Positions 1-64,000 of a stretch of 64,000 nucleotides of DNA are shown piece by piece. Origin of the DNA: Octopus bimaculoides. Lineage: Eukaryota. Each line of letters opens with the position of its first letter. Position 1 is the stretch's first letter. The stretch lies in contig NC_068982.1 of assembly GCF_001194135.2 (NCBI RefSeq), positions 130,266,321 to 130,330,320 of the forward strand, read 5' to 3'. The notes under the pieces were generated by a model. The model was not told the origin of the DNA, did not search any database, and worked only from the letters and a program-made list of their open reading frames with translations. Made by a program: the position numbers and the translations under genes.

Positions 1-31
<31 letters not shown>

Positions 32-531
32 TATGTAACCAAAAGAAAAAGATTTTATTGACAGTAACTATGCCAGTATTTTAGTACCTATTGTTTATGC
101 CTTATTTTCAATTTGAGCACATTGTCAGATGTGGGTAAGATTTTATTAAAGGAAAATAAAAACAAGAGTTGGTGTAAGTAAGGTAGGGGGTGGAATTGTT
201 TAATTAAAACATAATACATCTTCAACATCTCCATTTTGTGTTTTATTGATGAGACAATCTGTAAACTGTTGATTTAGATGGTGTCTTTCTAAGTATCTCT
301 AAATTTATCACAGTTGTGGTAATATATCAGCCACTTAGGTTTCTCTGTATTGGTGATAGCAGCTGATGAGAGTAGCTTCGGTGTTTCTCCAATAATACAA
401 TATATTTAACCAGCACATCTCATGAACATTACTAACTGAAACATCTTGAAAGAGTGTGGCAACTTCAATCTTTGAAGACCTTCTTTTGAAACAGTAAAGC
501 AAAAAAGAAAAAGCAAATCTACAAACATCCG

Positions 532-564
<33 letters not shown>

Positions 565-771
565 ATATGTATGAATAGATATATGTTATCATGTAAAGTC
601 GTGTTTAACACACACACATACGTATACACACATATAAATTCAAAAAATAATCAATGATTCTTATAGGCATTTTTAAAATTGTTGCCTTATTTAATCTCAA
701 CTCAAGTTTCATGTTACTTTTCTTGTTGGTGTGGTTATTGAAAGATACATCTTTTGTTGTTGCTTCCCATC

Positions 772-821
<50 letters not shown>

Positions 822-1449
822 CATACATATAGATGCGATTTTTGCTGTTGTCTTTTTGGCTCTGGTACTATGTCCTATCATTCTCATTATTTCTATCATC
901 ACCATCATCATTGTCTTTATAATCNNNNNNNNNNNNNNNNNNNNNNNNNNNNNNNNNNNNNNNNNNNNNNNNNNNNNNNNNNNNNNNNNNNNNNNNNNNN
1001 NNNNNNNNNNNNNNNNNNNNNNNNNNNNNNNNNNNNNNNNNNNNNNNNNNNNNNNNNNNNNNNNNNNNNNNNNNNNNNNNNNNNNNNNNNNNNNNNNNNN
1101 NNNNNNNNNNNNNNNNNNNNNNNNNNNNNNNNNNNNNNNNNNNNNNNNNNNNNNNNNNNNNNNNNNNNNNNNNNNNNNNNNNNNNNNNNNNNNNNNNNNN
1201 NNNNNNNNNNNNNNNNNNNNNNNNNNNNNNNNNNNNNNNNNNNNNNNNNNNNNNNNNNNNNNNNNNNNNNNNNNNNNNNNNNNNNNNNNNNNNNNNNNNN
1301 NNNNNNNNNNNNNNNNNNNNNNNNNNNNNNNNNNNNNNNNNNNNNNNNNNNNNNNNNNNNNNNNNNNNNNNNNNNNNNNNNNNNNNNNNNNNNNNNNNNN
1401 NNNNNNNNNNNNNNNNNNNNNATTATTATTATTATTAATATTATTATTA

Positions 1450-1496
<47 letters not shown>

Positions 1497-1767
1497 GCTA
1501 TTATTATCTTTCATTTTCAAATTGAGACATTCTAAGTAAAAGTGTTATTAATGATGATGGCAATATTTGCTATATATATATAACAAGATTTAAGATTTGT
1601 AGGAATTTTTTTTTCCTTTAAAAGTTGTTCTGAAAAGAAAAAGTTTTTTGTGTTTTTGTTTTAGAGTAAAAATCTCTAAATGTTTGGTGTGTGTTCATGC
1701 TATGGAAGATCTGTCTGCTATCATCTGAAATGATCAACACGTCTGTTCATTAGGTGAGTCCTATTAT

Positions 1768-1773
1768 TTTATT
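1768..1773 (-). promoter_or_regulatory. Possible polyadenylation signal AATAAA of the multiplexin mRNA
   Basis: First AATAAA I found on the minus strand, about 150 nt past the stop. The hexamer is common in AT-rich DNA. Confidence 0.3.
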
Positions 1774-1922
1774 AATATTGTATTATTTTTTTACTGTGTT
1801 TTTCTTTTTTTTAGGTATAAGATATTGAGAGCAATTCACTCATTTGTCTATATTTCAAATAGGATGAGTGAATCGAAGAAGAGATTTGTCTTGTGTTGTT
1901 GTGTGTAGCTTGTTTTGCCAGC

Positions 1923-2130
1923 TCAATAGTGTTTCATAGTGGCAATTTGTATGCATAGGACAATGAAATTGTTGTTGCAATGAAACTCTTCATATCCCAG
2001 AAACTGATGAGCCATTAGGGATGATGCAACACCAACATTATTTCTTCCCGATGAACGCCAGTTGGAACAGAATCTGTCTCTCTTTCGCTCACCTTTTGTT
2101 GAAGAACCATGCCATACAAATTTCTGTGGC
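1923..2130 (-). CDS. Mp: Endostatin domain terminal exon: (W)PQKFVWHGS...FCSNWRS...CNNNFIVLCIQIATMKHY*
   Basis: Acceptor ttctctatag, phase 2. Motifs WPQKxVWHGS, C-x-x-W-R, IVLCI. TGA at 1925-1923. All four endostatin cysteines are present across the three exons. Confidence 0.96.
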
Positions 2131-2482
2131 CTATAGAGAAATAGAAGATACAAAACTTAACAAAAGTAAAACTTATGAGCATTGACGAAATAAAGTAATA
2201 TCAAATAGGTATCAATAAATGAAAAGACTTCACCAGCAAATAAAGCAAATATCTAAATTGATAGAATTATACACCTCATGATAAGCAGAAAGTAGATAAA
2301 TGTAGAACATTACAAAACAGTCTATCAAAGCTTACAAGCTCTTCCTCAGACAGATTGTAATCAAATTTTTACTTGTATCAGAAAATGTAATGCATTTATC
2401 AATCTAGAAGTCAAATGAAACTAATCGATATTTTTAAAACTTGTGTACAAAAGTTAACTAGTGTAGCAAATGGGTCACTTAC

Positions 2483-2598
2483 CATCTAGAGCTAGTCATT
2501 ACGTTGGTACCATCAAATGAATAGAGTGGAACAGAGCTGTTGAAATAACCTCCATCTCCAGTGATTAAGTGCTCCCATGAATCCACAAGAATTTCACC
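2483..2598 (-). CDS. Mp: Endostatin domain exon 2: GEILVDSWEHLITGDGGYFNSSVPLYSFDGTNVMTSSR(W)
   Basis: 116 nt, phase 0/2. Acceptor ttttgaag, donor gtaagt. Motifs S-W and Y-S-F-D-G. Confidence 0.95.
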
Positions 2599-3348
2599 CT
2601 TCAAAACATAAATTAATTTAAATGTAAGCAAGTATATAGACAAACATTTAAAAATTATTTTACTTTTTTTGTGATTTGATACAAAGAATGGTGGGTAAAA
2701 TTTACAATAAATCCCATAATGGACATTATAAATAAATATCATCAAACATAATGCAATGTAAAAAGTCTGTCTCTGATGACAGAAAGAAAAATGTTCAATT
2801 GCTGTTTTTCCAGTACTGCAGAAAACTACTCCTTTGTTACAATTTATAGACATAATCACTGAGGTTAATACTACTTCCTTTTAGTAAAAAGAGGCACATG
2901 TCATTCATTTTCTTGAAAAAACACATCCTAAGAATTGGCAAAAAAAATAACACAAACATTTCATTTTGACTGAGTTCATCTGACCAAATTGCTATGTATT
3001 TAGATTTGTTCTATTTTAGATGGTAATCTCTGACTTAAGGTGTCTTTTCAGATACCTATGTCAGAATGTGTCCTTGCAAATGGAATGCCTAATCTGTAAG
3101 CTTTCAAAAAACAGTCAAACAACTTTTAGTTCATTACAATTCATTGGTGTAATTCCTGATCATATCCAATAGGCATCTATAAAAGCAGGCAATCCATTTG
3201 CTGTGCATCAATTTATGTTTATTAATAACCAAGAAAATATGAATGCTTAACAACTGAAATGAAAGAAATCATATAATGAAGTCCATTTTAAAAATTCTAA
3301 AAGAAATTTATTTTGTACTTAGGAAGAAGAAAATATTTGAAATTTTAC

Positions 3349-3546
3349 CTTTGAATTCACAATTGGATAATTACGCTCTTTTTTATCATAGATTAATGTT
3401 TTCAAATCTTGAATTTGATTTGATAAGAAACCACGGAATGTTGCTTTAAAAGATGCTCTCCGTGCTTGTTGATGACAAAATAAATCAATTGTATTTACTC
3501 CATTCATTTTTCCTGTGAGTGGTTTGTTCAATGCTATCAACTTGAG
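3349..3546 (-). CDS. Mp: Endostatin domain exon 1: LKLIALNKPLTGKMNGVNTIDLFCHQQARRASFKATFRGFLSNQIQDLKTLIYDKKERNYPIVNSK
   Basis: 198 nt. Acceptor ccttacag, donor gtaaaa. Endostatin motifs L-x-L-x-A-L-N, C-x-Q-Q-A-R, T-F-R-x-F-L-S, P-I-V-N. Confidence 0.96.
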
Positions 3547-4089
3547 CTGTAAGGAAAATGAAATCACATTAAATTTACTGTGCTGTATATTCAGAAATGC
3601 TTGTAATCAAGGCTAATTTCCCATAATGGTTTGATTATATTTAGATGATGAACTTACAAGAATTTCACATATAAGAGGCATTGTAGCAAAGATTTATGTT
3701 TACCGCATTAGAAGAGTAAAGCTAGTATATATTTAGATGAGAGGTTTCCAACATGGAGTGTTCCTTGGTGGCACAAACTGGCATTTCAGTAGTTGCAACA
3801 AAGTCTAAAACTATTAAATTACTCTAAAAAATAACTTTGTTTCATTAAGTTCACCAGTAAGTTGATTTATGTGATATACGATATATCGCTTTGCAGTTAG
3901 GGGATTATGGAATACACCACCCCAGTAATGTATGTGGTTGAATAAAAAAAGAAACTTAAATTAGTTATTTAAAAATTGGCATTTTCATCTTCAAATGTGA
4001 AATTATTTTAGAAGTGGGTTGCACAAATTATGCAAATGTTTCATAAGAATGCTGAGCATAGAAAAGTTTGGGTAAAAGTTGATTTAGAT

Positions 4090-4310
4090 AATGATTTCTA
4101 ATTTAGGTACAAAGCCAGTAATTTTGAAGGGAGGGGATTAGTTGATTACATGAACCTTAGTACTTAGTAGATTCTTTATTTTATGCATCCCAAAGGGATG
4201 AAAAGCAAAGTTGCATTTGGTAGAATTTGAACACAGAACAGAAAGTGCTGAAAGAAATACTACAAAGCATTTTGTGTGATGGTCTAATGGTTCTTGTAAT
4301 GCATCACCCA
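4090..4310 (-). mobile_element. SINE family B, degenerate, minus strand
   Basis: gggatgaaaagcaaagttgcatttggtagaatttgaac core as in 37905-38128. Confidence 0.65.
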
Positions 4311-5074
4311 TTGATTTAAGTAATATATGAAATGTTGCTTTGCAACCAGGAATTTATGCAGACCACCTCCCATAGAGTTGTGAGCCCTGTCGAAGATGTC
4401 TCTAAATTTGAAATTGAAATTTATGCTTTTTGAAAAAGAATCTGTCTAAAAGGAGAAAGGAGTGGTTATAGTTAGATATACCCTATATTTCTAAAATTTT
4501 TTTAACATACTTTGTGCATAGTATGTTGTTTTTCTAATAAACAATCTTAGATATTATTTCCTACTGATGATATCTTTTAAATTATCAAATCAACGTAGTT
4601 ATTTAAATACATGTTTTTCTGAGGACATCTAATTGCATTGAGCATGCTTTCTTACAGATAACTCAGAGAATATGTTACAAAAGTTTACCTTAGCAAATAT
4701 TTGACAGGTGTATTCACCTTCATCATCATCATCGTTTAACATTCACTTTCCATGCTAGCATAGGTGGGACGTATTAGTACATACAATTGCTATTAAATAT
4801 TAAATGTCTATAATCATTAAAAAGACAACTGGAATATTTGACAAGCATGTCTTTGAGAAAATGTCTGATTCTGAGGAAATATAACCATGACCTATGATTA
4901 AAAGCATCAACAAGTGGTCAACTTCTAAACTATAGGAGGTAATTTTGCATTGATTTTGTAAGATTTTTGTGGGCAATAAAGAACTGGTTTAGAGAGTATT
5001 GTAGAAACTCTTTCAGGGATGTCCCAAGGAAATTTTGAAACTCAGAAGCAGTAGTATATTAAGATATTACTTAC

Positions 5075-5149
5075 TACTTTTCGGTTTCGCTGATATTTTT
5101 CCTTATCAAGATTTGGTGGAAGTACATGTATTTCAGGTGGTTTAGGTGT
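5075..5149 (-). CDS. Mp: Multiplexin hinge exon 16: TPKPPEIHVLPPNLDKEKYQRNRKV
   Basis: 75 nt, phase 0/0. Acceptor ttgtctccttttttag, donor gtaagt. Pro-rich and joins the endostatin exon in frame. Confidence 0.85.
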
Positions 5150-5382
5150 CTAAAAAAGGAGACAAAGTAAATAATCAGCTAGGGTTTGAAATACCACATA
5201 CCAAAAAGCATAAAAATTGCAAGATAGAATAATTTCTATACTACAAGACATACATGCATTGAATATAGTATAAATATAGTATAATATAAATATAGCATAA
5301 AACATATTAAGTGATAATATAATATTACATAATAATTAATATCTATCAATTAATGTAAGTCCAAGTACAATACTAATACTAA

Positions 5383-5421
<39 letters not shown>

Positions 5422-5701
5422 ATATGTATATACATATCATATATAAATAGATGTATTTGTGTGTACATACATGTATATATATATGTATATCTATATACAT
5501 TTATCAATATGCATGCAAATTACATTGTCATATATTTTAGATCAACATATTCCACCATATGGTTAAATAACAGTATAATGCATTGCAAAATTATAAAATT
5601 GTACAGAGATTGTAGAAGTAATAGAATATAATTTGTTATAAATAGCAACATATACATACATACATACATACATACATACATACATACACATATGTGTGTG
5701 C

Positions 5702-5745
<44 letters not shown>

Positions 5746-7271
5746 NNNNNNNNNNNNNNNNNNNNNNNNNNNNNNNNNNNNNNNNNNNNNNNNNNNNNNN
5801 NNNNNNNNNNNNNNNNNNNNNNNNNNNNNNNNNNNNNNNNNNNNNNNNNNNNNNNNNNNNNNNNNNNNNNNNNNNNNNNNNNNNNNNNNNNNNNNNNNNN
5901 NNNNNNNNNNNNNNNNNNNNNNNNNNNNNNNNNNNNNNNNNNNNNNNNNNNNNNNNNNNNNNNNNNNNNNNNNNNNNNNNNNNNNNNNNNNNNNNNNNNN
6001 NNNNNNNNNNNNNNNNNNNNNNNNNNNNNNNNNNNNNNNNNNNNNNNNNNNNNNNNNNNNNNNNNNNNNNNNNNNNNNNNNNNNNNNNNNNNNNNNNNNN
6101 NNNNNNNNNNNNNNNNNNNNNNNNNNNNNNNNNNNNNNNNNNNNNNNNNNNNNNNNNNNNNNNNNNNNNNNNNNNNNNNNNNNNNNNNNNNNNNNNNNNN
6201 NNNNNNNNNNNNNNNNNNNNNNNNNNNNNNNNNNNNNNNNNNNNNNNNNNNNNNNNNNNNNNNNNNNNNNNNNNNNNNNNNNNNNNNNNNNNNNNNNNNN
6301 NNNNNNNNNNNNNNNNNNNNNNNNNNNNNNNNNNNNNNNNNNNNNNNNNNNNNNNNNNNNNNNNNNNNNNNNNNNNNNNNNNNNNNNNNNNNNNNNNNNN
6401 NNNNNNNNNNNNNNNNNNNNNNNNNNNNTATATTATATATAGATATAAATTTCATCAATGACATTACTTATCAACAGAAGCAGAATTGGTGTGCTGTAAA
6501 AATAACATTCCAGTCAGTGAACAAAACAATGTTTCCAACAACTCTTTGATCAAAGCACATTCCAAAAAATTCTACAAGGCTCATATTGTGTGTAGATTTG
6601 TGGTTTTCCTTGACCACTCCATGACATTGTTTTATTTTTATGTTCAATTTATATATATCATCATCATCATCATCATAATCATCATCATCCTAATCATCAT
6701 CATCATTTAACATCCATTTTCCATGCCTATATAATACATGTATGCATACATATAAAATATATAGTTATCTAAGAATTCACAAGTCAGAAAAAATAGGCAT
6801 CTGTATATTTGTCAATAGAGAGGGTATGTTTATCAAAGTGTAACATATCATAGATCTGTTACAGCTGACCTTACCAACTGGGTTCACATCTAATATTAAA
6901 TAACAACATGATTATCAAATAATTGCATTCATCAGGGATGGAAAGCATGAAATATATAATGATGACAAAACTCTATTGTCAAAGGGAAGGAAATGTCCTA
7001 TCTGCTTTGAGAGTGCTGTGCAAAACATGAAGCAAAGTTGTAAGCAAGAGACACAACTCTTGAAGAAACACTCTTAATTGTATCCTGTCTTTGTTTAACC
7101 TACTTCAGAGCAACCACAAAACTGGATATGACACTTCCACATCTGCAATAACAGATAGCAGTCACAATTTTCTTCCGTACCTGCCTACCTACCATCTCTG
7201 ATGAGCACAGTTATTACATAACCACAGTTGCATGACTGAAATGAGTAAAAGAGTATATACTATATATATTT

Positions 7272-7322
<51 letters not shown>

Positions 7323-7337
7323 GTCTGTCTGTCTGTA

Positions 7338-7376
<39 letters not shown>

Positions 7377-7622
7377 ATGAATATTATCCATATATTTATA
7401 AATATATNNNNNNNNNNNNNNNNNNNNNNNNNNNNNNNNNNNNNNNNNNNNNNNNNNNNNNNNNNNNNNNNNNNNNNNNNNNNNNNNNNNNNNNNNNNNN
7501 NNNNNNNNNNNNNNNNNNNNNNNNNNNNNNNNNNNNNNNNNNNNNNNNNNNNNNNNNNNNNNNNNNNNNNNNNNNNNNNNNNNNNNNNNNNNNNNNNNNN
7601 NNNNNNNNNNNNNNNNNNNNNN

Positions 7623-7667
<45 letters not shown>

Positions 7668-7829
7668 TAGGCTTATATATACATACATACACACATATAT
7701 GTATATATGTACTCATACATATTATATATGTGTATGTGTGGGTATGTGTATATACACATATATAAATATAAGAAAAAAATATATATTGCTATACATCTAA
7801 ACATCACACTGTCAGTTTAGGTGCCACTT

Positions 7830-8110
7830 GAAAGCATCCAGTCCACACTGCAAAGTGGTTGGTGGTTGGTGTTTGGAAGGGCATCCAGCTGTAAAAACCT
7901 TATCAAAACTGACCTCTCCTTTGCTTGAACTACATAAAAAACACTAAGTCCACTCTGCTTAGTGGTTGGTGTTAGGAAGTGCATCCAGCTCTATAAATCC
8001 TGCCAAAACAGTTACAAAAGTCTGGTGCAGGCTTCTGCTTAGCCGGATCTTGTGAAACTGTCCCACCCATGCCAGCATGGAAGCTGGACATAAAACAATG
8101 ATGATGATGA
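7830..8110 (+). mobile_element. Two tandem RTE-LINE 3'-tail fragments
   Basis: agtggttgg..ggaagggcatccagct occurs twice. The second runs to ccatgccagcatggaa..(GAT)n. Confidence 0.75.
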
Positions 8111-8337
8111 ACCTAGATTAGATATGTGGTATATAATTATCTATCTATATCTCTAGCTATCAATATGTATATATATATATATATATATATGCAGTAAATT
8201 TACATATCTATGTATAAATACATATAAATACACATATATATTTCATATATATATATACACATACTAAATATGATAAAACAGATAAATATACATATTTGTG
8301 CTTATATATATAGATGTGTTATCTTGAGATATTCAGT

Positions 8338-8426
<89 letters not shown>

Positions 8427-9832
8427 CACACACACATACTTACATACACATATATTGCACACAATTTTATATGCATCAACATACGTTTTGATATATTATT
8501 ATAATACATCAAAATATATTAGGTAATTGCGTATATTGAAGCTATAAATGTATGCATCTATGATATATATGTATGCATGCATATGTAAAATACGTAATCA
8601 TATATTATTGTCTATCATTATACAGATATTGCACGTATACATTATAATAAAAATAAACTTATTTGTATATAAATGAAAGATTATCAATTATATTTTAAAA
8701 AATCTTTAAAAGCATCAGATTGACACTTATATACAACTGAAAGGCTTTCTTAAATTAAAAATTATTAATTATTTCAAAAAATCTATAATAAAAAAGCAGA
8801 TTGACAAAGACCATATGATGAACAATACCATATTTCAAGTTTCATTTGAAGTGCTTTTTGCAGTTTTCATTTTAAGTTTCATTTTAAAAGCTTTTTTCTT
8901 TTTTCAGTGTTTCAAATCCATTTACAGATTACCTTCTAACAAGTGTATTTAAAAAGTTGAAAATGGAAAAACTTCCTTCCATAAAGTCTGTGTCAATTTG
9001 TAGTTTTGAAGAGTTTTTTTCATATAATGAATAATTTTCCGTTTAAGAAAATCTTTTTCAAATACAGTGACAGATCAAGATTTTTTCTAAAAACTGTTAT
9101 TTATATATATATACACACACAGACATTATATTAAAGAGATATAAAATAATATATATACAACATGCATATATATATAAAGGTAAAGAATGATATATGTGTG
9201 TGAGTATATATATATAAATTTATATATATATATATATATATATATNNNNNNNNNNNNNNNNNNNNNNNNNNNNNNNNNNNNNNNNNNNNNNNNNNNNNNN
9301 NNNNNNNNNNNNNNNNNNNNNNNNNNNNNNNNNNNNNNNNNNNNNNNNNNNNNNNNNNNNNNNNNNNNNNNNNNNNNNNNNNNNNNNNNNNNNNNNNNNN
9401 NNNNNNNNNNNNNNNNNNNNNNNNNNNNNNNNNNNNNNNNNNNNNNNNNNNNNNNNNNNNNNNNNNNNNNNNNNNNNNNNNNNNNNNNNNNNNNNNNNNN
9501 NNNNNNNNNNNNNNNNNNNNNNNNNNNNNNNNNNNNNNNNNNNNNNNNNNNNNNNNNNNNNNNNNNNNNNNNNNNNNNNNNNNNNNNNNNNNNNNNNNNN
9601 NNNNNNNNNNNNNNNNNNNNNNNNNNNNNNNNNNNNNNNNNNNNNNNNNNNNNNNNNNNNNNNNNNNNNNNNNNNNNNNNNNNNNNNNNNNNNNNNNNNN
9701 NNNNNNNNNNNNNNNNNNNNNNNNNNNNNNNNNNNNNNNNNNNNNNNNNNNNNNNNNNNNNNNNNNNNNNNNNNNNNNNNNNNNNNNNNNNNNNNNNNNN
9801 NNNNNNNNNNNNNNNNNNNNNNNNNNNNNNNN

Positions 9833-9880
<48 letters not shown>

Positions 9881-10229
9881 CATACATACATTTATATATA
9901 TTTTTCACTGAAAATAAAGTAAATCTCAAATGCAGAATAGTTGTGAAAACAGCTTAAAAGATTGGGTAAATACCCTTAGAAGACACAAAAACATGGCCAG
10001 CAAACTGCTCTGTAGTGAGTTGCTGGCCTCCTTTTGTCCATCTTCAAAGGGTATTAATCCAATCTTCTACGCTGTTTTCACAGCTATACTGCATTTGAGA
10101 TTTATTTAAACTCTGAATTCTTCATCCAGGACTAGGTCCATAGTATCAAGAGAAATCTAATGCAAGCTGATAAGGAGGTAGTTATACAGATAAACACAGT
10201 TAGGCTTGACACATACATACATATATATA

Positions 10230-10289
<60 letters not shown>

Positions 10290-10290
10290 C

Positions 10291-11192
10291 AGGTGTGGGT
10301 GTGTGATAAGAAGCTTGCTTCCCAACCAAATGGTTGTGTGGGTTCACTCCCACTGAATGATACCTTGGGCAAGTGTCTTCTACTATAGTCTCGAGCTGAC
10401 CAAAGCCCTTGTGAGTGGATTTGGTAGAAGGAAACCAAAACAAGCCCATCGTATATATATATNNNNNNNNNNNNNNNNNNNNNNNNNNNNNNNNNNNNNN
10501 NNNNNNNNNNNNNNNNNNNNNNNNNNNNNNNNNNNNNNNNNNNNNNNNNNNNNNNNNNNNNNNNNNNNNNNNNNNNNNNNNNNNNNNNNNNNNNNNNNNN
10601 NNNNNNNNNNNNNNNNNNNNNNNNNNNNNNNNNNNNNNNNNNNNNNNNNNNNNNNNNNNNNNNNNNNNNNNNNNNNNNNNNNNNNNNNNNNNNNNNNNNN
10701 NNNNNNNNNNNNNNNNNNNNNNNNNNNNNNNNNNNNNNNNNNNNNNNNNNNNNNNNNNNNNNNNNNNNNNNNNNNNNNNNNNNNNNNNNNNNNNNNNNNN
10801 NNNNNNNNNNNNNNNNNNNNNNNNNNNNNNNNNNNNNNNNNNNNNNNNNNNNNNNNNNNNNNNNNNNNNNNNNNNNNNNNNNNNNNNNNNNNNNNNNNNN
10901 NNNNNNNNNNNNNNNNNNNNNNNNNNNNNNNNNNNNNNNNNNNNNNNNNNNNNNNNNNNNNNNNNNNNNNNNNNNNNNNNNNNNNNNNNNNNNNNNNNNN
11001 NNNNNNNNNNNNNNNNNNNNNNNNNNNNNNNNNNNNNNNNNNNNNNNNNNNNNNNNNNNNNNNNNNNNNNNNNNNNNNNNNNNNNNNNNNNNNNNNNNNN
11101 NNNNNNNNNNNNNNNNNNNNNNNNNNNNNNNNNNNNNNNNNNNNNNNNNNNNNNNNNNNNNNNNNNNNNNNNNNNNNNNNNNNNNNNNNNNN

Positions 11193-11227
<35 letters not shown>

Positions 11228-11575
11228 GTATATATGGATAGATAAATATAGATATATATGTGTATGTATATATTTTTATATGTACATATATATATGTACA
11301 TATATATAGATGTATACTTATATATATGTATATGTATGTATATATATGTGTGTGGGGAGTTTGACTGTTTCCCCACACCACCACCACCACCACTTAACAA
11401 CTGGTATTAGTGTGTCTACGTCACTGTAACCTAGCGGTTTGGCTAAGAAACTGATCAAATAAATACCAGGCTTTAAAAAAGAATAAATTAGTACTGGGGT
11501 CCTTTTACACTTGACTAAAAAAAAAATTCGAGGTGGTGTCCCAGCATGGCTGCAGTCTAATGACTGAAACAAGAA
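10291..11575 (+). mobile_element. Family A SINE with an expanded internal microsatellite spanning a gap
   Basis: 5' half 10291-10451 and 3' half about 11355-11575 match the two halves of 47285-47713. Confidence 0.8.
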
Positions 11576-12489
11576 AATTGTATATATGTATATATATATA
11601 TGTAAATTGGATATAGTGTGACATTTAGACATTAAATTAAAACCACATTAGAATTCTGTTTTCTTGTTGTCCACTTTTAAGTTTCACATCTTCCATAGTG
11701 TGTAAACAATTGCACTGCTGTTATTCAGTTACATTTATTCATATTTACAAGGTTATATATTCCTACCATCAGGATTTCTTTCCATGGAATGAAGACCATT
11801 CGCTGTCATTTACATATTTTTTTCTTCTAATCCATATTTTTATTGTTCATTGCAAAGAGCATGATGACTGGTGGCATGACATTCATACATAATGTAAAAC
11901 ATGCACATACAAAGTATTAGTTTTATCATTCTGATGAAGTTAATTAGCATCATTAAATATAAGCATTTTTACATGTATAAACATCGTTGAATGACACAGA
12001 TGATAGTTTCTTCATTACAAATTCAATACATACTGTAATTGTGTAACAATATTAACTTGATGCAATTATTTCAGAATATATATATATATACACACATGCA
12101 TGCATAGACATCTCTGATCAAAGAAAATGATATGCTTGAAAATTCTTATTTTAAAAGATATAAAAAATTTCACTGGAGAATTTGTGCTGTCTTGTAATAA
12201 ATGTAATTACTACAGTCATGTGGTATTCATTTTTGACACATGTTTTTCTATTTTTAGTCATACACTTCTACTTAGTTTTTGCACTTGTACATTTCGGTTT
12301 TTAAGATATGTGTGTAAACTTGGTTTGCATTTAGATTTGTTATTGTTTTTTTTTTTAAAGTTTCGGGGCAGTAAACATTTATCCTCTTACAAGAAGGGAA
12401 TAATTCAGTCACTTCACAATGAAGATCATATGTATTTGTGTGTGTGTGTTTGTATATATGTACACACACAAGCGTGTATGTGTGTGTGA

Positions 12490-12593
<104 letters not shown>

Positions 12594-13439
12594 AAGCATA
12601 TATAAGTGTATGTGTGTTTGAGTGTAAGTCAACTAACCAAAGAGAAGTGGAAGTTAATGGCTGATACCTTTTATTCAGAATTTCATTGGCATAAAAGGGT
12701 GTATCTAATCAATCAGATATCAACTCACTTGCCCACTAAAAAGATTTTTGCCTTTCTGTGCATGTTATACAGAGCTAGAGATATTCCACCAAATAATATA
12801 CAGAAGAACTCTACAGAGCTTACTACTAATAACTTCAAAAAAATAAATATCCATCTGCACTCCCTTAGGTTCAGAGACAGAGTAATTTTCACTTTCCTGA
12901 AATGATTTCTAATTGCTGCAACAGACGAGCATTTTCTTGGGTCAGATTTAGTTAAATGACTAGGAAAATAATGTTAAAGAAAACTAAAAAGTTAACTCCC
13001 TTTCTAGTGAAAATTAATCCCATTTATTTTTCACAGTCATTTATACCAGTGGTCTGCACAACTTTTACCACATGCATCAGCACATCCAATGGGATACAAG
13101 CTTAACAACAATCATTAATGTACAATCTTTCAGGCCTAGGTACATTCTTTTATGCCTATGAAATTCATGTGGATCATTAACTACCTACCTATGCATATAA
13201 CTGTATGTGTTTATGAAATGTTATGTGAATGAGTATGTAATTATGTTTCTTCAAATAATATGTAAATATCATAAAAGTAACTCTATATGTATGTATATAT
13301 TAAATGTAAAGCATATAAAAAATAAGATATTAGCAAATAAAATCAGTGAATACATGGTACGTCATATTCAATTTGAATGTGAATTGTGCATCACAAACAT
13401 ATTTGTGTCAAGCCAGGCCTAGCTTCAAACAGTTGTTCA

Positions 13440-13487
<48 letters not shown>

Positions 13488-13723
13488 ATATGATGCAGTT
13501 TTTGGTACATAGCATGTTTGCATTTATTTTGAAAATATGTGCATTTTTCACAATACATACATATATACATACATACACAAACACTTAGTGATATGAAAAT
13601 ACATTCAAAGTGTATGTGAAAACAATGATGACATATATATATTTTGATAAACATGTGTATTTATAAGTACACACATTCATCACACCTCTTTATATAATAT
13701 ACATTACATATAGTATGTATGCA

Positions 13724-13833
<110 letters not shown>

Positions 13834-14486
13834 CATAAACATATACAAACACACATGTGCATGTACACACGCACACACACACACACACACATGCATGTGT
13901 ACATATGCATATATGTATGAGTGTGTGTATATGTAGATACATGTATGTATATCATTTATTTCATCTTACTGATTTCAGCCAAATACTCTGGCCATGCTGG
14001 GGCACCAATATGCTCTCTCTCTCTCTATATATATATATACATATATATATAAAGCAAATAAGTAACAAGGATGTCGAGGTATTAGGTAATATCTCAACAT
14101 CCTTGTTACTTATTTGCTTTTTATTCACCTTACTTTGAGCTGTGTGGATAATACCGAACTGACTTGGTGCTCCAACTTAAGTACCTAATTCAACTGAATC
14201 TTAATTATTTCTACACACACATGCACGCACGCACACACACACACACACACACACTCACACACACATATATATGCACACATGAGTGTGTGTCTATGAATAT
14301 ATACATAATTTGCCTTTATACAACAGACAGCGTAGACTTCATAGACATAATTACTCCAACAATAAAACGATGACATTAACATGCACAAAGAAATCAAAAA
14401 GTTAGAAGCCAGCAATGCTTTCTCCCATGCTTGAATAAGCACACTCTCAATTAAAAATTACATATAACTAATGGATCTTGACGTAC

Positions 14487-14510
14487 ACTAGTCAGGACAG
14501 TTGTTGTTTC
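14487..14510 (-). CDS. Mp: Candidate 24-nt hinge microexon (15): ETTTVLTS
   Basis: Strong acceptor gatttcttttcccacag, donor gtacgt, phase 0/0. Thr/Ser-rich peptide fits between PKPS and TPKPP. Confidence 0.5.
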
Positions 14511-15557
14511 CTGTGGGAAAAGAAATCAAGTTTGAATCTTAACATGCAGTTGATCTGTTTTATATCTATTAATAAATGTGGAAGTAGAAATATCTTGGTC
14601 AGTAAATGTTGCTAGCTTTTGTTTTGATATCCTTAGGGTATGAAGACCTCAACATCTTCATTGACACTCATTCACTGGTTTAATTAAGTTGTTTTTATGA
14701 ACATCTTTTGTAAATGTTCATGTCATTTGTGTATATTCATCAATGATTTTCATGGAATTATTGTTTTCTGTAAGTCTTAAAAGTTATTTGGAAACTTACA
14801 GAAAAAAAAAAAAAAAAAGGTGTCAACAATGAAGATTATGCTTTCTTTTATATGGGGAAATTTCTGTTAAATGTTTTTAATGGAAAGCATCAATTTTAGA
14901 CTTTATTTCTGAAGCTTGGAGATTATGAAATATTATATGTTACAATAAATAAATGGCTTTCAAGATATTAAGAAAATATTAGTTATTCTTTTTAAATGAA
15001 ATTACAACTAAGCAATAGATTTTTGAAGTTTAGTATTAAAAAGTAAGCTTTTTCTAAGTTTCAAAGTTTTTTAAACAGTTGTAGTATACATGAAATGGGT
15101 TTAACAGGCTCAAGGTACTACGTTTTAAAACAGTACAAATGACAAAACTGAAAAGAATTTTTAAAAAGTAATAAAATATATTTTGAACTCAACCAAATAA
15201 AATATAACTATCGACCACTTCCAGTATCTCATACCCTCTATAATTTTCTTCACATTAAAAATAAAAAATCATACACGAATTAGAATTCTTGGGAATATCA
15301 TCAAAATTAATAAGTACAAGTTGCATCATTGCATTAGAATAAATTTTTTCATCTTTCTTAGTCATACTCATGAAATTAAGTCACTAGTTTCTTGTATCAC
15401 AATCATCATATTCAATATAACGGTAATATTAAATCCTTTAACCCACATAAGTTCTGGAATACCACTAATAGATTTACTTTCATGCAAAAGATAAATCGTG
15501 TGTTTAACACATACTAGTCAATGAGGTTTAGTGTACGTTTTAGATGATCCTACCCCA

Positions 15558-15603
<46 letters not shown>

Positions 15604-16590
15604 TATATCAATTGATAGCACATGATGCTGTACTTACAAATATCTGCTAACAAATTAACAAATTAACCCTATTGACAAAATAGAGATCAATATCTTAGGA
15701 ATTCAAAACCTTTATTAGATTAGCTGAAGCTACTTTACATCTTGTTACTTAAAGTTTCATGCTTGGGAGCAATCTTTTTATGAAGGTGGCTGGTGGCGAG
15801 GACTCTGGTATAGTTGGATGGCATAAATATATATATATGCACACCAATACATTTGGATACAGAAACCTGAGAAAAAGTACCAAATAAAAGAAGAGTTTCT
15901 TACTTCTTGCTTTCTGCAGTTATGCATTCATGAATTAATATATATTATCTACTGAATTTATTGATTATTATTTCTTTGTGTGTAGACCAAATTGTGTTTA
16001 TATGCATATATTTTTGTGTGTGTGTGTTTCATACCCACAGCAGAAAGGTGTGCAAGGTGTGTCTACAGTGGAAACGACTTTTACACACAAGAGCATCGCA
16101 CACAGCCTGTAATATGAATTACTGTCACAATCAACTGTTTACCCACTCTCCGTTGATTCTGTTACTTGGCAACTATGGAGGTAATGTAGAGTAGAGAAAT
16201 TTAGTGGAATATTGACTAGATTTAAGCTCAATTCATAGGTGGATAGTCAAACCGTTCCAATAGCTATTTTTCTTATGCATTTTACAATAATGTGTAATAG
16301 TGGCCTTACTTAAAATATGAAACATATACATATATCTGTATTTTAAAATAGATATATGGATTTGATATATTTCTTACACAGGGCAACAAGTTTCTGTTGC
16401 ACTTTATCTAGACTCACCAAAGAGCATATAATAGAGTGATATTGGCTGTTAAATGTAAAAAGGTCATATTATGATTGGAAGATCCCACAATAAGAAGGGT
16501 GTCAATTTATAAAAATATTTCATGCTGTGTTCATATCATCATGATCCTTAAGAAGAGGTAAATCAAATGTCTGTCTGTCTGCATGCATGC

Positions 16591-16650
<60 letters not shown>

Positions 16651-16677
16651 GTCTGTCTGTCTGTCTACCTATCTATA

Positions 16678-17552
16678 TTAGGGGTTCTGAATTGTCATAT
16701 TTTTAAGCAAATAGCCTGACATCATACCGTGAATACCTTATTAACCAATAAAAGGTATCCCTGCCATCAACTAACTGGCAGAGATTTAATGACCAAATGT
16801 TAATGAATATTTGTACTGTTTGTATGTATACCCTATCTTATAGCCCATGGAAGCCAAAGACTTTAGCAAGCTGATATTTAGCATTGTATGTTTTACAAAT
16901 TTAGTAATGACAACAATGCAATATGTGCAAGAAAAGTGTTTGGAAATGCTGAAGGTTGTTTAACAAATTTTAAAATGTTGATTTCAATCTTTTGGATGGC
17001 TATCAATCAGATTGACCTACTCTTCTCAATAATGATGCAGTGAAAACAGCAATTGAAAAGGATCTGTGGTAAAGAATTGGGGACTTATCCTAGAGACTTA
17101 ATAAACCATGGTCTGCAGTGCACAATCATCTCAAGCAGATATAGGGAGAAGTGGGTACCCCATGAGCTTTACCCCAAGAATAAAGGACACAGTCAATGAT
17201 GATAACCCCAAAAAGAGGTATTCATTAGGTTTAGAAGCTCTAACTCAACATCCCTACTCACCAAATCTAGTATCATCAGATTTTTCCTTATTCAGGTCAA
17301 TTGAACATTTTACTAGTGGAAAAACATCCAGAAGCTGGAATGATGTTTAAACAGCACTCCAGACATTTTTCTCTTGTAAAGAAACTGATTTTTTTTGGCG
17401 GGGTGAAGAATCAGATAACTGGTTTCAAGGTAAGAAAATGTCATTTATAATGATGGAAATTATATTTTCAATAAATAAATATACTTATGATATGTTTAAT
17501 ACTGATTTGAACTCATTACATGAAATGCAACATTCCAATTTGGGACCCCTAA
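16678..17552 (+). mobile_element. Degenerate, internally deleted mariner transposon
   Basis: Imperfect TIRs ttaggggttctgaattg / caatttgggacccctaa with upstream TA. Remnant HPYSPNLVSSDFSLFRS (YSPDLAPSD motif). Confidence 0.8.
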
Positions 17553-17590
17553 GACACACACACACACAAACACACACATATATGTATATA

Positions 17591-18535
17591 TAAGGTGATA
17601 TCCAAAAGTCCCAGACTAGTTCTATAGAGTGCCAATAGATGGCAGCACATGGTTGCATGCACAGTGAGAGCTGCAGTGACCTTCATGAGATAGTGTGCCA
17701 AGCGACGTTGCTGTGTTTACTTTGCAACTTGTGAAATTTGTGCTTTCGTGATCACACGTATGCTGTAATCTGTGATTTTGTCATGGACAGGAACAAAGAA
17801 CCAACGTGGAATTTTGCGTTAAACTTGGGAAGTCTGTAACAAAGACATCTAGCATGCTTCAGCAAGCTTACAACGATGGCGCAAAGGGTTGTATGCAATG
17901 TTTTGAGTGGTGCAGGCACTTCAAAAGTGAAGAACATCCCTGGAAGATGATGAGCATCCCTAGAAGATGAAGAACATCCCTGGAAGATGATGTGCCACCT
18001 CAGAAATATGGTATTGTACATCAGTACCATACTATCAATTGAGAGTTCTACTGTGATGTTTTTAAAGCATCTTAGAGAGGACATTTGGTGAAAGTGACCA
18101 GATCTGTGGGGTGTGAAGAAATGAATTCTTCATGACTACATTACACCTTGTGACCAAGCCCTCCTTACTTGTGATTTTCTTGCCAAACATGGTGTCACTT
18201 CCACACCCACCCTATTCGCCGAATTTACCACCTGCGGACTTCCATCTCTTCTCCAAGATGAAAATGAAGCTCAAATATCACTGTTTTAACACCATTCATG
18301 AGATCCAGACTGATTCACAGAAGGTCCTTGACTCGCTAATAGAAACCGATTTCCAGGTGGGATTCCAAAAGTGGAATCTACTCATAATAAAAAGGACTAC
18401 TGGTGGAATGTGTCAGTGAAAACCTCAATAAAATGTAAACATAATAGACCTGACATAATTTTACTGTGCAAAGTGACTATTTTGAAGGAGATGATGTTAA
18501 AACTTAGGTTATATTTTATTAAACAAAATTAGTTA
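17591..18535 (+). mobile_element. Non-autonomous mariner (second family), right end cut off by the R4-like insertion
   Basis: Left TIR taaggtgatatccaaaagtcccagactagtt after TA. HTH remnant (FCVKLGKS...) and HPPYSPNLPPADFHLF. Confidence 0.85.
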
Positions 18536-19232
18536 ACATGATGTAGCTAGGGCACTGTATAATGAGATCCATTGGAAGGATAACCCAAGGACAAAGAAAT
18601 AAGAACCTTTAGTATGGTAGAAGCCATAGCCATTCATAATAAAGTGGAGTACAGGTGAAATATCCCAGTGAAAACCTCAATAAAATGTAAACATGATAGA
18701 TCTGACATAGTGATTTCGGACAGAGAAGACAAACTGTACAGTTGTGGAAATCAGCTACCCAGTGGATGTTAACATAAAGCTAAAGCTCAGTGAAAAAGAA
18801 AATACTTATGCTGAACTATTGAGGAACCTACAGCTACTCTATCCAGATTACAAGTTCAGGTTTATACCTGTAATTGTTAGGGCACTGGGATATTTAACAC
18901 ACTGCCTAAATACCAATCTTGAGAAATTAGACTTCTCAAAACCAGAAAGGAGAAAGCTGATTCGAAGACTACAGATCCAATCCATCACTGGAATTGTAAA
19001 AATCTGTAAAACTTTCCAGAAGTTTATCATTTAAGTATATATGAGCATGTCTAGACATGCAACTATATGCATGAGAATACATACATAAAACAAAGCGTAC
19101 AAATATGCACATATACACACACACAAAAATACCTTGTTGATGTTGTTGAAATTTGAATGAAGGAGCCTTGGGTCCAGATTAGAAACTGGCTCTTTCTCTA
19201 TTGGCAAACAATCTTTAAATAAAACTGAATAA
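18536..19232 (+). mobile_element. R4/Dong-like (restriction-like endonuclease) non-LTR retrotransposon, 3' end
   Basis: PVKTSIKCKH-D-R-x-D-I-V-I ... VEISYPVDVN ... FIPVIVRALG (degenerate RPD...E RLE motif). 3'UTR ends aaataaaactgaataa at a gap. Confidence 0.82.
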
Positions 19233-22200
19233 NNNNNNNNNNNNNNNNNNNNNNNNNNNNNNNNNNNNNNNNNNNNNNNNNNNNNNNNNNNNNNNNNNNN
19301 NNNNNNNNNNNNNNNNNNNNNNNNNNNNNNNNNNNNNNNNNNNNNNNNNNNNNNNNNNNTATATATATATATATATATATATGTTTATACACATTATACC
19401 ATATATGTACCTATAGTTATATCTATATCTATATCCATATCTATCTACATGTACACACACACATACACAATGTCAAGAGAGAGAAAGGGAAAGAAAGAGA
19501 GAAAGAAAGAAAAGAAAATTTTAAGTGGAAGAAATATCAACAAGAGTAGTCCACTAAATTATTAGCACATATTTTTTATATAACTTCTGAATGAAGAAAA
19601 AGAAAAATTTCTGCTGACAAATATTGTTTGTTCTACAACAACTATACAACGCTCACTCAAACACTCCTCTTTGGGTAGACTAAACTAAAAAGACAAAAAT
19701 ACCATTATCTCAAGCATAGTTGATTTCCTTCAATTCTTTAGATCCTCAAACCTATCATATAGTTATGACAAGAATTCCATATATTTTTTATAGACAAGTT
19801 GATTTTCTTTTATATAAATATATTTTCAGTATTAAAATATTTCCTTTACTTTTAGTGATACTAGTGAGGAATTTGCACTAGGTAAGGTTTTAAATTGCAT
19901 TAGGGCTGTCTTGAAGCATAGGCACATTGATTCTGTAATGCACTGGAGGCCTGTAATGCTGTTAAAATGACTCTGACTACATCAAGTTCGTATTTAGGAG
20001 TTTTGAAGTGTATGGAGTTACCCCTTTGCTACCCCTACTTCTGAATCTATTCAGGCCTGGGGAAGTTATACCTATCTAAGGTCCCACTTATTGGGTAATT
20101 AGCAGAAGATGGTTTTGTGATTAGGATATACAGGAGTAGGAAAAATGCCAGTTCCTTGAAGTGTATCAAATTGATGTACCAGTGTATGAACTTGCCTTGA
20201 TATCACATGAACCAATTCCACTGTCTAACGATTAAATATACTCTGTGGCTCAAAAGTATTCATGAGAATAGGAGATGAGCAGAGTAAACTTTAAATAAAC
20301 TGGAAGAGAGCAACTAGAAATCATTGCTATATCTTTCTCATGAAAAATCATGAAGTTTCGAACTTAAATATGGAGGCCCATGGTCACTGATGCAAGTATG
20401 TGAAGAGAAGGAGAGCATTGAATAGCTGGCAAATCCCACTATTGGATAGAGTTAAGTGAGCCATACAACAGACATCTTTAAAGTTAACCACTCATGGATA
20501 ATCTGTTTAGGGAAAATAAAGGCATTGATTATTACATTTTGAGAGATAAATAGATAACAGCTTGCTTGATATCTTAAATTTTCCCTCTCACATACATACT
20601 TTTACAACATAGCAAACAAATAAAAAAAGCAAACTGAAGCAAACTATAACTAGAATGATGACAATGAAGACTACTGAAAATATTGTTCTTCGGCTATCTA
20701 CGACATTTGTTGGAGGTCAGGTATTGAATAAGCAGACAATATTTGAGACAGAAAGAGAATCTAAGAGAAAGAAAGAAAGAAAGAAAGAGAAAAAGAGAAA
20801 GAAATATATGATTCTATGAAATAAAATTAGCACACAGATACATTGATCTAATATAAAATAAATAGACATAAATTAACATTCTGTCAGTTGAAACATGCTC
20901 TCATGATGGTTGTTAGGTATTAAGCTTAACCTGGTTTATCAATGATACAATTAGAAGATTGCCAGAAAATATCAATTTTAAATATTAAAGAAAAATATAT
21001 TAGCTATGTATTACTGGTACATCAACCCACTATGTCAGCAATCTGCAAGAGCAGCACTTTGCAGAAATTTCTATATAAGTTAATATATAAATAGATGAAT
21101 AAATTGAATAAAAAGAAATTCAGGTCCTGAAAATAAAATTAAAAAGCATATAACCTATTTGGTATTATTTAAATTTAAGATGAATTCTCTATATAAAATT
21201 TATGGTTATCATTGATAAAGTAATTGTAGCAATTTTGTCACTCTGATAAAGTTTTAGGAAGGGGTAAGAATATCACAACCTTTCAGTTCTCCCACATCCT
21301 GGTATCACTCATTGATTGGTATCAATGCCAAGCAACTGACTCTATTTACAAGTTGACTCATTTACAATTTTTAATTATGCAATTATTTTCTGATCAGTCA
21401 CAACATTCTATGCTGGCAAAAAAAAAAAGGGAGGATAAACATATGTATTTATGCATTTGGGCATTCATATATTCAATTTATATTAGGGTTGCTTATTTCT
21501 GATATCCCCTTTATTTTACTTGATTCTATTTTCTTCTTTGTCCACTGATGTGCTGGGAGATATGCCATTTTTTCCTTCTGGAATTCAAAATTTTGGCCAT
21601 CAAGAGTATTTATTGATTGGAGTATTTGAGTCCAAACTGCAATCAATGAATTACATGTCAATTGCACAGCACCTCAGCTGTACTTTCTGAAGGTATATAT
21701 TCACAATTAGTTATGTGGTGACTATCAAAACTTAAATATCATCATCATAACAATGTTGATGCTTCAGACAGGAAAGTTTTGATATGCAAAAATACTTGTT
21801 CATAAATGTGTTCTTTAAAATCTAATTACTGTTTCTGAAAAGGAAGGGTACTTCCTTTAGATCACGAATGTTCTTTTAATCAGAGAAATGTGGAGGTGTT
21901 TTGAGATAAGAAATACTGGTTTGATTGGAGCAGTTTCAAAGTTTATTTTTATCTTTGTAAATGAGTTTAACATTCTAAAAATTTGTCTATTACAAATAAT
22001 GAAAACCAAAACTTCATTCGCCAAGACACGAGAGTCTTTATGAGCTGGAGAATATAGATCTCAAATAGCTTAAATAAACAACTTAATGATAGTAAGAAAT
22101 TCCACCTCAGTTGTGAATTTTAATTGGTATTTTACACATTTCATTTTCAGAAAGGTACAAAACAAACCCTTTTTACAAAGGGAACAATAATCTATAAAAT

Positions 22201-23779
22201 ACTCTAAGAGTTAAATTAATGAGTGATTTTAGCCTTACTCTTTACTATACATTGACAATGTAATTATTTCTTAGAATGTAGTATACAAAGCTTTATTAGT
22301 CAAAGAACAAGCTCCCACCTCCCTGATACCTTGAGACTCTATCTGTATAATAATTTTACTGTGTTAAATTTGTTTCCCATACTCAGTACCTTGCTTTAAA
22401 TCTATTAAGTTCCTAAAATGAATATTTGTAGGCAATAATTGACAATTTTCTGGTACATCTTTTAATTGCTCTATTTCCAGGTCAAGCTGTCTGAAACTAA
22501 TAAACTATGTTATCAGAATAATGTTTTCCAGTACAGGATTGAAATGGTTTTACAATATTACAATCCACTGATTTGATCTGTACGAATATACATAGTTCTT
22601 TGACAATTTAAATTTAACATCAAAGTATTAAAATGTTAAAAAGCATTAAAAGTTTTCAGTGAAAGATTCTTGTATTCTGATAAACATGTTTGTTAATTTC
22701 TGACCTTGGTAAATATCACATTCAACTTGCTGGTTCATAATGAACTAGCAAGCAAGGAAGAGTTTTCAAAACAGTTACCATTCTTGTTTTTCTGCCAGAT
22801 TTAATCTCCTAGAACATTATGAAATTGGTTATCAGCATTTAAGTGCATTGAGCAAGAAAATAAATCTTTCTATACATTTTCTAAAAAAAAAACTGATCAC
22901 AAAGCTAAACCCTTGGTTAATTGCACATACTGAAAGCCAGAAAAAAAGCCATCTTAGTTTTGCAAATTGGTAAATGTGAACATGAAACTGTGTCATTGTA
23001 AAGAATAATTGGTTAACTTTCAAATTGATTATCAAGGCTATATTATAAAATCTACACAATAAATATTTATAGTTAGTTATAATTTTAAGAAGTTGTTTTG
23101 ATGAAATATGACAAAGGATAAGTGATATTAATTGTTTACGTAATAAAAAAAAAATGTATCTAAACTGTATGCTTGCAATTATAGATAAATGCAGCAGAAG
23201 ATAAATAATATGAGTTTTGTAATTTATTCTCTGTTTCCTACCAGATCTGTAATAACAGCACATGTTAGTGAACAAAATATGTACAATAAGAATAAAGTGT
23301 ACATTTAACAATTCTTTTATAAGAAGTTTGCAACCATGCATTAGAATAATTCAGCTAGCTGACAATGACACATCTGTAGAATTAATCATGAGGGAAGCAA
23401 ATAGCAACTAAAAAACAATTTTAACATACATGAAATACAAGATGCTATTCCTCAAAATTAAATTGTTTCATAACCTTTAATGTTGGAACAATCTGAACCA
23501 ACAATGTTAAATAGTAAGACACTAGCTTTTGGTACAGATAGAAAAATTAATGTGATAATATTGGTGTCAGCATGTATTGGTCTATTTTCTTCTAAATAAC
23601 TGTCTTCTTTTTGGAGAAGATGCATTATATATTTTTACATTTTTATATTTCATAGTTTTTTGTCCTTTCAACAGATGTAGCATTTTTTGTCACAAAGTGA
23701 CGCCCTACCACTGTTTTCATAATCTATCTTTATAATGTCTCTCATTTGTCACCTTTGTGGCAAATGTGGCAAATACAGA

Positions 23780-23790
23780 ACTTGTTGTTG

Positions 23791-23843
<53 letters not shown>

Positions 23844-23942
23844 TAGTTTTATTTTTATAACGTGCTTTCACTTCACTACCGAGCGCAGCTCTGTGCGCCT
23901 TGGGTATGTGCTGTGGTTTGCTGTGGTGCTCTTATGTTTACT

Positions 23943-23991
<49 letters not shown>

Positions 23992-24008
23992 CATTATCAT
24001 CATCATCA

Positions 24009-24085
<77 letters not shown>

Positions 24086-24150
24086 GTTGTTCAGTAGTTG
24101 TATTTTTATAACGTGCTTTCACTTCACTACCGAATCATTATTATTATTAT
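23780..24150. repeat. Compound (TTG)/(ATT)/(ATC)n trinucleotide array
   Basis: Read directly. Further (ATT)n arrays at 1422-1500 and 24456-24562. Confidence 0.95.
23841..24133 (-). mobile_element. Two very short 3'-end fragments (23841-23944, 24092-24133) of a probable Dong-like LINE inside a (TAA)n array
   Basis: A 42-nt unit occurs twice with one mismatch. The minus strand ends aaataaaactactg-aataataat, similar to the R4-like 3' ends above. Both are flanked by (TAA)n. Confidence 0.6.
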
Positions 24151-24455
24151 ATAAGTGGGGTAACTAATATACTAATAGATTTCTCAGTGGCATCAATTGC
24201 TACATATATTATACTGTTCCATCTGGGGAATGAAATCAGCAGAATTACAATAGTAAGAGAATACAACAAAGTAAAAGGCAGACTCTTACAAATCTAAAAC
24301 TGCATCATGGTTTCAATAGTCAGCTGAAGTAATGTAGCATGTAAATATGCTGTATGGTTATTAGAATTATGATTACTACACAATATTTTCTATTGATTTG
24401 TGTACTTTATATGTCATACTGATTTGTAATCAATTTTGGGCATTGGCTAAGCTTC

Positions 24456-24492
<37 letters not shown>

Positions 24493-24511
24493 ACAAGTAT
24501 TGCTGTTGTTG

Positions 24512-24566
<55 letters not shown>

Positions 24567-24770
24567 AACAAAACTTTCTAGTTCTACTAGCTATAGATGC
24601 ATTGAAAAGCATTGAATGAATTCATAACATGCCCATGATATGTGTGCAATCAGAAATTTTGGCATCAGTTTTGTAACAAAGTTGATGTGATATTGTGCTT
24701 CAATTTGAGATTATGTGAACTATCTAATACAGAAAGTATCCAACCTTCAAAGAAATTTTGATATACTTAC

Positions 24771-24809
24771 AGATGGTTTTGGAACTGGCAGTGGGATGCG
24801 ATCCAGATA
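24771..24809 (-). CDS. Mp: Multiplexin exon 14b (end of trimerisation domain, start of hinge): YLDRIPLPVPKPS
   Basis: 39 nt, phase 0/0. Acceptor ctaattatttttttcag, donor gtaagt. IQ|YLDRIPLP aligns with the vertebrate COL18A1 VQLEARTPLP segment (recalled). Confidence 0.8.
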
Positions 24810-25409
24810 CTGAAAAAAATAATTAGAAACCCCATAAAAATCATTACATTGATAAAATTTGTGAAAAATATTTGCAATTGTCTGTTAAAGGTGAAATAGT
24901 TACTATGTAATTTTCAAGAAAAATAATAATGATATATCAATGTGTGTGTTTTTAGTCAAATTTGGAATTAGATATGGCAATTGAACTGAAAGATGGTTGA
25001 CCAAGTTGATAGGACACTAGTCAAGGAGTCAGCACTTCATATTCTATGCAATTAACGAGCATTTGATTGGCTTACTGTACCAAATTCAAATTTATGTAGG
25101 ATATCTTATTCTGAAGATTTAAGTTTCATCAGCTTAACTGTATGAGTCACGTGAATCCTTGAACTTGTTTTTATGGTGTTGAAAATGCGTTACACCAAGC
25201 CAATTCAACAAGATTCATATAACACATAATAAGTACTATGATGACTATGATGTATCTCTAAAAACAAAAAATAAGCCATTCATCTATCATGTTAATAAGT
25301 TTAGTGAAGTGGTACAGTTCACTGAAAGTATTCCATAATTGATGAGAAGTTCTTTAAAATTCAAACTCGAGTTTCTTTGGGAAGAGAAATGAGAAGCCTC
25401 TCCAGTGTT

Positions 25410-28333
25410 TCACTCCTGCAATAACTACAAGAACACAAGCCTATCAGTTAGTTCCATAATAACCCAATAGTTCATTGGATATTATACACATATGTAAAAA
25501 GATGATCTTAAATACAAAGACCCTCCTGGGTGAAGAATGTACCCTGCCAGCATAGACTAGCCATTAGTGACTTTAGACTAGAGCAAGATGCAGACCAATC
25601 CAGGAAAGAAGGATTTGGAAGCTAAAGAACCCTTCACATGGTCAAAGATTTAGGGACATCCTCATCAAGAAATTTGATGAGAGGGAGGAGGAGCTACAGA
25701 CCTTGGACATAGAAGGTAGCTGGAAATTCCTATGGGATAGCTTACTGAGTGACACAGACTAAGTCTGCGGATGGTGCAAAGTCCCTTCCAGACTAGAGTA
25801 ATGTGGTAGTGGAGTAATACGGTAGACAAAGCCATTAGAGCAAAGAAACAGGCCTGGAAAGCCTGGAAGGGTGGGGGTAGCAGGGAACTGTACTAAATAG
25901 TCAGAAGGGAGACTGGGTGACAGGTATACATAGCCAAGGGCGAAGCGGAAAAGAAGAAGTTTGCCAATATCCAGTGACGTAAGGACCAAAGAACTGAAGT
26001 ATTTCGAATTGCAAGACAGTGTGTGAGAGAAAATTGTCACAAGAGAGAAATGTGTCCACATGGATGATCGTGCACTTACTTTTAATGGTTCAGAAAAGAA
26101 AGAAGCTTGGGGAAGCCATTATGAAAGACTGCTGAATGTGGAGAATGATTGGGAGGAGAGCCTACCAAATGTTGACCCAACAGAGGGACCAGCTATCCGA
26201 ATAGACAGCACACTGGTAGATAAAGCAATTAAGGGTATGAAACCAGGAAAAGCACCCCGGCCCATCAGGAATCCCTGCTGAGATGCTTAAAACATCTGGT
26301 GGTGTGGGCTATGGCCTGGTTACCCATATTGTAAACCTGGTAGTTCATAATGGAGTCATACCCAATGATTGGCGTAGCAACACCATAGTCAACTGCTACA
26401 AGGGTTTAAGGTGATGCTTTAGATAGAAATAACTACAGGGGTATTAGATTGCTGGATCAGGTGATGTAGGTCACAGAGAAGGTCATAGCCCAACTAATTA
26501 AGGAGAGAGTCTGCTTAGATGTGATGCAGTTCGGTTTTGTGCCAGGTAGAAGCACCACTGATGCTATATTCCTGGTATGGCAACTGCAGGAGAAATACCT
26601 AGTCAAAATAAACCCCAATACTTGGCTTTTGTGGACATGAAGAAGTCCTTTGACAGGGTCTCCTGATCCCTTATCTGGTGGGCAATGCGGAAACTGGGGA
26701 TTGATGAATGGTTAATAAGGGCTGTACAGGCCCTATATAGAGATACCATTAGTAAAGTTAGGGTTGGCAATGAGTATAGTGAAGAATTCTGGGTAGAATT
26801 AGGGGTCCACTAAGGATCAGCCCTCAGCACCCTCTTATTCATCATAGTCCTCCAGGCAATAACAGAGGAATTCAAGACAGGTTGCCCCTGGGAGTTCCTC
26901 TATGCTGATGATCTGGCCCTCATAGAAGAATCACTACCAGAACTAGAGAAGAAATTTCAGGTGTGGAAGCAAGGTTTAGAATCAAAGGGCCTTAGAGTCA
27001 ATGTTGCAAAGACCAAAGTTCTAGTTAGTAGGAAGGTGAACACATCACACACCCATTCAGATAGGTGACCCTGCTTGATCTGTAGACAAGGTGTAGGTAG
27101 AAACTCCATAAGATGTACCCAATGTAAGCTATGGACGCATAAGAGGTGCAGCAACATCAAAGGAAGATTAACCGGGAAGATAACTTTCATGTGCAGCAGA
27201 TGCACAGGGGCAATAAACACCACAGATGCTCAGAAAATAGATTCCATCACATGCCAGGGGGAGAAACTAGAAGTAGTTGATAGCTTCCGCTACCAAGGTG
27301 ACCAAGTCTGTAGTGGAGGTGGATGCTCAGAGAGTGTTACCACTAGAATAAGAATAGCCTGGGCAAAGTTCAGAAAGCTCCTACCCCTACTGGCAACAAA
27401 GGGCCTCTCGCTCAGAGTGAAAGGTAGATTGCACGATGCATGTGTGCGAACTGACATGCTTCACAGCAGTGAAACATGGGCCATAACTGCTGAAGACATG
27501 GGTAGGCTCGAAAGAAACGAAGCTAGCATAAATCGCTGGATGTGTAATGTGAGTGTGCACACATGACAGAGGGTAAACACCCTGAGAGAAATGTTGGACA
27601 TAAGAAGCATCAGATGTGGCGTGCATGAGAAATATTTGCATTGATATGGTCATGTACTACAGGTGGATGAAGAGATCTGCTTGAAGAAGTGCCACTCCCA
27701 AACAGTGGAAGGAATCCGGGGTAGAGAGAGACCCAGTAAAACATGGGATGAGATGGTGAAGCATGACCTTTGGACGTTAGGCCTCACAGAGGCAATGACA
27801 AAAGACCAAGACCTCTGGAGATATGCTGTGACTGAGAAGACCCTGCAAATAAAGTGAGTTCACAGCTGTAACCTACACCAGTGTCGTATAACAAGCCCAC
27901 TCAAAAGAAGCTTGGATCGTAGGGTGACGTGCCATGCTTGAGGAGACCTATTGAGTCAAGTACATCAAAACCAAAATCAAATGGAAATTGTAGTTGTGAT
28001 CCCCATACCAGTGGCATGTAAAAAGTACCATCTAAATGTGGCTGATGCCAGTGCCGGCTTGACTGGCTTCTGTGCCGGTGGCATGTAAAAAGCACCAACC
28101 AATCATGGTTGTTGCCAGCCCCCTCTGGCCCCTGTGTTGGTGGCATGTAAAAGGCACCCACTACACTCTCAGAGTGGTTGGCATTAGGAAGGGCATCCAG
28201 CTGTAGAAACACTGCCAGATCAGACTGGAGCCTAGTGCAGCCTCCTGGTTTCCCAGACCCCAGTCAAACAGTCCAACCCATGCCAGCATAGAAAATGGGC
28301 ATTAAACGATGATGATTATGATGGTGATGATGA
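25410..28333 (+). mobile_element. RTE-clade LINE, 5'-truncated and degenerate (end of endonuclease, RT, PHD finger, 3'UTR, (GAT)n tail)
   Basis: RT motifs MQFGFVPGRST, GVH-GSALS and LLYADDL with stops and frameshifts. C4HC3 finger in ORF 27075..27566. Ends ccatgccagcat...ttaaacgatgatgat. Confidence 0.93.
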
Positions 28334-29009
28334 TTCTTCTGACTTAAAAAAGGCATTCATTCAAACAGTGCCTACAAATTTTATCACAAAATATATTGTA
28401 AGAATGGAATTAAACTCAAGAATAGAAAAAAGCTAAGAGAAATAGCTGAAAACACCTTGTATGTCAGCAATACTGAAACAAATTCAACTTATTATATACT
28501 AAAACTCAGTAATCTTGGTTATGTCTTGAAATGCATTTGCAAAAACATAACTAGCCACAAATCATTCACCACTAATAACATAATCACTCATGCAAATGTA
28601 AAAAGCACAGTTTATAAATTTTTAAGATCACTTGTAATTTCTAATGACATCCTCAATCTTGCTTACATGATAGTAAATATCTTTCTGTTGCTATGTGGAA
28701 GGCGAAGACAATGAATTCTGATGAGTGGTAAGTATGATGAAACTAGTTAGCTCAATAAGCATTTGATGCTACTAAAAGCTATATGGTTTGATAACAGAGC
28801 TTAATTTCATAGTAAAAATAAGAATACCTTTACTAAACATATACATAGATGGGTAGGTCTCCAATAGTTTCAACAATAAGGATTCAGTTACATGATTAAC
28901 TGAATTATTTGCTCATTGAGTTAGTATGTAAGTGGGTTGACAGTTCACAGAAATGTGTACTCTTAACATAATTTTCATATAGAATATGCATGTATCTTTC
29001 AGCTATAGA

Positions 29010-29180
29010 TGCAATCCACTTGACAAGCTTCCACAGTTTTCACCTAAATAATTTCACTCACAAGACATGGGTTGGCTTAAGGCTGCAAAAAATGATATTT
29101 ACCTAAGATAACATGCTGTGGGATTGAACCCAGCACTTTGTGGTTGCAACACAGACTTCTTAAACATTTGGCCATACTGA
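29010..29180 (-). mobile_element. Degenerate SINE 5' half (family A/C head)
   Basis: Reverse complement resembles the A/C head (gggattgaaccc; cactcacaag). Confidence 0.5.
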
Positions 29181-31134
29181 GTTTATATAATGTACAGATA
29201 ATACTCCTTGTACATATCTATTCATCATCACATTATATCAGTAATCTTGTAGTTTACCTAAATTTATGAAACTTGCACAAATAGCCTCAAATATATATAT
29301 GAATGATGGGTGGGGGCAGGAAAGAATTGTAACATGTGGCATTCATGTAATGTATAAACAATTTGTAAACACAATACAAAATATTGTATGAGAGTTTATA
29401 TCACAACAAACAAAAATGTCTCTGGAGTACACAAAGAGAAAGGCTAGCAGTTAGCCAAAGGAAAAACAGCATGCCACATTTAATAAAAAAAATAGATATC
29501 AAACATTTAAATAACATCTGGTAGTGTAAAATGATTACATAGAAGAAAAATAAGCGAACGGCAAGAATGTTTTAAAATATATTCAGTAAAAATGCTTTTA
29601 AAAATAGATAAGTTGAAGCAAAAGAAACACCAGAAACCAAATTTACATCAGCATGCCTTGTATTTGTTAGTGGTAATATATCAAAGCTATATTTTAAAAG
29701 TTTGCAAACACACACGTACATCATCATCATTCTCTTCATTATCAACAGTACCTTTTATAAAGTATTTGATACAAAGGAAGAATCCAGTTGTGGAAACTAT
29801 GCCAAAAATGTAATGTATAAGCAAGAATTATTTTGTTTGTTTTTTTAGCTGTTTAGGAAAGCATGAACTCCATATAAGAACTGATCTGAACCATGACAAT
29901 CTGCCTGCTCCATAGCATTACAGTATGGTAAGCAGACATATAATGAAGAGGGTGGCAATGATGACATGTATGATGATGATGATGATGATGATGATGATAT
30001 ATACACACACACACATATATATACATAAATATCCATACATGCCTACACACACACACATATATATATATACATATATACATATATTTATTTATATATGTAT
30101 ATGTGTGTATATATANNNNNNNNNNNNNNNNNNNNNNNNNNNNNNNNNNNNNNNNNNNNNNNNNNNNNNNNNNNNNNNNNNNNNNNNNNNNNNNNNNNNN
30201 NNNNNNNNNNNNNNNNNNNNNNNNNNNNNNNNNNNNNNNNNNNNNNNNNNNNNNNNNNNNNNNNNNNNNNNNNNNNNNNNNNNNNNNNNNNNNNNNNNNN
30301 NNNNNNNNNNNNNNNNNNNNNNNNNNNNNNNNNNNNNNNNNNNNNNNNNNNNNNNNNNNNNNNNNNNNNNNNNNNNNNNNNNNNNNNNNNNNNNNNNNNN
30401 NNNNNNNNNNNNNNNNNNNNNNNNNNNNNNNNNNNNNNNNNNNNNNNNNNNNNNNNNNNNNNNNNNNNNNNNNNNNNNNNNNNNNNNNNNNNNNNNNNNN
30501 NNNNNNNNNNNNNNNNNNNNNNNNNNNNNNNNNNNNNNNNNNNNNNNNNNNNNNNNNNNNNNNNNNNNNNNNNNNNNNNNNNNNNNNNNNNNNNNNNNNN
30601 NNNNNNNNNNNNNNNNNNNNNNNNNNNNNNNNNNNNNNNNNNNNNNNNNNNNNNNNNNNNNNNNNNNNNNNNNNNNNNNNNNNNNNNNNNNNNNNNNNNN
30701 NNNNNNNNNNNNNNNNNNNNNNNNNNNNNNNNNNNNNNNNNNNNNNNNNNNNNNNNNNNNNNNNNNNNNNNNNNNNNNNNNNNNNNNNNNNNNNNNNNNN
30801 NNNNNNNNNNNNNNNNNNNNNNNNNNNNNNNNNNNNNNNNNNNNNNNNNNNNNNNNNNNNNNNNNNNNNNNNNNNNNNNNNNNNNNNNNNNNNNNNNNNN
30901 NNNNNNNNNNNNNNNNNNNNNNNNNNNNNNNNNNNNNNNNNNNNNNNNNNNNNNNNNNNNNNNNNNNNNNNNNNNNNNNNNNNNNNNNNNNNNNNNNNNN
31001 NNNNNNNNNNNNNNNNNNNNTGGAAACCTCAATAATAGAACCCCTGGAAGAAATCCTTATATATATATCTAATATATTTCATTTTAAAAATCAACGGAAA
31101 TAACTCATTCTCCCCTGGAAGGGATCCTTATATA

Positions 31135-32078
31135 TAGTATCAGCAGTTCCAGAAATTCTGACCTGGGAGCTAGAACCTAGAACTTGAACCTTATCCTGGA
31201 ATATCTGTAGAGCTCGGCGAGGATGTCCTGCAAACCCTAGTGGAACAAACTCCCATCGCAACTGTTGAGGAACTAGCAGAGGAGCTTGGATTTGGTCATT
31301 CAACCATTCATCAACACCTGCATGTCATCGGAAAAGTCAGCAAATTGGGTCAATGGGTTCCCCACAAACTTTCCACATCTAATCACGTGCAGAGATTAAA
31401 TGTGTACTTTTCTTTGCTGTCACGCCTCACAAATGAACCTTTTTGGACCAAATAGTGACTGTTTATGAGAAATTAGGTCTCTATAAAAATGTTAAGCACC
31501 AAAGACAGTGGGTAGGGAAAGGAGAAACACTGGCACTCCAGGCTAAAGAAGGTCTTCACCGACATAAAGTGTTGTTATCTGTTTGGTGGGATATGAAAGG
31601 TTTAGTCCACTTTGAACTTTTAAACCCAAACCAAATGATAACAAAGGAAATCTACTGTGAGCAGCTTGAATGGCTTCCTTGGTTTCAAGACAAAAGGTGT
31701 TCTTCCATCAGGTTAATGCTCAGCCACATACAATGAGGATGACATTCCAAAGGCTGGAGCAGTTTGAATGGGAAACAATGCCCCACCCGCCATATATGCT
31801 GGACATTGCCCCATCTGATTATCATTTATTCTGTAGTCTTCAAAATCATTTGGATGGAAAAAAAATGAATTCTGTAGATGAGGTCAGAACAGCACTGGAG
31901 GAGTATTTTTCCTCATGGATAAGCGAATTTTGGAGGAGAGGCCTTGCAAGTCTACCAGACAGATTGATGAGCATTGTAGAAAATGAAGGAGAGTATATTT
32001 TAGATTAAAAAGGAACTTTATTTATCTTAATTTTGAAAAATAAAAGAAGTGTAAAAACACTGCATTATTTATGGGATA
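31135..32078 (+). mobile_element. Mariner transposase pseudogene (5' end lost next to a gap)
   Basis: WVPHKL, IVT-x-EK, VWWDMKG, FHQ-x-N, HPPY..DIAPSDYHLF and GEYILD motifs split over three frames. Confidence 0.9.
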
Positions 32079-32190
32079 CATACATGTATGTACGTATGTA
32101 TGAATGCATGTATGTGTGTATGTATGTATGTATGTATGTTTGTATGTATGTGTGTATGTTTGTATGTATGTGTGTATGTATGTATGTATG

Positions 32191-32240
<50 letters not shown>

Positions 32241-32499
32241 TATATATAAATATACATATATATTGTTGATATACTAATAAGAAAAGTAGTTAATCAAAAG
32301 AAAGTATTAAATACTGTAGGTAGGGTAGAGTAATATTTCTGAAAAGTTGAGTTTAAGAGTCTCTACTCAGAATTTTTCATTTCTGATCCTGATCAGAATT
32401 GAGAATAAGAAATGGTGAGAAGTAATTTCCTAAAACTTTGTTTTCCTCAATGGAAATGTATTGCTTACAATAATTCTTAACCAACCTATCAAGTCAGCC

Positions 32500-33166
32500 T
32501 GGAGCTTTTGTAATTTTGTGTTAAAAGAGCTCTGTGACTTTTTTTTATTGATACTTGGTAAATTCAAGCAATGTTGCTGTGTTAATTTTTTATGAAGTTT
32601 ACCTAATCTACCAAATCTACTACAGTAACTCTTGGAACACTTCACCAGTATTTTGGTGAACATTATTTTAAGTGAAACAACAATGTCTTTGAGAGGTGAT
32701 CTTATTTTAAAATTGAGTCCTGTTGCAGATGATCAACACCCAGGCTGACAAGTCACAATCAAAATGCTAGAAAATGCACAAGAAATTTGGGAATCCATCT
32801 ATGAAGACTGTTGCCAAACAATCCACTAGCCCCTCACATTGTTGGAATCAGTTATGTAGCCTGTGAAGAGATTGTTAAAGAAAATCTGCATTGTTGTGAA
32901 GTTGTTTCTTCCCTGGTTCTCCTGGCCCACTCTCTTATATCCTTGCTTTGTTTTCCAAAATAGAATTGAAATTGAAGGGGCATTATTTGGGGATGATGGA
33001 AGAATTCCAAATGGAAGATGCATTGGGATTACTGTGTATATTCTAAAGAGAAATTTTTCAAAGCAGCTGTTTCCTTCAAATAAATAATGTATGAAATACA
33101 TTATTTACAGGTATAACTGAGTACTTTGTTAAAGCCAAGTTGAGTAACTTTCTGATACTGTCTTAT
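32500..33166 (+). mobile_element. Highly decayed, internally deleted mariner
   Basis: HTH-like remnant, DDQHQ-x-DK..(RPGRP-like) segment, C-terminal remnant, right TIR gagtaactttctgatactgtcttata. Confidence 0.6.
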
Positions 33167-34186
33167 ATGTGTGTGTGTGTGTGTGTGTGGCAATATATAT
33201 GAGTGCGTTTTGTAAACAATGTGCAGATTTTTCTCTGACAGACTGCTGAATTTATCTGAATGTATCATATATTCTGTCAACAATTGAAAGATCTTTGAGG
33301 TGAAAAGGATTTCTCTCCTTATTTTAAAAGAAGATTGAATTTTTCTGTTTGCTGGAGCTATATGCTTGTTAATATCATAGTATTTTTTAGCAGTCACTTT
33401 GACCTTAATTTGTTCTGTTACATTTTAAGTTTTTTTATATTAATCAGTAGTTTTTGGTCACACTCTCTATAGAGATGAGATGCTGGAGGAGAGTCATGTA
33501 TGAGGTTGATCAGAGTCGTTTTAAGTTGAGAGAGTAAAACAGTTACCATTGTCGGAGATTTAAGTAATTCTAGATGATGTTAATCATCTCATTTAAACTG
33601 TTAGAGGAATTTTGTTTTCATATGATGGGATTAATGATTAACAATTGATGAATTTAGTGTTTTGTATGAGTTACAGAAAGAGAGTTATGGTACAGTAATT
33701 TTCTAAACAAATTAATGCTATACATAACTAGTTCATAGCATGGGTAGTAATTAAATTCTTTCTAGAAAATAATTCTAATTACTCTTTACTAAGAAGCTGT
33801 ATGTGTCTTAGCAAATTGAAAACTAAAAATGTAGTGAACACTATCAACACATAGAGTATGCTATGCTGGATCACATACAGAATCTTTGTGCAATGAGTTT
33901 GATGCTATATAATAGCCTGGACCTATTGTTCCTTGTTTGCTTTCCAGCTTGTTTCAGTATTTTGAAGTGTTTTCCACTGCCAGAAGGATAAAAATGGAGA
34001 GCTGATTGTGAGAACTAAGTCATCATGTTGAGGATGTAGATGATTTATAAATGAATAGTAAATAGTATTTGTTTGAGATTTTCATTAAGTTTTTATCACA
34101 TTAGGTTTTTCTTGTTTATTTTTACCATTTCACCAGAAGAACGCTGATAAGTGAAAGCTGAAGAAATTGAGTTGAATGCAACTTAC

Positions 34187-34210
34187 CCGGGGAAGTGCAA
34201 TGCGTCTGCT
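34187..34210 (-). CDS. Mp: Candidate 24-nt microexon (14a): SRRIALPR
   Basis: Acceptor tttgcatgtttcttttag, consensus donor gtaagt, phase 0/0, open frame. Peptide resembles the segment that follows the trimerisation domain. Confidence 0.6.
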
Positions 34211-35700
34211 CTAAAAGAAACATGCAAATTTTGTTAAAATTAATAATAGCCAAACATCAAATGCAGCATAGCATGCTGGTGAAGCAGAAAACATGAAGGG
34301 TATGAAGAATGCATCACTTGCATACAGAGATTTATTAACATTTAATTGTGACCTCAAAGATTAAAGCATTTCACATTACTTTCCATGACCTCATTCGGTT
34401 ATTTGTAAGTGAGGTATAGAGGATTAAATCAAGCCTAGCATTTTATTATTAAAACAAGTCAAATAGAATTTGTTACAAAGAAGGAAGAAAAACAATATAT
34501 TGCAATGCAGTTACTGTAACACTTTATAATCTGAGCCAAATAAGCTTAGTTTCTGATTTGATTCACTTCAATTGTATTACTAATAACTGATAGCAGTTCA
34601 ATAAAGTGTACTCTATATAAAGAAGATGTGGTTTTAGCTAGCTTCAACTGTTAACCAGTCATTAGTTCAATAAATTTTTGTTGTTATTTTACAGAAGCTT
34701 ACATTCAACAGATTTATGAGCAAATAAACTTCCATTACATCAGAAATTCTCAGCCTTTTATCATCTTGATGACTTTCCATAAATCAATAAACTTTGACAA
34801 CCCAACTCTCTTTTTTTTAATAATATTCTTATAGAGATACTATTTTTTAACAAAACATTTGTTTATAGTAAAGGTTATGTTCGAGTCCCATGGCTTATTA
34901 TCAATTGAAATCATGAACATTTTACATTCTAACCTACATTTATTTTAAAATTAAAACATTTTGCTTTGGTAGCTCTTTCAGAATTATACAGCAACACATC
35001 AGCCTGAAACTGCTGTTCAAGAAATTGAGTTCAAATCTTTTACTTCATTATACAATTTCAGCTTTTGTACAGTTTTAGAATATTTAAGGTATGTTAATCA
35101 TCTACCATAGCTATAACATTTTAGGTCACATAAATTTAATAATGGCACCTAATATTTTATTTGAGAAAAGTAAAAAAACATAGCATATCTTTATATCTAC
35201 TTTTCCACTGAAATTGTTATTTTATAGCAAGTGGTATTTTTAAAAACACATTAGTCTGAATGAAATATGCATTCTAACATGCTATCATACACATGTAATT
35301 TCATCCATTATATGAGCAATGAATTTAGTTATGAATAAATATAATTAAAATATTTGTTATATGTATTATCATTAATAAATATATTTTCATGCATTCATGC
35401 AACTATATACATTTAATTGACACACACACACACACGAAACATGAGACATGAAACATGGCTGTGATGTACAAGCATGACTGTGATGCACAGGTACAATTGT
35501 GTGTGGCTCAGAAGTCCACTTCACAGTTAAATGGCTTTGGGTTCAGTTTTGATACCTTAGTTAAATGACTTTTACTATAGCTCAGGGCCAGCTACATCTT
35601 GTGACTAAATTCTGAAACTGCAAGGAATCTTGTGATAGATACATGCATTACATACACACATGTTAGAATGTGTGTGGATATACATATATATATATATATC

Positions 35701-36972
35701 TTAAATTAGTTCTAACATCTGAGGATTTGACGGCTTCTTTTATAAATTTTTTTGACTTCTCTCTAAACTCCTCAAACCTCTCCTTTATGCATTCCCTGGA
35801 TATGTTAACAGCTCCAAGGAGAAGGAGATCCTTAAAAGACTCAAGGTTATCGACCCTTGTACCCTTTTAGCCTGGATGTTGTCTCCCTCTATACTTCCGT
35901 GCCCACTTTTCTGGCTGTCAATATCATTACTGACCACATCACATCTTTCCTTTTGTCCCCTCTTCTCCCACATCCATTTCCTCCTCCCCCTCCTCCTCTT
36001 TCTCTTTTACTTCCTCTTCCTCTTTCACCAACCTTCACCTTTTTAGCCTAACAGCCTTGGATATCTCCGATCAACCAATGTGATCCAGCCTCTCAGGCCT
36101 ACTGGACATCTCATATATGGATCAACTCAAATGCACAGTGCTTAACACCTGCCATTCATGTGTCTTCTTTTCAAGGTGCATTGCTGACATCTAAATGCTA
36201 ACCGCCTGCTGGGAAGAAGAGACCACCATACATCAAAACTTCAATGTTGACAGCAACATCAAATTAGAAATTATACTCTCAGGCAAGTCCAGAATCCTCT
36301 CTCTGATAGATTTCCAAATCAAGATCTCAAGGGAGGGTTATATTTACATGAATTTTTATAGAAAAGTAGGCAGTAGGAATCTATTTGTACATTACAAATC
36401 AGCTCTGCCCACAAGGGCCAAAATCACATATGTACAGAATGAGATGATACATATAAGAGACAGATGCAGTGATGCAACCAACAAAGCTACCAACATCAGG
36501 GCAGTTCCTCAGGAATTTAGCACACAAAGGCTATCTGCTATCTGCAGCTGGGAGGGACTCAACACTAGTCCATCACCGAGGAAAGTTCTGTAGAGGAAAA
36601 ATACCATAGAGAGCACCATGGGGGTGCACACTCATCAACTACCCTATCAAAAACATCAAAACATGCTTGAAGCCCTATGTAGTATCCAAAGTAATCTGCA
36701 GTAAATGTGGAGCATTGTACATAGAGAATATTGCTAGGAGATTACACATCCAAATAAAGAAGCATATGAATATGGACTCTTCAATAGAAAGCACTTTTGG
36801 AAGTGCTAAACCCAGAATTTCAGTTTCCATCAGGGGAAACAAATGCAACAGGAGCAATCTCAGAATTATGGAAGCCCTCCTTATAAACGAATTGAGACCA
36901 GCCACGAACAACAGAAAAGAACTACATGAAGTAAACTGGTTGCTAAAACAACATCAGTCCTTTCATCCCTAG
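35701..36972 (+). mobile_element. Degenerate Penelope-like element (RT and GIY-YIG remnants)
   Basis: SLDVVSLYTSVP (PLE RT motif), YRK..RNLFVHYKSALP, and YVVSKVICSKCGALYIENIARRL (GIY-YIG-like), with frameshifts and stops. Confidence 0.8.
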
Positions 36973-36981
36973 ACTATATAT

Positions 36982-37268
36982 GAGGGCACATGGCTTAGTG
37001 GTTAGAGTGTTGCACTCATGATTGCTCTTATGATTCCTGGACTATTTAATGCATTCTGTTCTTGAGTAAAATATTTAATTTCACATTGCTCTGAGATACT
37101 TCAACACCTGACATCTTGTACACTATGCATCTGTTCAGGCAACATCGATTTCATAAAGTGAGTGAACCAATGTTCAGTGCATACATGTGATCACTGTAAG
37201 GAAATCATTTGTGCAGGTCATTCAACAAAAACTGAACAGTCATACATTGTCTTCAACAGAAGATTCTA
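36982..37268 (+). mobile_element. tRNA-derived SINE (family D)
   Basis: Pol III A-box-like head tggcttagtggttagagtgttgcactc followed by a non-tRNA body. Confidence 0.55.
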
Positions 37269-37904
37269 TACATAAATGTGTGTGTGTGTGTGGGGTGTGT
37301 GTGTACATGTGTTTGTATGTGCAGATGTGCATTAATGGTGGTAATCCATAGTATTTGTCTCTGGCTAAGTAAAATGGTGGTGTGATGTTTACAGTCAACA
37401 TCAGCATTGTGACTGACCACTCTGCATTTTAAAAGACTTGTGGAAATAAAAAGTTCCTTACTTGAAAAACAGGTAAAATTTGGTGACAGGAAGAATATCC
37501 AGTTATAAATTCCTGTTTCAAATAAGTTTCTGTCCAACTCATGCTGGCATTTGAAAATGGATATTAAAAGAATGACATGTCCATGTGTGTGTGTGTTTGC
37601 TTGGATGTACAAAGAGATATACAAGTATCTGAAGTTTCATTCCTTTGTTATTTTCAGTTACCTATTTCTATTACCTTCCTTACAGTTCTGGAGAAAGCGA
37701 TAGTAACTGGAGCATAAAGTAATGATAGACTGAATCCCCAGTGTCAATTGCATGTATTTAAGTCATCAAAATATACAAGGTATCAATGACCAGCTACAAT
37801 AACTAAAATTTTGTTACTTGACTATTGAACTATCATATATGTAACAATCTGTAATTAATATAATAAATCAATATGATAAAATGTCAAAAATGTTTAAACT
37901 TATA

Positions 37905-38128
37905 TCTAATATTGGCTTCAAATTTTTGTACAAGGCTGGCAATTTCAGGGGAGGAGGCAAGTCAATTACCTCAACCTCAGTGCTCAGCTAATACTTATTT
38001 TGGTGACCCCAAAAAAATGAAAGGTGAAGTCGACCTCTGGAGAATTTGAACGTAGAACGTGAAGATGGATGAAATGTTGCTAAACATTTTGCCTGCCACA
38101 GTAATGATTCTGACGGCTCACTCCCTTA
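37905..38128 (-). mobile_element. SINE family B, minus strand
   Basis: Reverse complement of family B (gtcgacctctggagaatttgaac; atgaaaggtgaagtcgac). Confidence 0.75.
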
Positions 38129-38967
38129 AACATATACCTAATATTACAATTTAATGTCAACCTTTTTAAAATGAGCATTAAATATCAACATATTCAGTAG
38201 AACATGTGCACTGCAAATTTTCCAACATACTTGGTTCCAAACACAAACTGGATTATACATTATGCTAGATTAAAAAATATCATGTAATAGTAATTCTGAG
38301 CAAAGTTCTTGAAGATGGGTACCAGGTTATAAATAACATTTTTACAATGAATTCTTCAAGATGCATTTTTGTTTATTCACTAGTAATAAATCAAAGTTGA
38401 TAACATTCTTTCAACCCTTCAACTATAATAATATATTAAGGCACTATTTAAGGGCACAATTTAAAGCAAAATTTAATGCCACAACTTAACCACTGAACAA
38501 TTGGGCATCCAGCAATGTAAGAGGTATATATTTACATGTTCCTCTTTTATATTATGACATTGCATTCTTTGCAGAGAAGATAAGCTATCTATCTATTTGC
38601 TCTTCACAGAAAGAGGGTCCTTAAGGGGTTAGCACATGAAGTTACATTTAATTTTAAACATTTGTATTTTTATATTATCATAGATAGGTGGTAGGAGAAT
38701 ATTTTTGCCTTCATGACATGTCACTAGTGAATAAAAGAATGTGTATCATGAATGCTTGTTACCAAAAATGTTATTAGTAATGATCACAGAAATTTGCCTC
38801 ATCATAATCATCTTGAGATTAAAAGAATTACTACAACATCAGTTGCTGGAAAATTGGTAGTGTACCTGTATATCATTTCCCTAGTTAGTAAAGTTAATTA
38901 AAAACTGAATGTAATATTACAAAATAGAAATAATATCCTTCAGAATCAGTGTCTAACTTATACTTAC

Positions 38968-39096
38968 TTGGATTTCTGCCCATGCATCTTTCAGTCGAAT
39001 TAATAATAGTTCCTTATCATGAACAAAAGCTATACTTCCAACAGGGATAGTTAGAGCAACATCTTGAAGTTCTCCCATATTGCGATAAGTTGCAAT
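38968..39096 (-). CDS. Mp: Multiplexin exon 13, NC1 trimerisation domain: IATYRNMGELQDVALTIPVGSIAFVHDKELLLIRLKDAWAEIQ
   Basis: 129 nt, phase 0/0. Acceptor tttatttacatag, donor gtaagt. Pattern P-x-G-x-I-A-F-V ... L-x-I-R ... W-x-x-I-Q matches the collagen XV/XVIII trimerisation domain. Confidence 0.92.
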
Positions 39097-40411
39097 CTAT
39101 GTAAATAAAAAGAAAAGTAAAATGAAACAAATCATAAAGGAAAAAAATATAAGTCAAAGAAAAGAGTATGTAAAAAAATCAACACATGCCATTATTATTC
39201 ATTCTTATTTCTCTTATGTGTTGCTTATAGCAGAAGCCATAAATTGCATTTTCCTGTTGGCCATCACTCTTGCTGTGTCATTCACTGAATCAAAATCTAG
39301 TGTATGCCTTAGTGATAGCCAGGATTTGGTCTTAAATTTCATTTCCTGCATTGGAGTGATCTTCAATCAATGATGACAAATAACAATAACCCTTCTTGGC
39401 TGTAAATATATCTTTTGTCATTTATGACTACAAACATTCATCTTTTATCTCTTTCACTGGTTTCAGCAAAAAAAAAATGAGATCATGCTGTAACACTGCC
39501 TTTTGGATTTCTTTTCTGTACAGTTTCTGGCGAAAGTTTCTGTTCTGTTTCTTGTCATCACCATCATGATGTTGTGGTTGTAGTTGTCCCAGTAGAAGCT
39601 TAATGCTACAATTCAACATGAAATCGGAGAATGGTTTCAACTTGAATTGACTTGACATTTCAAACTTCTGAGGAGAACTTAGTTTTGCAGACTGTTCTTT
39701 GAATAAGTTGGGTTAAGCAATATGTATTAGAAGCAATTTGTATTAGAATTAAGATTTCACATTGAAAACACTGTTCCATTAGAAACTTCTCTTCTCTGTC
39801 CCCACCTCTTCCTCATCATTATCATCATTGTTGTTATCATCATCACCATCATTATAATGACCATTATCTTCATCATCAATGCTATTAGCATTATGAAACA
39901 TTTGCTTGAAATAAGGAAACTACATTATGGTATAGCTTCAATGACCATTTTTTTAAACTGCCATGTTACAACGTAGTTGCTGCATTGTGGAAGATGTACT
40001 CCAACTTTTGGAAATGTAATTTTCAGAAAAAATCTTTTGTACTTACCAAAAATCTGGTCACACAATAGAATAGTGTCCAGCAGTTACTGTAATCAAACAA
40101 AATCGACAAGCAAACTAGCAGAGTGCTCATACTTCTCCTTGAGTGAAATCACCAGACAATGGTCACCTAACTAGTGGTTTGCTGCCAAATACTGTTGCAG
40201 TACACAACTCTTTAACTGTCCTGTGATTCTAACTAGCATCATGGATAATGCATGATAATTTTCAAAGTAATTTTTTGCAAGAAAAAGTGCATCTTCCATA
40301 TGGCATTTAGAATTGATCAAAATAAGCAAATAAATGTTTCTGAATGATAAATGTGTCTTTTGCATTGAAGTATTTCATAAAGTAAGGGTTAGAAACTTTA
40401 CAGTAGCTTAC

Positions 40412-40573
40412 CGCATGTGAAGCAGAATAAGTCTGATCATTAATAGTGCTGGAACCACCATATGAATGTTGTTGAGGTCCTGGAGGGCCTGGAGGCCCAC
40501 GGGGACCTGGTCTTCCCGGAATTGATACTCCTGGAATTCCAGGAATACCCCGGCCTGTACTTCCTTTTTCTCC
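40412..40573 (-). CDS. Mp: Multiplexin exon 12 (last COL domain): GEKGSTGRGIPGIPGVSIPGRPGPRGPPGPPGPQQHSYGGSSTINDQTYSASHA
   Basis: 162 nt, phase 0/0. Acceptor tttcttttag, donor gtaagc. Confidence 0.93.
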
Positions 40574-41568
40574 CTAAAAGAAAAATATGCAGAAAAATAT
40601 CCATAAAAATTAATATCTATCATGATAAAAATCATGATTTTTCAACCAATAAGGAAGTTTGTTACTCAGCCAAGAATAGCACATGGGAAAACGATGGTAA
40701 ATTTCCTTGTCTTAGTTGAAATTTGCCATTAACATACTAGATTGCATTTTCAAATACTAGACCTCTGATCTTTGGGTTTCTGATCAGCCACTTTCATGTA
40801 GCATACTTGCTAAAATATAACGAATTGAAGCTAACTTAACAATAACAGCAATGTCTAATATTTTGAATCAAAAAGGTGCCTCTACATAAAGGGTCAGTCA
40901 CAGGTGGACCACTGAATACTTCAGAACTTTTCTAAAAAAATTTTCAAAATATAATACATTTGTCGGCCACAAATTTAATGTTTTTGTGGAACTGTTGATA
41001 GTTTTTAGATAGAATTTTTCATCATGAATTAATTTTTGCATACATAAACATCACCAATGTTAACAATAGGGTTACATGGGAATATTTTTGTAAGATATGA
41101 TGTAACATATATGTGGATCATGGGCAAATATAAGTAAGAATGACAAGTGAGCCATTAGAAGACAAAGTTGTTGATACTCAATATACATAATTACTTGTTT
41201 ACCTAGAAATCTTCTAACTGATGAACTACAATCTTAAAAAAAGAAAGACACAGTGGATAATGTAGTCATAAATATGATATTTTGAAAAAGAAAAAAAAAT
41301 GTGAACAGAAACCATATCCCACATCCACAAAAAAATAAACTAGTAAGGGTTAGAATGTTGTTGATCATATATCTTTTTGATTATAGCTGCTCTGGGACTA
41401 AATACCTGCAATATGTTTTCTTCAGTTCTCAAATTGATATTACACAGATAGAGAAAGAGCAATATGTCATATTGCTCTTTCTCTATCTCTCTGTCTCCTT
41501 GCTCAGCATCCTGAAATTCTTTTGAGTTTACTATTCAAATTTTAATAGTTTCAAAAGAAATTCAAATA

Positions 41569-42433
41569 TGAGGTGATATCAAAATATTCCCAGACTAGTT
41601 CTATAGCATGCCAAAAGATGGCAGCACATGGTTGCTTGTGCAGCGAGAGCTAGCAGTGACCTTCATGAAGCAGCGTGCTGAGTGACATCATTGTGTTTAC
41701 TTTACAAGTTGTGAAATTTGTGGTTTTTGTGACCATATGTATTCTGTTAGCTATTTTGTCAAAGAGTCAATGTGAAATTTTGCATTAAACTTCAGAAGTC
41801 TGCTAGAGAGAGATTGAGCATTCTTCAGCAAGCTTACAGCAATGAAGCAATAGGTTGTATGCAATGTTTCAAGTGACATGGACACTTCAAAAGTGAAAGA
41901 ACATCCCTGGAAGGTGATGAGCAATCTGAAAGACCTGCAATGAGCATCACCATGGAGAAAATTCATCAGCTTATGCATGGGGATCATCAGAGGACAATCA
42001 ATGACATTTTGAAGCATTTGAGGGAAGTCATTAGACCAAACCATGAAGCATGAAGAATTGGATTCTTCACGATGACAATGTACCCTATTATCAAGCTCTC
42101 CTCACTTGTGAGTTTCTCACCAAAAACAACATGGTATTGCTTCTGCACCTACCCTATTCACCAGATTTAGCACTTGCAGACTTCCATCTCTTCCCCAAGA
42201 TGTAAATGCAGTTGAAAGGTTGCTATTTTAATACCGTTGTTGCGATCCAGAGTGAATCACAAAAATTCCTTGATTTGCATATAGAAAACAACTTCCAGGT
42301 TGGATTCCATAAGTGGCAGGAACACTGACACTGATGTATTACTGTGCAAGGTGACTATTTTAAAGGAGAACTTAGCTAAAGTAAAGTATATTTTATTAAA
42401 CAATTAGTCATGGAACTTTTTGATACCACCTTG
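41569..42433 (+). mobile_element. Non-autonomous mariner, same family as 17591-18535, both TIRs present
   Basis: TIRs tgaggtgatatcaaaatattcccagactagtt / aattagtcatggaactttttgataccaccttg, TA on both sides. HLPYSPDLALADFHLF remnant. Confidence 0.88.
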
Positions 42434-42844
42434 TAGAATTCATTATATTTTACTATGTTTATAGACTGAACTATATATAATGGAAAGATTTCTTAGCTCT
42501 TAGAAGTAGTGGTTGGTTTTTAACCTTCTCTTTGTTCCCTTTCCCTGTAAATACTCTGCTTTCTACTGATTCAACTGTACAATCATTCATCAAATAAATA
42601 ACATATTCTGAATCAATTTGTGTATCTCTTTTAAACACATTTCTTAAAATATTACTTTTAGCATTTGAAGAAAAATATAATATAATGCTGAAGTAACAAT
42701 GCTCACTTAATAGACATTCTTTCCACAGTCTTATAACTAACAACCTCTGTCTCACTAATTAAACATCTCAACCAATAAGCTATTATGTCTTTACTTTATA
42801 TTGAGGGACAATATGTTAAGGAAACACTTTAGAAACAAACTAAC

Positions 42845-42985
42845 CATTTCTCCTTTCTGTCCTTTTTGTCTATAAAGTCTATATGCATCTCCATGTCCAT
42901 TTGAGCCAGCATAACTACCGGTATTTGGTGGTCCTGGTGGTCCTGGGGGCCCTGGTGGTCCTGGTAGTCCAGCATTACCTTTATA
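42845..42985 (-). CDS. Mp: Multiplexin exon 11: YKGNAGLPGPPGPPGPPGPPNTGSYAGSNGHGDAYRLYRQKGQKGEM
   Basis: 141 nt, phase 0/0. Acceptor aatttcag, donor gttagt. Matches ORF 42791..43093. Confidence 0.92.
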
Positions 42986-43061
42986 CTGAAATTCAGACAG
43001 AAAATTAATGTATGACTCACTAATGGGAAATAAGCATTTAAAAACAAACAAATATATACAT

Positions 43062-43400
43062 AGGGTCTTGGGTTTAGTTCCACTGTGTAGCACATTGAGC
43101 AGTGTCTTCTATTATAGCCAACCAAAGCCTTGTGAATAGATGGAAGCTGAAAGATGCCTGTCGAAAATATATGTGTATGTGAGTGTATTTGTGTGAATCC
43201 TTGTTTTAACATCATATGATGATTGTAAATGAACATTACCATCATACAAGCAATGTTGTTTGTTTCCATGAAGAAATGTGTCTGGTAATGGGGAAAATAT
43301 TACCTTGCTTGGAAACAGGTGAAGGTTGATGACAGGAAGGGCATTTGACTACAGAAAATCTACCTCAACAACTTACATCTAACCATGCAAGCATGGTTAA
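43062..43400 (+). mobile_element. SINE family C (A-like head, RTE-derived 3' tail)
   Basis: Head similar to family A. 3' part aatattaccttgcttggaaacagg..gacaggaagggcat..ccatgcaagcatgg shares the LINE tail. Confidence 0.7.
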
Positions 43401-43664
43401 TTAGCCAAACAGTTAATTGTAACATTACTGATTTTTCAATCAATGTTTTGTTCTATTGATGACAACAAATTTTATCTTTGCGTGTAGTTAATAAAAATGT
43501 ACATCTAGCATCTCCACCACTGCAGCTGGATGATTTTCACTTGCTACTGATTTATTTTTGTGTTATTTAAACAGTACATCATTAAGTGCTATTTTCTCTG
43601 GATGAACTGCAGTTAATTGGGGTTTTCCCTGATATTTACATTAAGTATGACACAGATTGTTGTA

Positions 43665-43735
<71 letters not shown>

Positions 43736-43783
43736 TTCTCTATCTATCTATCTATTTCTCTACCTATCTATCTATTTCTCTAC

Positions 43784-43870
<87 letters not shown>
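43665..43870. repeat. (TATC)n microsatellite with tatttctc variants, running into a gap
   Basis: Read directly. Similar arrays at 7273-7375 and 16590-16670. Confidence 0.95.
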
Positions 43871-43871
<1 letters not shown>

Positions 43872-44220
43872 ATATATATATNNNNNNNNNNNNNNNNNNN
43901 NNNNNNNNNNNNNNNNNNNNNNNNNNNNNNNNNNNNNNNNNNNNNNNNNNNNNNNNNNNNNNNNNNNNNNNNNNNNNNNNNNNNNNNNNNNNNNNNNNNN
44001 NNNNNNNNNNNNNNNNNNNNNNNNNNNNNNNNNNNNNNNNNNNNNNNNNNNNNNNNNNNNNNNNNNNNNNNNNNNNNNNNNNNNNNNNNNNNNNNNNNNN
44101 NNNNNNNNNNNNNNNNNNNNNNNNNNNNNNNNNNNNNNNNNNNNNNNNNNNNNNNNNNNNNNNNNNNNNNNNNNNNNCACATATTACTGAAATACAAGCA
44201 CTGTTTATTTTTCATTCTAT

Positions 44221-44267
<47 letters not shown>

Positions 44268-45201
44268 TTTTTAACATCCAATTTCCATGCTTGCATATGT
44301 GTAGTGTGTGTTAGGGGTGATATTAGGTTCACTTGATGACAGATACAATGCAGCAGTGTTGACAAGATATAAATTTCCAACCTCTTTGCTTTCTGCTGTT
44401 ATATCATATAACTAATGTTCCCTCATTAGTGTATGTCATCTTCCTAAGTGACATTTACTTATATTACAAGACATCTAAACTGAATTATGCTCTCAGTGGT
44501 TTAAATCCACCTTATGATATGCCCACTTTGATTACAATGAATATATAAAGATGTGTGCATGAAAGAAAAGATTTTAAACATTAAGAAAATTTAGCTAATT
44601 CAATAAATACCATGGTGTACATGTTCATAATTGTGATTTTTACAGCATAACATGTATGGAATAATAAAAGTATGTAAAGACTCTATGTGACTATAAAATA
44701 TTAATCATACTTCTTTGAGAATCTGTCATATCCCAGTGTTATCATATCTACCTTTTAAATTAAGCATATCTGGTAACTCCTACTTGTAAGAATTCATTTT
44801 TTTTTCTAGTTCCAAAATCTCAACAGATGGAAAAAACCAAATGGTAAGATGATATTGAACTGGAATTGTATTTGTCTAGCTAGTAACATGATTTGAGCCT
44901 TTAATGATACTAAAGCAATTACATAATGGAAGAATCACTTTAACTATTACAAAAACATACAAAACTATTAAATTCACTTTTCATTTATTCCATGAAATAC
45001 TGTATCAGTAACTAAGTTGCAGTTACATGCCAAAAAGTTTAATGCCTCAATAACTAAATATGAAATGAATTTAATAGAATTTTTGATTTTGAAAGTCATA
45101 AAATGGTTATTTCCCAATGATACTGATCTTGTCTTTTATTTAGAATTCTGCTGGACTAACTAAGTTGGCTATATTGGCATATATACGCAGTTAATACTTA
45201 C

Positions 45202-45275
45202 ATATCTTTTATCAAATATACTAGCCTCTGACTTGTCACCTTTGTCTCCTTTTTCTCCCTTTTCTCCTCTGTAAA
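45202..45275 (-). CDS. Mp: Multiplexin exon 10: (I/V)YRGEKGEKGDKGDKSEASIFDKRY
   Basis: 74 nt, phase 1/0. Acceptor ttctcatttcag, donor gtaagt. Confidence 0.9.
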
Positions 45276-46353
45276 CTGAAATGAGAACAAAATATCATAA
45301 TCCATAATGGCTATTTGGCAACTGTATAAATAAGAAATGAAATGAAACATTCCACCAGAACAATCAACAGTGGCCCATCAGAGAACTTTACAGATCTTAG
45401 ATTACCTTCATTGTGAAAGGCAAGTGCCTTCTTACAGCAGTGTTCTCTTGCCTACAGGTGCATGATAAGAGTAGGACCATTAATTTATATATACTTGCCT
45501 CTCTGCCTGCTTCTCACTAAATTTAAAGGAGGGAAGCACCTCCCTCACCACCTCCCTCACCACACTCATCTTTTTTTTTATGTAGTACTTGAATAAGTTG
45601 ATGAAACTTCTTATTTTTTCCAACATGAAACCTCTTTTACCCTAGTCAAAAAGACACAAACCTTCCCTGCCCTTCCCTATCAAAAGAAGTCAACTGGGAA
45701 ATGTTTTTGATAAACTTGGCTTGTATACAGATCTGTGTTACATGTGGGATAATAGATGTTTGATATAATTGCACAAATCACCAATGCTCAGATACTGAAA
45801 TAAGTTCATGCAGTTTGACTTTGTTGATCTCTATGCATCTTGGGTATGCGCTGTTGATGGTATTTCCATGTATGTTGAATTTTTCCAAATCACTAATGTT
45901 TCTTAGAAGCTATGTCAGACCAAGCATTCTTGAAATTGCTCTAGCCCCCAGGTTGAAAATAAGTTGATTTGGCATAGTTGATATTCATTACATTATACAC
46001 TTAGTAATTATAGATGCAGCAGGGCTAAATGATTAAGAAGTTTGTTTAATAATCATCAGATCTCATCTTCTACTCTACAGCATGGTATCTTAGGATTGTA
46101 TCTATAATATAAAGGTCCTGCCTTGTCACATTATCATGCTGATTTTACTTGAGAATTACGTTATAGGTATTTGTGTCAGTGATACAATATTAAACCACCC
46201 ACACACTAATTCACTGAGAAAGTAGTTCAATTGATTAAGCAACTAAATACTAACAGATGGAACTCCATTACTTTAATTCACTTAATAATAAGCCTTGAAA
46301 GAGAGTAATCAGAGATTAATGAATTTAGAACAAAACAAATAGCAAATTTTTAC

Positions 46354-46471
46354 TTCTTTCTGTATCTCCAGAACCTGTATTTATTATCACTCCTGATGAC
46401 GGAGAAGAAAGTGGGCCAGGTGGGCCAGGTGGGCCAGGAGGTCCTGAACGGCCTGTATAACCACGTTCACC
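46354..46471 (-). CDS. Mp: Multiplexin exon 9: GERGYTGRSGPPGPPGPPGPLSSPSSGVIINTGSGDTER (+1 nt)
   Basis: Acceptor attttacag. The next exon needs a phase-1 donor. Two fit: aa|gtaaaa (exon ends 46354) or cag|gttctg (ends 46375), so the 3' boundary is ambiguous. Confidence 0.85.
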
Positions 46472-46947
46472 CTGTAAAATACAATGCATATTATTATTAA
46501 CTGTTTCTGCAGTACCAATTCATTAGGGTTCAATGACATCTAAGAATATGGAGTGATAAGAAAATAATTGAAAATAAAAGGCTGTATTCATTAAAGAGAA
46601 ACTAATATACACAGGCTGCTTATCAAGTGCTTGAGAACTCAAAGATCTAGTGATCAAAGATCTACAAATAATGCTATTCACTTTGTCAATTTAGACTATA
46701 CTTTATCGTTCGTTCAGCAATTTAGCAGTGATCCACTCTTCTTAATTCTGATCTATATCATCCCATGTTTTAGCATTTAACCTATGTGATTTTCATTTTA
46801 AAGTTGGCAAGGTGTTTACTTAGGAAGATATTACTATTATATTGACGAAGCTTAGAAAATTTGTTGATGCTCTTTCACTGACTTAAGTTAAACCTGATTA
46901 CAATAGTTGCCAAAAAATGTGATACATATCTAAAGAGTAGCTCTTAC

Positions 46948-47103
46948 CTTGTTTCCTTTACTATTGAATCCATTAGAACCATCAGATTTCCAAGGTTCTG
47001 ATATACCTGGTATTCCAGGAGGACCTGGTAGCCCTCTTTCTCCTGCTCTGCCTTTAAGGCCATATCCAGGCTCTCCTTTACGTCCACGAAGTCCTTGCCG
47101 ACC
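46948..47103 (-). CDS. Mp: Multiplexin exon 8: GRQGLRGRKGEPGYGLKGRAGERGLPGPPGIPGISEPWKSDGSNGFNSKGNK
   Basis: 156 nt, phase 0/0. Acceptor cttacag, donor gtaaga. Confidence 0.93.
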
Positions 47104-47284
47104 CTGTAAGGTGGAAGTTCAATAAATATTATTTTTATCATTATTAAACCAATTTTTAGATGTGTTTGTAATTTCTTTTAAATCAGAATTGTTCTTTTTA
47201 TTTTATTCATGTATCTTGTGTCTAATTTAATAAACTAATACTTTAGAACTACAATGCACTTTATTTAATTGTAACTATTAGACA

Positions 47285-47713
47285 TGAGTGCAGGAGTGAC
47301 TGTGTGGTAAGTAGCTTGCTCACCAACCACATGGTTCTGGGTTCAGTCCCATTGCGTGGCACCTTAAGCAAGTGTCTTCTACTATAGCCTCAGGTTGACC
47401 AAAGCCATGTAAGTGAATTTGGTAGATGGAAACTGAAAGAAGCCCATTGTATATATACATATATATGTGTCTGTGTTTGTGTGTGTGTATGTGTGTATAT
47501 ATATTTATGTGTCTGTGTTTGTCCCCCAACATCATTTGACAACCGATGCTGGTGTGTTTACATCCCCGTAACTTAGTGGTTCAGCAAAAGAGACTGATAG
47601 AATAAGTACTAGTCTTATAAAGAATAAGTCTTGGGGTTGACTTGCTTGACTAAAGGTGGTGCTCCAGCATGGCTGCAGTCAAATGACTGAAAGAAGTAAA
47701 AGAATAAAAGAAT
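47285..47713 (+). mobile_element. tRNA-derived bipartite SINE (family A) with internal (TA/TG)n tract, complete copy
   Basis: Head ctgtgtggtaagtagcttgct..ggttcagtccc, CORE-like ccttaagcaagtgtcttct, tail ggtgctccagcatggctgcagtcaaatgactgaaa. Confidence 0.85.
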
Positions 47714-47757
47714 GTGGTTCACTAAAATTTTCATTGCATTTTTTTCATGTACCATTG

Positions 47758-47977
47758 AAGGCAGTGAGCTGGCAGAATAATTAGCATGCTGGGCAAAATG
47801 CTTAGTGGCATTTCATCTCTCTTTATGTCCTGAGTTCAAATTCCGCCTAGAATTTGAACTCAGAACATCTTTTCAAGCTCAATAAATTAAGTACCAGTCA
47901 AGCACCGGGCTTGATATAATCAACTTACCCCTACCCGAAATTTCAGGTTTTGTGTCTATAATAGAAAGGATTATTAT
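47758..47977 (+). mobile_element. SINE family B
   Basis: gcagtgagctggcagaa...tgagttcaaattccgcc...aataaattaagtaccag, ending ttattat. Homologous copies at 37905-38128 and 4090-4310. Confidence 0.75.
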
Positions 47978-48546
47978 CATGTACCATAACTCTACCAGTG
48001 CTTTGCTGACCACATTTCATGAATCAGGACTCTTGTTTAGGAATATAGGATGTATGAAATAGTAAGTGAATGATAACCCATTCTATAATAAACACTTTAC
48101 ACATGCACACCCACTATCTTCACAAAGGATAATTTTATCAATGATAAGTAATTAAATTTAGTACCAGAGAAATATCCTCCACCAAATTACTCTAAAAGTA
48201 TTGTTTCATAATTTGATCATTGTTATATGAATGCATCAAAATATATAACACCATTAGAATTAGAGGTGCTTAATAGATAATAAGTGAATACAATTTCTAT
48301 ATAGAAGTGTAGCAATATCTATTTCAACATATATTTTTCAGATTAAATATTTTATCAAGCATAATATAAAGAACCCCCACCCCCCCAAAAAAGAAAGCAT
48401 TACTAGATAAGAGACAGTGCAAGTGAAATTATTATTATTTGCTTGAAATTATCAATTAGTGTCAAAATATTAACTGGCAACAACCATTAAGAGATAATTG
48501 TTTAATGGAATATTTTGTTATATGAAATTTAAAGCAGAATACTTAC

Positions 48547-48693
48547 TGTAAATCCAGGCATACCCATGTTTCCTTTGCCTCCTTTGACACCTTTTTTACC
48601 TGTATATCCCATACTGCCTTTTGGTCCAACAGGGCCACGTTCTCCCTTCAGGCCAACACAGCTACGACAACCACCTGGTTCTCCTTTGAGACC
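48547..48693 (-). CDS. Mp: Multiplexin exon 7: GLKGEPGGCRSCVGLKGERGPVGPKGSMGYTGKKGVKGGKGNMGMPGFT
   Basis: 147 nt, phase 0/0. Acceptor attgacag, donor gtaagt. Contains a CxxC interruption. Confidence 0.93.
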
Positions 48694-48788
48694 CTGTCAA
48701 TATCATCAAATTAGACAATTGTACTGACAAAGAGGATTAATCATGACTGAACACCAAACAAATAAAGATATATATCATAATGTCATAC

Positions 48789-48899
48789 CTTTCCATTGGA
48801 GTCGGCTGTGGAAAATCCAGGAACACCGGGTGGTCCAGGAGGCCCAGGTGGACCAGCGATTCCCTGGGGTCCAACTGGACCGGTACTGCCAGGTTCTCC
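48789..48899 (-). CDS. Mp: Multiplexin exon 6: GEPGSTGPVGPQGIAGPPGPPGPPGVPGFSTADSNGK
   Basis: 111 nt, phase 0/0. Acceptor ttccattaaag, donor gtatga. Matches ORF-track entry 48783..48977. Confidence 0.92.
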
Positions 48900-49981
48900 C
48901 TTTAATGGAAAATGGTTTATCAGAGAGTTGTGACTAGAAATCAATACCATGTTAAGCTTTATGGAATACTTTTGCATAATTTATAGGGAACAGATGAAAA
49001 TATTTGAAAAAAGGAGCCGAAATGAGAGAATAAAAATAATAAAGGAGTGTGTATATATATATATGATAAGCCAGAAGTAACTATCTTAAATTTTTGATCG
49101 AAATTTTATTATATTTGAATTTACTATTTTAATATTATTGTTTATTTATGAAATATTTATTTGATATTTTTGTTTTTAGTTATAATCTATATTAATTAAT
49201 TTTTTTATTGAAAGTTTTTAAAGTTTTCTAGTTCCAAATATCATATTCATTTATTCATACAAAAATATTAAGATAATTACTTTTGACCTAGCCTCTATAA
49301 TAAAATGGCAAATAATATTGTAGTAATATATTATTTTGAAAAACAGAAAAAAAAAACCAAAACAAGAAAAAAACCAAAGTATAAACAAAACATTAATGAG
49401 GAACTGGTCGTAGGTGATTTAATCACTGCCACCATACTTTGTTTAAGATACTACCCACCTACCAAAATGTTAATAGTAAAGCCTACATATAATTAACAAG
49501 TTCTTGTTTAGCTTGTGCAAAACCCAAATACTTCCATGTACTTTCCTTCACTTCAACAAGATACTTTCAATGAAGAAAAAAAATATATATTTGAAGCTCT
49601 GTGTTAAGATTTAAACTATGGTCTCTTCATTTCCAGGTGGGTATACTTCATATATACAAGGTTATGGGATAATTTCATCACATACTTAGTGTTTAATTTA
49701 CTTGGCTATCTATTATAAAATTTTGTTAGGTTTTGTATCTCTACTATTCAATCCACTTATTTTCACCTCTTGTAACACTTGATACCCTGCAACACCCTTT
49801 GTTCCTTCCTAACTATTATACTCAGTCCTTGGCCTGCTGGAATCTTCTCCCTGCCCAAGTTTTTCTTACAAGTAACAGTTTAAATGAAACATTATCAACC
49901 TCAAACTTACTAGGCTTGGAGAGCCCCTCCTCGAAATCCAGCAAGTGAAAAAAAACTTCATCTTTAATGATTAAGTCTTAC

Positions 49982-50089
49982 CTTTCTTCCATTTATTATT
50001 ACAGTATCATCGGAAGTTTTAATCTCAGGAGGAATTCCAGGGGGGCCAGGGGGGCCAGGTCGACCTGCAGGGCCAACTCGACCTATTCC
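49982..50089 (-). CDS. Mp: Multiplexin exon 5: GIGRVGPAGRPGPPGPPGIPPEIKTSDDTVIINGRK
   Basis: 108 nt, phase 0/0. Acceptor ttttatatag, donor gtaaga. Confidence 0.92.
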
Positions 50090-50929
50090 CTATATAAAAG
50101 AAATAAGTAATTTATAAAGATTGAACACTTAAAGAATATTGTATTACACTTCATAGATAAATTTTTTCATAATTTTCATTTTTTTGTTTCATTGTTTAGC
50201 TGTTTCATGACTGAAACATAGAATAGATCTACAAATTAAATTTTTGGCTGAACAAATTCTAGCAATTTGTTTATCCATTGGACTTCAAGATAAATGTTCA
50301 TATTCTTAAGGATTGAAAATAGGTAACTGGATGTCATGACAGGCTTATTGAGTCATTGAAGAAAACAAGACACAGCTTTGTAATCTGCAAGCTACACTGT
50401 CTTCTATTAACGTCTGTAAATTAGTCACTGAATAAAATAAAAAAGACTGGAGATAGTTTTTGGTAAAGTTAAAATTTAAAATCATCTTTGGGGTATGAAT
50501 GTACTGACATTTATATTGATGTTCAAAATATCATTCTGGGATAAACTCCAGTGAATGTTCAATGTCATAACAGTGGCTGCCCCATTATTATTTTGGTAGT
50601 ATGCTCTTATAATATTGTGACTTAAAATATATTCTCAGTATATACACCTGACTGTAACAATTACAAGAAGCATTAAAAAGAGTTCTGACTACTGCACTGA
50701 GGATGCAGAATAAGCTACAAAGAGGCCCATATCTCCTCACTGTTTTGTGAATGTGTGTTGTAAGAAAATATTCTAATTTAGAATATTTAGTATTTGATTC
50801 TTTTATTCTTTTTACTCTTACTTGCTTCAATCATTGAAGTGTGACCCTGTTAAAGCACTACCTTAAAGAATTTAGTTTATTATAAACAAACCAACACAGG
50901 AAGTCAACCAGTGAAAAATACGTCTACGC

Positions 50930-50982
<53 letters not shown>

Positions 50983-50985
<3 letters not shown>

Positions 50986-51145
50986 GCTTGGCCACATGGT
51001 TAAGAAACTCCTCTCTCAACCATGCAGTTTCTGATTCATTCAGTCCCACTACATAGCATCTTGAGCAAGATGGTGCATTAACTCCAGGCCAACTAAAGCC
51101 TTGTGAGTCATTAGGCCAATGTAAACTAAAAGAAGACTGTCATTC

Positions 51146-51229
<84 letters not shown>

Positions 51230-54200
51230 TGCCAAATGCGAACTTTTCAGGTACATGACACTGCTGTCGCCTATCCCAGGGTCTCATGGGCCCACACCTC
51301 CCACACCCTCAGATTTGGCACACTCAATATGGGCACACTGAAAGGTAGGTCTGGTGAGATTGTTGAGATGCTTGAACAGAGACATGTAAATTTGTGCTGC
51401 CTCCAAGAAGTAAGGTGGAGAGGAGGTTCCATTAGGTTCCTCACAGGCAAAGAACACAGGTACAAGATTTTCTGGGCAGGGAACACTGACGGAGTCGGGG
51501 GCGTGGGTATACTTCTTGTGGAGAAATGGGCTGATAAGGTAATTGAGGTAGTCAGAGTATGCGATAGAATACTTAAGATTAGATTAGTGCTACATCATGG
51601 GTTAGCAAGCATTATCTCAGCCTATGCCCCTCAGCTGGGGCTACTTGATGGACAATAAGACCGATTCTTTGACACCCTCTTGCAGACTACCTTGTTGATG
51701 AATGACAGGGATCTTCTCTTTGTGGCTGGTGACTTCAATGGACATGTTGGACAACATGCAGGCTATGGTTTTGGTTCCCACAATGAGGAGGGAACCAGGC
51801 TGCTGGAGTTTTGTGATGCAAATGATCTTATGGTTTGCAATACTAATTTCAGGAAACCAGCCAGTCACCTAGTCACCTACGGTCTGGTAGACATACTAGC
51901 CAAATTGTCTACATCCTTGCCAGAAAAAGGGTAAGATAGCTGCTTATAAATGCCAAAACCTTCCTAGGCGAAGAATGTACCCTACAACATAGACTAGTAG
52001 TTAGCGACTTCAGGATAAGGGCTAAATGGATGCCCAGAAGACGACCATCATGGAGGAGAAGGAGAGTACTACTTGAAGCTTTTGATGAAATAGAAGGGAA
52101 TATGGCATCACATGATGTGGAAGACAACTGGAGGTTTCTACGGGACAACCTGCTGAGGGCCACTGACCAGATCTGTGGATGATGCAAAGTTCCCTCTCAA
52201 CCCAAGGTAACGTGGTGGTGGAACAATGTGGTTGACAGGGCTATTAGACAAAAGAAACAGGCTTGGAACAACTGGACGAACGGTGGTAGCAGGGAACTGT
52301 ATCAGACTGTCAGCAGGGAAGCTAGGAGACAGGTTTATTTAGCTAGAAGGGAAGCAGATAAGAAAAAATTTGCCAATGTTCTGCGCTGTGAGGACCAAAG
52401 ACTTGAGGTATTATATGCTGCAAGACAGTGTGTGAGAGAGAATCATGATGCCATAGCAGAGAAATGTGTCCGCATGGATGATGGTTCACTTGCATTAAAC
52501 GAGGCAGCAAAAAGAGAAGTTTGGAGATGCCATTATGAAAGGTTGTTAAATAATGAGAATGAATGAAAGAGAGTCTGCTGAATGCCAACCCAACAGCGAG
52601 ACCAGCTATCTGAATTGACAGTATTGAAGGGTATGAAGATAGGGAAAGACCCCAGCCCATCACGAATCACTGCAGAGATGCTCAAAATATCGGCTCAAAA
52701 TATCAGCTATAGACTAGTCACCCATATAGTTAACCAAGTGATACATGAAGTCGTCATACCCAATGACTGGTGTAGCAGCACCTTAGTCAACTGTACAAAG
52801 GTAAAGGTGATGCTTTAGATACAAATAATTACAGAGGTATCAAGTTGTTCAATCAGGCAATGAAGCTCATGGATAAGGTCATAGTCCAACTAATTAGGGA
52901 GAGAGTTTGTCTAGATGAGATGCAGTTTGGGTTCATGCCAGGGAAAAGCACCACTGATGCTATATTTCTGGTAAGACAGCGGCAAGAGAAATTCCTAGCC
53001 AAAGATAAACCACTGTACCTGGTTTTGATTGACATGGAGAAAGCCTTTGACAGGGTCCTTGATCCCTTATCTGGTGGTCAATGATGAAACTTGGAATAGA
53101 TGAATAGTTAGTGAGAGCTGTGCAAGCCATGTACAGGGATGCTGTGACTAAGGTGAGGGTTGGCAACGAGTACAGTGAAGAATTCCAGGTAGGGGTAGGG
53201 GTTCACCAAGGATCAGTCCTCAGCTCCCTCATATTTATCATAGNNNNNNNNNNAGAATTCCAGGTAGGGGTAGGGGTTCACCAAGGATCAGTCCTCAGCT
53301 CCCTCATATTTATCATAGTCCTCCAGACAATAACAGAGGATTTCAAGACAGGATGCCCCTGGGAGCTTCCCTATGCTGATGACCTTGCTCTAATAGCTGA
53401 GTTACTATCAGAACTAGAGGAGAAGTTTCAACTGTGGAAGCAAGGATTAGAATTGTAGGGCCTTAGAGTCAACCTAGCTAAAACCAAAGTCTTAATAAAT
53501 AGGAAGGCAGACAAACCACAAATCCCTTCAGGTAGATGGCCCTGCTTGATCTGTAGAAAAGGCATAGGTAGAAATTCCATAAGAGGTACCCAGTGTAAGC
53601 TATGGTGCAGCAATATTAAAGGAAGGCTAACTGGGAAAATTGTTTTTGTATGTGGCAAATGCTCAGGTGCTATAAACACCGAAAATGCACAGAGAACAGC
53701 TTCTGTCACATTCCAAGGAGAAAAGCTAGAAGTAGTTGATAGCTTCTGTTACTCAGGCAATCAAGTCAGTAGCAGTGGTGGATGCTCTGAGAGTGTAGCT
53801 GCTAGAATAAGAATAGCCTGGGAAAAGTTCAGAGAGCTCCTACCTCTGCTGGTGACAAAGAGCCTCTCGCTCAGAGTAAAAGGCAGACTGTATGATGCAT
53901 GTGTACTAACAGCCATGCTACACGACACTGAAACATGGGCTGTAACTGCTGAGGACATGTGTAAGCTTGCAAGGAACGAAGCCAGTATGCTCCGCTGGAT
54001 GTGTAATGTCAGTGTGCATACATGACAGAGTGTAAGTGCCCTGAGAGAAAAGTTGGATTTAAGAAGCATCAGATGTGGTGTGCAAGAGAGACGACTGTGC
54101 TGGTACGGTTATGTGTTGCGAATGAATGAGGACAGCTGTGTGAAAATGTGTCACACCCTAGCAGTTGAGAGAACCTGTGGAAGAGGTAGACCCAGGAAAA

Positions 54201-55230
54201 CCTGGTGAAGCATGACCTTCAAACATTGGGCCTTACTGATGCAATGACTAGTGACTGAGACCTTTGGAGATATACTGTGCTTGAGAAAACCTGACATGCC
54301 AAATGAGACCATACTCCGTGGCCTATGCCAGTGGGTGTAACCAGCCCACTTATGAATGCCCTTTATTCATTGGACAATAAATTTTGCTTGCGAAGACCTA
54401 TTGAGGCAAGTGTAATCAAAATCAAAATTGCTGATATGGCCAATGACAGTACCGCCTGATTGGCACTCATGCCAGTGGAACGTTAAAAGCACATCCGAAT
54501 ATGGAGTGTAACCAGTGGAATGTTAATAGCACATCTGAGTATGATCATTGCCAGGGCCACGGATTAGCTCCATGCTGGTGGCATGTAAAAAGCACCATTT
54601 GAGCATGATCATTGCCAGTGTCGCCTTACTGTCATATGTGCCAGTGGCACATGAAAAACAATATTTGAACATGGTCGTTGCTAGTTTTGCTGGACTGGCT
54701 CCCGTGCAGGTAGCACGTAAAAAACACCTTTTGAGCATGGTCATTGCTAGAACTGCCTGACTGGCCCTCATGCCAGTGTCACGTAAAAGCACCCACTACA
54801 CTCTCAGAGTGGTTGGTGTTAGGAAGGGCATCCAGCTGTAGAAACCTTGCCAGATCAGATTGAGCCTGGTGCAGCCTTCTGGCTCACCAGTCCTCATTCA
54901 AACCGTCCAACCCATGCTAGCATGGAGAGTGGATGTTAAACACTGATGATGATGATGATGATCTATATATATATATATATATATATATATTGTATATATG
55001 TGTGTGTGTGTGTTTGTACCACCATACCTTGACATCATATGATAGTTATAAATGAGTATCACCATTGGACAAGTAGTTTTCTGTGAATATATGTTCAACC
55101 CTGGGGAAATATTACCTTATTTGGAAACATGTAAGGGTTGATGTCAAGAAGGACATTCAATGATAGTAATTCTGTCTTAAAAATTCCATCTGAATGGGAA
55201 AATGGATGTTAAAGTGATGATGATGATATA
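50983..55230 (+). mobile_element. Family C SINE split by the RTE LINE (5' half 50983-51145, 3' half about 55010-55230)
   Basis: The two halves match the 5' and 3' parts of 43062-43400 and are separated by (TA)n-LINE-(TA)n. Confidence 0.65.
51227..54962 (+). mobile_element. RTE-clade LINE, near full-length, degenerate (APE endonuclease, RT, PHD finger, repeat-containing 3'UTR)
   Basis: APE motifs GTLNMGTL, LQEVRW, SAYAPQ, AGDFNGHVG. RT motifs MQFGFMPGKST and PYADDL. (GAT)n tail. Flanked on both sides by (TA)n. Confidence 0.95.
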
Positions 55231-55451
55231 AACAATGGGCTTCTTCATCGTTCCCATCTACCAAATTCATTGGCAAAGCAATGATCAGCTTGGAGCTGTA
55301 GTAAAAAACACTTATTCAAGGTATCACACAATATGAATGAATCTAAAACTACATAGTTGTGAAGCAAACTTCTGAACCATCAAACAATGCCTTATTGTCT
55401 ACATTTCCATTATTTAAAGTGACAGCTTTATCAATTTAAAATTTTACATAC

Positions 55452-55550
55452 CCTTGGTCCTTTCATTCCAGGTTTTCCTCTTTCTCCCTTTTCACCTGGT
55501 CCGCCAACTAATCCAGGACGACCCCGAAGTCCTTGCTCTCCAGGCAGTCC
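55452..55550 (-). CDS. Mp: Multiplexin exon 4: [33 protein letters not shown]
   Basis: 99 nt, 11 triplets. Acceptor ttttgtcag, donor gtatgt. Confidence 0.93.
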
Positions 55551-55881
55551 CTGACAAAAGAAACAAAACCTAACAATGTAATAAGTGGAACGTCATTTGT
55601 TCTAGGGCAATAAGAGTTCATTTTGATTAGGTCTTAAAAGATTAACTTTGGTAATGGAATTGGGTAACTATGTTTGAATTAACTTAGAATATTCCTGATG
55701 CTGTGTGAATGAATGTCAAAGTCTGTCTTGATAGTATTTAGATTCAGAATGCATATAGAGTTTTGAAAGATATTTCTAGCCCTCTACTATTTCTGATATC
55801 CAACCACTTATCTTCTTTAGACAAGATTAAGAACATGAATTACTTAATTTTCCTGTATCATAAACATCAATAAGTACATAC

Positions 55882-55989
55882 TGATACGCCCTTTTGTCCA
55901 TGTTCTCCCTTATATCCGCGTTCTCCTTTCTGTCCTACAATACCATTTGCACCTGGGTGTCCTCGTTGTCCATTTTGTCCAGGGTAACC
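55882..55989 (-). CDS. Mp: Multiplexin exon 3: GYPGQNGQRGHPGANGIVGQKGERGYKGEHGQKGVS
   Basis: 108 nt, 12 perfect Gly-X-Y triplets. Acceptor tgtgtttag, donor gtatgt. Confidence 0.93.
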
Positions 55990-56920
55990 CTAAACACAGA
56001 AAAAATCAAAATAAAAGAAAGTGTAAAGAGTGAAACAGAAATATGTTCAAATGTAATGGAAAACTTAACCAAAGACATCTTATATACTTCAGACAGCATA
56101 AATTCAGAATGAAAAGAGTGTAATTGTGGTGTTGGTGGCAGCAGTCAACCATTTGATCAAGGAATCAACCATTTTCAAAGTGCAGATACATTCAGTCAGT
56201 TGAAGCTCCTATCATCCTTTTACAGTGTCAGGATGAGTTTTGAACTCAGAATACATATAGAGGAGCAGATACCACAAGACATCGCATATAATACTCTTAC
56301 AATCCACCACACTGGACTGGCACTTTGTTTATCCATCATATGGTTTATCCACCATATGAATGGGATTAGAACTTAGTGCACAGAAAGTTGAAACAAATAC
56401 TGAGGAATTCTCTGTCCAACACACTAACAATTCTGTCAATTCACCTTAAATAATCGCTAAAAGAGCTAGAGTATTTTGTTTCTAATTCCCATAGTAAGAT
56501 AAAATTTTAAAATTTTGAGAGAAAGAATTATGTTAAAAAAATGATTTTGCATTATAAGTTCATTAAAATAAAGCAATGTCTTTTGAGGATCTCCTGATAT
56601 GCTTTGACTGAATCATATTTACTTACGTAATGTATATTACACTTTTGATAATAATCTGCTTGAGACTGCTCGCCAAACATTTTGTGTTAATTTGTTTTAA
56701 ACACCAGCTTAATAATAATGAAATTTTCTTTATTATTTAAAATTAATTGAAACAAAGGGTTGGGTTTAGTGTAATTCAAGGGTAACTTAAGTAAGGAAAC
56801 TTAAACATAGTGGCTTGAAAATCATTTATCCCAGAAATTTCCCATTGCACACTTTTATTTCAATATCAATTATACTTGAAGAATATTGAAAAAAATTAGC
56901 ATAAAACATTGCATACTTAC

Positions 56921-56995
56921 ACGATCTCCTTTTTCTCCCTTCACAGCTATTGACCCAGTTGAACTACCATCAAAATTTGAGTGTCCAGATAACTC
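56921..56995 (-). CDS. Mp: Multiplexin exon 2: ELSGHSNFDGSSTGSIAVKGEKGDR
   Basis: 75 nt, phase 0/0. Acceptor tttaag, donor gtaagt. Ends in KGEKGDR, continuing the Gly-X-Y register into the next exon. Confidence 0.88.
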
Positions 56996-57203
56996 CTTAA
57001 AGTAGAAAAAACACATTCCATTGTGAATAAACATACTTATTTATTTATTCATTTTACTAATTAAGTTCAATAGATTAATTTCTTCTACTGAGGTAAAAGA
57101 AATTAATTGTTCTAAGCTTAAGATTTGAACTGGATATAATATGAGATGAAACTTCATTTTGTAAAGTGGCTATATCTAATTTTATAAATTCTCATTCTAG
57201 CAA

Positions 57204-57455
57204 GATCGTTGCCAGTTCCCCTGGACTGGCTCTTGTGCGAGTGGCACATAAAATACACCAGTTTGAGCGTGGCCGTTGCCAGTACCACCTGACTGGCCTT
57301 CGTAGGATTTTCGAGCGAGATCGTTGCCAGTGCCCCTGGACTGGCTCTTGTGTGGGTGGCACATAAAATGCACCATTTTGAGCGTTGCCAGTACCGCCTG
57401 ACTGGCCTTCGTGCGGGTGACACGTAAAAGCACCCACTACACTCTCTGAGTGGTT
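57204..57455 (+). mobile_element. RTE LINE 3'UTR tandem-repeat segment, inverted relative to the adjacent RT fragment
   Basis: Units like gatcgttgccag...ctggc...gtggcacataaaa ending aaagcacccactacactct..gagtggtt, as at 54480-54815. Confidence 0.85.
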
Positions 57456-58642
57456 TTTTCACGCACAGCATATTTCCAAAGGTCTCAGTCACTAGTCATT
57501 GCCTTGGTGAGGCCTAAAGTTCGAAGGTCGTGCTTCCCCACCTCATCCCAGGTCTTCCTGGGTCTACCTCTTCCACAGGTTCCCTCAACCTCTAGGGTGT
57601 GACACTTTTTCACACAGCTATCCTCATCCATTCTTGCCACATGACCATACCAGCGCAATCGTCTCTCTTGCACACCACATGCTTCTTAGGTCTAACTTTT
57701 CTCTCAAGGTACTTACACTCTGTGAAGTATGCACACTGATATTACACATCCATTGGAGCATACTGGCTTCATTTTTTGTGAGCTTATGCATGTCCTCAGC
57801 AGTCACAGCCCATGTTTCACTGCCATCAGTCTGCTTTTTACTCTGAGTGAGAGTCCCTTTGTTGCCAGCAGAGGTAAGAGCTCTCTAAACTTTTCCCAGG
57901 CTATTCTTATTCTAGCAGCTACACTTTCAGTGCACCCTCCCACACGACTAACTTGGTCACCTAGATAGCGGAAGCTATCAACAACTTCTAGTTTTTCTCC
58001 CTGGAATGTGGCATAGGTTATTTTCTGCACATTTTCAGTGTTTATTGCTCCTGAGCCTCTTCCACATACAAAAACTATCTTGCTAGTTAGTCTTCCTTTG
58101 ATATTGCTGCACCTCTTGTGTGTCCATAGCTTACACTGGGTACAACTTATGGAGTTTCTACCTATGCCTTTTCTACAGATCGAGCAGGTCCATCTACCTG
58201 AAGGGGTTTGTGTTTTGTCTACCTTCCTACTTATTAGGACTTTGGTTTTAGCTAAGTTGACTCTAAGGCTCTTTGATTCTAATCCTTGCTTCCACAGCTG
58301 AAACTTCTCCTCTAGTTCTGATAGTGACTCAGCAATTAGGGCAAGGTCATCAACATAGAGGAGCTCCCAGGGGCATCCTGTCTTGAAATCCTTTGTTATT
58401 GCCTGGAGGACTATGATAAATATGAGGGGGCTGAGGACTAAACCTTGGTGGACCCCTACTTCTACCCGGAATTCTTCACTGTACTCGTTGCCAACCCTCA
58501 CCTTACTCACAGCATCCCTGTACATGGCTTGCACAACTCTCACTAACTATTCATCTACCCCTAGTTTCCTCATTGACCACCAGATAAGGGAGCGGGGGTC
58601 CCTGTCAAAGGCTTTCTCCATGTCAACAAAAGCCAGGTACAG
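57456..58642 (-). mobile_element. RTE-clade LINE fragment (RT C-terminal half and PHD finger), same family as 51227-54962, opposite orientation
   Basis: ORF 57803..58543 contains GVHQGLVLSP, ELLYVDDL and CSICRKGIGRNSISCTQCKLWTHKRC. About 90% identical to the + copy in a ~200-nt segment compared by eye. Confidence 0.93.
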
Positions 58643-58769
58643 CACAAGTGACAGTAACATTACACTGGCATTGCCCATATACATACACGCACAAACATAC
58701 ACATACACACACGCATGCACACACGCATGCATACACACATATGTATCCATACACATGCATATAAACACT

Positions 58770-59880
58770 CATTCATGGTGGTTGTTTACTGCTTATGCAG
58801 AGTTTGACCACCTCCTGTACCTATACCTTAGAACCATCATGGCATCTGATGTGGCTTTTTAAACCAGACAATGTTCTGAAAAGACATCTGCATAGATTGC
58901 ACATCCGATTTGGACCACTAAGAGCTGCAGATAAGTTCTGATCTTTGTGGATCTTAAAATATCTTTTGAGGTCTCCGTTAGATTTGCAAACCGTCTTGCA
59001 TACACTGCATTCAAAGCTGTGCACAAACACATAGGCAGAATAGTTGGTGGAGGTTCGTTTTCCATGGGTTCACAAATGAGATTTGAGCCCAGCAAAAGAA
59101 AGGCATGGTCTGTCACAAACTGTGCACACAGAAAGATCATTGTCATTCATTTTCTTGATCGTAACATTCTTCCTTGAATCTCTTTTGAGTCTTACATGCG
59201 TTATCTTGGCCTCTTCAAATGCTTTCACTCCACTCCACAATTTTATTCACCATCCAGCTCAATCTCTGAAGCAAGGGTTTCTATGTCTTCTGGATCCATT
59301 GCAAGTGACTTCATAGTAGTCCCTATGCCATCCTTAAACCTTTTTTTAGGTTTATGCCAATAGCGTTTCTTCTCTGCAAGCTCACCATAAAACAGCTGCT
59401 TCAGCATGTGTTGATCTGCCATTCAAACAATATGGCCACACCATCTCATTTGGTTCCTCAAAATTCTAGTTTTAATTGAGGTGATGCCTGCAGATGCAAG
59501 GACATCTGTGTTTGGAGTAAAAGAACTCCATTTAATGTATAAAATGTGATGAAGGCATTTTTAGTGGAATTGTTCTAACAATTTAAAATGCCTTTCATAA
59601 CAAGTCCATGTTTCACAAGAATACAACAGGGATGGTAAGACAAATGATTTGTAAAGAGCCAGCTTTGTATTGTTATTTATACATCACTGGCACCAGATGC
59701 ATAACTCCAAGCCACCAAATGCTTTTGCTGCCCTTTGAATTCTCAGATGTATTTCTGTATCGAGATTTCCATCATTTTGTACAGAACTTCCAAGGTAGAT
59801 GAATGAATTGACAACCTCAAGTAATTTGAATCCAGGTGAACTAATTATGGAGATAGCAATGCAAATAAACATGCTTGGGC
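58770..59880 (-). mobile_element. Second RTE/BovB-like LINE, 3' fragment with C-terminal C2H2 zinc fingers
   Basis: LEVVNSFIYLGS..DGNLDTEIHLRIQRAAKAFG is the typical RTE post-RT motif. ORF 58821..59030 carries two CxxC...HxxxH-type fingers. Confidence 0.82.
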
Positions 59881-60284
59881 TTGATATATAAATTATACAT
59901 ACACACATGTTCATATATATAGGGATATATATAGAGGAAAGCAAAAACTGAAAAGCTTCAGATTAGCATTAATTTATAAGCATATAGATATCTATATATT
60001 TACAGAAGATATTTATGGTATTTCAGAGGGTATGGTATTTCAGGTTGGAACTGAAATATTTTGCCATTGCTCCTTAGTTTTCCATATTTTTTCATCCTCC
60101 ATGAAAATTTGTTCTCTAAATATATAAATATCTATATGCCTATACATGAATGTTCATCTTCTGAGTATTTTCAGCTTTTGTTTCTCTCTCTATATATCCC
60201 TATGTATATATTTATGTGTATACGTATGTATGTATGTTTTACATATCAAGCACAAACATGTTTACTTGCAATACTATCTCTCTG

Positions 60285-60323
<39 letters not shown>

Positions 60324-60586
60324 GACATATACACATATATAGTTCCAATTCACTTTTCCTAGTTTATATATGTAGTAACATATTATTTGCTTTTAGGGAA
60401 CCTCTCTCATTGCCTCATCATTTCTAATGCTGAAGTTGGTTCATCATGCTTCTTTTTCTTTTCTTTTGTATGTCATAAAAACTAGAGCAATCTTGTCTTG
60501 CTCAGAAGTACAAAGGTCATACTAAAACTTTGATTTCATATATATGAAAATTACCATTAAAAATTAGACATAAAAGTAAAACTTAC

Positions 60587-60721
60587 ATCATCAATTGAGC
60601 CAACAATTACTCCTGGTGGTCCTGGTGGGCCAGGTAAACCATCACGACCATCATATCCATTTTGACCTGGTTCTCCTTTCTGACCCACAGGGCCAGGTTC
60701 TCCTGAATGTCCTCGTACACC
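60587..60721 (-). CDS. Mp: Multiplexin (collagen XV/XVIII-like) collagenous exon 1 of window: GVRGHSGEPGPVGQKGEPGQNGYDGRDGLPGPPGPPGVIVGSIDD
   Basis: 135 nt, phase 0/0. Acceptor tgtttatag, donor gtaagt. 12 Gly-X-Y triplets, then an interruption. Confidence 0.93.
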
Positions 60722-60932
60722 CTATAAACAGAGAATGACATTAATCAAATAAAAGTGACCACACCTAAAATTAGAGGGAAAGAAAGAGAGAGAAAGAAAG
60801 AGAGAGGAAGCAAGAAACCAACTTTAGTTAGAAAACATAATGGGAAGCAACATCAGTTTATATTGTTACTGAAATCTTCAGGGAGAGTCAACTTGACACA
60901 GTGTTTGACAAGAAAGCTAGCTCCAGAACTGC

Positions 60933-60935
<3 letters not shown>

Positions 60936-60982
<47 letters not shown>

Positions 60983-61097
60983 TGCATGCACGCATGCATA
61001 CATACATATATACATACATACACACGTGCTTGCATGCATACATACACACATACATACATACATGCATACATACATACATACATACATACATACATAC
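60936..61097. repeat. Compound (AC)n/(ACAT)n microsatellite
   Basis: Read directly. Many similar arrays occur (e.g. 8339-8450, 13715-13935, 32078-32260, 62324-62412). Confidence 0.93.
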
Positions 61098-61575
61098 ACC
61101 AATGTACTAAGAAAACTATAAGAGAAAGAGGACATCTATAGACCGTTGATGCAGAATTTGCAAATCCAGTACCCATGCTACACTTTCAGCTTTATATCTG
61201 TTATTACGGGAGAAAAAGGATACATACCGACCCTTCTAGAGCAAAGTATGGCTGGACTTAGGTTTTTGGAGAGAGAATACAAAAATCTTTTATTCATATA
61301 CTACAAATAGTCAAGATATCTTGGACTATAAAAATCTGCAAAACCTTCTTAAGATATAGAGGATGATGAACAAAACAAAATGCTTTCTTTCATAACTTGG
61401 TTACTTAGTTGCTGGTGAGTCAAAGTTTATTCAAAATGAAAAAAAAGAAAGAGAACAAACATGCATACATAATACATATATACATACAAATATAAATGCA
61501 TGCATGCATACATATATACATACACACATACATACATACATACATACATACATACATACATACATACATACATAC

Positions 61576-62309
61576 AGTTATACCATAGGCAGATGTCTGA
61601 AAATCTTATCATGGTATTATCTACTGGTGAGATGATGTAGCTAAGATACTATATAATGAAATCTGTCGGAGGGATAACGCTGAGGACAAAGAAATTAAAA
61701 CCCACAGTATGGTAGAATCTTTAGCCACTCATAATAAAAATGTCCCTGTGAAAACCTCAATAAAATTTAAGCACAATAGACCTGATATAATGATCTGAGA
61801 TAGAGAAGAGGACCTGAGTAAAGTTGTGGAAATCAGCTGCTCAGTGGATGTGAACATAAAGCTGAAGATCAGTGGAAAAGAGAATACCTATGCTGAACTA
61901 TTGAGAAATCTGCCCTTGCTCTATCCAGATTACTAGTTCAGGTTTATACTAGTAATTATTGGGCACTGGGATATGTAACACATTGACTAAATACTAATCT
62001 TGAGAAAATAGGCTTCTCAAAACCAGAAAAGAGAAAGCTGATTGGAAGACTACAGATCTAAGCCATCACTGGAACGGTAAAAATCCGTAAAACTTTCCAG
62101 AGTTTATCATTTAAGTATATATGAGCATGTTTAGATATGCAAGTATATGCATGAGAATACATACATAAAACAAAACATACTAGTCTGCACGTATACATAC
62201 ATGCATAAATACCCTGTCGATGTTGTTGAGATTCCAATGAAGTCTTGGATCTAAGTTCAAAACCAGCTCCTTCTCCATTGGCTAGAAATCTTGAAATAAA
62301 ACTGAATAA
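61576..62309 (+). mobile_element. R4/Dong-like non-LTR retrotransposon 3' end, second copy, embedded in (ACAT)n
   Basis: Collinear with 18536-19232 (HNRPDIMI, VEISCSVDVN). Same 3' terminus aaataaaactgaataa. (CATA)n on both flanks. Confidence 0.82.
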
Positions 62310-62484
62310 TGACTGACTGACTGACATACATACATACAAACATACAAACATACATACATACAAACATACATACATACATACATACATACATACATACATA
62401 CATACATACATAAATAGAATTATTAATGTTTAGAAATCAGTTTGCTTCAATGTATCTAACTTCTTGCAAATATGTTGAGTTCCT

Positions 62485-62550
62485 CATATATCCATTCATA
62501 TATATCCATTCATATATATCCATTCATATGTATCCATTCATATATATATC
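62485..62550. repeat. Short minisatellite, about 4 copies of tatccattcatatata
   Basis: Read directly. Confidence 0.75.
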
Positions 62551-63399
62551 ACCATTACTCATTGAGTCTCATTTTGGAATACACATGTGTGATATCTTTT
62601 TATCAACATTCCACCAACTGATTCAACCTTAAAAAAATATATTGTATTGTTCTATTCAGACTAGGTTTTATGTTATCAGCTGAAACTTTTTTATTTTACT
62701 ATCAATCTCTTACCTACATAAGTTATCTGCATATGCATGATTATATTTTCTTTCGACAAATGGATTTTCAGTGATCTTATCTTAAATGGTTTAATACAAG
62801 CATATCTGAGAAATTCTAGCAGGCAAATGTTGGAAGGCATTTTGCTGGTGAATGTGAACTCAAAAGTTTCAACACCTGGCAAATGTTTCTTTACCTTCAT
62901 TTCCTGTTTGTCTTTGTTCACATACTTATGTTTAATACATACTAATGTATTCTTTAAACTGCCATTACTCATTAATAAATTACCTGTCTGTCTGTCTGTC
63001 TTTCTATATATTCACAGGTTTGGTTGAACAAAGACGATAAATAGAACTCAATACCCAAATGTATGTATGTATGTATGTATGTATGTATTATGTACTTTAA
63101 CTACAGCATTAGAGCTTTTTAGCTTTTATTTCTAGCAATGTACATGCTCTAACACCCTAGTCATGTTTAGTGACAATTATAGTTTTCCTTTTTGGTAAAC
63201 ATTGCACACAGCTGTCTACACACACCCACACACGCATGCACACACACGCACACACACACATGGTGCATTCCAGATTTGAACCTTTTTTTAAGAGGGACAG
63301 TTATAACTGTCGTAGAATAGTGTGACTTTTGCATATCATTACTATACATCTAATATGTTGACCTGCCAACTTTTCTTATAAGGAGACAGGTTTAACAGC

Positions 63400-63655
63400 A
63401 CTTTGAACATACCCTATTAAACACTGTTAGTCATAGCTGAATAGTTTGCAGAATGCCATCAAGACGTGAAGACAATTTGAAAGCTCACTATGCAATAAAG
63501 TTTTGTGTTAAACTGGGCTTAAAACATTACAGAAACTTATGAAATACTTCAGATTCCTTATGGATTAACTTGTATGAACTGGCCATCTGCTTTTCACTGG
63601 CACAAGAGGCCAGGCAAAGCAAGTCTACTAGAAAGCTCGTGATGATCCCCTGTTT
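63400..63655 (+). mobile_element. Mariner transposase N-terminal fragment
   Basis: From 63451: MPSRREDNLKAHYAIKFCVKLG..TETYEILQIPYG..CMNWPSAFHWHKR, with one frameshift. Confidence 0.72.
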
Positions 63656-64000
63656 CAACAGCAAGGACACCATCTACATCCACTGGTTTCTCTTGACCAG
63701 ATGGTCAGCAAAGAACACTTAGTGGAGGTTTTGAGGGAGTTCAGGAAGAAATTTTGTTGCAGAAGGCCAGAGCACCAATACTGTAGAGAAGCTATATGGC
63801 TACTCACTTTTAGGAGAGAAAGAGAGTGAGAATAAACTAGAGGTATATCCAAAGAGATAAACAGTGGACAAGGTGGCACTACAGGGAGCAGGAGGTGTAG
63901 TAGCTTGGAGAAATGGGAGTGTGCAAGAATGTGTGCGTGTGGGTGTGTGGGGTAAGATAGAGGTAGTGAGAGAGTGAGGTAAGCAGCATCTATAAGGATG

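What the first reader, a model, noticed from the sequence alone, without database searches (positions are those of the whole stretch)
24771..39096. Two similar tiny exons could each complete the trimerisation domain (possible mutually exclusive pair)
Seen: after ...DAWAEIQ (ends 38968) come two phase-0 exons with consensus splice sites, 9.4 kb apart: SRRIALPR (34187-34210) and YLDRIPLPVPKPS (24771-24809). They share R-I-x-L-P. Established (recalled): human COL18A1 reads RKVQLEARTPLPR and COL15A1 KKLQLGELIPIP at this point, the end of the trimerisation domain. Both exons resemble this one segment. Inference: an exon duplication giving alternative ends to the chain-assembly module (mutually exclusive), or a cassette that doubles it. 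Either could alter homo/heterotrimer choice or hinge accessibility. About 34 kb of intron is spent on some 50 codons here, as often seen around regulated exons. I am not aware of such splicing in multiplexin NC1.
Basis: partly seen in the sequence, partly recalled or inferred. Interest (0 to 1): 0.75.

Follow-up and report, generated by a model that had tools for sequence, protein, structure and literature searches.

The report
Collagen trimerisation tail exon plus look-alike
In this collagen XV/XVIII-type gene the 39-base exon is the ordinary, anciently conserved exon that finishes the chain-assembly domain, while the similar 24-base candidate upstream is an unproven extra, and nothing in the sequence would make the two mutually exclusive.

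Summary
On the minus strand, after the exon ending ...DAWAEIQ (39096-38968), there are two phase-0 AG/GT-bounded open segments: Ea SRRIALPR (34210-34187) and Eb YLDRIPLPVPKPS (24809-24771). The N gap at 30116-31020 is intronic and touches neither.

The gene is a multiplexin: G-X-Y exons, trimerisation domain, microexon hinge, endostatin domain.

Eb is the conserved tail exon. It puts I-P-L-P in exact register with COL15, COL18, shrimp and nemertean tails. In shrimp and fish loci, a single tail exon follows a trimerisation exon that ends at the same phase-0 position.

Ea is extra. It is one residue out of register, lacks the first Pro and adds nothing to matches with solved structures. It is not clearly chance either. 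It has the best splice-site score among short in-frame candidates, and splice quality plus similarity arose in 0.5-4% of simulations (up to 24% with lax sites).

None of the three sequence-checkable ways of enforcing mutual exclusivity applies: both exons are multiples of three, both are U2 GT-AG, and the intron is about 9.4 kb. No RNA docking structure stands out.

No transcript or orthologous intron could be reached.

My estimates: Ea unused 0.5, optional cassette 0.22, both constitutive 0.1, mutually exclusive 0.08.

The parts
38968..39096 (-). Trimerisation-domain exon, 129 nt, phase 0-0. Reads IATYRN...DAWAEIQ.
   Evidence: Matches Pfam PF20010 positions 2-43 of 49 at 25-28.7 bits, above the 23.8 cut-off. 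It has the same length (129 nt) and the same 3' boundary as the fish col15a1b-like exon, and the same 3' boundary as the shrimp exon.
34187..34210 (-). Ea: candidate 24-nt microexon SRRIALPR, status unproven.
   Evidence: Sites are ttcttttag| and CGG|gtaagt. Its PWM splice score of 10.4 is the highest of all 15-60 nt phase-0 candidates on this strand. It shares R-I-x-L-P with Eb and is unique in the window. It is out of register with the family tail by one residue and gives no gain against solved domains.
30116..31020 (.). Assembly gap (905 N) inside the Ea-Eb intron.
   Evidence: One side is bordered by a (CA/TA)n microsatellite. No exon-like frame lies at either edge, and it touches no candidate exon.
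24771..24809 (-). Eb: conserved tail exon of the trimerisation domain, 39 nt, YLDRIPLPVPKPS.
   Evidence: With Eb, the alignment to COL15 domain 3n3f runs ungapped through IPLP (22.1 bits, E 1.3e-3), and COL18 domain 3hon also matches. The register is identical to the Tubulanus, crustacean and vertebrate tails. It is positionally homologous to the exon that follows the trimerisation exon in shrimp and fish.
14487..14510 (-). Ec: candidate hinge microexon, 24 nt, ETTTVLTS.
   Evidence: Sites are cccacag| and |gtacgt, with splice score 8.7. Together with Ed it resembles the gastropod hinge TTTEPPPVPLIPPPNY.
5075..5149 (-). Ed: hinge exon, 75 nt, TPKPPEIHVLPPNLDKEKYQRNRKV.
   Evidence: It has the same length as the fish exon immediately before the first endostatin exon. 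PDB endostatin alignments start inside it, at ...NRKV.
3349..3546 (-). Endostatin exon 1, 198 nt.
   Evidence: tblastn hit to human endostatin. Pfam PF06482 scores E 7.9e-59 over the assembled domain. The fish exon has the same 198-nt length.
2483..2598 (-). Endostatin exon 2, 116 nt.
1923..2130 (-). Endostatin exon 3, with the stop codon.
40472..60721 (-). Upstream interrupted collagenous (G-X-Y) exons of the same gene.
   Evidence: Twelve G-X-Y runs on the minus strand with AG/GT borders.

Best explanation
This is the C-terminal (NC1) part of a multiplexin collagen gene on the minus strand.

The 129-nt exon and the 39-nt exon Eb together encode the complete trimerisation domain. The exon junction after ...W-A-E-I-Q is an ancient phase-0 intron position. 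Eb supplies the conserved tail ...I-P-L-P. The hinge that follows is built from further small phase-0 exons (24 and 75 nt) and leads into the endostatin domain.

Ea is a look-alike in the 14-kb intron between the two. It is an open, in-frame 24-nt segment with very good splice signals. It is not needed to complete the domain and is most likely not part of the main mRNA, that is, a pseudo-exon. Either it is never spliced, or it is spliced only at noise level.

Shown: Eb's homology and the conserved exon plan. Inferred: that Ea is unused.
For: - Gene identity: G-X-Y exons, PF20010 and PF06482, and endostatin structures at E 1e-42 to 1e-47.
- Eb is canonical: ungapped match to 3n3f through IPLP (22.1 bits) plus 3hon, against 16.5 bits and no 3hon match with Ea.
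- The family tail x-[LM]-G-x-x-[IV]-P-[LIV]-P is in register with Q-Y-L-D-R-I-P-L-P.
- The shrimp locus has ...GWQYVS|gtaagt followed by MGSVIPLP....
- The fish locus has exons of 129 nt, then a tail exon, then 75 nt and 198 nt. The window has 129, 75 and 198 nt at the matching places.
- Ea is out of register by one residue and lacks the first Pro.
- The Ea and Eb flanks share nothing.
- Decoys with equal or better splice scores do exist. There are two distinct ones on the non-coding plus strand in 64 kb.
- With lenient splice thresholds, a similar candidate arises by chance in 13-24% of simulations.
- A 24-nt exon is hard to define without dedicated enhancers (established knowledge of microexon splicing).
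Against: - Ea has the best combined splice score of all short phase-0 candidates on the coding strand. It scores higher than most real exons of this gene.
- At that stringency, the chance of such a candidate also resembling the tail is 0.5-1.5%.
- R-[IVL]-x-L-P occurs nowhere else in 35 kb in three frames.
- Optional small segments directly flanking the trimerisation domain exist in RefSeq isoforms of a nemertean multiplexin. A real optional exon here would therefore not be odd.
- No transcript or comparative data were available, so non-use is an inference from priors.
Confidence: 0.5

Rival explanations
1. Ea is a real, regulated cassette microexon. In some tissues it inserts eight residues (SRRIALPR) between the last strand of the trimerisation domain and the conserved I-P-L-P tail, and Eb is always included. 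This would change the geometry or protease accessibility at the start of the hinge, not the choice of chains.
For: - It has the top splice score and a perfect donor CGG|GTAAGT.
- A UGC sits at -16 to -14 from the acceptor, where SRRM3/4-dependent microexons typically carry one. This is a single instance read and is weak.
- The length of 24 nt is a multiple of three.
- Joint chance of splice quality and similarity is 0.5-4%.
- Tubulanus polymorphus isoforms X1-X4 differ by an optional 9-residue segment right after the tail and a 6-residue one right before the domain.
Against: - None of the roughly 60 tails inspected has an insertion at this point.
- No conservation or expression data are available.
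- One UGC in a 30-nt stretch is expected by chance about a third of the time.
Confidence: 0.22
2. Both exons are constitutive. This lineage carries a tandemly doubled tail (...AEIQ-SRRIALPR-YLDRIPLPVPKPS...).
For: Ea's splice sites are stronger than Eb's, so if Eb is recognised Ea might be too. All junctions stay in frame.
Against: - With Ea inserted, alignments to the Pfam, family and PDB profiles all stop at ...AEIQ, and the score drops slightly (27.4 against 28.7 bits; 32.5 against 37.3 bits).
- No other multiplexin inspected shows such an insertion.
- It would displace the conserved I-P-L-P by eight residues from the last strand.
Confidence: 0.1
3. Ea and Eb are a mutually exclusive pair from an exon duplication, and they give alternative ends to the trimerisation domain.
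For: The two are neighbouring exons of the same phase. They share R-I-x-L-P, and their lengths differ by only 5 codons. Their resemblance is unlikely by chance at strict splice thresholds.
Against: - No enforcing feature is present. Both lengths are divisible by three, so there is no frameshift or NMD on joint inclusion. Both are U2 GT-AG. The intron is 9.4 kb, against the <50 bp needed for steric exclusion. These criteria come from PMC5740500.
- No docking/selector pairing beyond 10-13 nt was found.
- The flanks are unrelated.
- Ea, at 8 residues, is below the 10-residue minimum used in systematic predictions of mutually exclusive exons.
- Ea fits the domain tail worse than Eb.
Confidence: 0.08

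Closest known systems
Human COL15A1 and COL18A1 trimerisation domains (PDB 3N3F; 3HON/3HSH)
   Same: The layout is the same, about 50 residues ending in ...W/F-x-x-[ILV]-Q-L-x-x-x-[IT]-P-[LI]-P. The window's domain with Eb aligns without gaps to both. The crystallised constructs end one residue after the P-x-P motif.
   Different: Sequence identity is low (22 and 17 bits). In the window the tail sits on its own 39-nt exon, and a second tail-like candidate lies upstream.
Fish col15a1b-like gene (Xenotaenia resolanae, locus L002) and shrimp multiplexin (Penaeus japonicus, locus L001)
   Same: The trimerisation exon ends at the same phase-0 position, one residue after W-x-x-[IV]. A single exon beginning with the tail follows it. 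In the fish, the 129-, 75- and 198-nt exon lengths are identical to the window's.
   Different: The tail exon is longer there (99 nt in the fish, about 123 nt in the shrimp) and carries part of the hinge. The window splits this into 39 + 24 nt and has much longer introns. I did not search those introns for an Ea-like candidate.
Tubulanus polymorphus LOC141915322 isoforms X1-X4 (XP_074662908-911)
   Same: It is the best full-length relative found, 42% identical over NC1. Its predicted isoforms differ by an optional 9-residue segment (ADSEALRLT) immediately after the tail ...VPLPPRPQ and by a 6-residue segment just before the domain. That is alternative splicing at the edges of the trimerisation domain.
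   Different: The optional segment lies after the conserved tail, not before it, and does not resemble the tail. These are computed RefSeq models that I have not checked against reads.
Fish col18a1 database models with and without the tail exon
   Same: P0184 has ...LRQVMLGEYSPFFRELENEV..., whereas P0076 has ...LRQVMENEV.... P0175 has ...FRKIQLGPYIALPPDQG..., whereas P0211 jumps from ...FRQIQ to a distant hinge exon. So the tail is a separable small exon in vertebrate COL18-type genes too.
   Different: The models come from different species and pipelines. The differences may be annotation misses of a microexon rather than real isoforms.
Mutually exclusive exon pairs from tandem exon duplication (human atlas, PMC5740500)
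   Same: Neighbouring exons of the same phase with some sequence similarity.
   Different: None of the three sequence-checkable enforcing mechanisms is met. Similarity is limited to five residues, and Ea is shorter than the minimum used there.

Membership tests
Multiplexin collagen (type XV/XVIII-like) | Interrupted collagenous G-X-Y domains upstream of NC1 | tested here: met
   Twelve G-X-Y runs lie on the minus strand between 60721 and 40472, with splice-site borders.
Multiplexin collagen (type XV/XVIII-like) | Multiplexin trimerisation domain (Pfam PF20010) at the start of NC1 | tested here: met
   25-28.7 bits against a 23.8-bit cut-off. PDB 3n3f matches at E 1.3e-3 when Eb is included.
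Multiplexin collagen (type XV/XVIII-like) | C-terminal endostatin/restin domain (PF06482) | tested here: met
   E 7.9e-59 over profile positions 1-167 of 170. PDB 1dy2, 1dy0, 1koe and 1bnl match at E 1e-42 to 1e-47.
Multiplexin collagen (type XV/XVIII-like) | Conserved NC1 exon plan | tested here: met
   The 129-nt trimerisation exon, 75-nt hinge exon and 198-nt endostatin exon match the fish locus in length. The intron position matches the shrimp locus.
Mutually exclusive exon pair | Adjacent exons of the same phase and reading frame | tested here: met
   Both exons are phase 0-0, and no exon has been detected between them. A gap in the intron could hide one.
Mutually exclusive exon pair | Sequence homology and similar length | tested here: inconclusive
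   Similarity is limited to R-I-x-L-P: 4 of 5 residues, 11 of 15 nt, BLOSUM62 local score 19. The lengths are 8 and 13 residues. The flanks are unrelated. Chance probability is 0.5-24%, depending on splice stringency.
Mutually exclusive exon pair | A feature that prevents joint inclusion: frameshift/NMD, U2/U12 incompatibility, or steric hindrance below 50 bp | tested here: not met
   Both 24 and 39 nt are divisible by 3, and the joint product is open. Both exons are GT-AG with polypyrimidine tracts. The intron is about 9.4 kb. The criteria are those of PMC5740500.
Mutually exclusive exon pair | Competing RNA structures (docking and selector sites) | tested here: inconclusive
   Only 10-13 nt complementarities link a common site to both exon neighbourhoods, which is what chance gives in 24 kb of AT-rich intron. 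Without orthologues, conservation cannot be judged.
Mutually exclusive exon pair | Transcripts contain one and only one of the two | not testable with these tools
   No transcript data for this or a close species could be reached.
Regulated cassette microexon (27 nt or less) | Length 3-27 nt, frame-preserving, strong 5' splice site, UGC near the 3' splice site | tested here: met
   Ea is 24 nt with donor CGG|GTAAGT (donor score 7.3, the best in the gene). A UGC sits at -16 to -14. The UGC is a single weak instance.
Regulated cassette microexon (27 nt or less) | Tissue-regulated inclusion and cross-species conservation | not testable with these tools
   No RNA data and no orthologous intron were available.

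The most novel reading that the evidence does not exclude
Ea and Eb are paralogous microexons used alternatively. The same multiplexin gene would then make two chain-assembly modules with different C-terminal tails. This would be the first case of alternative splicing inside a collagen trimerisation domain, with possible effects on trimer stability, chain selection or endostatin release.
Probability: 0.08. Interest if true: 0.6.

Novelty: new member of a known kind. Interest (0 to 1): 0.25.

Why it matters
The trimerisation domain decides how multiplexin chains register and fold. The hinge behind it controls the release of endostatin-type fragments. A spliced variant that alters the junction between the two would be a new way of regulating either.

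What the evidence actually shows is more ordinary. This is a well-conserved multiplexin NC1 exon plan in which the domain's tail is a separate small exon, as in fish and shrimp.

The useful outcomes are these:
- The gene model is TD - Eb - Ec - Ed - endostatin, with Ea left out unless transcript evidence supports it.
- The trimerisation-exon boundary and several exon lengths are conserved between vertebrates, arthropods and this lophotrochozoan-like gene.
- One precisely defined 24-nt candidate remains that a single RNA-seq junction count can settle.

Tried and rejected
1. **Protein word-index searches.** I searched with the spliced NC1. I also searched with a concatenation of intronic ORFs around the trimerisation exon, Ea and Eb, plus a positive control. 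Both gave zero hits. Not even the 95%-identical ORF P0001, which the exhaustive search had found, was returned. No orthologous locus of a close relative could therefore be fetched.
2. **Profile search with alignment A1.** It returned 79 NC1 proteins. None came from a close relative, and the mollusc hits were endostatin-only fragments.
3. **Exact look-ups.** Look-ups of the window's own ORFs and of the Littorina and Nucella models found nothing on record.
4. **JGI metagenome scan with six peptide patterns.** No relative was found.
5. **Profile scoring.** Pfam PF20010 and a home-made profile of 33 tails hardly distinguish the constructs, because the tail is weakly weighted. The home-made profile even scores TD+Ec highest (38.7 bits, against 37.3 for TD+Eb). 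I therefore relied on register, the PDB comparison and exon homology.
6. **Search for traces of duplication.** The 500 nt either side of Ea and of Eb share nothing but microsatellite, and Ea is not part of a repeat.
7. **Docking/selector search.** Only chance-level matches appeared.
8. **Structure prediction of the variants.** Spliced constructs are not accepted by the remote tools, and no trimer modelling is on offer, so I did not attempt it.
9. **Primary structure papers.** PMC3048824 and PMC3048825 are not held.
10. **Full-text search for the peptides.** No paper contains them.
I could not verify it. The nearest named relatives are gastropods (48-51% over endostatin) and a nemertean.

Full report
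**What is there**

The window carries a multiplexin (collagen XV/XVIII-type) gene on the minus strand.
- Twelve G-X-Y runs with splice-site borders lie between 60721 and 40472.
- A 129-nt phase-0 exon at 39096-38968 encodes IATYRNMGELQDVALTIPVGSIAFVHDKELLLIRLKDAWAEIQ. It matches the Pfam multiplexin trimerisation domain PF20010 at positions 2-43 of 49, above the curated cut-off.
- Three exons at 3546-3349, 2598-2483 and 2130-1923 encode an endostatin domain. It scores PF06482 at E 7.9e-59 and matches PDB endostatin/restin structures at E 1e-42 to 1e-47.

About 35.4 kb lie between the trimerisation exon and the first endostatin exon, 3.2 kb of it assembly gaps. This stretch holds four small AG/GT-bounded phase-0 open segments:

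| Name | Coordinates | Length | Peptide |
|---|---|---|---|
| Ea | 34210-34187 | 24 nt | SRRIALPR |
| Eb | 24809-24771 | 39 nt | YLDRIPLPVPKPS |
| Ec | 14510-14487 | 24 nt | ETTTVLTS |
| Ed | 5149-5075 | 75 nt | TPKPPEIHVLPPNLDKEKYQRNRKV |

**The gap**

The 905-N gap at 30116-31020 lies wholly inside the Ea-Eb intron. It is 3.2 kb from Ea and 5.3 kb from Eb. A (CA/TA)n microsatellite borders one side, which is a typical cause of an assembly break. No exon-like frame reaches either edge.

The gap does not touch any reading frame. It does mean that the 9.4 kb intron length is an estimate and that a further tiny exon could be hidden. The trimerisation exon and Ea lie on one contig. Eb, Ec and Ed (with the endostatin exons) lie on three further contigs. 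All are in the order and orientation that the protein requires.

**Eb is the conserved tail exon**

An exhaustive HMMER search with endostatin exon 1 and a profile search gave about 60 multiplexin NC1 sequences that contain the trimerisation domain.

After the conserved G-W-x-x-[IVL], many of them read x-[LM]-G-x-[LIVF]-[IVL]-P-[LIV]-P. This holds for vertebrate COL15 and COL18, several crustaceans and the nemertean Tubulanus. Other members, many insects among them, diverge here. Examples:
- Tubulanus: I-LLGETVPLPP
- Shrimps: V-SMGSVIPLPT
- COL15: L-QLGELIPIP
- COL18: V-QLEARTPLPR

Joining the trimerisation exon directly to Eb gives I-QYLDRIPLPV. The I-P-L-P then sits in exactly the same register with no gap.

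Against solved structures:
- TD+Eb aligns without gaps to the COL15 domain 3n3f through IPLP (22.1 bits, E 1.3e-3). It also finds the COL18 domain 3hon.
- TD+Ea scores 16.5 bits. The alignment stops three residues after the junction, and 3hon is lost.

Both crystallised constructs end one residue after the P-x-P motif. The recalled human sequences are also right.

**The exon plan is ancient and has one tail exon**
- In Penaeus japonicus (locus L001), the trimerisation exon ends ...GWQYVS|gtaagt, one residue after W-x-x-V in phase 0, as in the window. The next exon, 2.5 kb on, begins MGSVIPLPTTT....
- In a fish col15a1b-like gene (Xenotaenia resolanae, locus L002), the trimerisation exon is 129 nt and ends ...GWRKIP|gt. 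The next exon begins LGELIHNG.... It is followed by a 75-nt exon and a 198-nt first endostatin exon.
- The window has 129, 75 (Ed) and 198 nt at the corresponding places.
- Gastropod hinge sequences (TTTEPPPVPLIPPPNY...) resemble Ec+Ed.

The canonical mRNA is therefore TD - Eb - Ec - Ed - endostatin. Ea is an extra element with no counterpart in these plans.

**How unusual is Ea?**

In Ea's favour:
- With generic splice-site matrices, Ea scores 10.4. This is the best of all 15-60 nt phase-0 candidates on the coding strand of the whole window, and above most real exons of the gene. Those range from 1.0 to 12.7, and Eb scores only 3.3.
- R-[IVL]-x-L-P occurs only at Ea and Eb in all three frames of the 35 kb.
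- In order-3 Markov simulations of the hinge introns, a candidate with Ea's similarity to Eb or to the human tails (BLOSUM62 local score >=19) appears in only 0.5% of runs at Ea's splice score. The figures are 1.5% at >=7 and 3.8% at >=5 (one search gave 0 of 300).

Against it:
- With thresholds that would still admit the real Eb, the figure rises to 13-24%.
- The non-coding plus strand holds two distinct decoys with splice scores at or above Ea's in 64 kb.
- Similarity is confined to five residues (11 of 15 nt), and the flanks are unrelated.
- Ea is one residue out of register with the family tail and lacks its first proline.
- No inspected multiplexin has an insertion at this point.

I weighed a prior of a few per cent for an unannotated extra exon in this intron against these likelihoods. 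My estimate is that Ea is a real exon in some mode with probability 0.35-0.45.

**Mutual exclusivity**

The three sequence-checkable enforcing mechanisms listed in the human atlas of mutually exclusive exons are U2/U12 incompatibility, steric hindrance (<50 bp) and frame incompatibility (PMC5740500). Competing RNA structure is a fourth mechanism, described in other work found in the same literature search.
- Both exons have GT-AG sites with polypyrimidine tracts.
- The intron between them is about 9.4 kb.
- Both lengths are multiples of three, and every combination of Ea, Eb, Ec and Ed stays open.
- A search for a site complementary to sequences near both exons found only 10-13 nt matches, as chance predicts in 24 kb of AT-rich intron.

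If Ea is used at all, a cassette that adds eight residues ahead of the tail is more likely than an either/or choice. Its 24-nt length, perfect donor and a UGC at -16 to -14 fit the general look of SRRM-dependent microexons. One UGC is weak evidence.

**Comparable cases**
- RefSeq isoforms X1-X4 of the Tubulanus polymorphus multiplexin differ by an optional 9-residue segment directly after the tail and a 6-residue one directly before the domain.
- Fish col18a1 models exist with and without the tail exon. These come from different species and may be annotation misses.

Small optional pieces around the trimerisation domain are thus already present in databases, though I found no paper describing them.

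**What could not be done**

No transcript or orthologous intron from a close relative was reachable.
- The only close relative seen is an 82-residue genomic ORF, 95% identical, from a Logan assembly (P0001).
- The word-index protein search did not return it, so its contig could not be fetched.
- The organism was not identified.

**Verdict**

Eb is an ordinary, deeply conserved exon. Ea is a well-defined but unproven candidate. The mutually exclusive model is the least likely of the live options.

| Status of Ea | Estimate |
|---|---|
| Unused | 0.5 |
| Optional cassette | 0.22 |
| Both exons constitutive | 0.1 |
| Mutually exclusive | 0.08 |
| Other (hidden exons in gaps, assembly problems) | remainder |

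Noticed in passing
window 39096-38968, 5149-5075, 3546-3349; L002 3776-3904, 5787-5861, 6010-6207: Three NC1 exons have exactly the same lengths (129, 75 and 198 nt) in this gene and in a fish col15a1b-like gene. The phase-0 intron after the trimerisation exon is also shared with a shrimp. This points to deep conservation of the multiplexin NC1 exon plan across bilaterians.
   Followed up: partly
proteins P0152/P0003/P0151/P0153 (Tubulanus polymorphus XP_074662908-911): Predicted isoforms differ by an optional KFPNAQ just before the trimerisation domain and an optional ADSEALRLT just after its tail. I have not checked them against reads.
   Followed up: partly
proteins P0184 vs P0076, P0175 vs P0211 (fish col18a1-type models): Some database models lack the tail microexon (LGEYSPFFREL / LGPYIALPPDQG) that others have. 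This is either real skipping or annotation that missed a microexon.
   Followed up: no
window 53301-54960, 57452-58428 (inverted), 26830-28328; fragments at 7937-8110, 4714-4771 and 44248-44296: An interspersed repeat of about 1.1-1.7 kb has copies 76-82% identical. The copy in the Ea-Eb intron carries a 163-residue ORF (27075-27566, +) with a PHD finger (Pfam E 3.6e-5). It is probably the remnant of a retroelement. Two copies contain splice-like decoys (VFLGLPLPQV...).
   Followed up: partly
window 31670-32008 (+): A 112-residue ORF (...HPPYMLDIAPSDYHLFCSLQNHL...) looks to me like the C-terminal end of a mariner/Tc1 transposase. Pfam gave no hit at E <= 0.01, so this is only a recalled resemblance.
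   Followed up: partly
window 23780-24590 and 29990-30115: Long trinucleotide microsatellite arrays start about 180 nt downstream of Eb. A (CA/TA)n array abuts the 30116 gap edge and probably caused the assembly break.
   Followed up: no
window 28690-28667 and 31204-31163 (minus strand): Two further phase-0 AG/GT candidates lie in the Ea-Eb intron: QQKDIYYH (splice score 9.4) and IFQDKVQVLGSSSQ (7.8). Neither resembles anything in the family. They are probably decoys and show how readily such candidates arise.
   Followed up: no
protein P0001 (Logan assembly, contig 1472 nt): A genomic ORF from an unnamed sequencing run is 95% identical to the ORF around endostatin exon 1 (3319-3567, -). A close relative's reads therefore exist publicly and could be mined for the Ea region.
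   Followed up: partly
The word-index protein search returned nothing for single-sequence queries. Those queries share many 5-residue words with proteins known to be in the same collection (P0001, P0003). The alignment query did work. Negative results should not be read as absence.
   Followed up: no
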